From: Octopus vulgaris
Taxonomy: Eukaryota
Direction: 5' to 3'
Assembly (NCBI GenBank): GCA_951406725.2
Contig: OX597843.1
Span: 20,832,001-20,896,000, forward strand
Length of the DNA: 64,000 nt
Below are positions 1 to 64,000 of the stretch, piece after piece (the stretch's first letter is position 1; every line of letters starts with the position of its first letter). The notes under the pieces were generated by a model, which did not search any database, had not been told where the DNA came from, and saw nothing but the letters and a program-made list of their open reading frames with translations. The position numbers and the translations under genes were made by a program.

Positions 1-394
1 TGGTTCTGCCTGATGGGCTTCCCATTGGGGGACGGGCATAAGCCATTCCAGCTGATTGATTCTCTTAAAGCGTCACTTTGTTGTGTTTGCTCAAGTTCGG
101 TTCTGATCAGATGTATAATTTCAATGATTTATGTGACATCAGCAACTGGTGTTTATATGGTGTTATTGTATGGCGATTCGGATTTGCCATTTCGATACCT
201 GTGTTGAAGACTGTTACTAAAGATTTTTGAATTATGTCTGTTGTATCTCAGTTTTTTATTGTGGAAAAATTGTTTCTTTTTCCTTTTTCTGTTTAGTGTT
301 TAAACAGAGGTGAATAAGAGAGAATGAATTAAACGATATTCTTTATTCTAAAACACTACCATTGTATATTGTTCAGATGATATAATTAATATAT

Positions 395-672
395 AGCGCA
401 TGGCTCTGTGGTTAGAGCGTGGAGCTTATAATCGTGCTGCGTGTTGAGTTCTTGAGCAAGACCCTTTCTTTCGCGTTGCTCCAGTTCAATCAGCTGTAAA
501 AATGAGTTGCGACGACACAGGTTCCAAGTTGTATCAGCCTCTTTGCCTTTCCCTTAGATAAAGAGGGAGGCCGATATGCTGGTCTTCCATAAACAACATT
601 GCCCGGACTTGTGCCTGGGAGGGTACTTTTTAGGTGCAATCCCACGGTCAGTCATGACCGACGGGGATCTCA
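395..672 (+). mobile_element. tRNA-derived SINE (decayed)
   Basis: A-box-like TGGCTCTGTGGTTAGAGC head and TTCTTGAGCAAGAC core. A fuller paralog lies at 39906-40192. Confidence 0.75.
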
Positions 673-916
673 GCTTAATTCTTACCATATATCGTAGGAG
701 TAAAATATGCTTTTAGGTGAGTATTTCAATAAGTTCTACGTTAGATCAAACTATCATTTCACAGACACATGTTCCACCTTTGATGAATGGCAGTGATCAC
801 ACAAGATATTAACCATATCTCATCAATGGAATACGGGTGTGATGTGTTGACACAATTGCAGGGATATGGAATAAAGAATGTCGTTGAAACCATTCGCTTA
901 TTCCTCATCAGTTTCG

Positions 917-918
<2 letters not shown>

Positions 919-950
<32 letters not shown>

Positions 951-1068
951 TGTATGTATGTATGTATGTATGTATGTATGTATGTATGTATGTATGTATG
1001 TATGTATGTATGCATGCCTGCATGCATGTATGCATGCATGTATGTAAGTATGTATGTATGTATGTATA
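919..1068. repeat. (TATG)n microsatellite
   Basis: Direct reading; shorter paralog at ~40437-40525. Confidence 0.95.
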
Positions 1069-1074
1069 TACCAT

Positions 1075-1300
1075 TCTTTCCTCTTTTACTTGTTTCAGTA
1101 AGTTGATTACTTTGCAGCAGGAGAATCACCTTGAAGTATGTAACTCGAACGAATCGAGACCACTAACTATTCTCTTAAACCCTGGTACTTACCCTGTCGG
1201 CCGCTTATGCGAAATCGCTAACTGACGAGGAATTAAACGCACTAACATAGGTTGTGAAGAAGTAGTGAGTACAAACATAGAGACTAAGTCACACACACAC
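1075..1300 (-). mobile_element. Old SINE 3' portion
   Basis: Diverged reverse complement of the tail of the 1343-1750 SINE (CTTTTACTTGTTTCAGT, CCTGGTACTTA). Confidence 0.6.
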
Positions 1301-1342
1301 TCGCACACATATGTACATTATATGAATATATATATATTTATA

Positions 1343-1750
1343 GGCGCAGGAGTGGCTGTGTGGTAAGTAGCTTGCTTACCAACCACATGGTTCCGGGTTC
1401 AGTCCCACTGCGTGGCATCTTGGGCAAGTGTCTTCTACTATAGCCTCGGGCCGACCAAAGCCTTGTGAGTGGATTTATTAGACGGAAACGGAAAAGAAGC
1501 GCCTCGTATATATGTATATATATATGCGTGTGTGTGTATGTTTGTGTGTCTGTGTTTGTCCCCCTAGCATTGCTTGACCACCGATGCTGGTGTGTTTACG
1601 TCGCTTTCAATTAGCGGTTCGGGAAAAGAGACCGATAGAATAAGTACTGAGCTTACAAAGAATAAGTCCCGGGGTCGATTTGCTTGACTAAAAGGCGGTG
1701 CTCCAGCGTGGCCGCAGTCAAATGACTGAAACAAGTAAAAGAGTAAAGAG
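1343..1750 (+). mobile_element. Full-length tRNA-derived SINE (octopus-type), copy A only
   Basis: GGAGTGGCTGTGTGGTAAG A-box, GGTTCAGTCCC B-box, CTTGGGCAAGT core, internal (TA)/(TG) tract and tail GGCGGTGCTCCAGCGTGGCCGCAGTCAAATGACTGAAACAAGTAAAAG. Copy B has only (TA)n here (~40780-40822). Confidence 0.9.
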
Positions 1751-1761
1751 TATATGCAAGA

Positions 1762-2130
1762 GTTACGACTCTACTCCATGGAGCGAAAACCGGAGAGGTA
1801 TGTAGTGATATGTGTGGAAGTTACTAGGGAATCTGGTATCAAACTTTGGAATTCAGATTTATACCAGACCTCGAATTGGACATCACTGCACGGTTCCAAA
1901 AGTCCCGGCTCTCTCATATAATATTAGGAGAATGTACTGCAATAGTTTGGAGTTCAAGTGCTCACAGATATTTAACGCCTTGCCAACACATCTGAGGAGA
2001 GGGTGTAGATGTTTCAAGATACCACTTGACCTCTTGCTATCCAAGTGAACCAATATCAGGGCAGGAAACTCAAAAGACTGCAGCGGCAGCGAACTCCGGT
2101 CAATCCCTTAAACTCGGCCAGTCGAATAAA
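1762..2130 (+). mobile_element. CR1-group LINE 3' fragment
   Basis: YSMERKPERYVV..WK...CSQIFNALP..FK..LDL resembles the CR1-group ORF2 C-terminus. Paralog at ~40830-41240. Confidence 0.65.
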
Positions 2131-2139
2131 AGAATGAAT

Positions 2140-2828
2140 GTTTGAAAATGCAATTTTAAAAGATGTTTATTTACTTGACCGGTTTCACTCTCTTAGAAAA
2201 AGAATGTCAAAAGTAACATGTAAAAGCTTTGTTGTGTTAGGTACTGGTTGTCTACAATACATACACACATTATTTGATAATAATATGAACATTTAGGTAG
2301 TATATAAATGTACAATGAGGGAGATATGTTTAGTTTGAACTGACCTGATTCACCATATTATTGTAAAAGCTTTTACGATAATATGGTGAATCAGGTCAGT
2401 TCAAACTAAACATATCTCCCTCATTGTACATTTATATACTACCAAAATGTAACCTTTTTGAACTTATAATTTTCTGTGTGTATATATACAGATACAATAC
2501 CAATTTTCCTCTGAACTTTTTAATAATTCTTTCTGTAAACTGTTTTAACATTCTCTCTTTATTATCAAATAATGCATATATGTATTGTAATATTTTGTAC
2601 CCAATATTTTAATGAAGTTGTCAAATTTCTTTTATATTTTCCCAAGATGTTCATATTCAAGATTAACATATTTTTATTATTATTAAAGAGAGTATATATG
2701 TATTGTAATACTTTGTGACAACCAGTACCTAACACAACAAAGCGTTTACATGTTGCTTTTGACAATTCTTTTTAAATAAGTGAAACCGGTCAAGTAAATA
2801 CATATTTTTTAACATTGCATTTTCAAAC
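2140..2828. repeat. Foldback inverted repeat with zero-spacer centre and an HHR-like motif in each arm
   Basis: Centre TAAAAG|CTTTTA at 2369/2370 with ~75-bp near-perfect inner arms. Outer arms 2140-2290 pair with ~2665-2828. Paralog at 41294-41994. Confidence 0.9.
2753..2797 (+). ncRNA. Minimal type-I hammerhead-like motif, U3-A8 core variant
   Basis: ttgctt-UUGACAA-stem II-GAAA-CCGG-UC-aagtaa. Further copies at 2171-2216 (-; one nt shorter at the core/stem II junction), 41328-41373 (-) and 41916-41960 (+). The stem II closing pair is imperfect. Confidence 0.5.
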
Positions 2829-2989
2829 CTTCTTTCATATATAATTCCACTCGTGGGGTACCTTACAACTCGAAACATTACTCTACGACAGTGGGTCGTA
2901 CGTAATGTTTCGAGTGTATGGGCGCACGAATAAATCACAGCTTAATAAAGAGCAAGTTCATCATATTTTTCCGATATCCTCGGTATTGT

Positions 2990-3380
2990 ACATTGGGAGA
3001 TTATTCAGGGAGGACGTTTGGGGAAAATGACCGGATCTGGATTCGCGAAGTATTGAATGTTTCACGACAAAAATGCACCTATCACCTCACTCGTAAGTTT
3101 CTTGCCAAAAACAACATGCAACTGCGTCCGCATCAGCCCTATTCGCCAGATTTACCACCTGCTGACATGCATCCGTTTCTCAAGATGAAAAATCAGCTCA
3201 AAGGTCGAGATTAAGAGCAAACTTATCATCATTGTCGAAGTCAAGAGGTCCTCGACTCGCCTATGGAAACTAAGTCCAGGCCGGATTTCGGAAAGTGTCA
3301 GAAAAGCTGGGGCAGTTGTATTATTGCTCAGGTAACATGAGTTACTTCTATTAAACATAGCTCGTTCAGAAAATTTATAT
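2990..3380 (+). mobile_element. Mariner transposase 3' fragment
   Basis: FLAKNNMQLRPHQPYSPDLPPADMHPFLKMKNQLKGR contains the mariner YSPDLAP motif. Truncated paralog at ~42150-42395. Confidence 0.85.
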
Positions 3381-3785
3381 ATACAACGGATTTCCTTCAG
3401 TTACCGTGTACCCAAGTAACTAACATACACGGGTTTGTTCGGTTGGAAAACAGAGTACACGCAGAAGGACTGAATACAGAAGCAAAATTCCAATCACACA
3501 GCCATGCCAACGCCTTAGCGTATGCACACACAACCACACATACACAATACAGACACATACAAAATACACACACACGTATGACGGAAATGGAAAGTGGATT
3601 CTACGTGATACATTAATCATTACTGCCGTTTCAACCCGTCTTCAATCGGCCCCTCAGGGATGAGATAATGGTCGATTGGCCGCGGTGCATCTTTCTTTGC
3701 AGATGTTTCTCATCAGTTGACATTTCAAAAAGTTCTCTGCTCAATAAACTCGGTTTCACTTTGTTCGATTATAATGTATTTCGTT

Positions 3786-3788
<3 letters not shown>

Positions 3789-3863
<75 letters not shown>
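3789..3863. repeat. (TAA)n microsatellite
   Basis: Direct reading. Confidence 0.95.
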
Positions 3864-4331
3864 GCAAAACACGAGCAAAACAAAAAACTGTTCTCAGTAT
3901 TTAAGGAAGCTGACAAATACAAACAAGAAATCATACCACCTAATAAATATGAAGAAGAAGAAGAAGATGATGAAGAAACAACAAAAGCTATAAAACAAAT
4001 GAAATCCAAACTAAAAATAGAACAGCAACGAGCCATGATAAAACGATGGCAAGAAAAACCCCTTCATGGTAAATACTGAACTAAACTAAACGCAAAAGAA
4101 ATAGACAAAGAAAAATCCCAGCAATGGTTGAGAAGCTCAGGACTCAAAGCAGAAACAGAGGGATTTTTAATTGCAGCACAAGACCAAAGCCTCCCCACCA
4201 GAAATTACCAAAAACATGTAATGAAAAGAAATATTACAAGTAACTGCAGAATATGTGGAGATGGACAAGAAACAATAAATCATATTATCTCTAGCTGCCC
4301 AGTCCTGGCTAAGAAGGAATATATTCACAGG
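3864..4331 (+). mobile_element. R4/Dong-clade non-LTR retrotransposon fragment (post-RT, CCHC)
   Basis: WQEKPLHGKY*...SQQWLRSSGLKAETEGFLIAAQDQSLPTRNY...CRICGDGQETINHIISSCPVLA. Confidence 0.8.
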
Positions 4332-4358
4332 AATATATGATAGCGCAGAAGATGATAC

Positions 4359-4686
<328 letters not shown>

Positions 4687-4916
4687 CAAAAATGATTCGT
4701 GAAGAGAGGAGAAAGCAGTTGAAAAAATTAAAAGCAGAAGAACCAGAAAATGATGAACAAGATGAATGTAGAGAAAAAGTTGTGATGAAGACGATAAATG
4801 CAGGAAAAGAAGATATATTAAGACGAGAAAAATAACGTGGAATATCAGAATGGGGAAACAAGTGGGAATAAAGGAATATAAATACAAAAACTATAGTCAC
4901 ACATCAAACAAACGCA

Positions 4917-4994
<78 letters not shown>

Positions 4995-5001
<7 letters not shown>

Positions 5002-5515
5002 ATACACGTTTATGTATTTGTTTTGCAAGAATTTTGATGTGAAATCGTGTGTTGAAACAGATATTTGTTGTATTTAGGAATGGTCATTTTGTCAGTTTAG
5101 CCAATAAAAAACACACGCACTATATATTTGGTGTTACTTTGCTTCAGCGTTATTATGTTTTACATTAATCTTACCCTTATTTCGGCCAGAGTTCTTTCGT
5201 CACACTCCTGTGACCTCATCAGTGGTTCATTGCTTTCTTCATTCATATTTGTGTCTCTCCTTACTAACGATCAGCCATTTTGCATTTTGTATTTGCGCAT
5301 ATGGATATACATCTATATGTGTCTATGTTTAGTTAGAGTGTGTGTGTGGGGGGATGCCTGTAATATTTGAATCTCCTGTTTATATACGTTCGAAAGAAAT
5401 CTGGCCGAAATAAGATTAAGATTAATGTCAAAAATCAATAAAGCTGAATGAAAGTAACACGAAATATATAGTGCGTGTGTTTTTATTGGCTAAACTGGCA
5501 AAATGATCATTCCTA
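4995..5515 (-). mobile_element. PLE pseudo-LTR with inverted partial copy, between TA/TG tracts
   Basis: 5079-5199 is inverted at 5391-5513. Same family as 37725-38790, which encloses a GIY-YIG frame. Confidence 0.7.
5186..5225 (-). ncRNA. Minimal type-I hammerhead ribozyme motif
   Basis: Minus strand: CCA-CUGAUGA-G-GUCAC aggagu GUGAC-GAAA-GAA-CUC-UGG. Stem I CCA/UGG, CUC triplet, one extra G before stem II. Confidence 0.6.
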
Positions 5516-5540
5516 AATATATATATATATATATTCCTAT

Positions 5541-5572
<32 letters not shown>

Positions 5573-5579
5573 GTGTGTG

Positions 5580-5626
<47 letters not shown>

Positions 5627-6919
5627 GTGTACATACACACATCCACCTATATATACCTTATCAAACCCTGATGTATGAACGCACACACTCACTTCCAGCC
5701 CTCACATATATTCCCACTTTCTTACTCACAGGCAAACATAAATTGCAAGACAATATGAATTGTAGAAGAATGAGGATAAATAAAGAAGATAAGAGAGACA
5801 TTTAGTTTGTGGAAATGACATTGGATGACATATCGTGATCTTATTATGAAGAAGATGACTAACATAAGAGAAAGTTGATGATGAAGAATAAGCCGAAGAA
5901 GAAAACAACGATGAAGCAGCAGCAGCAGTAGTAGTGGTAGTAGAAGAAAAAGAAGAAGGAGAAAAAGAAGAAGAAGAAAAAGAAGAAGAAGAAGAAGAAG
6001 AAGGAGGAGGAGGTGGAGGTATTGGTGGAGCAGGAGAAGAAGAAGAGAAGTATAAGAAGAAAAAGAAGGAGAAGAACAACAACAAGGAGAATATGATGAT
6101 GATAATGATGAGGATGATGATAATGATGATGGTGATGATAATGATGATATGCAACAACAACAGCAACTACTTTAAAACAACAATAAGAGAAGTGGCAGAA
6201 AATGTAGGAGCTGAAGAAAGGAATGATATAAAAAATAAGGAGGAAACGAAGGAGTCTGTCATGAAGAAAACTTAAATATAATATTTCTGATCTTATAATA
6301 ATTCTGCTTGTCATTATGTTAATTAGTCCATCGGTAAAGCTTTCTCGTGATTAGAGAAAAAGAGGGAGAACGAAAAAGGGCGAAAGAGAAATGTCCATGA
6401 CCTGAGGTAGAAGGAACGTGACTGTAATGCTTTCACGTGATTAGTTGAATGGAATGAGAGACCAAGAGAAAGAAAAAGAAATGAGAAAACGAAAGTAAGT
6501 CGAAGAGTGGGGCAGAAAGAGAGGGAGAAGGAGAAAAGGGGAGAGAAAAAAGAGCGAGGGAGAAAAAGAGGGAGATGACATGTGGTAGGGGGAACGTAAT
6601 ATTTATTACGTGATGAAAAAGTTAATTGAAGGTAGTGATATTGAGGAGGTTTACGAATATAATCTTAGCAGAGCGGTGATGTTCTGATGGTGAGATTAAA
6701 GGAAGGCGGATAGGTAGATAAATAGATAGATAGATTAACTGAGAAAATGAGAGAAAGGGGAGTGAGAGAAGGTGGTAGTGGTTGTGGTGGAAGTGGTAAT
6801 TGTGAGTGCATAATGCAAAGTAACTTTTGAATTGAACTAAGTATTTTATATCCCCTATCACTTAACGCAAGCTCATAACTGCAATTCTGTTAAATATTCA
6901 CACTTATTTACAGTGTCAA

Positions 6920-6990
<71 letters not shown>

Positions 6991-7199
6991 GATATATATA
7001 TATATATATTACAATTAAGAAATATACACGTTATAATTAAAATATATATATTTCAATTAAAATCAAGGTGGACACACAGTAAATTCCATCTCTGCAAGAT
7101 CCCGGTTGATGTTGTTACTGCTTCTCATACAATCTGCCTTTGGTTGTGCTTCTGCTACGGCGAGATAGAAATTCGCAGTTTACGGTTATTTGGTCCTTG

Positions 7200-10100
7200 T
7201 TCCAAAGCTGTGCTTATGAAATAAGCAAATTACAAAACTTGACTGAACAGTGGAGAGAGGAAGAAGATTAGAAGCTACTCGCGAGAGGGTTAGGTACTAT
7301 AGGCAGCGTATAAGAGAAGAACAGCGGTAAGAAATCAGAGAAAGGGACAAATGGTACCAACAGATGAGACGATCTGCAATAGACGAAGAGCAACGCAAGG
7401 CACAACTGTAGTGAGAGAGAATGCGAGACCAAGGTAGAAGACAGGATGAGGAAGAACAAACACAGTACAAGGAACAACAAAGATTGATATTTCAGCTGAG
7501 AATGAAAAACATGAATGATATGCAGTGTGCGCAGTATCAGGACCAACAGAAAAGCGTAATGTAACAGAGAAGGGAGAATATGGATGATTTGGAAAGGGCT
7601 GCTTGTCTCCAAGGTGAAACAGAGAGACATCAAAATGGAGTTGCAAGTGTGAATGCTGAACAGGCGTTACGTTTGCGAGATGAACAGCTGCAACGAAAGC
7701 GTGAAGGAAGACATGGACTACCACTGAACAGACACAATAATCCTAAACGAACCTATCGTATTGGTGATATGTACTTATATTGCGAGTATTGTGGTGCACT
7801 GAACTTTAAATATGAAAACTTCAATTTACTGTCACAATAAGAAAGGGAATTTTCCTCCACTGCAACTAAACCCTCAGACATTGAAGCGTTTGTCTGAGAA
7901 AATTACCAAGAGTCTGCTTCATTTCGAAAAAAACATCAGCAATTACAACTGCATATCTTCCTTTACGTCATTTGGTGTGAAACTCTCTGTGCCGCAAGGA
8001 AGAGGTCTACATTGTTTCTGTATTGTTGTGGAAGGATTCCGACCACCTTCCAATTGACTTAAAGGGAACTGACATATTCCTATTAAATAGACAACTGTCG
8101 AGTCTTCAGCAATTAACTGGAAACTAGTTCACTGTGAGCCATTGACAGAGAGCGTTGGGTAATCGATTCGCGTCGTGTAAACACTTTCTTTCCCCCTGAT
8201 TCCTTAAATCATATGTTCCAAACCAGGGTATAAAAGTGGCGAAGAGTTCTTCGAAGTTTGCGTTGGACATTTAAATTTGTTTGGGATGGGTATGAAACCA
8301 AAGAAAAATCGTTTAAGATAGAAGGCATATTGGCGTCTGTGGTGCAGTTGCAACAGCAACAATAGTAACAACAAGAGCAACTACAACAGCAACAACAACA
8401 AAACCAAGAGTTGCTGGAATCAATGTTAAAGAAGTCTAAAAATACTTCAGGTGTGAACTTGCCAGACAGCGTAGCAATCTCTATTGAAGAATTCAGTTAT
8501 AATCCAGAAGATGGGATTACCTTCTCTGCATATTTTCGAAGATACGAATAAATTTTCAAAGAAGAATTTATAAATTGATCTGAGGGGAAAAATAGTACGA
8601 CTACTTTGTAAGACAGGTATCACTTGCCGAATACAAAAAAATATAGTAATTATATTCTGCCCATGAAGTCAGGTGAGATTTGTTTCAATAAAAACTATTA
8701 ACATTTTATCAAATGATTTAGAACTGGACGAAAATTAACTCTTCAGACAGAAGCAGAAGAATGCCAGAAAGAATAACGGAAAGTGTAAACATTTCAAATC
8801 ATATGAATTAAGATGATGTTCAAACGCATATTTTTGGTTTAAGGCCAAACTGCAAGCAAAGATGAAGATATATGTTCACGGATGTCAACAAAATTAGAAC
8901 TAGAGAAAAAGTAACTCTACAAACAGAAGCAGAAGAATGTCAGGAAAGACGACGCAGAAAAAAATGAAGAAAGCGACGCCCAAAACGAAATTGAAGAAAA
9001 AGATTGCTCTCATATTCCAGTGTCTCCACTGTAACGGATAAGAAATAAGAGAAAAAATGTCAAGATCGAATCAATCTTATGTTTGCGGTGGTCAACATTT
9101 TAAAAGTAATTGCCCGTTTAAAAATATAAAAGGCGTCAGATGAGGCAAGAGAGATCATAAAATATCACACTGTAGAACAAACCTGGAAAACATTTCAACA
9201 GAAAGAAAACACGAAATCAGGTTATCGGTGATCAAAAAACGAACAGCCTCAAAGGAAATTTGTGTACGTAAAGTTGCAACTAGATAAGGGCAGTGATATC
9301 TCGATAATTAACACAGATACGTAGAAAAAAACAGAATTCCTAGATTAAAAGACATTTCGAAAATTGTAGGTGGTGTTTCAGGAAAATAATTACATTTTAA
9401 CGTCTTAATGATAAATCACCTTCCATTTCGTGGGAAAACCTTAAAAACCAAAGATTTTGTGTTGAATAATATCACAAATTTATTCGGAACACTGAATAGA
9501 ATTGTTTACCTTATGGGAACTCCCCATAAATCTTTTCAGTAAAAATGTGAATGGTTTTCTTGCCAATACAAATGAATCGTCGGACGATTTGTAGAAATAA
9601 TTTTAAAAGATTTTTCCTGAAGTTCTTTCTGATAAATTAGATCTCAGCATCACAACGAAAACGAAGTTCCAAGTAAAAGTAAATGCCAAACCGGTATTTA
9701 AATATAAACGAACTGTAACTTTTGCATCGTGGGAACAGATAAACTTTTGCAGCGTTAGAAACAAATAAACAAAATCAGAATGTATGCTGATTTTTTCCAC
9801 TGGTTTAAATGAGTGTCTTAAAACTTTCCACAAGGTATTTTCTTAATTGGATGTCTCCGACGCGTGCCTACATATTAGCGTAGACGATGAATGCTATAAA
9901 TACCTAAAACTTAACGCATATATATATATATATATACAACAGGTTATTATATGTCTTTAATGTCACACCGATTTTTCAACAGCTTATGGATGCAGTGTTA
10001 GCGATAGTAAATTTGCATTTCCATATCTGGATGATATACTCATTAAATGCGAATCACGGGATCACCATGTAGAGCAAGTAATATATATGTTCGAAAAAAT

Positions 10101-12915
10101 TAGGGATTATATTGAAAAAGAAAGCGTGAATTTTTTTATTACCAAAACTAAAATTGAAAGAAATGGACGAGGACCAGATCCGTTGAAGGCAGACGCAATT
10201 AAATACATGCCCCCTCCGACAAATATGACGACCTTACATGATTGCTTTGGAGACAGGCAAATTATGACCAAAATCCTATTCTCAATATGCATAGGGTAAG
10301 TGTTACAGTAGATTATGTATTTAAAAAATGTCAATTGAAATTGCTCTGAAAATTGTCAAAGGGAATTCGACGAAATTTTAAAGTTTTAACATCTGATTTG
10401 TTGTTAGCACGCTTCGATTCTGTAGCGGAGAAAGTTGTAACTTCAGATGCCTCTGAATACTGAATCGGCGCAGTAATGCTACATAAATAAAAAGATGGTA
10501 ACATGAAGGCGGTGGTTCTTGATATCAGCAGAAAATATTACAGCCAAATCAAAAAAGAGGCTCTTGTAATTATTTTTGCCGTAAAAAATTGCATAGATTT
10601 TTACACGGCAGAAGTTTTTGAATACAGACAGATCATCGTCCGTTATTATCAGAACAAGAGTAAAAGAAATAAAGATCTAGCCGTACTGCTAATAGGCTGC
10701 AACGCTGGGGTACTGTATCATTAAACTATGAATTTAAGATACAGTATATACCATCTAAATAATTAGGACCCGGTAATTGTTTATCAAGACCGATTTCAGA
10801 AAATGCTGAACCATTTGAAGATACCGTGATTGCTACTTTGCGAATAGAAAATGAAATTAAAAGCAAACGGTATAACTCCATGCGTGAACTGCTATTTACC
10901 TTACAAGATATAAAATTACAATTGGGAAACGATAAAATTCATTAAAAAATGAAAGAGATGCAAAAGGGTAAAAGAGATAAAAGATATTCGAGCCTATCAC
11001 AAGGTGTGACAATGTGCTGGTGTATGCACAAAGAGTCGTAGTGCCAGCCACACTACAAAAGCAATTACTAAAGGAATTTCATATTGAGTCAAAGGGATTT
11101 CGATAATGAAATCGTTAATGAGAAGTTAGGTATACTGGCCAACAACGGACTGTAACATTGAAGATATAGTGATAGTATGCAATACGCTGTTCTCTAGCTC
11201 ATAATACACCCGTCACGAAATGGCACCCGTGGCCAAAACCACTTAAGGTTTCATGTCACTTCGTTGTTGGGGAATGTTTTTCAACACGGTCTGAAGTGCA
11301 TAAATGTAGAAAGCAAACATCTCTGGTTACAAAGATATTTGATGTTTGTTAGAATAATCAGATCCATCTTTGATCAGCCGATACCGAGTGAAAATAAAAG
11401 AAAAAGGAATAATATTTCAAAATTCTTCAAGTTAGCTGACAAACTTTATTAAAGAACTATACATATATTAAACAAGGCTGGGAGGATGGTACAATTGTTA
11501 TATAAATTGCAAGAATGATATTCCTGGTAAAAGGTAAAAACAATTATCGAACATAAAAGAATTATTAACCAACTTAAAACCTGATTCAAGGAAAAATCAG
11601 ACAAAAGAAGTGAATTTCTCATGAAAGTATTGCACGACACGTTTGAGGTCCCAGCACAGAAACAATTTGCAATTACACGTTCTAGCACCTGAAAACGAAA
11701 AGAACGGAAACAAGAATTGAGCCCTAAGCATAAGAGATATTAAAACTCTGAGCGACTTTAATTCTCAAGTGGAGAATTTAGGGAGACTAATTCTATAAAG
11801 GGGATATGCTGTGGAAAGATTCTGACAACATTACAAGTGACTAAAAGTGGTCTGACACATTTCCATTACATGGAGAACTGTCTAGTCGTAAGCAATTGAT
11901 TGTGAACAATTGATTGGTAAGCATTTCCCTATGATCCGTTGGCAGAGAGCGTCGAGTCTCATGTAATAGTAATCGTATTGCGTCGTGTAAATAGCTTCGT
12001 TAAATTATATATCCAATACCAGGATATAGAACGTATTCAGGGCCAAACATTGCACAACACTACGAACTGTCAATGGTCACCTGCAGTACAGTCAGTTGTA
12101 TATTATTAATGCATCACAGAGTGGAAGCAAGTCAGAACTCCCAAAGCTCTTCTCAAAGATTGGGTGTCATGTGCAACAAGTAAATCCTTACGCTGAGTTA
12201 CATGGGAACATGCACTTAATTGAACAACAAGAGATTGGAGGTGCCAGGAGTGAAAATGTACAATTACGAAAGTGTGAAATACGTTTCGAAAGAACGGTTT
12301 ATATAAGGCGCTACAATTTTTCCCCTAGCAATGAAATAACTGCACCCTGAAAACCCTAAGGACGTAAAAAAATTTTATTTACAATTGCTATTTCGGATGT
12401 TCCAGGTGCTAAGCGCTTTGAGAAGTGAGCACTGTAGGAGGTGAAATCTATGCAACATTTAAAGGTGCGTACATATGAGTTGGTCTCCTCCAAAAAGATG
12501 AGGGTTTGGAGCATACTATACTTGAAGCTACTGCGTATCGGATGCCATTTCAGTTGCGTATTACGTTTGCTGTCCTCTGCATCTATTCAAATCCTTCCAA
12601 TTTTCTTCGCCTGTGGAATACTGACAAGAATTCTATGATGGAAGATTATGCTCAGCGAGGGCTGAATGCAGACTCTACACTCCATAAATTCTGTGTTAAT
12701 TGAAAATGGCACCAGCTGGTTTAATATTAGCTTGCTTGAACCAATTGGAATGTTACGGGTTGAGCAGAAAGATGACATGAACCACCCACGCATTGCAACC
12801 CTTACCAACGAGCAGAAAGGGATCGCTGATGCAGTCATTAAAGACATTGGAAAGAAAAGGTTGAGGTGAGATGCTGGAATCTTTCTTTTCTCTGCTGATT
12901 TTCCCGGAGGCTTTA
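7200..12915 (+). mobile_element. Decayed Helitron Rep-helicase (copy A), interrupted by Gypsy at 8024-12031
   Basis: IGDMYLYCEYCGALNFKYE..CHN..FPPLQ, NYNCISSFTSFG, CF(R)I|QGQT, VNPYAE, RRYN, MPFQLRITFAVLC, TLTNEQK. Many stops and a large internal deletion. Confidence 0.85.
8024..12031 (+). mobile_element. Ty3/Gypsy (Mag-like) LTR retrotransposon, decayed, copy A
   Basis: LTRs at ~8024-8235 and 11807-12031. PBS TGGCGAAGAG, PPT AAAGGGGA, 5-bp TSD TGTAT/CGTAT. Coding remnants: gag FSAYFRRYE, CCHC knuckles, protease LDKGSD, RT YLDD, RNase H DAS, integrase VYWP. Confidence 0.9.
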
Positions 12916-13869
12916 ACTTCATAAATTCCACTTCAATCCGTACACTTCGGTAAATTTCTTATTTAATTTTGCAACGTTTTGTGTTTTCTTTTTGTTGTTG
13001 TTGAAGGAATTACTGATAATTGCAAGTTTATAATTTTCTGACAGGAGTAACTTCAAACATTTCACTTAAACCCACGCACATAGTTAATTTCCCTAAAAAT
13101 TTCTTATTTACTTTTGCGCCGGTTTTTTGTTTGTCTGTTGTTAATGGCTTTTTTCTGGTTCCTTCGATACTGGCTTTTTGGTTCACTAAGTGACAAATTT
13201 CGCTTCAACCCGTACGATTCTTTATTCTCCGGAAAACTACCTTGTTAATGTTCTGCTCGTCGTATTAAGAAATATAATTTTCGTTACCCAGTTATTTTCA
13301 TTGTTTACTATCTTCTACGCCCGTGTATTTCTGTATAACCATGCCTAGAAGGAAGGTGTCAAATTTGTCCACAATGTCAAGATAAAGCCAAAAGAATGTC
13401 TCTGTCCAGGGAAAGAGAGACAGCTGCAGAAAGGAAGCATACCAAGAAAGGAACAGACTGGGCACTACGAAAAAAACAGAGCATCTCAAAGTGATGAACA
13501 GAGGTATGCACGGCTGACAAGGAATAAGATCTCCACTGCAGAGAGACAAGGAATAAGATCTCCACTAATTATATTTATATTTGAGTATTTATATCTGAGT
13601 ATTCTTTTTCCTCCCCTCCCTATTTTCTTTCTTCTTTCTCTTCTACTACTTTCTTTTCCCTCTAAGCAGTTATGAAAGCGAAAGCTCATTACGTCACTTT
13701 ATCTAAAGAGGAACGCAAGACTTCCTCGTTCATATTTGAATCTTTTGCATGTCTGCAGTCTTATTTGTATTTTATTCGTTCCCCAACTAGATGGCAATAT
13801 AACAACATGCCAGATGACACTCAAAATCTTTAGTCACACACAACTTTATCGATGTGTCTGATGGGATCC

Positions 13870-14780
13870 AGACTACTAACAAACGCGAAGCTTTACAAAG
13901 CAACCAAAAAACCAACGGTGGAAAAATGTGGACGCCCAAACTGTGGAACCTGCCCCAACCTGCTTGAAGGCTCGGACTTCCTTTTCAAACAAGGACAGAG
14001 GTTCACAATTAAAACTAGTTTCACTTGTGCATCTGAGAACCTAATTCATGTAATAACCTGCTCGGGTTGGAGTCACCACTATATTGGACAAACGAGTATG
14101 ACCTTGAGAAAGAGAACCACTCTAAATTAAGGGCAAATCCGTTTCCCGGAATACAGACCAATTCCTTTCAGTGAACATATAGAATCTTGTGCAGGTAACA
14201 TCAAACCAAATTTCACACTCTTCCCTTTTTACCAGTGCAATAACGCAATCTCTCAACTAGAGCATTTAAATAAAGAAACTTTTTTCATTGAAAAATACAA
14301 TAAAACGCCTTAATATCCACACATAACCAACTGTTATCATTTTTATATATTTCAATTCACGATTACATCACTGTACATAAATCCCCTACTAAACAAGGTT
14401 TTTGAAACTTGTCTGTCTGTACTCCTATATAATCCGCACCCATTACCGAAAGTTGAACCGTTATCTCCCTTACCCACAACAATAACATGAAAAACGACAA
14501 CCAATAACCGCCCTTTATTTATCCACTTGTGAAGTCATTCACCCGTGAATTTCATCAAACACAACATGGACAAAATTTCTTTCTAAGAAAAAATATATTT
14601 TCAAATAAGTAAAATATGATATCATGAATAGCGATATCGAAACCGGTCAATATATTAAAAATTATATTAAAACTATGTAAGTGTGCGTATTTTCCTTTTT
14701 TAATTTCTTATATACATGACAACTCACCACGTGGGGATAATCGAAATTCCTCTTTTCTGTTACTACAACTACTGCTACAT
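13870..14780 (+). mobile_element. Penelope-like element (Neptune-type) GIY-YIG and 3' region, copy A
   Basis: CGRPNCGTCP...FTCASENLIHVITCSG..HYIGQT..LRKR...EH; ends at (TA)n. Confidence 0.85.
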
Positions 14781-15969
14781 ATATACATATATGTATATAT
14801 ATATAGGATATGAGAGGTAATGTTGTCAAGGAGACCCAAATGTGTCAGTTAAAGCTGAGTAAGTGCTATGGACATGCAAAATGAGGAGTCCAACGTAGGT
14901 CATATTTTTACATCTATATGTATAAAATTACAGAAGGAAATAAAAATGCAAGGCTGTGAAACATTTAAGAACATTTCTAAAGAGAAGAAGTTACAGCTGT
15001 TTCCGGGATATTTATGTATCTCTTTATCGGAGACGTTGCGAGAAGATTGTTAAGCTATAGGTATTCTAGAATAACTATTGCTTAACCATTTTCGCATACT
15101 GTCTTCGATGAAAGAATATATAAGATATACCTGGAGCAGCTGAAAGTCCTCTCTATAAATGTTCTGAAATCTTTCAAAGCCTTGGACTTTTATCTGATTC
15201 ATTTATATATATCTTCTCTATATATAAAACTGAAATGCGTTTTTACCGCTTGGATCGCTTTCAATGCCACTACGACCCGTCCGATTCGCTCCAAAATGTA
15301 CAGGGACATGTAGAATGAGGTGACGATGCTCGTGGGCTACCTTAGAAATCCCTATCTTAAAAGGTGTGGTTGCTAGGGGCCATCTTCGTCACTCACGCTA
15401 TTTCCTCCTTTCCCTCTCTTACTCCCCTTCATCCATAACGTTGACAATGTCCACTCCCGTTATTTAACGTATTGCCCTCAACTCCCTTTCATTTTCCCAT
15501 TATAAGATCGTCAGACGGGTTTCTTTGATGTATCTGTCGGCATTCATAGGGAGAATTATCATCGCTACAAACGCCACACAATCATGAGAACAAATATTAT
15601 GAATCAGATATTCATTGCGTTCATTTATATATGTGTGCGTGTGTGTGTGTGTTCGATATGTAAATATGTATATATAATGCATATATACAAAGTGTATATA
15701 TCTGTATTTATGTATATTACACTTTTTAATACTTTTTGATAGTTATATATATATTTTAAACAAATTATAAATATAATTTAATAATTTTTATTTTAAATTT
15801 AAATAATTTAAATTTTTAATTTTATATATTTTCTATATTATATTTTTCTTTTTATGTTTTTTTTTGTTTTGCCTATTAGTGGTTTTATCTCTAATTTAAT
15901 TTATACATATATATATATAATTTGTATATATAATGCGTGCACACCCACACACACACACACATATATATA

Positions 15970-16816
15970 CTAGCAGAATTACCCGGCGTTGCTCGGGGCT
16001 GAATTGCTTGAAAGTACTCTTAATGATTGCACTGAATTATGATGATTATTCAGGCAAATATTGATATAAGTTTAGGCTGGGAGATAAAGACTTAACGATC
16101 AAACGTGTGCCATTGCATTGTTTTGGGGGAGCCAAATTTCTGATGAGTATTATAGGGGCACCGACTTTAAGTTTGAGAATGTGTTGTGTTAGTCCGGGGT
16201 GCTCAAAGGAATTGAGTACCTCTATTGGATAGTTGATGACGTCCTCTGGGTCAGGAGTTGTATTGATAGACTGATATACATAGACTTCCCCAGGAATGAG
16301 TTTTAGCATTTCATCATTAATATGGTGAACAGTTTTATTCCTCGGGGCCAGTATAGCCTTTTGGCCAATCCAATCCATATTCTGATAATTAGCTTGTAGA
16401 TCTTGGAACACTGCATCTCTGAGATCAGAAGGCGTCTTAACAATGGTACAAATGGAATCGATGGCAATATTACCATTTTCATCCCCTGGTATTTTGCCTT
16501 CGCCAAGTGCAATGAGGGTGTGAGGAAATGCTGCTGATGTGATATTACGTCGCATATGAGCACGCATATTGGTGTGAAGTTTGAGAGTTACTTCCCTTTA
16601 TTAAAGAAAATATGCATTAAAATGGGAGAAAATGATGGTAAATTATTTGTAAAATCGTAGACTCATCGTAGACGTGCGCTAATACCCAGAAGGGCTCGAT
16701 ATGAATCACGACTATAAGATACTCGGTTTTGGTTAAACTGCATCGCAAAATGTGGGAGTAGTTAGGAATCTAAATCGGAGTAGACAGACACACAACCTTT
16801 CTTTTATATATAAAGA
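15970..16816 (-). mobile_element. Non-autonomous Helitron with intact termini carrying a PIF1 helicase fragment
   Basis: On the minus strand: 5' TC at 16816, 3' hairpin CCCGAGCAACGCCGGG then CTAG ending at 15970, inserted between A and T. ORF 16046-16567 has AILAPRN and LKLKVGAPIILIRNL..CNGTRL. Confidence 0.92.
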
Positions 16817-16821
16817 TTTTC

Positions 16822-17315
16822 GTCCGTCCTAAAAAACTTTGTGCGGAGTGAATGGTTACCTCTATGGAAATATATACACACACATTATACATACAAGTGT
16901 GTATAGATGAATATATAAATACATTTAAATATCTATATACAATTTTGGGCGATCTTTCTGCTACTTGGATTGACTTTAGATCTTATATTCGTCCAATTCG
17001 TCCTAAATAACTTTGTATGGAGTGAATGGTTACCTCTATGGAAATATATACACACACATTATACATACATGTGTGTGTCTATTTACACTTTTGGGCGACT
17101 GCTACTAAGAGATAACTTTAGATGTTATTTTCGTCCTAAAAAAACTTTGTGCGGAGTGAATGGTTACCTCTATGGAAATATATACACATACATTATACAT
17201 ACATGTGTGTATAGATGAATATATAAATACATTTAAATATCTATATACACTTTTGGGCGATGTTTCTGCTACTTGGATATACTTTAGCTCTTATATTCGT
17301 CCTAAAAAACTTTCC
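16822..17315. repeat. Tandem repeat, ~130-175 bp unit, ~3 copies
   Basis: CGTCCTAAAAAACTTTGTGCGGAGTGAATGGTTACCTCTATGGAAATATATACAC recurs at ~16825, ~16999 and ~17132, with a partial copy at ~17298. Confidence 0.9.
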
Positions 17316-17804
17316 TGTCACACACTCACACACACGCACACACACACACACAGTCGCACCCTCACACACACACACTCACACACACACACTCACACACACG
17401 CACACACACACATGTTAGCTTACAATTTTGTTTATATATTTGCGTGTCTATGTGTGTAAATAGGGAGTGGGAATGCAGAGTGAAGAGCTTTCACTTTAAT
17501 CGTTGCACACTTGCAAAGAGAATGGAGGAGAAATTAGGGTGATAGCGTCAGTGAATCAGATCGCTCCGTTTGTGTGTGTGTGTGTGTGCTAAGAAAAGCA
17601 CTTGACTTACACACCACAATGTGAGTTTTCTGTAAGTTTTGCATAATTGGGGTTGAAATTTGAAAAACTGGACCTGGCATGACCCGATTTATTCTACTCT
17701 TAAAAATGCTAGGTAAATTGTAATTGAAGAAATCCTATATTGTAGATTTCTATAAGAGACAAAGGTAGGCAGATAAAATCTGCCTTTTATAATAAGAGAT
17801 ATAT

Positions 17805-18430
17805 CATCATCATCGTTTAACGTCCCTTTTCCGCGTTAGCACGGGTTGGACGGTTTGACCGGGGTCTGGGAAGCCATGGGCTGCACCAGGCTCCAGTCTG
17901 ATCTGGCAGTGTTTCTACGGCTGGATGCCCTTCCTAACGCCAACCACTCTGCGAGTGTAGTGGGTGCTTTTTACGTGCCACCTGCACAGGTACCGGGGGG
18001 CTCGCATCGGCCACGATCGGTTGGTGGTTTTAACGGGCCACCGGCACGGAAGCCAGCCAGCGCGATGCTGGCATCGGTCACGTTCGGATGGTGCTTTTTA
18101 TGTGCCACCGGCACAGAAGACAGTCGAGGCGGCGCTGGCATCGGCCACGTTCGGATGGTGCTTTTTATGTGCCACCGGCACAGGTATCACAACTACTATT
18201 TCCATTGATATTTATTTCGATGTTCATGTTCATGTACTTGACTCAACAGGTCTCCTCAAGCACAGCGGGGTGTTCTGGAATCCAAGGTACTTTCAATGGC
18301 CAGGGGCTATGCGGAACTGGTGCAGGAAGCAGCCCGGGTTTTTGCAGTCACAGCATATCTCTTGAGATCTCGGTCCTTCGCCATTGCCTCAGTGAGGCCC
18401 CTGTGCATTATGTGGTCGGTCGGTTCAGCT
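17805..18430 (-). mobile_element. RTE-type LINE 3' end with (GAT)n tail and internal short repeats
   Basis: Minus strand GTTGGCGTTAGGAAGGGCATCCAGCC...GGACGTTAAACGATGATG, with coding remnant GLTEAMAKDRDL. Second copy at 20302-20590. Confidence 0.7.
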
Positions 18431-18451
18431 GAAAATATGCACACCTATGAA

Positions 18452-19534
18452 CTCTTTCGTTACTATATTACTGACCAAAATACACCCCTTATGTGTTTCA
18501 ATTAATTTCTAACGTAATCATAAATTTAGTCTGGTTTCATTAAACAACTATAACTTTTTTATTTATCAATATATTAATCTGATTTTTGGAAGATAATTTA
18601 ATGAAATGTTCTCAACCAATTCTATACTATAATTTTTGTCACAAAGTGACACTAATTGCAGGTAGATACAGGTAAATTCAACAAAATATAAAATTATTAA
18701 AATTTTGTTCAAACATCGCTATAGAAAATGGGTTATTAGCTAATATTCAATTGGGTATACAACAAAATTTTACGATAGATTTTCTTATTCTGGGTAACTT
18801 TCTGATACCCATAATAATATTTATGGCAAAATAGTCTTAATTTCATTTAAGGTTGTGGGAAACCACTAACCATCCTTTCTTTCGCTTTGTTTACATTTAG
18901 CGTAACGGTTCGTTTCCGCCGTAATGATTTCAAATAGGCTCATTCGAAAAAGTAAGAAATAGTCTAAGGCTTTACTCTCCTGGGAAAGTCTGTGGCTTGG
19001 TCCAGTTTCTTAAGAAAAATCACCGAAAGGAATAGTTTTTCAATTTTCACTCCATTCAGGTGCCAATTCCTTTTCTTTATCGCTGTCGGAGCTCTCGGAT
19101 TCACTGTTTTCACTTTCGGAAAATGAAACATCAGATTCATTATCAAATACCACCTGCTTTTTCTTTTCAGTCATAGAGTTAGATTAATCAAGGTCTTCAG
19201 TGGAAAATCCTTCGAATTCTGACTCGCTGCTTGATATGATGAAATTCGTATCCATTTATTGTCAGAATTACAAATTTTGAAAACACAATAGGAACAAATT
19301 TCGGAAAAAATCTCCCAAAATTCACGGAATTAAAATTACACTTCGATCGTTGTACAAAAGTGTATATGAACTGTTTACGAAGTATAATCACGTGTTTTCA
19401 CGAATGTACTAAAGAGATTTGCTCTGATATTCTCATTTAAATATGAATAAGTAAATACGGGCGGGTTTGGTCGGTTTGGTCACATTAAACAAATTTTTTT
19501 TCGGGCGGCTTTGGCCGGTTTGGTAACGAAAGGG
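18452..19534. mobile_element. piggyBac-like non-autonomous element (MITE)
   Basis: TIRs CTCTTTCGTTAC / GTAACGAAAGGG, flanked by TGAA (decayed TTAA) and TTAA. Confidence 0.6.
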
Positions 19535-20301
19535 TTAAAAATGCTGGCAAGTTTGCATGACAACTATTTTTTTTACTCAAATGAAAGGCGTCACCTCTAT
19601 GACAAAATTCCTCATCCGATAAAATGTGGCCCCATTTGACCCGAATGAAATCGGGTTATATTAACCAAAATGTGAAAAGGGGTATAAATAGGGCTGGAAG
19701 GGGATTAAAATTTCAAGGAGCGAGTGTTTAGGAATTCTCTGTTACATCAAGCTAAGAAATTTGCGCCAGCCTTTTAATCTTCAATGTGTTGCCGTCCATG
19801 ATAATGAAGTTTTGAATGCTTACCATGGTGAGTCGACTGTCGTGACAAAGAATCACTTCAAAACTTTGGTGTTTACGAATTTTCTTTTACATCAAGTTCA
19901 AAATTTTACGCCAGCCGTTAAACTGCCAATACGTTGCTGTCCGTCGTTAAGAAATGCCAGTCATGGTGACTCTACTATCCTCACATTCTATCCCTTCAAA
20001 CTTTGCTTTCCAATATTTTATTATTTTTATTCAGCTCGCAAGTTCGTCTGTCCCTTTTAAATGTTAGCGTTTTGCTGTCTGCCTTCAAGCAGACCTTTCC
20101 GTTGCCACTGCCTCATATTTATGATTGATCTTTCTAAATATTTTATTTCTCAACTTACTCAAGATCTTTTGATGTTTATAAATGGGAGAGAGAGAGAGAT
20201 AAAGATAGAGAGTAAGAGAAAGCGAGGGAGAGTCCGAGAGAAAAGAAAAGTAAGAGAGTGGGAAAGTAAGAGAGAAAAGGAGAGAGAAACAAAGAGGGAG
20301 A

Positions 20302-20590
20302 ATCATCATCATCATCATCATCGTTTAACGTCCGTTTCCCGTGCTAGCACGGGTTGGACGGTGTGACTGGGGTCTGGGACGCCAGGGGCTGCACCAGGCT
20401 CCAGTCTGATCTGGCAGTGTTTCTACAGGTGGATGACCTTCCTAACGCCAACCACTCTGTGAGTGTAGTGGGTCCTTTTTTCGTGCCGCCGGCACAGGTG
20501 CCAGGGGGGCTCGCAGCGGCAACGATCGGTTGGTGCTTTTTACGTGCCACCGGCACAAAAGCAAGTCAAGTCATGGTGCTTTTTACGTGC
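20302..20590 (-). mobile_element. RTE-type LINE 3' end (second copy)
   Basis: Matches 17805-18100; (CAT)n on + strand. Confidence 0.7.
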
Positions 20591-20657
20591 TGAAAGGAAG
20601 CAACAGAAAGTAACAACCACACTCTTACCCGCGCGTAGAGCGGGTCACCTTCAGCTA

Positions 20658-20723
<66 letters not shown>

Positions 20724-20844
20724 ATATATGCATATAATTCTTATGCACATAGGTATACACACAATAACGCACAAAAATACGCACTCATTCTTACATCCAC
20801 GCACGCAGACATAATGGCACACACACAGACACACCTATATATAT

Positions 20845-21094
20845 ATTATTATGCGTGGTGCGCAGTTGACTGAGAGGTCAGCAAAACCCTTTGTAACATC
20901 AAAGATAAACTGAATACATTTAATCCTTTTTGAACTTCTGTGATTTCCTCATTTCCTTTACTTTTGAAGATCGTAGGCTCGAAACGTAAAGCCCTTTCAC
21001 ACTTTTCGGAGTGTCAAACTAATACACACCTTTTTCATATATCTGTGTTCGTCTTTTATTTTTCTGTAAACTTCAACTATGTATATACATGTGT

Positions 21095-21178
<84 letters not shown>

Positions 21179-21206
21179 GTAGATAGATAGATAGATAGAT
21201 GGATAG

Positions 21207-21237
<31 letters not shown>

Positions 21238-21718
21238 GATAAATAGATAGATAGTTAGATATAAATACAGTGTACATTTGAACACATAAGATGTACCCGT
21301 CATAGGATTTCCTGCACGCCAGAAGGAACAGCTAAAATCCAAACCGCAATTAGGGATAATCATCGAAGGGAATGAAAATTATAAAACACTTACTCTATCT
21401 CCTAGACAACGGATTCAGACATTTTTTTAGCAAATAAAATTATTTGCTAGGCGAAGTCCTCATCAGCAGGTACGCCTAGATTAAAACATATAAGTATGAG
21501 GCAATCCAACAACGCCTCTTATGTGATACCTCTTATGTGTTTAGATATGTTTAAATGTGTTTAAACACATAAGACGAATACGTCTTATGTGTTTAAATGT
21601 ACGCTACATTTATATAATTAATATATAGGCTATTGACAATTTTTTTTACACGTTAGGCGACTGGTAGTAAAAATTCTAAGCTTTTTATTACCCTGTTATT
21701 GTTAATTATTGATAGATA
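20845..21718 (+). repeat. Distal part of copy A (paralog of 57345-57418 joined to 62376-63030)
   Basis: TATTATGCGTGG...AAACTGAATACA matches 57345-57418 and is followed directly by TTTAATCCTTTTT..., which matches 62376 onward through CCCTGTTATTGTTAATTAT. Confidence 0.9.
21095..21260. repeat. (GATA)n microsatellite
   Basis: Direct reading. Confidence 0.95.
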
Positions 21719-23258
21719 GGGACGGCATAGTTGCTTGACAGCAACGCGAAACTCGCGGTGCCATTCGTGCTTTCTCGGCCTCTTTTTGATCCACGACTGC
21801 AGTTCGGTCATGGAGACGAGTTGCGGGAAAGCGTGCCTCACAAACGGCGACCACACCTGTTCACCGTCGTCTACGTAGAGCCTGAGATATCGTAATCTCA
21901 GAGCGTATCTGCGCATCATCAACCACGGCATGCCCAGTCCTTATTTTAACGGGTGTTGACAGCAAATGTATCGCCTGACCATCGGGACGCATCCTTTCCA
22001 CAAGAAACGAAAGAGAATGCGGGACAAGGTACGACGGTCAGGCGGTAGTAGATGACGTACGTGATGTACGAGTTCGCCACCTCCGCCCGACCTTTTAGGG
22101 ACAGTTTCCTCTCGGCCCATTGCCGGGCGACAGTGACCACCCTACTCAATATCTCGTTCCATTTCTTCTCCACTGGAGGTCCGCACCAAACCAGACCCTG
22201 AGAAACTCGAACGGACCGTCGGTCCAGCGTCCCACGACGGAGGCGCTGGTGGACTGCATGGGCTTGCTTCTCCAGGTGCCGAGTTGCAAGCCCACTGATT
22301 TTTCCCGGTTGATTTTCGCTCCTGTCACCGCTTCGTCGCCTTTCAGTGTCTCGCCGACATGCTCTATGTGCTCGTGGCTAGACACTATGACGTATGCAGA
22401 CACGCTCGTCACGAATCCCAATTCTCGTGGGATGACCCTCATAGTTGGCAGCTTCCGTAATAATGGCTCGAGAATCAATGCCTACGGAAGCGACGAGAGG
22501 GGGCATCCCTGACGGACATAACGTGCAATGTCGAAAGGTCTCTATAGAAGTCCATTTACGCGAATTACCGTACGGATGCCTGTGTACAAAGCGGCTATCC
22601 AGCTGCGGAAGACGGGAGCGAAACCAACCGCTCTGAGGACAGCCTCCAAGTATCGATGGTCTACCCTATGGAAAGCTTTCGCTTGATCCAAATTGATCTG
22701 CGCCCCACCCGTGCCAGATTCCTTAACTACCCTGTCTATGATGTAGCGCATCAGGTGGCGGTCGTCATGGATGCTCCGGCCCGGCACGGCGCACGTTTGC
22801 GCCTTGTCGACCAGTTTCTCAATGACAAGCGCCAACCTCTTCGTTAACACCTTGGCCAAGATTTTCAAGTCTGCATTAAGCAGAGTGATGGGCCTAAAGT
22901 TATCTATTACATTCCCCTTGTTTAGATCTTTCTTCAGCAGTGCTACGTCTCCTCGGATCACAAAACCAGGAATGCTCCCGTTTTTCTGCCAGTTGCAGTA
23001 CTCCGCTGTCAAGACGTCTCCAAACTAGTCATGTCCCTCGAGCATTCTGCCATCGCGTCCTGCACTTCCGCAGCTGTGATGGCACCTTCGTTGCGCCCTG
23101 CCACTCTTGTCGAGAGTCGTGGTACGCTGTGTAGGTTGGCACTGAAGTCCACCATACGTTCTTACCCGCCACTCGTCCCGAACAGTCGGGCAAAATGCTG
23201 TTGGAAGTCCACACACATTTTACTAGGCTCGAGCAATTCGCGCCACTGTTCATCTACT
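21719..23258 (-). mobile_element. L1/Tx1-clade LINE ORF2 (RT) fragment
   Basis: NFRPITLLNADLKILAKVL, QTCAVPGRSIHD, LDQAKAFHRVDH, RQGCPS(L), RKLSLKGRAEVAN; frameshifted. Confidence 0.9.
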
Positions 23259-25469
23259 AGAGAAAGAATTTGAAAATCATCACCAGAATCAGTGCAGGAG
23301 TGGCTGTGTGGTAAGTAGCTTGCTTACCTCATTGTGCATGTGCGAATCGGAGTTGTGTTTGATACTGAAGCAGTAAAGACGTGCTTTTGAAGCCGTCTTA
23401 AATGGAAGAGTTTTGAAACACAGTTATAAGTTAAGACATTTTTTTGGGGTCTAGTGGGGGCATGCTGTCTGCCGCAATTATTTTTTGCAAACAAGAAGTC
23501 CTCGGGGTTTCGCCCCTGTGCTTTAGCGCGGATAATTGAAGCTATAGAAGAGTACCACTCTATTAAATAATTTTGTTGAATTCAAATGTGGAATCCATTT
23601 TTTAGGATTACGTCTAGATTTCAAGATACCCAAACCCTCAATTTTCACTATTTTCCTCATATTTCAGGGAAATATATTGGGAAATGTAGTACGAATGTCT
23701 ATTATGGTTTATCGATTATTTTATTAAAGGTCTGGTGTAAAGATCGGGTAATGAACGCAGCGAGCATTAGTCCCAGGGTATTTTAATGTGAATAAACAGG
23801 CTTTAGTTCAGCCGGAGAAAATCATCCAACATCCACTTCTTATCAAGGCAGATTGCAAATAAATACGATGCTGGGCTATTGAGCTTCAGCACTAATGAAA
23901 ACCATTCAAACACAAATTCATGAAAAAATAGGCATGAACAATAATGTAAACTGTCTAGAAATTTAGAGATATTTGCTAGCTTTTCAGTAGAAGTTAAAAA
24001 AATCCTAGCTTTGAAGACAATGCAATTTCTATGTATATTAGTACGTTCTTCATAAGCTGGTTTATTCGAAAACAAATCAAAGACATTCTGTGGATCCAGT
24101 ATCTTACAATTCTGATGTGATCGTATTAAATTGATGTCCGTTTCGGATTCTGTGTGTCAAAAGACTCCCAGTTCGTCTCCAGTTATTTCGTTCGCCTGAC
24201 TATATTTCCAAAGTATTGTGTTGAATAAAGTTCAAATTTTTTATACACCAAGAACGGGGATTTATAATTTCATACCATTGAATTCTGACAGATTTCATAT
24301 TTTCTTTCGAATAGGAGTAAAGCAGGCTTGAAACCGATTCACAGGATGACCAAGTCTAGAGGGAAGGAGAAAAGATGGTATTCTTCAACTGAAGAATGTT
24401 TAAGACAATATGGACTTCACTAAAGGCACTTAAAATTACTAGGTGGCGGTTTTGAACAGATATGTGGTTTAAGACTACCATTGAAATAGGCCATTAGAGA
24501 CAGAGAAAGGATACAGCAAAGCCGTGGATATGGTGTTGAAACACGGCCATTTGTAATGGGCTGAAGATTAGACAAGTGTCCCTCACAATCTTATTTGAAA
24601 ACTTAACCTTCGCTGAGCATTATTAGCAGTGAAGATATTTCTTGGCGAAAGTAGATCCTTTGCATAGCTAGTACGGTATCTTAAAGTCCAATCCTTCTTT
24701 TTGCAGCCATAACTTCAGACCATTTACAATGCTCAAATGAAACACGCGATGAAGAAATCTTTCTACACCTGGAAGGGTGATACACATCCGGGATTGCATC
24801 GAAAGAAGGGTGACGTGGCTAAATTTTACTCTATCCCTAATAGACATACTCTAACAGCTATCTCGCAGGCAGGATATCTCTTCTCTTTGTTTTGCCACTG
24901 TCACTGTCATGCTACAGATTCTTGTAGGAGTTGGCTGAGCTCTTGACCCCACCAAGCAGGTACTACCGACCCACTCGTCTATTCCTTTGCTCCTCGATCT
25001 TAAACCTCAGTTCATTTTTAGTATTAACCTCTGTGCTAAACACTTCAACCCCTTCATCATTCCTGTAAATGTTGGACTGTAGCAGCTTAAACGGAACGTC
25101 CATGGTATCTATCTCAGATTTCATTCAATTCGCGGTTGAATTATGAAAGATGAAAGTATCTAACTAATTAAACGGAACGTTGATTTTGCTATTCCACATC
25201 TTCAGATTTACGAGGTTTAAAGAATAACATTAACAAAACATTGCTATTTGCTTTACATTAGGATTTCTCAAATGGTTAAAATGTTCCAAATTTGTTGACA
25301 AATGGGACTGATCGAATGAATCGATCCACTTTAGTATTTGAATATTTGATTAAAACTTGAAGTGATTAATGCTGTGATGCAAGCCATTTAATTGGAAATA
25401 ATCGCCTAGAACATAAATTAGTTCTTATGATTTTCATGAGCATCTAATAATAATTCTGCTTATTCCTCC

Positions 25470-26000
25470 GTCAGTAGGAATCAGCAGAATTCTTATTAGA
25501 TAATAATAGCGCATCTGTAACACTTTTACAAGATGAATTGAAGGGAAATGCGAAGAGCGAGAGAAAAGAGGGAGTAGAGGGAAAAAGCGGGTAAGGTGAA
25601 GAGCGAGAGAAAAACAGGCAGAGAGAAAAGGAGGGAGAGAAAAAGAGAGTAAGAGAAGCGTCTATGACGTGTGGTAGGGGGAACGTAATAGTTATTACGT
25701 GGTTAAAAATGTTAGTTGAAGGTAGTGATATAGAGGAGAGTGAGAAACAGAATTGTAGCAGAGGATCGATGTTCTGATGGTGAGATTAAAGAAAGGCAGA
25801 GAAAGAGAGAGAGAGAGAGAGAAAGAGATGATGATGATGATGATGATGAATGTGTTTGTGGTGTTAGTGGTGGAGGTGGAGGTTGCGTTGGTGAGTGTGT
25901 GTGAAGAGTGTAATGTTTTTAATTGATATATTCTTTTAATACCACCTATTACTTAAAGCATGCGCATAAGTGCAATCGTCTGCTCGCTTGAAGAATGTTA
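25470..26000 (+). repeat. Older paralog of the Helitron-upstream purine-rich region (6290-6890 / 43370-43975)
   Basis: Shared GTGGTAGGGGGAACGTAAT..TTATTACGTG, TTGAAGGTAGTGATAT and GATGTTCTGATGGTGAGATTAAA. Confidence 0.75.
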
Positions 26001-26189
26001 TTTGTTTATAAACCAAAGATGAGAGACGATGTAAGCGAACAACAGAAAGAATGAAACCAAATGGGCAATGGCGCCATGAGAAGCAGAGGGTCTTATCCAG
26101 AAGGACGGAAGGTGTTTTAAAACGACAATTATGTAGAATATACAGAGAAGAGAAGAGACATATACTCTTTTACACTTTTATATATATAT

Positions 26190-26191
26190 AC

Positions 26192-26238
<47 letters not shown>

Positions 26239-26412
26239 TGTGTGTGTGTGTATGTGTGTGTGTGAGTTTGTGTGTCTGTGTGTGTCTCCTCAGCATCGCC
26301 TGACAACCAATGCTGGTGTGTGTACGTTCATGTAACTTGGCGGTTCGGCAAAAGAAACCGATAGAATAAGTACTAGGCTTACAAAGAATAAGTCCTGGGG
26401 TCGATTTGATCG
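26190..26412 (+). mobile_element. SINE 3' portion (family of 1343-1750)
   Basis: (TG)n followed by CCGATAGAATAAGTACTAGGCTTACAAAGAATAAGTCCTGGGGTCGATTTG. Confidence 0.8.
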
Positions 26413-27072
26413 ATGTTTCTTTATATCTCTCCCCTTAATGTCACTCTCATTATAAAATTGATCAGCGTGTCCAATCTCAGCAAAATCCGAAGAAAAATGG
26501 TAAGGTTATATAATAAAACAGAATCCATGTGACCATTTACACGAAAATATCCCATTGACATTTAAATCTCAGTACATTATATGAATAACAGATGTTTCAT
26601 ACGTCGAATTGCTTCATTTTGCTCACGGTTTAAATTTTCTTCAAAATAAGTTCATTATTTTATTGTGAATGATTTGAGGATTTCCGCCTCTCACTAGTTT
26701 AATTTTAATTCTTCTACATGTCTCCGACATTAAACTTTACCGAAAAGTCAAAGTTCATCAAAATCGGATGAATTCTGTAAAAGTTACTGTATAAAATATT
26801 AATCCTATGGGTGATTGCATGCAAAAAGCCTATTGATTACTTAAAATCTCCCGCTCACGCGCAGATATCGATTCTTTGTCAATTCTTCATGCTGGCATCA
26901 ACTAATACACATGAACTATAATCATGTATAAAATTTCTACAAAATAGATAAGAATGTGTCTAAGAAAATTCTTATTTGCATTTATACCTATTTCAAGCCA
27001 TTTTGAATTAAATAAATACCTTCACCCTCTCCCCCACCAAACATTTACCTACACTTCATATTCCAATAAATT

Positions 27073-30000
27073 CGGATAATAATAAGTTGCTGACCCGCCA
27101 CAGGCCGCCTGCTTCATTGGGTGCTTGGAGCTAAGAGTTTGACTTGAAAAACGGCCTGCAACCTCTGCACCAGACAAACAACTAAAAGACAAGTAACCAC
27201 CAATCCTGCGGTTAGCAAGCTTGAATGTCAGGACCATGTGCCCTGGCATATCTGATGATCTACTCAGGGTTGAAGACACAAGAAAGACAGCCATCATTGA
27301 CCGTGAACTAAAGAGGCTTAACATAGTCATTGCTGGGCTGCAGGAGCCAAGACTTCCCTCAAATGGCAAACTCGAAGAACAGGATTTCTCCTTCTTTTGG
27401 CAGGGAAGCGATCTAGAAGAACCTGGTCAGCATGGCGTTGGCTTTGCAGTGAGAAACTCATTACTCTCCTCAATAGAACCACCATCAGGAGACACTGAGC
27501 GTATCCTCTCACTGCGCCTCTCGACTTCTTCTGGTTCAGTACATCTACTGAGCATCTATGCTCCCACTCTCTATAGCCCAGAGGAGACCAAGGACCAGTT
27601 CTACGAAGATTTCAACTGTGTCATTAAAAATAGAGCAACACATGAAAACATCTACCTTCTAGGAGATTCGTGGCAAATTTGTGTTGGACACCCTGATATT
27701 GGCAACATGAATGACAATGGTCAGAGACTACATGAAATTTGCACATTCCATAACCTGTGCATCACCAACACATTCTTTGCCAGCAAGACATCCCACAAGG
27801 CATCTTGGAGACATCCAAGATCTCACCACAGGCATCAGATGGATCTCATCATTACACGAAGATCCTTTCTGAATTCTGTTCACCTGACCCGTAGTTACCA
27901 CACAGATCACTCACTAATTGGAAGCAGGGTGAGGATCCTGCCTAAAAAAGTCCATGACTCCAAGAACATGGGCCGACCACGCATTAACACTGCCAGAAGC
28001 TCGGATCCTACACAGCGAAAATGTTTTGCTGTTTCTATCAAGGTGCCCTCAGTAGCTGCCCAACCCCCTTTGCTGAAATTAGGTGGAATTATTTTAGAGA
28101 AGCTTTGTATACCTCATCAATAGATACTTTCAGCATGAGAGAAAGTCAAAACCCAGATTTTGTCCAGTGTTGGGCTCTCAGAGCTGGAACCAGTTATCAA
28201 AGCAAAGCGTGCAGCTCTGATGCAATACAAGAGTGATTCTTCTACAAAATCACTCGAAGAACTCAGAAAGGCAAAAAATATAACCCAACTGACAGCCAGA
28301 TGCTGTGCAAATAGGTATTGGCAGGAAATCTGTCAGAGTATCCAGTCAGCTGCTGAGAGTGGCCACACCCGTGGGATGTATGCCGGTTTAAAGAAGGACC
28401 CTCGGTCCATCCGCAACCAAGTCAGCCCCTCTGAAATCAACTACTGGATATCTCATCAAGGACCAAAGCAAGAAAATGGATAGATAGGTGGAGTACTACC
28501 AGGATCTCTATTCATGGGAGACCACGGTAGCTGAGGCTGCAATCGAGAGTGTCAAGATCTTGCCAGTCATGTGAGAACTTCACAGTCCACCATCTATAGC
28601 AGAGCTCACCAAGGCTATTGACTCCCTAGCAAGTAACAAGTCTCCGGGAAAAGACGGCATCCACTCAGAGATCATCAAAGCCGGCAAAAACACCATCCTG
28701 CTTCGGCACCATCATGAGCTTCTGTGTCAGTGCTGGGATGAGGGTACAGTTCCTCAAGATATGCGGGATGCTAACATCATTACGCTTTACAAAAACAAAG
28801 GTGACTGTGGTGATTGTAACAATTATCGTGGAATATCTCTTCTACGCACTGTTGGAAAGACCTTTGCTCACATTATCCTGCCCAGGGTACAACTGCTTGC
28901 TTCTCGAATTCATCCGAAATTGCTGTGTGGCTTTAGAAGGAGCAGATCAACTATTGACATGATATTCTCCATACGCCAACTTCAGGAGAAGTCCAGAGAG
29001 CAGAAAATGCCATTACATATCGCCTTCATTGGTAAGTAGAAAAGGCCTCTTCATCCTGCTCCAAAATATCGGATGTCCACCAAAGCTGCTGAGATTCATC
29101 AAATCTTTCCATGATGATATGCAAGGCACCATACAGCACAATGGTTCAACAACAGCCGCATTCCAAATAAAAACGGAGTAAAGCAAGGTTGTGTCCTTGT
29201 TCCTACATTATTTGGCATCTTCTTCTCGCTGCTGCTCTCACATGCCTTTCAGACATCAGATGATGGAGTGTTTCTGCAGAGTAGAAGTGACGGGAAACTG
29301 TTCAATCTCTCGCGCCTGCGTGGCAAGACCAAAATCAGAAGCGTCCTGCTCAAGGAGATGCTATTTGCTGATGATGCCGCTTTGGTATCACGCACAGAAG
29401 AAGCCCTAGAAAGGCTCATCAACTGTTTTGAGCAGGCATGTAACGACTTTGGATTAGCTATCAGCTTCAAGAAGACCAACATCATGTTTTGGGCTACACC
29501 GGACATCCGAAACATACATATTGGAGACCACAGATTACAGGAGGTGGAGACGTTTACCTATCTTGGCTCTACCGTCACCTACAACCTATCCCTTGATGTT
29601 GAGCTCAATATACGCATTGGCAAAGCAGCTGCTGTGATGGCCAAACTCTCGAAACGAGCATGGGTCAACATTAAGCTGACCAAGAACACAAAAATGAAGA
29701 TTTACCAGGCATGTGTACTTAGCACTCTACTGTATGGAAGTGAGACTTGCACGCTATTCACACGCCAAGACCGTCGCCTAAATAACTTTCACCTGCGCTG
29801 CCTCTGGAAAAGCCTTCGCATCAAATAGCAGAATCATGTCCCCAACAAAGATGTCCTCAAGCAAGCAGGAATACTAAGCATGTTTGGACTCCTCACACAA
29901 AGACTTATGAGATGGCTTGGACATGTTAGCCGTATGGGAGATGGCAGAATCCCCAAGGTCATATTCTACAGAGCGCTTACTAGGTGCACAAGGTCTGCTG

Positions 30001-30379
30001 GTAGACCGTTCTTACGATACAAGGATGTTTGTCAAAGGGACATGAAGGCCTGAAACATTAATATTAGCAACTGGGAAGTAGTTGCCAGCAAACGTGGAGA
30101 TTGGAGACGTTCCGTAAAAGAGGGAATACAAAGGAGTGACAGAGGAAAAGAGGAGAAATGGAAAGACAAGAAAAGACGTCAACAAGAAACTATGACATTA
30201 CAACCAGCCAGGCAAAGTCTTCGCTACATTTGCGGCACCTGCCAGAGTGAGTGTTTGTCCAGGATAGGACTACACAGCCATAGCAGGAAATGTATAGGAC
30301 ATGAAATGTAAAAAGCCGGACTAGATTATTTTATGCGCAACTCCATTGTCTCCCGAGACAAACAAGATGCCAACAACAA
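27073..30379 (+). mobile_element. Near full-length RTE-clade LINE (APE + RT), pseudogenised
   Basis: APE: NVRTM, LQEPR, GVGFAV, YAPT, ITNTFF, SWRHPRS, TDH. RT: NYRGISLL, CGFR..RSTIDMIF, GVKQGCVL, LFADD, YLGS. C-terminal C-x2-C..H motif and (CAA) tail. Confidence 0.95.
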
Positions 30380-30631
30380 TTAAAATTATCAATTTAATAA
30401 CTAAATAAATAAGTTAACATTTTTAATGTCCTAAAGTTGATGAACCAACTATTGTTCTCCTTCATTTTCTTATTTGCTATATATATATATATATATATAT
30501 ATATCATATTATATTAGAGACAAAACCACTATTAGGCAAATCAAACAATGAAAAACTTAAGCCAATACATAAGATTAATTTATATTATTTAAATATATAA
30601 CAAAATTATTAATAAAATATAATTAATTTCA

Positions 30632-30695
30632 CACTACGATCGTTTCATGCCTGCTAACTTCATCATATTTTTGAGTCGCAGTCATTCATCAGGTG
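30632..30695 (-). ncRNA. Type-I hammerhead ribozyme motif (inverted copy)
   Basis: Reverse complement of 31013-31076 with an intact core. Confidence 0.8.
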
Positions 30696-31012
30696 GTTTA
30701 AATATCTAAAATATTATCAATATTTTTAAGATATAAATAATATATATAATATAATATTTTTACTTATAATAAACTCTATTATTAAATATGATTATATCGA
30801 AATCGACTATATTGTTAAATATTAACTTTAATTTATATGGTAGAAAACCCATAATCTGGGTTTTCTACCTTATAAATTAAAGTTAATATTTAACAATATA
30901 GTCGATTTCGATATAATCATATTTCATAATAGAGTTTTTTATAAGTAAAAATATTATATTATATATATTATTTATATCTTAAAAATATTGATAATATTTT
31001 AGATATTTAAAC

Positions 31013-31076
31013 CACCTGATGAATGACTGCGACTCAAAAATTTGAAGAAGTTAGCAGGCATGAAACGATCGTAGTG
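31013..31076 (+). ncRNA. Type-I hammerhead ribozyme motif
   Basis: CAC-CUGAUGA-AUGaCUGC...GCAGgCAU-GAAA-CGAUCG-UA-GUG: canonical core, palindromic stem III, GUA triplet. Confidence 0.8.
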
Positions 31077-31259
31077 TGAAATTAATTATATTTTTTTAAT
31101 AATTTTGTTATATATTTAAATAATAAGTTTTTCATTGTTTGATTTGCCTAATATTGGTTTTGTCTCTAACTTAATATAATATAATATTTTACTATAAAAT
31201 TAGATTCAATCCTAAATCTTGTTTTTCCCTGTAAGTTTGGATTTATTCCCTAATATTTA

Positions 31260-31308
<49 letters not shown>

Positions 31309-31580
31309 ATATATATAAAGTTATATCTTGAGTGACAACAACGCTCAAGATATACAACGGACTGGAAATAGAAGTGCTCTAATGAGCTGTATACCCTTTT
31401 TTTATCTGAGGGGAGGCAATGCGAGCAACAACTACAGGAACATCGCAAAATCCATAGAAACACCAAATACATACAAATCTTCATATACTCATTTATATCT
31501 ATAAAGACCGACATTTAAAAATTTAAAAATTTAGTAATGTATAAATATATCGTATAAAAATATAAATTTTGCATATAACA

Positions 31581-33822
31581 CCTTGAATCTATGGAGTGGC
31601 AACGGCTTGAAATAGGTATTGCAGCCGGATGCACGATATCAGTTATCTTATTCGTGCTAGTCATGGAAATGCTACTCAGATCTACAAACTGTGAGAAAGC
31701 TGTTACTAAGACACCATTAAGGGCTTTTATGGACGACATAACTATATTATCAGAGTGTAGAGAAGAAGCAGAGGGAACGGTAGAGCGGTTGGACGAGCTG
31801 ATTGGATGGGCAAGGATGTAATTCAAAGCCAAAAACTCTCGAAGCGTGGCTTTCTTGAAAGGAAGGCAAGAAGTGAAATTTAGGATAGGAAGTGAAGACA
31901 TACCAACGGTTAAAGAACAACCAGTAAAGAGTCTCGGCAGATGGTATAGAGATTTATTAAATGATAAGAAGCAAGGGCAAGAAACGCACGAGTTAGTAGA
32001 ATAAGGATTAAATGCAATTGACAGAACAACGTTGCCGGGAAAATTCAAATGTTGGATACTGCAATTTGGGCTGTACCCAAGAATAATGAGGCCATTGCAA
32101 ATGTACGAAATAGCCTCAATAGAGCAGAAAGGATGCAACAAAGATGCAGTGTGTTTTTCAGAAAATGGCTTGGTCTGCCGAAACCACTGAATACAACTAC
32201 ATATGGAAAAGCCGTGCTGCAATTAAAAATAACATCAATCGCCGAAGTATAAAGGGCAGGAAAGGCAAGGACAGTAATGATGCTAAGGTATTCAAAAGAT
32301 CAGAGCATCCGGGAAAACCCTCCAAAGGTACGATAAGGGAGGAAATGGAAGGCGGAAGAGGCAGTAAACAGGGTTATTGGAAAACTAAAGCACGCAGATA
32401 TAGTCGGAGCGACGCAAGAATCTACAACCAGCCTAGGGTCGCAAAATTTCAGGCCATTTTGCAAGAGCAGTATAAAAGAGATGAAAGAGGCATTGGTATA
32501 CGAAGTGAGAAAGGAGGAAGAAGAAAGGCGAAATTTACATTTGGTGCGATGCAGTTGAAATGGACAATGCCTGAGATGGCAGGAATATGTGATGAACCGC
32601 AGAATATCATGGAAGGAACTTTAGGCTTGGGAACAAGCAAGAACATCCATCCTGATCAAGTCTACCTCCGACGTTCTACCCTCACCGGCGAACTTAGTCC
32701 GGTGGAACATAAATAAAATTGATGACTGTAGATGCGGAGAGAAAGCGACGGTTAGACATGTTCTGTCAAGTTGCAGACTAGCACTTGAAAGAGATACTTG
32801 GCAGCATAATCAAGTCCTCAGCGTCATAAGCGCAGCACTCAAGGATAAGATCGAGAGGTACAATAGGGGAAAGTACCCAAAAGTAGAAAAGCGCAGGAAA
32901 GTATACTTCCACAGGGAGGGAAAAGGCCTACAAGTAAAGTATACAAGATAGACGAAAGATGGAAGGGATACTGGGAGGTGGCCACGGACTTGGAAAGACA
33001 AGTAGTATTTCCACTAATAAAAGCAACAAAAAGACCGGACTTAGTTCTATGGAACAGAGACCGGGGAATGGGAATTTTACTAGAACTGACAGTACCTTGG
33101 GAAGAGAACATCGGCAATGAAACTAAAGGAGAAGAGGTACGAAAAGCTAATCGAAGAATGCAGAGAACAGGGATGGAATGTCGAATATTATCACCTGGCA
33201 ATGGGGGATAGAGGCTTCATTGAAAAGAAAATGACAACGCTTTTCAAAAGAAGATTTGTTTTTTGTAGCCCCGAGCTGCGTAAACTAATAAGGAGAGTAC
33301 AGGAGGCGGTCGAAAAAGCCAGCTTCTATATATGGCTGAAGCGGGAAGACCGAAAATGGCTTCAAAATCATAAACACGCCGACGGGAAATAACATCAATA
33401 GGTGAGACGAGCTGACTGAATCAGCTTCGCTGACTGACAGGTGATGGTCGTTTAGAAAAAGCGCGGGCTAAAACTACGCGCCTTCACTAGTCAGTTAAGG
33501 TGAGACAGTGTCATGTGACAAGTTGCTGGGTCTATGTGGCAGGTATTTAAAGAGAGAAATTTGACAAGACAGTCAGTCACCGGCTGACACTCGCTGACGA
33601 TACATCGAAGAGGCCAGGGAAAAGAAGAACGAAGACATGTACCCAGCACCAGAGCTGAAGACACCTCCGAAAGGGGGGGGGGGGGGGTCCCGCCACGTCA
33701 AAACTGTAGAGGAGTAGGTGCCGAAACCGGACGTGGTTCCTCCTGATGATGTCTTGAGTTAACTGGATCCTATAAAGGAGCTGTTGGGGTAGCAGACCAC
33801 GAAACACGGTTGTAATTCCTAA
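31581..33822 (+). mobile_element. HERO-like (R2-group, RLE) non-LTR retrotransposon, 5'-truncated, decayed
   Basis: GIAAGCTISVILF, AFMDD, VKSLGRWY, LPGKFKCW, RKWLGLP, CRCG..TVRHVLSSC, WQHNQVL, RPDLVLW..LELTVPWEE, K.KRY. Possible degenerate TSD TATAAATTT(T)G..ATAACA at 31561 and 33823. Confidence 0.85.
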
Positions 33823-33987
33823 GTATAAATTTGTTACAATAACAGAAATAAATAGAATAATAATAAATAAAAATAAAGCATACAATGGCAAATTAAAAGA
33901 CGAATTAAAATTCTAGCGAAATGTACATAGAAGATAATAATTATACAATTTACAAAAATATAAGTTTACAAAGATACAGAGAAGTCC

Positions 33988-34068
33988 CTCTACGGGCCGT
34001 TTCGGAGACGCGCCAATTAATATTAGTCAATTCATATACTAAAAATTGGCACTCCCCTCATCAGGTTA
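33988..34068 (-). ncRNA. Hammerhead motif in the 3' region of the minus-strand PLE
   Basis: Minus strand CUGAUGA-GGGGA..GCCAAUU...AAUUGGC..UCUCC-GAAA-CGGCCCG-UA. Stem I is poor. Confidence 0.55.
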
Positions 34069-35039
34069 TCCTATACATACAACACATAGTAAACGTGAAC
34101 AAATACACAATTACATACCGGCCATATTCAGAAACGAGACATTACGTACTCCCAGAAATTTTTCTCCGATCCTGAATGCTATTTTATATGCATATAATTC
34201 GATCCAGCAGCCATAGTAAATGATATGCACACAGCGCCATCTGGACCATTTCACTTCTGCACTTATTTTATTTTAGTTTTCTTCAATCTTATAAGTTCTC
34301 ACATATATGCAAAGCCACATATTCGGGTTCAAGTCCTTGACACATTTTATACTAATAGCTATTTTTTTCTTTTAATAATTACATTACTTTACTTTTATTT
34401 CATTTACAACTTACTAAATTTAATTCAATTGTTATTGCTTAGCTCTAACTTTTATTGTTATTTCTATATCTAAATTTCTTATAGAACGTCGAGTGGATCT
34501 TATGCGTACACGCCTGTATTGCATCAGTGAACTTATTTAACACTGCGTTGTTGTAATAGTATATGCTTCCCTTATGCATAAACCGCATCTAGTGGACCCA
34601 ATTCTATAAGGGGAGGCATGCGCAAGGATAGCCCATGATATTTTAAATTCAACATTCCTTTCCTTAAGGTCATTAACATGTAATGCCAATGTTGTAGAGT
34701 TCTTATATTTAGGATTGTTGAAAGAGCTCAAGTGGGATCGATACCCCTGCCTAAAGTCTACTGTGCTTCCAATATATATTTTCTCTGGCCTCCTTGAGCC
34801 TCAACACTACATTTATAAACTAAATTTTCCTGGCGACAATTTCCGCTAATCGGACATACTGATGGGCCCCTACAATTACATTTCTTCAACCTGCTACGTG
34901 GTCTCGTATTACTGATCACTCCGAAACCATGCCCCCTCCCAGAACTAGGATCCACCATATCATTTACACCATCGTTTCTACTATTTTCCGGTATATGTAT
35001 TGTTATATGTATATGTATTGTTATTCTTACTATTACCAT

Positions 35040-35254
35040 TTTTTTTTTTTTTTGTACTTGTTTCAGTCATTTGACTGCGGCCATGCCGGAGCACCGCCTT
35101 TTGAGTACAGCAGGGATCACCACCTCCTGCCGGAGCCTCGTGGAGCTTTTAGGTGTTTTCGCTCAATAAACACACACAACGCCCGGTCTGGGAATCGAAA
35201 CCGCGATCCTCCGACCGCAAGTCCGCTGCCCTAACCACTAGGCCATTGCGCCTC
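35040..35254 (-). mobile_element. tRNA-SINE inserted in the PLE
   Basis: Minus strand GGCGCAATGGCCTAGTGGTTAGGGCAGCG (A-box), GGTTTCGATTCC (B-box), and a tail matching the 1343 SINE plus poly-A. Confidence 0.85.
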
Positions 35255-37344
35255 CACATCATTCTTATTTTTATTTTTATTTTTACTAATATTTGTATTA
35301 CCATTTTCAGTACAATTAACACTATTATTACCACCCTGATAATCATTATAATCAATAATATCATCACCAACATCATTATTATGATTATCTATACAATTTG
35401 CATTATTGGTCATTCCAATACGCCCTTCATAATCGATTTCAGAAGACGTACTATTAATATTACTACTATCTTCTATGTCCCTTATGAATTTTCCATTAAA
35501 GCTTCTGTCATCATTTCTATCATTATAGCGCCTTATTTTACTTCTGTTCAACGAAGCAACAATAGATCCGACATTGGGAGTGTCTGAGTAGGCCAAATTG
35601 ATTGTTGACTTGTTACATATTGAATAGTACTTATGGTGTTTTGGGAAATTTTCCTTCAATAACTTTAAAAATAGCTTTGGTAAACCTTTCACCCTTAATG
35701 AAAAGGGAGAGGCAAACCAAGTAACTTGACGAATCCTAGACTTGGTATTAATAATGGGATTACAATATGTTGCTTGACTTGATGTAAGGCCATTGCTGTA
35801 TCTATTAGTAATATTTATATCTTTATTTTTACTACTATTAGTATTATTCTTATTCCTATTTTCACCTTCACTAGACCTAGGCCCAACTTTAAAACTCAAT
35901 TCACATTTATGACTGCTATAATTTGCAACCCCTTCCCTCCCGTTGCTGTTATCATCCATGGTATTTTCATCATTACAATTCTCATAATTAACCTTATTAA
36001 CGTGGTTACCATTTACAAAACCAACCACATCACATTTATTTCCCTTATTTCCAAATCTCATTTTATCAGCATAAATATTGGTCATTATCAGCTTGTTGCG
36101 AGTTCCTTGGGGATCATGAGGGGAGCCTCTGCTATCCGAAATCCGTTTCATATCGTCGCTGACCATGCTGGCCATTTTAATTTTTAATGTTGTATTGTGT
36201 ATGTATTCAATATTATTTGTGAACCCACTCAATTTTAAGGCATTGTTGTATATTGGGGCGTGTTGATTAAAGATGTTTTTCTTCGCCGATAGGTTTGAGA
36301 TTCTGATAGAAATTGCAGTTATAATGCTATTGATGGTTGATTTGGGATGATTTGAGGAAACATTGATACATCGGAAAGTTTGGTTTGGTTTTCGGAAAGG
36401 GTAGTGTAAGCTAGTATTCAGATAGAGAGTGATGTCGAAGAAATCTGCCACTTTTAGAATTATTCTCAAAATCGATGCTCAAATTATAAAAGTCCTTGAG
36501 AGTTTCTCTAAGGTCCTTCTTCATTCTTTCAATCTGAGGCTTAGATATGGAAAAAACCGCTTAAACTTGTCTAACAAAAATAGACCAACAATATCCGTCA
36601 CTTGTGCCGAATCCGATGATCCCATAGTGATGTCGAATAAAATAAAAGAATCCGATTTAGACCAGTGGTGCTTTCCATAATTTATCAGTGTCATTCTTGG
36701 TGCTTGAATAATATCAATATCTAGATTCGATTTTTGAACAAAGTTCCGGGCGAAAATGATTGCTTTATTCAGTAAGATGGGAGAGATCAAGGAGTTGTAA
36801 TTCGAAATATCAAATTGTACAAATGAAGATGAGTCATCACATTTAATTGTGTGAACCCTATATAAAACGTCATTGGTAGATTCCCATAAGGGCAACATCG
36901 TCCTTTCTCTTATCACTGAAATAATTCTATCCAATATGGATTTGCTGATTCTACCCAAGCCAGATTTAGTTGGGCAAATTAATCATATTGACAGTTTGGC
37001 AAGAAAATCTTTTTTATGGTCCTCTAGGGCGCAGTGCGCGGATCGTAAGGTTGCGTGCAGTCAAGGATTCCCAATTCAGAAATTAATTCGTCGTGTCTAT
37101 TATTAATGTCGGCAAGAGCCGATTTCTTGGCGATTTTGTATTTAGCTTGCAGCTCTTTGGATATCAATTTATCCTAAGTTTCATAAGGCACTGAATAAAT
37201 ATTCCCTTTTTTATCAGAAAGAATGTGTAGATTAGGATTTAAATGTTGGGATTTATAGATTTAAATGAGTATATGAAGATTTGTATGATTTTGTGACGCT
37301 CCTGTGGTTGTTGCTCGCATTGCCTCGCCTCGGATTAAAAAGTC

Positions 37345-37387
<43 letters not shown>

Positions 37388-37437
37388 TGCACGCATTTTT
37401 TTCTCTCCTTCTTTCTGTGTTTTTCTCTCTCTGTGTA

Positions 37438-37475
37438 TCTTTCTGTTGAAGAGCGTAGGCTCGAAACGTTAAAGA
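37438..37475 (+). ncRNA. Hammerhead-like motif with non-canonical core
   Basis: UCUUU-CUGUUGAA-GAGC guag GCUC-GAAA-CG-UU-AAAGA. Decayed relatives at ~20955-20992 and ~62412-62450. Confidence 0.4.
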
Positions 37476-37571
37476 CTTGTTTTATTTATATTTCCTGAGC
37501 GCCATACTAATACAATTGTTCGTTTGTTTTCCACCTGCTTTCGTCTTTTGTTTATTTCATAAAGCTTCCTG

Positions 37572-37640
<69 letters not shown>

Positions 37641-37650
37641 TATATGTACA

Positions 37651-37694
<44 letters not shown>

Positions 37695-37724
37695 TATACA
37701 TATATATATACATTGTTATATATC

Positions 37725-38790
37725 GGAATGGTCATTTTGAACGTTTAGCCAATGAAAAACACACGCACTATGTATTTGGTGTTGCTTCCTTCAGGGTTAT
37801 TTATTTTTTTACATTAATCTTAATCTTATTTCAGCCAGAGTTCTTTCGTCACACTCCTGTGACCGCTTCAGCGGTCCTATGTTTTCTTCTTTCTTATTTG
37901 TGTCTCTCCCTAATAACCGTCCATTTTGTATTCCTATTGTATGTCTTCATTTGCGCATACTTATATCTCTATGTGCGTGTTTGTTTATTTAGTGTGTGTG
38001 TGGGGGGATGCATGTAATATTTGTATCTTCTGTTTATATACGTTGATGTAATTTCTTTTTGTTGTTGTTTTTGTTTATTCTTATTTTGTTCATGTGTTCA
38101 CATCTACTTATTATTATCATTACATACGCTTGTATGTAGGTATGTGTGTATAACAAAAATACTAGTAATAATAATAATAAATCGAAAAAAAAATAAAATA
38201 GTTATTTATTTCTCTTTGTTTATTTATCTGTGTATTTATTATGTTTTCGGGATCCTCTACCGTCATATATTGTGGTGTGTACTAGTGTTCCATTCTAGTT
38301 TTCTATTCAGGCTAGGTTTATTTTCTATTATGTGTGTAGCTTCTGTAATTTGTCTGATTGTTGCCTCTGTTCTATGTGTGGACAATATTTTAATTTCTAT
38401 GTTGTTGATGGAACCCCCGTGTTCCTGTTGGTACAGAATCGATGAGCTTTTACCTTCCTTGAGTTGTCTCCAATGACCATTTACCCGCTCTCCTATGCTT
38501 CTTGCTGTTTCCCCTACGTATGTCGTTGTCTTATTACTGCATCGTCCCTCTACACATCTTATACTATAGACACAATTTCTGGCTTTACAGGAGTGTGACA
38601 AAAGAACTCTGGCCGAAATAAGATTACGATTAATGTAAAAAATAAATAACAATGAAGCAAAGTAACACCAAATATATAGTGCGTGTGTTTTTATTGGCTG
38701 AACTGGCAAAATGACCATTCCGAAATATAACAACATTTGTTTCAACACACGACTTCACATAAAAAATCTTGCACAACAAAGATATAAACG
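37725..38790 (-). mobile_element. 5'-truncated PLE: GIY-YIG end, pLTR and inverted partial pLTR
   Basis: NCVYSIRC..C...YVGETARSIGERVNGH...IRQITEATHI...PSLN. 37727-37860 is inverted at 38587-38722. HHR relic at 37835-37874 (-). (TA)n on both sides. Confidence 0.85.
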
Positions 38791-38914
<124 letters not shown>

Positions 38915-38920
38915 CTTACG

Positions 38921-38959
<39 letters not shown>

Positions 38960-39905
38960 GTATCTATGCATATATGAGGAGGCAAAACTATATAAAAATT
39001 TGTTGTTCAGAATGCACCTAAATTTGGATTTTTTAAAAATAACCTTATTTGAATTGTTTTTAAATAACCTTATTTACATACATACCAAACTAGTTGCAAC
39101 AATACTTTTTTTAATAGTAAAAATTTAAAATATTGAACAAGAAAAACATGTTTCAATGTTTACAAGTTTCAGTGATATGAAATATGATTTAAATATTCAT
39201 AACATTCAATACTATAAAAGATGTGGAACATCTTGTTTGAATGCATAAAATTCAAAATATCGATAAAAAATGTGTATCATCAGAGTTTCGGCCATACAGG
39301 GTAAAGAAGGAGAAAAACAAGGGAGCAATTGAGATAGTGGAAAAAGGGAAATCTTTGAGCACAGTCCCTGTGAATCATTTTCCGTCGTGTGCAAGGACTT
39401 TTGCTTGTATCGGCGTTTTTCGGAATTGGATGTATTTACAATTTTTTCCGTGAACCGATCTAATATTTGATTCATTAAGTTACAGGTGACGTCTAATTTT
39501 TCTCGTGGGCAAGGTTGTTGTTCTGCCTGATGGGCTTCCCTGTGGGCATAAGCCATTCCAGTTGGTTGATTCTCTTAAAGCGTCACTTTGTTGTGTTTGC
39601 TCAAGTTCGGTTCTGATCAGAAGTAAAATTTCAATGATTTATGAGACATCGGCAACTGGTGATTATATGGTGTTATTGTATGGCGATTTGGATCTGCTAT
39701 TTCGAAACCCGCGTTGAAGACTGGTACTAAAGATTTTTGAATTTTGTCTGTTGTATCTCGGGTTTTTCTTGTGGAAAAATTGTTTCTTTTTCCTTTTTCT
39801 GTTTAGTGTTTAAACAGAGGTGAATAAGCGAGAATGAATTAAACGATATTCTTTATTCCATAACACTACCATTGAATATTATTCAGGTGTTGTAATTAAT
39901 ATATA

Positions 39906-40192
39906 GCGCATGTCTTAGTGGTTAGAGCGTGGAGCTTACAATCGTGAGGTTGTGAGTTCGAATCCTGGACCGGGCTGCGTGGTGTATTCTTGAGCAAGAC
40001 AGGTGTAGAAATGAATTGCGACGTCACAGGTTCCAAGTCGTATCGGCAGTTGCCTTTCCCTTAGATACAGAGGGGAGGCCGATACGCATGGGCGACAGCT
40101 GGTCTTCCATAAACAACCTTGCCCGGACTTGTGCCTGGGAGGGTAACTTTCTAGGTGCCAACCCATGGTCAGTCATGACCGACGGGGGTCTC
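39906..40192 (+). mobile_element. tRNA-derived SINE
   Basis: A-box-like head, B-box GAGTTCGAATCC, TTCTTGAGCAAGAC core. Confidence 0.8.
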
Positions 40193-40775
40193 AGTTCAAT
40201 CCTTACCATGTATTGTAGGTGTAAAATATGCTTTTATTTGAGTATTTCAATAAGTTCTACGTTAGATCATAGAATCATTTCACAGACACATGTTCCACCT
40301 TTGATGAATGGCAGTGATCACACAAGATATTAACCATATCATCTCATCAATGAACTACGGGAGTGATGTATAGACACAATTGCAGGGATATGGAATAAAG
40401 AATGTCGTTGAAACCATTCGCTTATTCCTCATCAGCTATGTATGTATGTATGTATGTATGTCTGTATGAATGTATGTATGTATGTACGTATGTACGTATG
40501 TATGTACGTATGTATGTACGTATATACCATTATTTCCTCTTTTACGTGTTTCAGTAAGTTGACAATAGGAGAATCACCTTGAAGTACGTAACTCGAACGA
40601 ATCGAGACCACTAACTATTCTTTTAAACTCTGGTACTTACCCTGTCGGCCGCTTATGCGAAATCGCTGACTGACGTGGAATTAAACGCATTAACGTAGGT
40701 TGTGAAGAAGTAGTGAGTACAAACATAGAGACTAAGTCACACACATACACTCGCACACATATGTATATTATATAA

Positions 40776-40826
<51 letters not shown>

Positions 40827-41293
40827 CGAGTTAGGACTCTACTCCATGGAGCGAAAACCGGAGATGTATGTAGTGATATGTGTGGAAGTTACTAGGGAAG
40901 CTGTTATCAAACTTTGGAATTCAGAATTATACCAGACGTCGAAATGGACGTCACTGCACTGTTCCAAAAGTCCCGGCTCTCTCATTTAATATTAGGAGAA
41001 TGTACTGCAATAGTTTGGAGTTCAAGTGCTCACAGATATTTAACACCTTGCCAACACATCTGAGGAGTGGGTGTAGATGTTTCAAGATACAACTTGACCT
41101 CTTTCTATCCAAGTGAACCAATATCAGGGCAGGAAACTCAAAAGACTGCAGCGGTAGCGAACTCCGGCCAATCCCATAAACTCGGCCAGTGGAAAAGTGT
41201 TTACACTCATGGGGCCCCAGCATCGACACAGACTCAGGGTTAAAACATAAAAGAATAAAAGAATATATATATATATATATATATATATGAATG

Positions 41294-41994
41294 AAGGTTT
41301 GAAAATGCAATTTTAAAAGATGTTTATTTACTTGACCGGTTTCACTTTCTTAGAAAAAGATTGTCAAAAGTAACATGTAAAAGCTTTGTTGTGTTAGGTA
41401 CTGATTGTCTACAATACATATACACATTCCTTGATAATCATATGAACATTTAGTTAGTATATAAATGTACAATGAGGGAGATATGTTTAGTTTGAACTGA
41501 CCTGATTCACCATACTATCGTAAAAGCTTTTACGATAATATGGTGAATCAGGTCAGTTCAAACTAAACATATCTCCCTCATTGTACATTTATATACTACC
41601 AAAATGTAACCTTTTTGAACTTATAATTTTCTGTGTGTATATATACAGATACAATACAAATTTTCCTCTGAACTTTTTAATAATTCTTTCTGTAAACTGT
41701 TTTTAACATTTTCTTATTATTATCAAAGAATGTATATATGCATTGTAATCTTTTGTACCCAATATTTTAATGAACTTGTCAAATTTCTTTTATATATTCC
41801 CAAGATTTTCCCTTGTAAACTGTGTTTAACTTATTCTTATTATTATCAAAGAATGTATATATGTATTGTAATATTTTGTGACAACCAGTACCTAACACAA
41901 CAAAGCTTTTACATGTTGCTTTTGACAATTCTTTCTAAATAAGTGAAACCGGTCAAGCAAATAAACATTTTTTAACATTGCATTTTCAAACCTT
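41294..41994. repeat. Foldback with HHR-like motifs (copy B)
   Basis: Centre TAAAAG|CTTTTA at 41526/41527; paralog of 2140-2828. Confidence 0.9.
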
Positions 41995-43095
41995 CTTTGA
42001 TATATAATTCCACTCGTGCGGTACCTTACAACTCGAAACATTACGTACGACAGTGGTTCTTACGTAATGTTTCGAGTGTATGGGCGCACGAATAAATCAC
42101 AGCTTAATCCAGAGCATGTTCATCATATTTTTCCGACATCCTCGGTATTGTGCATTGGGAGATTATTCAGGGAGGACGTTTGGGGAAAATAACCGGATCT
42201 GGATTCGTGAAATGTTGAATTTTTCACGACAAAAATGCACCTATCACCTCACTCGTAAGTTTCTTGCCAAAAACAACATGCAATTGCTTCCGCATCTGCT
42301 CTATTCGCCAGATTTACCACCTGCTGACTTGCATCCGTTCCTCAAGATGAAAGATCAGCTCAGAGGTCGAGATCAAGAGCAAACTTAACATCATTGTCGA
42401 CGGTGCCATTTTTACCATGGGCTCCTAGGGAGCGTTTTGTTCGAAAAGCTTGCTGCGCATTTGTTTGGAGATTTTAAATTCCTGATTTTCCTGAAGAGAA
42501 AGCTGCAGAATGGGCTCCTTATTCAATCCGAATTTGGGAATTTGCAGCCTTTGAAACATGTGTAGAAAATAATAAAAAGGAATTTTGTAGAATCTTCGTT
42601 CCGCTCCATTTCATCACTTCACTAAATATACAAAACTTCAATTATCCGCGCTAAAGCACGGGGGCGAAACCCCGTGGTCGTAACCTCAACCGTGTCTTTT
42701 GTGGTGTGATTTCTGCTACACAGGTATCGGTTAAATTTTGAATAATCCGTAACAAGATAATTCATTTATCCATTTCATTAAACATTATATATATATGTAT
42801 AAACGCACACACTCACTTCCAGGCCACACATATATTCCCACTTTCTTACACACAGGCAAACACAAATTGCAAGACAATATGAATTGTAGAAGAATGAGGG
42901 TAAATAAAGAAGATAAGAGAGACATTTAGTTTGTGGAAATGACATTGGATGACATATCGTGATCTTATTATGAAGAAGATGACTAACATAAGAGAAAGTC
43001 CCCCGCCCCTAAACCCTGGACCATCACCTAATCACTCTTATCCGTCTTGTTGCCCAAACCGCAACATCGACATCATCACCATCATCATCATCATC

Positions 43096-43151
<56 letters not shown>

Positions 43152-44013
43152 AAGAAGAAGAAGAAGAAGAAGAAGAAGAAGAAGATGATGATGATGATGA
43201 CGATGATGATGATGATTATGAGGATAACGATGATTAGCAACAACAACAGCAACAACATTAAAACAACAATAAGAGAAGTGACAGAAAATGTAGGAGCTGA
43301 AGAAAAGAATGATGTAAAAAATAAGGAGGAAACGAAGGAGTCTGTCATGAAGACAACTTAAATATAATATTTCTGATCTTATAATAATTCTGTTTGTCGT
43401 TATGTTAATTACTCCGTCGGTAACGCTTTCTCGTGAGTAGAGAGGAAGAGGGAGAACGAAAAAGAGCAAAAGAGAAATGTCCATGACCTGAGGTAGAAGG
43501 GACGTGACTGTAATGCTTTCACGTGATTAGTTGAATGGAATGAGAGACCGAGAGAAAGAAAAAGGAATGAGAAAACGAAAGTAAGTGGAAGAGTGGGGCA
43601 GAAAGAGAGGAAGAGGGAGAGGGAGAAAAGGGGAGAGAAAAAAGACCGGGGGAGAAAAAGAGGGAGAGGACATGTGGTAGGAGGAACGTAATATTTATTA
43701 CGTGATGAAAAAGTTAGTTGAAGGTAGTGATATTGAGGAGGGTTACGAATATAATTTCAGCAGAACAGTGATGTTCTGATGGTGAGATTAAAATAAGGCA
43801 GATAGGTAGATAAAGAGATAGGGAGATAAACTGAGAAAACGAGAGAAAGGGGGAGTGAGAGATGGTAGTAGTGGTGGTAGTGGTTGTGGTGGAAGTGGTG
43901 ATGATGAGTGCATAATGCAAAGTAACTTATGAATTGAACTAAGTATTTTTTATCCCCTATCACTTAACACATGCTCATAAATATTCACACTTATTTACAG
44001 TGTCATATGTACG

Positions 44014-44101
<88 letters not shown>

Positions 44102-45085
44102 CAATTAAGAAATGTATACACTATAATTAAAATATATATATTCCAATTAAAATAAAGGTGGACACACAGTAAATTCCATCTCTACAAGATCCCGGTTGAT
44201 GTTGTTACTGCTTCTCATACACTCTGCCGTTGGTTGTGCTTCCGCTATGGGGGAGATAAAAATTCGCAATTTACGGTTATTTGATCCTTTTTCCAAAGCT
44301 GTGCTTATGAAATAAGCAAATTACAAAACTTGACTGAAGAATGGAAAGTTAAAGAAGATTAGAAGCTACTCGCGAGAGGGTTAGGCACTACAGGCAGCGA
44401 ATAAGAGAAGAACAGCGGTAAGAAATCAGAGAAAGGGACAAATGGTACCAACAGATGAGACGATCTGCAATAGATGAAGAGCAAGGTAAGGCACAATTGT
44501 AGTGAGAGAGAATGGGAGACCAAGGTAGAAGACAGGATGAGGAAGAACAAGCACAGTACAAGGAACAACAAAGATTGATATTTCTGCGGAGAATGGAAAA
44601 CATGAATGATATGCAGTGTGCGCAGTATCAGGACCAACAGAAAAGCGTAATGTAACAGAGAAGGGAGAATATGGATGATTTGGAAAGGGCTGCTTGCCTC
44701 CAAGGTCAAACAGAGAGACATCAAGATGGAGTTGCAAGTATGAATGCTGAACAGGCGTTACGTTTGCGAGATGAACAGGTGCAACGAAAGCGTGAAGGAA
44801 GACATGGACTACCACTGAACAGACACAATAATCCTAAACGAACCTATCGTATTGGTGATATGTACTTTTATTGCGAGTATTGTGGAGCACTGAACTTTAA
44901 ATATGAAAACTTCATGTTCAGTCACAATAATAAAGTGAATTTTCCTCCACTGCAACTAAAACCTCAGACATTGAAGCGTTTGTCTGAGAAAATTACATCA
45001 GCAATTACAACTGCATACCTTCCTTTACGTCATTTGGTGTGAAACTCTGTGTGCCACAGGGAAGAGGTCTACATTGTTTCTGTAT

Positions 45086-48000
45086 TGTTGTGGAAGGATT
45101 TCGACCACCTTCCAATTGACTAAACGCGAACTGACACATTCCTATTAAATAGACAACTGTCGAGTCTTCAGCAATTAATTGGTAAATAGTTCACCGTGAG
45201 CCATTGACAGAGAGCGTTTGGTAATCGATTCGCGTCGTGTAAACACTTTCTTTCCCCCTGATTCCTTAAATCATCCGTTCCAAACCAGAGTATAAAAGTG
45301 GCGAAGAGTTCTTCGAAGTTTGCGTTCGACGTTTAAATTTGTTTGGGATGGGTATGAAACCAAAGAAAAATTGTTTAAGATAGAAGGCTTATTGGCGGCT
45401 GTGGTGCAGTTGCAACAGCAACAATAGTAACAACAACAAGAGCAACTACAACAGCAACAACAACAAAACCAAGAGTTGCTGGAATCAATGCTAAAGAAGT
45501 CTAAAAATATTTCAGGCGTGAACTTGCCAGACAGCGTAGCAATCTCTATTGAAGTATTCAGTTATAATTCAGAAGATGGGATTACCTTCTCTGCATATTT
45601 TCGAAGATACGAAGAAATTTTCAAAGAAGAATTTATAAATTGATCTGAGAGGAAAAAGAGTAAGACTACTTTGTAAGACAGGTATCCCTTTGCCAAATAC
45701 AAAAAAATATTGTAATTATATTCTGCCCATGAAGTCGGGTGAGATTTGTTTCAATAAAAACTATTAACATTTTATCAAATGATTTAGAACTGGACGAAAA
45801 TTAACTCTACAGACAGAAGCAGAAGAATGCCAGAAAAGACGACGCAGAAAAAAATGAAGAAAAAGATTGCTCTCATATTCCAGTGTCTCCACCGTAACGG
45901 ATAAGAAATAAGACAAAAAATGTCAAGAAGGAGTCCATGTTGTGGTCTACATTTTAAAAGTAACTGCCCGGCTAAAATCCAAAAACGAAATTTTGTCAAA
46001 ACGTTTCAGTGAAAGAAATTCTCTGCTAAATACTTGCGGACAGTTTTTATATTTTGTCCCAAAACATGAAGATTTCGTCACCTGTGCCGAGGATGTTAAC
46101 GGAATGTGTAAAAAATTCAAATTATATGAATTAAGATGCATATTTTTCAAATGCATATTTTTGGTTTAAGGCCTAACTGCAAGCAAAGATGGAAATATAT
46201 GTTCACGGATGTCAACAAAATTAGAACTGGACAAAAAGTAACTCTACAGACAGAAGCAGAAGAATGTCAGGAAAGACGACGCAGAAAAAATGAAGAAAGC
46301 GACGCCCAAAAGGAAATTGAAGAAAAAGATTGCTCTCATATTCCAGTGTCTCCACCGTAACGGATAAGAAATAAGAGAAACAAATGTGAATATCGAATCC
46401 ATGTTGTGGGTGCGGTGGTCAACATTTTAAAAGTAATTGCCCGTTTAAAAATATAAAAGGAGTCAAATGTGGCAAGAGAGATCATAAAATATCACACTGT
46501 AGAACAAACCTGGAAAACAGCTCAACAGAAAGAAAACACGAAAACAGGTTATCGGTGACCAAAAACCGAACAGCCTCAAAGGAAATTTGTGGACGTAAAG
46601 TTGCAACTAGTTAAGGGCAGTGATATCTCGATAATTAACACAGATACATAGAAAAAAAACAGAAGACTCAGATTAAGACATTTCGAAAATTGTAGGTGGT
46701 GTTTCAGGAAAATAATTACATTTTAATGGCGTAATGATGAACCACGTTCCATTTCGTGGAAAAAACCTTATAAACCAAAAATTTTGTGTTGAATAACATC
46801 CCAAATATATTCGGAAAACTGAATAAAATTGTTTACCTTATGGGAACTCCCCATAAATCTTTTCAGTAAAAATGTGAATGGTTTTCTTGCCAATACAGAT
46901 GAATCGGCGGACGATTTGTAAAAATAATTTAAAAAGATTTTTCCTGAAGTTCTCTCTGATAAATTAGATCTGAGCATCACAACGAAAACGAAGTTCCAAG
47001 TAAAAGTAAATGTCAAACCGGTATTTAAATATAAACGAACTGTAACTTTTGCATCGTTGGAACAGATAAGCTTTTGCAGCGTTAGAAACAAATAACCAAA
47101 ATCAGAGTGTATGCTGATTTTTTCCACTCGTTTAAATGAGTGTCTTAAAACGTTCCACTATCAGCTACCTACCCTGGGGGATATATTTGCAAAATTAGAC
47201 GGTGGCAAGGTATTTTCTTAATTGGATCTCCCTGACGCGTACCTACATATTAACGTAGACGATGAATGCTATAAATACCTAAAGATTAACGCACATATGT
47301 ATATATATTTCTTTACTACCCACAAGGATCTAAACACAGAGGGGAAAAACAAGGACAGATAAACGGATTAAGTCGATTACATCGACCCCAGTGCGTAACT
47401 GGTACTTAATTTATCGACCCCGAAAGGATGAAAGGCAAAGTCGACCTCGGCGGAATTTGAACTCTGAACGTAATGACAGATGAAATACGGCTAGGCATTT
47501 CGCCCGGCGCGCTAACGTTTCTGCCAGCTGGCCGCTTATGTATGTACAACAGGTTACTGTATGCCTTTATGTCACACCGGCGATTTTTCAACATCTTATG
47601 GATGCAGTGTTAGCGGATAGTAAATTTGCATTTCCATATCTGGATGATATACTCATTAAAAGCGAATCACAAGATCAACATATAGAGCAAGTAATATATA
47701 TGTTCGAAAAAATTAGGGATTACAGTGAAAAAGAAAGCGTGAATTTTCTTCTTAACGAAAATAAAATTGGACAAACAATTGAAAGAAATAGATGAGGACC
47801 AGATCCGTTGAGGGCAGACGCAATTAAATACATGTCCCCTCCAACAAATATAACGACCTTACATGATTGCTTTGGAGACAAGCAAATTATTAACAAATAT
47901 GCATAGGGTAAGTGTTACAGTAGATTATGTATTTAAAAAATGTCAATTGAAATTGCTCTGAAATTGTCAAAGGGAATTCGACGAAATTTTAAAATATTAA

Positions 48001-49638
48001 CATCTGATTTGTTGTTAGCACGCTTCGATTCTGTAGCGGAGAATGTTGTAACTTCAGATGTCTCTGAATGCTGAATCGGCGCAGTAATGCTACATAAATA
48101 AAAAAGATGGTAACATGAAGGCGGTGGTTTAAGATATCAGCAGAAAAAATTACAGCCAAATCAAAAAAGAGGCTCTTCTAATTATTTTTGCAGTAAAAAA
48201 TTGCATAGATTTTTACACGGCAGAAGTTTTTGAATACAGACAGATCATCGTCCGTTATTATCAGTACAAGAGTAAAAGAAATAAATATCTAGCCGTACTG
48301 CTAATAGGCTGCAACGCTGGGGTAATGTATTATTAAGCTATGAATTTAAGATAGAGTATATACCATCTAAAAGATTAGGACACGCTAATTGTTTATCAAG
48401 ACAGATTTCAGAAAATGCTGAAGCATTTGAAGATACCGTGATTGCTACTTTGCGAGCGGAAAATGAAATTAAAAGCAAACTGAATAACTCCATGCGTGAA
48501 CTGCTATTTACGTTACAGGAGATAAAATTACAATTGGGAAACCATATATTCATTAAAAATTGAAAGAAATGCAAAAGGGTAAAAGAGATAAAAGATATTC
48601 GAGCCTATCACAAGGTGTGACAATGTGCTGATGTATGCACAAAGAGTCGTAGTGCCAGCCACACTACAAAAGCAATTACTAAAGGAATTTCATATTGAGT
48701 CAAAGGGATTTCGATAATGAAATCGTTAATGAGAATTTAGGTATAGTGGCCAACAACGGACTGTAACATTGAAGATATAGTGATAGTATGCAATACGCTG
48801 TTCTCTAGCTCCAAATACACCCGTCACGACATGGCACCCGTGGCCAAAATCACTTAAGGTTTCATATCACTTCGTTGTGGGGGACTGTTTTTCAACGTGG
48901 TCTGAAGTGCATAAATGTAGAAAGCCGACATCTCTGGTTACAAAGATATTTGATGTTTGTTAGAATAATCAGATCCATCTGTGATCAGCCGATACCGAGT
49001 GAAAATATAAAAAAAGGAATATTTCAAAATTCTTCAAGCTAGGTGACAAACTATATTAAAGACCTATACATATATTAAACAAGGCTGGGAGGATGGTACA
49101 ATTGTTAAATAAATTGCAAGAATGATATTCCTGGTAAAAGGTAACACAAATATCGAACATAAAAGACTTATTAACCAACTTAAAACCTGATTCAAGGAAA
49201 AATCAGTCAAAGGAAGTGAATTTCTCATGAAAGTATTGCACGACACGTATGAGGTACCAACACAGAAACAATTTGTAATTACACATTCTTGCACCAGAAA
49301 ACGAAACGAATGGAAACACAAGAATTGAGCCCTAAGCATAAGAGATATTAAAATTCTGAGCGACTTTAATTCTCAAGTGGAGAATTTAGGGGAGACTAAT
49401 TCTATAAATGGGAGAGGCTGTGGAAAGATTCTGACAACCTTCCAAGTGACTAAAAGTGGTCTGACACATTTCCATTACTTGGAGAACTGTCTAGTCGTAA
49501 GCAATTGATTGGTAAGCATTTCTCTATGATCCGTTGGCAGAGAGCTTCGAGTCTCATGTAATAGCAATCGTATTGTGTCGTGTAAATAGTCGTGTAAATA
49601 GCTTCGTTAAATTATATATCTAATACCAAGATACAGAA
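45086..49638 (+). mobile_element. Ty3/Gypsy LTR retrotransposon, copy B
   Basis: LTRs at ~45086-45297 and ~49416-49638, TSD TGTAT/CGTAT, PBS TGGCGAAGAG, RT PAIFQHLMDAVL..FPYLDDILI. Confidence 0.9.
47307..47537 (-). mobile_element. Nin-domain tRNA-SINE, copy B only
   Basis: Minus strand B-box GAGTTCAAATTC, then GCCTTTCATCCTTTCGGGGTCGATAAATTAAGTACCAG (Nin core). Copy A has only (TA)n at ~9919-9936. Confidence 0.8.
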
Positions 49639-50315
49639 CGTATTCAGGGCCAAACTTAGCACAATACTACGAACTTGAATCTGTCAATGGTCGCCTGCAG
49701 TACAGTGAGTTATATATTATTAATGCATCACAGAGTGCAGGCTCTGCATCACAGAGTGGATGCAATCCCAAAGCTCTTCTCAAAGAATGGTTGTCATGTG
49801 CAACAAGTAAATCCTTATGTTGAGTTATATGGCAACATGCACTTAATTGAACAACAAGAGATTGAAAATGCCAGGAGAGAAAATGTGAACTACAATTGAA
49901 AAGAAGGCGCTACAATTTTGAATTGGAGGACAGACATGTATTTGGTGTAAGAGTAACTCATGTCCATGTTATCGAGTTTCAAAAGAGAGGACTTCCACAC
50001 TGCCTTATGCTCGTAGACAAAGTGAAGATCAGAGATGATATAGACAGAATGGTATCAGCAGAAATTTCTGATTCAAATGATGACCCCGTCTTGCATGATT
50101 TATTAAAATAATTCATGATACTTAGACCTTGTGGTGTTGATAATCCCTCCTCTCAATACATGGGGAATGGCTCTTGCCAAACAAAGTTTCCCAAGAAGTA
50201 CAGAAATGAGACACTACTAAATATTAATGGATATCCAGAATACATGAGGCACAATAAAGGGATCACATCACAAGTTGGATGCCATTCTGTTGACAACTGG
50301 TATGTCGTTCCATAC

Positions 50316-50718
50316 TATTTTATATTTTATTTTATCTAGTTTCAGCTCAAGAGCTGTGGCCATGCTGGGGCACCGCCATTTGGTGTTGCTACATGATTTT
50401 ACTTCATGAATGCTTTTTAGCAACTGCCATTTGGTGCATGAGAGGGTTCGATGCAGCTGCCCTCATCTGCACCTCCTACCTTGAAGTTGGTTCATCTGGG
50501 ACACTTGACAGGAAGAGATCCAGTCCTACTTTAAAGACATCTGCATCCATCCACCCCATGCAGGTCTTTCAGGTTCTTCGGGAGGATATTGAAGAGCTGT
50601 GGGCCTCTGAAGCCCAGGCTATCACAGAATCTTGTCCTACATCTTGATGGCAAATTCGGAGTCCTTGGCACCACGCAGTGGCGCTCAGTTCTGGCATTTG
50701 TGTTACTCTCGATGCCGA
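50316..50718 (-). mobile_element. CR1-group LINE 3' end inserted in the Helitron
   Basis: Minus strand RHCVVP..CDSLGFRGPQLFNILPKNLKDL, tail GGCGGTGCCCCAGCATGGCC...(TAAAA)n. It splits the Helitron frame at VVPY|DAYLLKKF. Confidence 0.75.
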
Positions 50719-52980
50719 GATGCTTACCTATTAAAGAAATTCCGAGCTCTTATTAATGTAGAAGTTTGCTCCTCCGTAAATTATCAACTACATATGCAAG
50801 AATGCCTACAACGGTCGCGATAGCGCTTCAGTTGAAGTAAGGAATGATGCAGTTGCAGAAGGTGGACAGACTCAGCAACCTCATGGTTAAATCAGAAATT
50901 ATTTTGCTTCTAAAGCCATGTGGAGAATATTTAAGTAGAAACTGCATAACTCGTCCCTCACTGTCTACAGATTAGCTGTTCACTTTGAAGACCAGCGGAG
51001 ACTGAGCTTTCACAGAGGTAGCACTTCGCAACCTGCTCAAGAACAGAGAGATCGTGACAATACTCTCATTGCATGGTTCAAACTGAATGAGCACGATTAA
51101 CGGAAGTACTTGTACCCTAACATTCCTAAAGTTTATGTGTTTAATGAACGTACAAAATCATGAACACTCAGGTGAAGAAACAATAACATCGGCTGCAGAA
51201 TGAACACTGTGAGTCCTAAGGACGGAGAAAAATTTCATTTACGATTGCTATTTCGGATGTTCCAGGTGCCAAGTGCTTTGAAGAAGTGAGCACTGTAGAA
51301 GGTGAAATCTATGCAACATTTAAAGATGCGTACATATGAGTTGGTCTCCTCCAAATTGATGAGGGTTTGGAGCATACTATACATGAAGCTGCTGCGTATC
51401 GGATGCCATTTCAGTTGCGTATTACGTTTGCTGTCCTCTGCACCTATTCAAATCCTTCCAATGTCCTTCGCCTGTGGAATACTGACAAGAATTCTATGAT
51501 GGAAGATTATGCTCAGCGAGGGCTGAATGCAGACTCTACACTCCATAAATTCTGTGTTTATTGAAAATGGCACTAGCTGCATTAATATTAGCTTGCTTGT
51601 ACCAATTGGAATGTAACGGGTTGAGCAGAAAGATGACAAGAACCACCCACGCATTGCAACCCTTACCAACGAGCAGAAAGGGATCGCTGATGCAGGCATT
51701 AAGGACAGTTGGTAAGAAAAGGTTGAGGTGAGATGCTGGAATCTTTCTATTTCTCTGCAGATGTTCCCGGGGGCTGTAAATTCATAAATTCCACTTCAAT
51801 CCGTACACTTCGGTAAATTTCTTATTTACTTTTGCAACGTTTTGTGTTTTCTTTTTGTTGTTGTTGAAGGAATTACTGATAAAAGTAAGTTCATAATTTA
51901 CTGACAGGAGTAACTTCAAACATTTCACTTAAACCCACGCACATAGTTAATTTTCCTAAAAATTTCTTATTTACTTTTGCGCCGGTTTTTTGTTTTCTGT
52001 TGTTAATGGCTTTTTTCTGGTTCCTTCGATACTGGCACTTTGGTTCACTTAGTGACAAATTTCGCTTCAACCCGTACAATTCTTTATTGTCCGTAAATCT
52101 ATCTTGTTAATGTTCTGCTTGTCGTATTAAGAAATATAATTGTCGTTATCCAGTTATTTTCATTGTTTACTATCTTCTGCGCTCGTGTATTTCTGTATAA
52201 CCATGCCTAGAAGGAAGGTGTCAAATCTGTCTACAATGTCAAGATAAAGCCGAAAGAATGTCTCTGTCTAGAGAAAGAGAGACAGCTGCAGAAAGGGAAG
52301 CATACCAAGAAACGAACAGACTTTGCACTACGAAAATGCCAGAGCATCTCAAAATGATGAACAGAGGTATACACGGCTGACAAGGAATAAGATCTCCACT
52401 GCAGAGAGACAAGAAATAAGATCTCCACTAATTACATTTATTTTTTACTGAGTATTCGTTTTCCTCTCTCCTTATTTTCTTTCTTCTTTCTCTTCTACTA
52501 CTTTCTTTTCCCTCTAAGCAGTTATGAAAGCGAAAGCTCATTAGGTCACTTTATCTAAAGAGGAACGCAAGACTTCCTCGTTCCTATTTGAATCTTTTGC
52601 ATGTCTGCAGTCTTATTTGTATTTTATTCGTTCCCCAAATAGATGGCAGTATAACAACATGTCAGATGACACTCGAAATCTTTAGTCACACACAACTTTA
52701 TCGATGTGCCTGATGGGGTCCAGACTGATCGATGCAGCACAACACGTTGAACAGAGTCCCACAAATAAAGGACAATAGCAAGACGGGTCGAAACGAAAGT
52801 TGTACAGAATAAAATTTAATTCCAGTTCCATTATTTTGTTACTTAATACAATTATGTATACACAAATACACACAAACACGCAAACAGATATATATATATA
52901 TATCTATATATATATATATAATACTATTTTTGTTCCACGTCTTCACGTTGCTGTGGTTTTTTGTGCTTTCTTGTTTGGAT

Positions 52981-53029
<49 letters not shown>

Positions 53030-53030
<1 letters not shown>

Positions 53031-54970
53031 GGTTGGCCGGCCTGTGAAACCCACCGAAAAAGCAATTTTCTAGACATCCTACTGAAACCCTTGCTGAAAT
53101 ACATCAAAAGTTTTATTAGAGAAAAAGCAATTAATGCAATATTGGTTTCCCTCGATGTTATCAATCGTTACACCAACATCCCCCATGGCTTTGGAATAAA
53201 AGTAATTAAATTCTGGTTGGAAAAGTACTCCCGGAATGCATAAACTAGATGTTTATAATTGAATCCTTAAAATTTATATTTCAGAACAATTATTTCCTCT
53301 TTGATGACACATACTATCGTCAGAAATGCGGAATTGCGATGGGAACGAAAGCTGCTCCTGTTCTTGCGAACCTCATAATGAGTTATTTTGAGTTCACCTT
53401 ATATGAAGTATCACTTCAGAAATATGGTTACCCTTTTACCTCTACATAAGAGAAAATTGGAAGAGATACATAGATGACTGTTTTATCATCTGGAAGGAGA
53501 CCATCGACAAACTCTTGCATTTCAAATCAACACTAAATGACATCAATAGTAACATACAATTCACAATGGAATATAACAAAGAACAAGTCACATTTTTAGA
53601 GGTCATGATAAAAAAGTTAACAATGAAATCATAACTGACATTTATTATAAACCAACTGATTCAAAACAATATTTTCTATCTAACTCATGCCACCCGAAAC
53701 ACATCAAAGTAAACATCCCTTTCAATTTAGCAAAAATGTTCTGCAGAATAGTGTCTGATAGAACAACTCGGGACCTTCGTCTTCAAGACCTCAAAATAAT
53801 ACTTATTGAAAGACAATATCTACCCTCACTTATCAACGAAAGAATTAAACTTGCCAAACAATTAGAACGAAAACACTAAGAACAACACAACATAACACCA
53901 CAACTCAACTCAAAACATTACTATTTATATCAACACACAACTACAGAAACAGTGAGGCATTCACCACTATTGTGCAAACTCTTCCTTTGCTAAATAGAGA
54001 TTCAAAAATGAACGACAACCTGAAAACACAGAAACTCATCAAATGCAAAAAACAAGACAAATTGCTAGAGAGACTACTAACAAACGCGAAGCTTTACAAA
54101 GCAACCAAAAAAACCAACGGTTGAAAAATGTGGACGCCCAAACTGTGGAACCTGCCCCAACCTGCTTGAAGGTTCGGACTTCCTTTTCAAAAAAGGACAG
54201 AGGTTCACAATTAAAACTAGTTTCACTTGTGCATCTGAGAACCTAATTCATGTAATAACCTGCTCGGGTTGAGGACACCACTATATTGGACAAACGAGTA
54301 TGCCCTTGAGAAAGAGAACCACTCTAAATAAAGGGCAAATCCGTTTCCCGGAATACAGACAAATTCCTTTCAGTGAACATATAGAAACATATGCATGTAA
54401 CATCAAACCAAATTTCACACTTTTCCCTTTTTACCAGTGCAAAGACGCAATCTCTCAACTAGAGCGTTTAAATAAAGAAATTTTTCATTGAAAATACAAG
54501 AAAACGCCTTAATATCCAGGCATAACAAACTGTTATATTTTATATATTTCAATTCACGATTACAACACTGTACATAAATCCCCTACTAAACAAGGTTTTT
54601 GAAACTTGTCTGTCATAACTCCTATATAATCCGCACCCATTACCGAAAGTTGAACCGTTATCTACCTTACCCACAACAATAACATGAATAACGACAACCA
54701 ATAACCGCCCTTTATTTATCCACTTGTGAAGTCATTCACTCGTGAATTTCATCAAACACAACATGGACAAAATTTCTTTCTAAGAAAAAATATATATTCA
54801 AATAAGTAAAATATAATATCATGAATAGCGATATCGAAACCGGTCAATATATTAAAAATTATATTAAAACTATGTAAGTGTGCGTATTTTCCTTTTTTAA
54901 TTTCTTATACACATGACACCTCACGACGTGGGGATAATCGAATTTCCTCTTTTCTGTTACTACAACTGCT
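53030..54970 (+). mobile_element. Penelope-like element (Neptune-type RT + GIY-YIG), copy B
   Basis: LVSLDVINRYTNIPH, YRQKCGIAMGTKAAP, WKRYIDD, YYKPTD, CGRPNC, YIGQT. Confidence 0.9.
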
Positions 54971-55005
54971 ACTATATACATACATATATATATATATATA
55001 AATGT

Positions 55006-55044
<39 letters not shown>

Positions 55045-55770
55045 ATATGAGAGGTAATATTGTCAAGGAAACCCAAATGTGTCAGTCAAAGCTGAGTTGT
55101 TGCTATGGACATGCAAATGAGGAGTCCAACTTAGGTCATATATTAACATCGATATGTATAAAATTAAAAGAAGGAAATAAAGATCCAAGGCTGTGAAAGA
55201 TTTAAGAACATTTCTAAAGAGAAGACGTTACAGCTGTTTTCGGGATATTTATGTATCTCTTCATCGGAGACGGTGCGAGAAGATGGTTAGGCAATAGGTA
55301 TTCTAGAATAACTATTGCTTAACCATTTTCTCACACCGTCTTCGATGAAAGAATATATAAAATATCCCTGGAACAGCTGGAAGACGTCTCTATAAATGTT
55401 CTGAAATCTTTCACAGACTTGGACATTTATCTGATTCATTTATATATATATATATATATATACACAAACACACACACACACACACATACAGATATATATG
55501 TACATAACAATACATATATGTATATATAAATGCAAGTGTATGTGGTTATCTATGATTGCTTACGAATTTCATTTTCAAATTTCTTAATCCCGAATTATAG
55601 GTTGTCCATAAATAGTGGACCTGGATACCGTAAAGCTATTTTTCTATATGAAATACCCATTTTCTAGTTTCTCCGCCTGAGAAACAGTAGAACAACCCGA
55701 TCAACGACAATTATTACTGCTAGTATATATATGTATGTATATATATATATATATATATATAAATATATAT

Positions 55771-56625
55771 ATACGCGGTTGTATCAAAATTTCACGGACA
55801 AACTCCATAGCGCGCCAACGCTTGGATGCACACAATTGTAAGCACGCTGATAGCGAGCAGTGACCTTCATGAAGTAGTATGCTGAGTAACATCGATGTGT
55901 ATACTTCACACGATGTGGAATTTGTATTTTTGTGATGACGTGTATGAACAGGACGGGTATGGATGAAAGAGCCAACATGAAATTTTACGTAAAAATTGGG
56001 AAGTCTGCTATAGAGAGATGGAGCATGCATCGGCAAGCTTATAGCGATGAGACAATGGGCCGTACATAATATTTCAAGTTCACAGGTGCACGAGAGAATG
56101 ACAGCTTAATCAAGAGAATTTTCAATATTTTTTCTACATCGTCAGTATTGTGCATTGAGAATTCGACCCCCAAGTCCAAAAGAGGGATTAATTTAGACAT
56201 TTTAAAGCTTTTCAAGGATGACATTCGAGAAAACTGACTGGATGTGTGGTGCGCAAATTATTGGATTTTTCACGACGACAATGCACTCTGTCACCACACT
56301 CGTGGGTATCTTGCCAAAAGCAACATGCTATCGCTTCCGTGCATGTCCTTTTAGCCAGATTCAATACCTGGTCACTTCCATCTCTTCACCAAGATGAAAA
56401 TACAGTTCATAGATCGAGATAAATAGGAAATTTAACACCGTTGTTGAGATCAAGACGTCCTCAAGAGGCCGGATACCAAAAGTGTCAAGAAAGCTGGATC
56501 GGGTGTATTCGAAAAGCTTGCTGGTGTATACCTGCACAAGGTGACTTTACCGAATGAGATGAAGTTAATATAAGTTAGTTTTATTAAACATAACTCATCC
56601 AGGAACATTACGATGCCACTTTGTA
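55771..56625 (+). mobile_element. Mariner element, internally deleted
   Basis: MKFYVKIGKSAIE..AYSDETM (HTH), WIFHDDNALCH, HLFTKMK; degenerate TIRs at TA. Confidence 0.75.
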
Positions 56626-56777
56626 TGTATACGATGGATTTCTTTTAGTTACCTTGAACAAATATACACGAGTTTGTTGTGCTGTAAGCCAGAGTACACG
56701 CAGTGGGACTGAATACAGTAGAAAATATTATATCACATTTATGCCAACACCTAATCGCATGTACATATATATATATA

Positions 56778-57647
56778 CAGGTTGCAACACGAAATTGTCA
56801 CCATTACCTTTTTAATTTCTCGCATGCGCCTTCTTTGTTTTTTACTTTTGTCTACCTCTCAGTATAGTATGATCAGTTGGGTACCGTCTGTGAGACAAAC
56901 AGCACCATGGCGTAAGTCACTCTGCCATAACTTTTTGAAATGACATGCTGTACTGCTTGGCATTCGCGCCGAAAGATCTAATATGAACATTTCAGAGTGT
57001 TTGGGTGTCAGTCTGAGGAATGTTCAATCCAAGGACATGTACTCCGACTGATAAAAATCAAACATCCAGTCAACATCATGGTGTTTGGAGTGATCACTAG
57101 TGATGGTGACATTATGCTTTCATTCACGGTTTCAGACTCAATACGGAGGCCTACATTAAGTCCCTGGAGAAGGTAGTGCTTCCCTGGAGCAAAGGGATAG
57201 CTGATGGAAGATCCTATCTCTGGCAGCAAGACTCTGTGCAATGCCATACAACCAGGAGAACCCAGCCATGGCTGTCAGACAAATTCTGCGACCACATCAC
57301 ACCTAAAATCACGCCATCTAACTCCCCAGGCTGGAACCCCCTTGATTATTATGCGTGGGACGCAGTTGACTGAGAGGTCAACAAAACCCCTTGTAACATC
57401 AAAGATAAACTGAATACAAGGATTTTGGCAGTATTCACCGAATTAAACAAGTTGACCGTCCAAAAGAGTTTCAAGAGATTCCGAAGCTGACCGGAAGACG
57501 TGGTTGAAGCCAATAGCGATTTTATTGAAGACATTTACTTTCAAGATGCTTTTTCTGTTATTTTGGTAAATATACCTGTTAAAATGGGATGTCAGTTTTA
57601 TTTTCATTTTTGCATAATTTAGATGACACTATATTTACCGTACCCTG
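56778..57647 (+). mobile_element. Tc1/mariner DD37D (maT-type) element, decayed
   Basis: IMVFGVIT, WQQD-(37 aa)-D in NSPGWNPLDYYAW; CAGG..TGTCA TIR remnants. Confidence 0.8.
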
Positions 57648-57719
57648 TACAAAATATATATATATGTGTGAGTGTGTGTGTGTTTCTGTGTGTGTGTGTG
57701 TGTGTTTTGTGTGAGGATG

Positions 57720-60253
57720 CTCTTGAGTGCTACTGGTAAATCTTCCTATAGATGATACAAAAGATAGCAATCCCTCCACACTATCTATCAAAAACCACAT
57801 TATCCACATATGGAATGAAAAACGCAAAGCCAGAAACTCTTCTTTCTGCAATACGATTAAAAACAACCACAAGACAGAAATCTACGAACGCTGGCTAAAC
57901 TCTACACCAATAATTTTGCCTCGTAAATTCCAACTTAAACGTATTCCAAAGAAGCCGACAACGGATGTGCGGTAGTAGTGATGAATACAGAATACTACAC
58001 AAATTTAATACATTCCATGTTGGAAAGTAATACTTACTATGAGAAATTAATACGTAACAACCCACAGAAAACACTGAAAAACTTGCCCTCCTTACTCCAA
58101 ATTCATGGAAAGGGTCTCACTAAATTTGAAATAGACTTTTTACCCAATTTTAAATACGGTCCAAGTCTATTCTACGGATTATCCCCCCCCCAAAAAAAAA
58201 TCCACACGTTTGTGAAGCCTGCAAAGTCTCTACAAGCCTAAGCATTAATGTCCCTTCCTCTACTGACCTCAAAATGAGACCCATCATAGCTGGGCCTTCT
58301 TGTGAAACCCACCGTTTCAGCAATTTCCTCGACATCTAACACAAAACGTTTTTTTAAAAATATGTGAAAAGCTTTATCAGGGATGACCTAGACATGCTGA
58401 ACCACCTCCCGAATACATTAAAGGAAGGAACCATGCTGGTGTATTTCGATGTGGTGAATCTGTACACCAATATCCCACATGAGTATGGTATAGAAGCAAT
58501 CACATCCTGGCTAGAAAAATACCCAGAAGAGATCCCAGGATACATAAACCACAGATTGATAATCGAAGCACTCAAATTCGTCCTGCTGAAAAACTATTTC
58601 ATGTTCGATACAACTTACTATCGAAAACAATGTGGAATTGCAATGGGAACCTGAGCTGCTCCAGTGATTGCAAACCTTGTAATGGGTTACCTAGAACTGA
58701 AGTTATACCAATCATCACTAGAAAATTATGGCGCCTCTTTTAATTGCTATTTAAAGGAGAATTGGAAGAGGTATTTGGATGATTGCTACATACTTTGGAA
58801 AGACAGCATGGACAAACTCCTTGATTTGAACGTAATGCTTAACAACATACATAGCAATATACAATTCACTATGGAACACAACAGTAAACAACTCCCTTTT
58901 CTAGACATGATAATTAAAATAGTTAACCATAGCATAGAAACAGATATCTTTTATAAATCCACAGATTCTAAACAATACCTATTGTTTGACACCCCAAACA
59001 CATAAAAATTAATACACCTTTTAATCTGGCGAAAAGAATATGTACCATAGTTTCGGATACATATATTCGTGAACAAAGACTCCTTGAACATAGATCAACA
59101 CTAACTAAAAGACATTACCCAATCTCATTAATAAATGATGGCATTAGAAGAGATCAGGAAATAGATATACAAATATTAAGGCAAGCCAGCCGAAATTCTA
59201 AACCAGACTTAAAAATACTCCCGTACATTTCCACACATAACCCTAGAAACATCGAAGCCTTCAATATTATCACCCAAAATCTTCTCATCCTCACAGGAGA
59301 CAAAACAACGAACGAAATTTTAAGCTCATACAAAATTTATAAAAAGCAAACTACAACCCAAGTCACTGAAAAAATATTAACCAGCGTAAGACTATATCCA
59401 CAAACAACAGAGCCAAAAGTGAAAAAATGTGGTCGTCTCAACTGTGGAACATACCCCAACGTTTTGGATGGTTCATAATTCCTCTTCAAGCAGGGTGAAA
59501 TATTTAAGATCAAATCAAATTTCACCGGACACTCTGAAAATCTAATCTACACCATGACTTGCTTAGGATGTGGTAAGCACTATATTGGACAAACAGGAAT
59601 ATCCCTCCGTCGAAGAACCACCATGCAAAAGGAAGAAATTCTCCACCCACAATACAGACAGTGACAGCTTAGTGAACACATAGAAAGGTGTGCTAGGATT
59701 CCTAATCCTAATTTCCAAATTTTCCACTTCTATCAATGTTCACAGAACACCTCAATGCAACAAAGGTTGAATAAAGAGACAATTTCCATCAATAAATATA
59801 TTCCCCAACTGAATATAAACACACAACCTAATACAGAACACTACTATCCCTTCAATTAACACCATAAACACCAATACATTCCTTACAAAATTCAGATTCA
59901 AATTCTATATCAAACCTTACTGCACAAAATCCAGAACTACTTACCTCCCTTACAAATAATCTTTTTATTCAGGCACTATTAGACCTAACACCGTTCATTA
60001 GCCGGTGTTCATTCAAAGCAATGAATGGCTTATGACGAAAGCATGGTTTGCTTTCTGACTCTTTAATCATCTCATAATAATGACTTTTATGACTCTTATT
60101 ACTACCTCAGTCCATCTAAACGTATATATATGTCGTTACCTTTCATAAAAAGCTTTTTCTTGTTTTATTTACAATGTGCATTTTCGTTGATTTTTCATAT
60201 TTTCCCCTTACATTTACACGTGTATTTCCTAATTTCTTCTTGTAACATACTTC

Positions 60254-60255
<2 letters not shown>
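57720..60255 (+). mobile_element. Penelope-like element (Neptune-type), decayed
   Basis: RPIIAGP, FDVVNLYTNIPH, GIAMGT, WKRYLDD, LPFLD, FYKSTD, CGRLNCG, CLGCGKHYIGQT; ends at (TA)n. Confidence 0.9.
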
Positions 60256-60305
<50 letters not shown>

Positions 60306-60362
60306 CATATTTCTACTATATATATCTATATATATATATATATATATATAACATATTTCTCC

Positions 60363-60396
<34 letters not shown>

Positions 60397-60725
60397 CACT
60401 CATACATACATATATACATACATATATACAAACACACATACATACAGAAATGCATACGCTATATATACCCTACATAAATACGGGTGCATGTGGTCTTTAT
60501 GTGTTTTTAGATCTACGAGCCTCTGAAACTTTTCGTCCTGTAGTAAAACGAATTTGATATCCGAAATCCGATTCCCAAGGTAAACATCGTCCATAAAATA
60601 TAATAAATATCATAATCCTCCACGTGAAATAACCCAACTTTGAGATCTCAACCTCCCACTCTATATCTTTCACTACCCATGTATCTTATATTTGCCATAC
60701 TATTTGATGCTCTCTCTCACTCTCA

Positions 60726-60756
<31 letters not shown>

Positions 60757-61761
60757 TGTATGTGAATTAAAAATCAATCATTGCTTTCATTTTGTTTAAA
60801 ATCTCTCCTACTTCTGTTTTATGATACAAGTGTTCAAACACAAACAGCTTAGCTTCCAAATCTTGTTTTCCAATGGGGTAAAAATGATAAAACTTTGAAC
60901 CTCTGATGTGTTTTCTAAACTTTGTCTCCAATAAATAAAAAATTTCCAAATTTCCACATACTTTTCAAATTTCAAATTCTGTGACACAAAGCGAAAAGTT
61001 CGCTCTCTAATTGCTTATTTCTTTCCTTTTCTCATAGTAAACCTTCCCACACTTTATGAAAGTATACCGCTCACATTATCGTGTTCCCAATGTGTGTCGT
61101 GTTCCTAATATATATATAGGTGTGTCTGTGTGTGTGCCATTGTGTCTGCGTGTGTGGATGTAAGAATGTGTTCGTATTTTTGTGCGTTATTGTGTGTATA
61201 CGTATGTGCAGAAGAATTATACGCATAAACTTATATATATATATATACATGCATACGTATACCCATGCATACCAGTATATATCATATATACACACTCACA
61301 TACATACACTCACACATATATATATATAGAGAGAATATTATCTTCCAATTATTCAAGTCATTAATCAGCAACCATCCTGGCAACCCTCCTAGAAGGTATT
61401 TTATTCGAATATATTTTCCACGGTATTTAAATTTTGAAAGTCTGTTACTTATTATATCGGTTTCTTTTGAGGAACTGTTAAGTTACGGGGATGGAATATC
61501 TCCAGAGACTAATACAACCACTATAATCAAAGCTCACACACACACATACACCCATGTATATATGTATATAGATAAGACAGGCCTCTTTCAGTTTCTGACA
61601 ACAAAATCTACTCACGACACGAGGATATGGAATTGGACACTTGGTGAAGGCAGCCCGTATTAACAATGACCCCTACACCATGTGGTTGGAAATCAAGCTT
61701 CTTATTACGCAGACACGCCATTGACTTTATACACACATACACTTATATAGATATACATATA

Positions 61762-62022
<261 letters not shown>

Positions 62023-62093
62023 AGCATATTACTCTACCAATTGTATTTGAGAACTCTTTTTTCCACCTTGTTTCACATTAATGTGTTTACTCC

Positions 62094-62184
<91 letters not shown>

Positions 62185-63026
62185 ATATGTATGTATTGTA
62201 CGCTCAAGTGGTCACACCTGTTTTATCCTGTTTTAAACACCTACATATTGGACTCACTACTGCCTGAACTTTCTGCACCTCTCCGATTCTACACCTCTCC
62301 GATTGCCACTGGATATAATTATGGATCTCACGGGACACATCTGTTAATGAAAAGTCCCTCCAATACACTACAACTTTTAATCCTTTTTCAACTTCTGTGA
62401 TTTCCTCATTTTCTTTACTTTTGAAGATCGTAGGGCCGAAACATAAAGCTCTTTCTCACTTTTCGGAGTGTCAAACTAATACACACCTTGTTCATATATC
62501 TGTGTTCGTCTTTTGTTTTTCTGCAAATTTCAACTATGTATATATATATATATATATGTCTATAGATATATATATATATATAAATACAGTGTACATTTAA
62601 ACACATAAGAGGTATCCGTCATCCGTTCATTGCACGCTAGAAGGAACAGCTAAAATCCAAACCGCTATTAGGGATAATCATCGAAGGGAATGAAAATTAT
62701 AAAACATTTACCTCTGTCTCCTAGACAACGGATTGAGACATTTTTTTAGCAAATATACTTATTTGCTAGGCGAAGTCTTCACCAGCAGGTACGCCTATAT
62801 TAAAACATATAAGCATGAGGCAATCCAACATTGCCTCTTATGTGATACCTCTTATGTGTTTAATTATGTTTAAATGTGTTTAAACACATACGACGAATAC
62901 CTCTTATGAGTTTGAATGTACACTGCATTTATATGATTAATATATAGGCTATTGACAATATTTTTACACATTAGGCCACTGGTAGTACAGATTCTAAGCT
63001 TTTTTATTACCCTGTTATTGTTAATT

Positions 63027-63027
<1 letters not shown>

Positions 63028-63091
<64 letters not shown>

Positions 63092-63107
63092 CAGATTGAT
63101 AGATAGA
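63028..63107. repeat. (GATA)n microsatellite at the Tx1 3' end
   Basis: Direct reading. Confidence 0.95.
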
Positions 63108-64000
63108 CATGTTTCTTTACAAGCCACAAAGAGCTGCACACAGACGGGAAAGATTACAATGTAGAGCTTTTCTTTTTTTAGGAAATAAAAGGTGGGGTAG
63201 GTATTCGATAAAAAGAGATCGTAAAAGGGAAAGAAGAAGTTGAAAAAAGGAAAAGAAACAAAAGAAAAAAAACGAGTAGGGATCGTGTATCACAGTGTCA
63301 TGATGTATGGTGTAAAGGGGGAAGCAGATAAGGTTTAACCGTGGGAAGAAAAGCCCACGGAAAGACCACGGTAACCTCGGTCAATATTGTTACATGTTAC
63401 CACATTTGTTTTCAAGTAACCCTCTGTTTTAAATTTCCGGTTTCATAGGATTATGCTCAAGCTGGCTTCGTCATTCATTCGTGCCATCCTTGCTACATTC
63501 ACCCATCTTTTTTAAAACATTCGCTAGACAAAACTTGCCTCTCTGCTCTCACTTCCTTTTCAAGTGATACTTGAAAATGTTAATGAGAGATTGACCAGAG
63601 AGGAAAGTGTTTGTCTCTAATCCTTTCAGACGCGTCCACCAGATACATTCTTTCGCCATATGATGAAAATAGCTCTTCCTTCCTGTTTGAAGGACGGAGG
63701 CGTGACAATATTGACAATAGACTCGGCTGTTAAACCGACTCGTCCCACACGGGACAGCAGTTGTTCGACATAAGCCCACAAGTCGGTAATGGTTGGACAC
63801 TGCACGAAAGCGAGCAAAACGGTATCGTTGCTCTGACCCCATCTCGGGCTGGTCGTCCTCGTGTTCCTCGAGCCGTGTCTATAGAGCTTATCCTGAAGAG
63901 GTAGCGCTTCTCGGTAGCACTGCCAGGCCAAAGATCTCTGGATGTTGTCAATGGGCCCTGGCCCGAAAGTCGTCCTGAACATGCGGATCAGGTATTCCTC
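63108..64000 (-). mobile_element. L1/Tx1-clade LINE 3' end (zinc-knuckle region + 3' UTR)
   Basis: RSLAWQCYREALP..DKL....(C)PR(C)G..DTVL(H)AFVQCP...LWAYV; runs off the window. Confidence 0.8.

Follow-up and report, generated by a model that had tools for sequence, protein, structure and literature searches.

A near-palindromic sequence with a hammerhead ribozyme motif on each strand might be a ribozyme element in its own right, a regulatory RNA locus or the residue of a larger element, and this is the question raised by a locus in a 64,000-nt stretch of Octopus vulgaris DNA (referred to as the window, whose positions are used throughout). Our analysis indicates that this foldback almost certainly consists of two 3' ends (pLTRs) of a Penelope-like element (PLE) lying head to head in a (TA)n microsatellite. 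Its inverted arms, at 30583-30851 and 30857-31125, are 269 nt each, 98% complementary and 5 nt apart, which bears out the near-perfect inverted repeat with a 5-nt loop described in an earlier note on this DNA, and no stop-to-stop ORF of at least 90 aa overlaps the foldback, in keeping with the lack of coding capacity reported there. Arm pairing reaches approximately 30516 and 31167 with seven mismatches and a 25-nt gap in the right arm, near 31123, that we read as a deletion because family copies possess those 25 nt. The feature had been placed at 30514..31169 and described as bounded by (TA)n; this holds on the left, where the repeat occupies 30478..30504, but on the right the element continues past 31169 for about 95 nt, its 84-nt tail included, up to the (TA)n at 31265, and the whole insertion (approximately 30503-31264) is larger than first described.

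Both strands carry a hammerhead core (CUGAUGA, stem II, GAAA, the palindromic ACGAUCGU and a GUA cut site), at 31013-31076 (+) in the right arm and 30632-30695 (-) in the left, with predicted cleavage after 31073 and 30635, respectively, confirming the intact motif noted earlier at these positions. In the right arm, stem I (31013-15/31074-76) encloses the core (31016-22), stem II (31023-61), GAAA (31062-65) and the palindromic stem III (31065-72), so the conserved core and three helices of a type-I hammerhead are present. A loose hammerhead descriptor found four matches in the 64-kb window, both arms among them, against a mean of 0.055 in 200 shuffles. The description of these ribozymes as canonical suits their core but not the remainder: the Rfam hammerhead models proposed as a check gave no match at the gathering score or at E<=10, where only hairpin-driven miRNA and sRNA matches appeared, stem I has 3 bp, and the active fold, at a predicted -6.5 kcal/mol, lies 5.6 above the lowest-energy monomer fold (-12.1). 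The 8-nt palindrome of stem III is predicted to pair between two molecules (-12 kcal/mol, as a 13-mer duplex), and the two ribozymes of the foldback cannot dimerise in cis since one transcript carries just one of them in sense. A through-transcript is predicted to form a duplex of about 330 bp at approximately -440 kcal/mol with 63 of the ribozyme's 65 nucleotides base-paired to the far arm. Among 15 ribozyme variants from the family the core is invariant in 15 of 15, a result partly built in by their having been gathered by core pattern, and stem II measures anywhere between about 16 and 39 nt; in 6 of the 15, both sides of stem III carry AU in place of GC with the palindrome preserved, and overall covariation is weak, 32 of 500 shuffles being equally high. 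Even with weak covariation and core-pattern sampling, these sequences suggest that the ribozyme has been under selection in the parent lineage. The window also holds hammerhead-like motifs that belong to other families, at 33743-33811 (+) and 33991-34064 (-), which are neighbours on opposite strands, at 5189-5222 (-) and 42491-42564 (+), and at 61958-61987 (+), where a broken inverted copy lies at about 61900-61940.

Used as a genome query, one arm returned 1725 first-look candidates, 40 of them scored; copies have a common 3' end and variable 5' truncation. Upstream walking of copies led to a unit of about 5 kb organized as pLTR, ORF, long 3' UTR and pLTR (L034), in which the ORF of about 830 codons is broken by a frameshift and stops. 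In four of 13 further long loci, ribozyme-bearing ends occur as a direct pair or singly ahead of the ORF, direct pLTRs from partial tandems are seen at L034, L090, L091, L097 and L100, and ribozyme-to-ribozyme units measure 4967-5553 nt. Full-length copies are present elsewhere in the genome, and the 14 long loci that we inspected showed no intact ORF. The earlier note had offered a pLTR-only PLE insertion as one of two readings, and this one stands, the other copies being pLTRs of ORF-bearing PLEs. A donor-like GTAAGT motif is found inside the tail, upstream of the ORF start, at L034:4736 and at window position 31231.

The parent protein combines, in a single ORF, a reverse transcriptase (RT) with a C-terminal GIY-YIG endonuclease, which is the architecture of EN+ PLEs, and the family has the optional one-end tail, direct pLTRs and inverted 5'-truncated copies of that group. 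ESM Atlas neighbours of this protein carry RVT_1, HTH_animal and GIY-YIG (clusters at 0.95-0.98) and a protein search returned two homologs, and neither Pfam on the parent RT or endonuclease nor a PDB sequence search yielded a significant match; P0001 is a 597-aa open frame. Features published for the Hydra clade (Penelope-13_HM, Hydra-1_Obim; PMC8557442, in its accessible portions) are present, namely DKT in place of DKG (QSDKTRNLY), the linker CxCx5C (CTCRDKSKC), CxxC and CxH around a conserved E and N (CYLC..E..N..CRH), a C-terminal GIY-YIG-like region, a (TA)n target and a pLTR hammerhead with the layout ctgatgaN-tg..ca-tgaa-ac..gt, which is that of the Hydra-clade ribozymes in File S2 of the same source. 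At the N-terminal RWK position the parent protein reads RIKWKAY and the aligned homolog P0002 reads MRWRAF, and no CCHH motif was noticed by eye in the endonuclease. Unlike published Hydra-clade elements, which are mostly under 3 kb, a trait described as typical rather than strict, the unit here is about 5 kb, with an asparagine-rich linker, a long 3' UTR, a pLTR intron of 700-850 nt and a longer stem II, and the ribozyme sequence differs from that of Hydra-1_Obim. By its motifs, and pending a tree, the parent element would be classed as a Hydra-like PLE. The asparagine-rich insert lies between the RT thumb and the endonuclease (L034:6280-6600, L089 and P0002) and resembles those reported for Adineta vaga PLEs (PMC3846280). 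A sister subfamily (L061, L066, L068, L071, L073, L074, L078 and L080), about 90% alike in the ORF, has a short stem II ribozyme and an identical intron acceptor position; 5'-end mapping of ORF-bearing copies is confounded by subfamily divergence.

The target could be read from a segmental duplication in which the locus sits. Of five paralogs that have both flanks in common with it, four contain an uninterrupted (TA)n and one has lost the repeat; the empty sites read TTATTTGC(TA)nAAGTTATATC, and comparison with them assigns 30478..30504 and 31265..31317 to the left and right parts of the target microsatellite, inside which target-site duplications are unreadable. A sixth paralog, found separately (L035, G000:C30:20462070-20462092), retains the left arm at 99.7% identity and lacks the equivalent of window positions 30858-34751, a loss of 3.9 kb that begins at the hairpin tip and has a short duplicated junction; the foldback may be a site prone to breakage. 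The surroundings consist of LINE, PLE and Helitron fragments, and the 125 frames scanned around the locus gave no host-gene Pfam match; a sigma-70 promoter scan was at chance level, the model being bacterial and irrelevant for an animal genome. On either side of the target (TA)n lie degraded RT elements of the LINE type, at 27197-30340 (+), 31579-33390 (+) and 21656-23024 (-), and Helitron/Pif1 fragments lie at 16049-16597 and 49866-50108. Another Hydra-like PLE ORF, also decayed, occupies 34540-36982 (-); it has an N-rich linker and is 45% identical to the parent protein over 82 aa, and a GIY-YIG fragment of another PLE lies at 38266-38754 (-; Pfam E 6.5e-4). The window also contains a direct segmental duplication (approximately 1-15000 and 39500-54800, 93-97% identity) within a wider contig region that is multiply duplicated.

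Upstream of the ribozyme the family occurs in two forms that differ by a GT-AG segment, an intron whose terminal TTTTAG lies 10 nt ahead of stem I; the 3-bp stem is thus the same before and after splicing. Intron length is 694-855 nt in 13 of 17 donor-bearing loci and 966 nt in one, the other three being unmeasurable. Exact patterns found 344 spliced junctions genome-wide versus 96 unspliced acceptors, copies being scored via junction motifs, and all three exon-1 variants were recovered both spliced and unspliced. Spliced arms are as near to unspliced arms as to one another; their spread over all three subfamilies and the 24 splice-state changes in a 119-arm tree, against a mean of 37.7 after shuffling, indicate that splicing has recurred. 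Moreover, 56 of 58 spliced arms end at most 31 nt above the donor, most commonly at -24 (7 arms), -29 (6) and -26 (5), on TCATT and TTAGT motifs that we take to resemble initiators, and a search that required the context 49-64 nt above the donor gave 0 matches for the spliced junction and 16 for the unspliced donor. Because spliced copies end near one position, we infer that the transcript starts 24-29 nt above the intron donor. Among four scorable 5' pLTRs ahead of an ORF, three are unspliced (L052, L055 and L073) and one, in L034, is spliced; the link between position and splicing is therefore not absolute. Short pieces of family sequence are covered by contigs from four runs, three of them presumed RNA and the fourth of unknown kind, and no contig among those listed spans the junction of the window copy. 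One presumed-RNA contig skips exactly the 700-nt GT..AG intron, a pattern that spliced genomic copies could yield as well. Two presumed-RNA contigs (runs X1 and X2) connect unrelated sequence with the family exactly at the intron acceptor or close to it, which hints weakly that host exons are spliced into copies elsewhere.

Read against the family, the window copy resolves into two unequal pLTR copies, both of which retain the intron. The left arm (30503..30857, -) is tail-less, its 3' end being the first of the family's two 3' end sites, and it contains the 3' part of the intron at 30706..30857 (-; acceptor AG at 30707-30706), its 5' end lying about 152 nt within the intron. The right arm (30857..31264, +) ends at the second site, carries the corresponding intron part at 30857..31002 (+; acceptor TTTTAG ending at 31002) and alone has the PLE tail, the approximately 84 nt between the two end sites (31181..31264, +). 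The head-to-head junction, at 30852..30857, comprises the 5-nt loop TAATC, contributed by the left arm, and a 1-nt overlap at 30857, and occurs only once genome-wide. With its fold point about 150 nt inside the pLTR intron, the copy is unspliced and without the inferred start site.

A pattern for divergent ribozyme pairs matched 78 genomic loci, and inverted partners were present at 29 of 60 pattern-picked sites. Fold points vary, the arms of 31 pairs lying between 1 and 1908 nt apart; this is largely the outcome, ordinary ORF-linked pLTRs with variable foldback points, that the earlier note had said would make the locus a one-off insertion product. Family 3' ends fall at two sites, approximately +203 and +285-295 from the acceptor, with (TA)n nearly always next, and 74 of 142 arms are tail-less and 51 tailed. 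In every informative case among 50 two-ribozyme pairs exactly one arm has the tail (44/44, made up of 26/26 from a set of 31 pairs and 18/18 from a set of 19), and pairs with a ribozyme-less inverted partner show one tail in 24 of 25, the exception being L040, a partial pair at a rearranged locus in which neither arm is tailed. These loci were chosen by similarity or exact pattern and are non-random, 9 of the 19 second-set pairs having been picked for common junctions. Splice state likewise agrees between the arms in 39 of 39 informative pairs, 27 spliced and 12 unspliced (15 and 10 in the set of 31, 12 and 2 in the set of 19), with no mixed pair; arms were too short in the pairs that lack a splice score, and the 1.5-kb flanks taken around the 60 pattern-picked sites are long enough for mixed pairs to show up.

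The joins between arms are less regular. Among 20 junctions, ten have an overlap of 1-8 nt, nine an insert and one is blunt. The tail-less arm reaches further 5' in 12 of 20 short pairs (tailed 7, equal 1) and in 15 of 24 partial pairs (tailed 9), some by more than 800 nt, and it is also the longer arm of the window copy; later hairpin-tip deletions, of which one is seen in a paralog of the window locus, could obscure which arm was longer. Identical junctions occur with opposite tail polarity (L205 versus L087; L210, L085 and L109 versus L082, L211 and L212), and recurring junctions were found across subfamilies 91-96% alike. L101, L206 and L207 have the same junction and the same polarity and are 98-99% alike, so limited re-copying of some spliced foldbacks is possible. 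At L214 (G000:C5:17337300-17339600), three head-to-tail units of inverted tail plus spliced pLTR are separated by (TA)n, probably a tandem duplication that is retrozyme-like in layout.

The two strict rules suggest that elements of this kind probably make two copies of a single RNA, each from its own start point. In L1 twin priming, a single RNA is primed from both target ends and microhomology joins the resulting cDNAs; there, adjacent segments become inverted, whereas primers set about 85 nt apart, as proposed here, copy the same segment and yield an inverted duplication. On this model, both cut target ends would prime reverse transcription on the same sense RNA at start sites approximately 85 nt apart, the two cDNAs would run toward the RNA 5' end, and their 3' ends would join where they meet, by short microhomology or small inserts, each completing the second strand of the other. 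Cap-proximal introns are preferentially spliced, which would explain why long copies retain theirs: in a transcript beginning 24-29 nt above the donor, the first intron would usually be removed and the read-through 3' copy would not, so that priming in the 5' pLTR would give short spliced stubs and priming in unspliced RNA would give long or intron-bearing copies such as that in the window. Insertion statistics are what this mechanism rests on. We regard the whole account of the window copy, a 5'-truncated PLE insertion made by two primings on one unspliced sense RNA, as well supported and probably correct; that both target ends primed on one RNA, an inferred step, is favoured more cautiously, and for the general proposition that PLE insertions arise by two primings on one sense RNA, with intron retention reflecting which pLTR primed, we lean only slightly toward acceptance. 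In vitro, a PLE protein has been reported to cut and extend both target strands, with two internal start sites that define the tail and with ribozyme cleavage unnecessary for insertion (PMC11167929, as far as its available text extends).

Other routes to the same geometry have to be weighed against this one. A tailed cDNA could fold back near its 3' end and copy itself, the endonuclease then trimming the second arm at site 1; this accounts for one tail and matched splice state equally well, and EN-mediated resolution is the origin that Craig et al. give for the tail (PMC8557442). Under such a snap-back, however, a tail-less arm should never extend further 5' than the tailed one, and it is the longer of the two in the window copy, in 12 of the 20 short pairs and in 15 of the 24 partial ones. 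One junction moreover occurs with either tail polarity, and the idea survives only via frequent later tip deletions, so that we consider it unlikely. Arms templated by two separate RNAs, one for each subunit of a protein dimer, would agree with their behaviour as independent cDNAs, with the dimer predicted for the anole PLE protein (PMC11167929) and with the finding that no more than 32 of 62 arms had their partner as nearest neighbour, a test blurred by indels and young copies. Two RNAs would nevertheless give no reason for start sites that always differ, and mixed spliced/unspliced pairs number 0 of 39 informative ones although both forms are common; this reading seems to us improbable. Self-priming on an antisense template is the published proposal for this very geometry, giving a head-to-head junction and intron retention (PMC3846280), and the window copy does keep its intron. 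A precisely removed GT-AG intron in both arms of 27 foldbacks and 344 spliced junctions in three subfamilies would instead need a spliced sense RNA; the sequences thus contradict the antisense proposal for the spliced class, and we give it very little credence overall.

Nor does the locus behave as a unit with a life of its own. The earlier note's other reading, a self-contained non-autonomous ribozyme element spreading as a foldback, might draw on the abundance of short foldbacks (78 loci) and on the few that have a common junction and polarity at 98-99% identity; yet the window junction is unique, which leaves the idea unsupported for this copy, fold points vary with gaps of 1 to 1908 nt, common junctions recur across subfamilies 91-96% alike with opposite polarity, and the window copy is without the inferred start site, so that this reading is highly improbable. 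We find hardly any room for a regulatory RNA, whether a masked-ribozyme switch or an ADAR/Dicer substrate. Masking as such is predicted, in that the duplex of about 330 bp in a through-transcript would bury the ribozyme, and follows from insertion geometry; a switch does not, no alternative fold being able to compete with -440 kcal/mol. Against any such role, the insertion is missing at four paralogous sites and half-deleted in another, and its setting is one of LINE, PLE and Helitron fragments with 125 frames free of host-gene Pfam matches. Three further classes (DNA transposon, retrozyme and viral hairpin) were dropped once the parent PLE and the spliced copies had been found: a non-LTR retrozyme consists of head-to-tail tandem units with a ribozyme in each (bioRxiv 10.64898/2026.07.22.740005, in the part available) and the arms here are inverted, and a MITE or foldback DNA transposon, marked by fixed terminal inverted repeats, uniform copies and an intermediate of DNA alone, is contradicted by asymmetric ends (the tail), variable centres and the many precisely spliced copies.

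Copy 5' ends show no pile-up at the predicted cut site (2 of 27 lie within 6 nt), (TA)n joined directly to that site has one match genome-wide, and both cDNAs of the window copy ran across it. With an uncut template, a copy without a promoter and a through-transcript that would bury the ribozyme, the ribozyme is likely a passenger here, though retained by the parent family. The window copy is likely dead, and the locus itself is ordinary debris.

The insertion type is already known, and the accessible portions of the literature give several counterparts. EN+ PLE insertions with an inverted 5'-truncated pLTR and a one-sided tail have been described (PMC8557442; Pen2a_Av in PMC3846280), Penelope-13_HM has an inverted 5' copy with a ribozyme on both strands (PMC8557442), and dual opposite-strand ribozymes 100-700 bp apart were assigned to truncated PLEs by Cervera and de la Pena (2014; PMC4209133). 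Like those EN+ insertions, the window copy has a head-to-head inverted copy, a tail at one end, a microsatellite target and heavy 5' truncation; unlike them, it consists of pLTR alone in either arm, and its tail of about 84 nt exceeds their 30-40. PLE hammerheads in PMC4209133 have a palindromic helix III and low in vitro cleavage, and position 10.1-11.1 is G-C there but A-U or unpaired here. The D. virilis intron ends at helix I (PMC4209133) and the present one 10 nt before stem I; Penelope of D. virilis likewise has a short first exon and an intron in the pLTR upstream of the ORF (PMC2377424), with a first exon of 46 nt as opposed to an inferred 24-29 nt here and an intron of 75 as opposed to 700-850 nt, and in the octopus family spliced genomic copies outnumber unspliced ones, a difference from what is described for Penelope. 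PAc (PMC11167929) resembles the family in that two RT start sites set the tail and both target strands are cut and extended, but that a single insertion uses both sites as a pair is our own proposal; no treatment of inverted insertions or splicing was found in the available portion of that source.

The locus draws its interest from the family-level rules, the one-tail rule, which the EN+ descriptions available do not count and which is here counted over 50 pairs and tied to splice state, and the matching of splice state between arms. Our literature search, outside which several older PLE papers fall, found no report of spliced genomic PLE stubs, of PLE twin priming or of either rule. The family bears on two questions left open in PMC8557442, how PLEs form tandem and inverted structures and why they keep introns, and the one-tail and matched-splicing rules yield clear-cut predictions for the in vitro system already in use (PMC11167929). 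If the proposed mechanism is true, hundreds of stubs in the octopus genome would read out both rules and would map the start site and intron of the family without RNA data.
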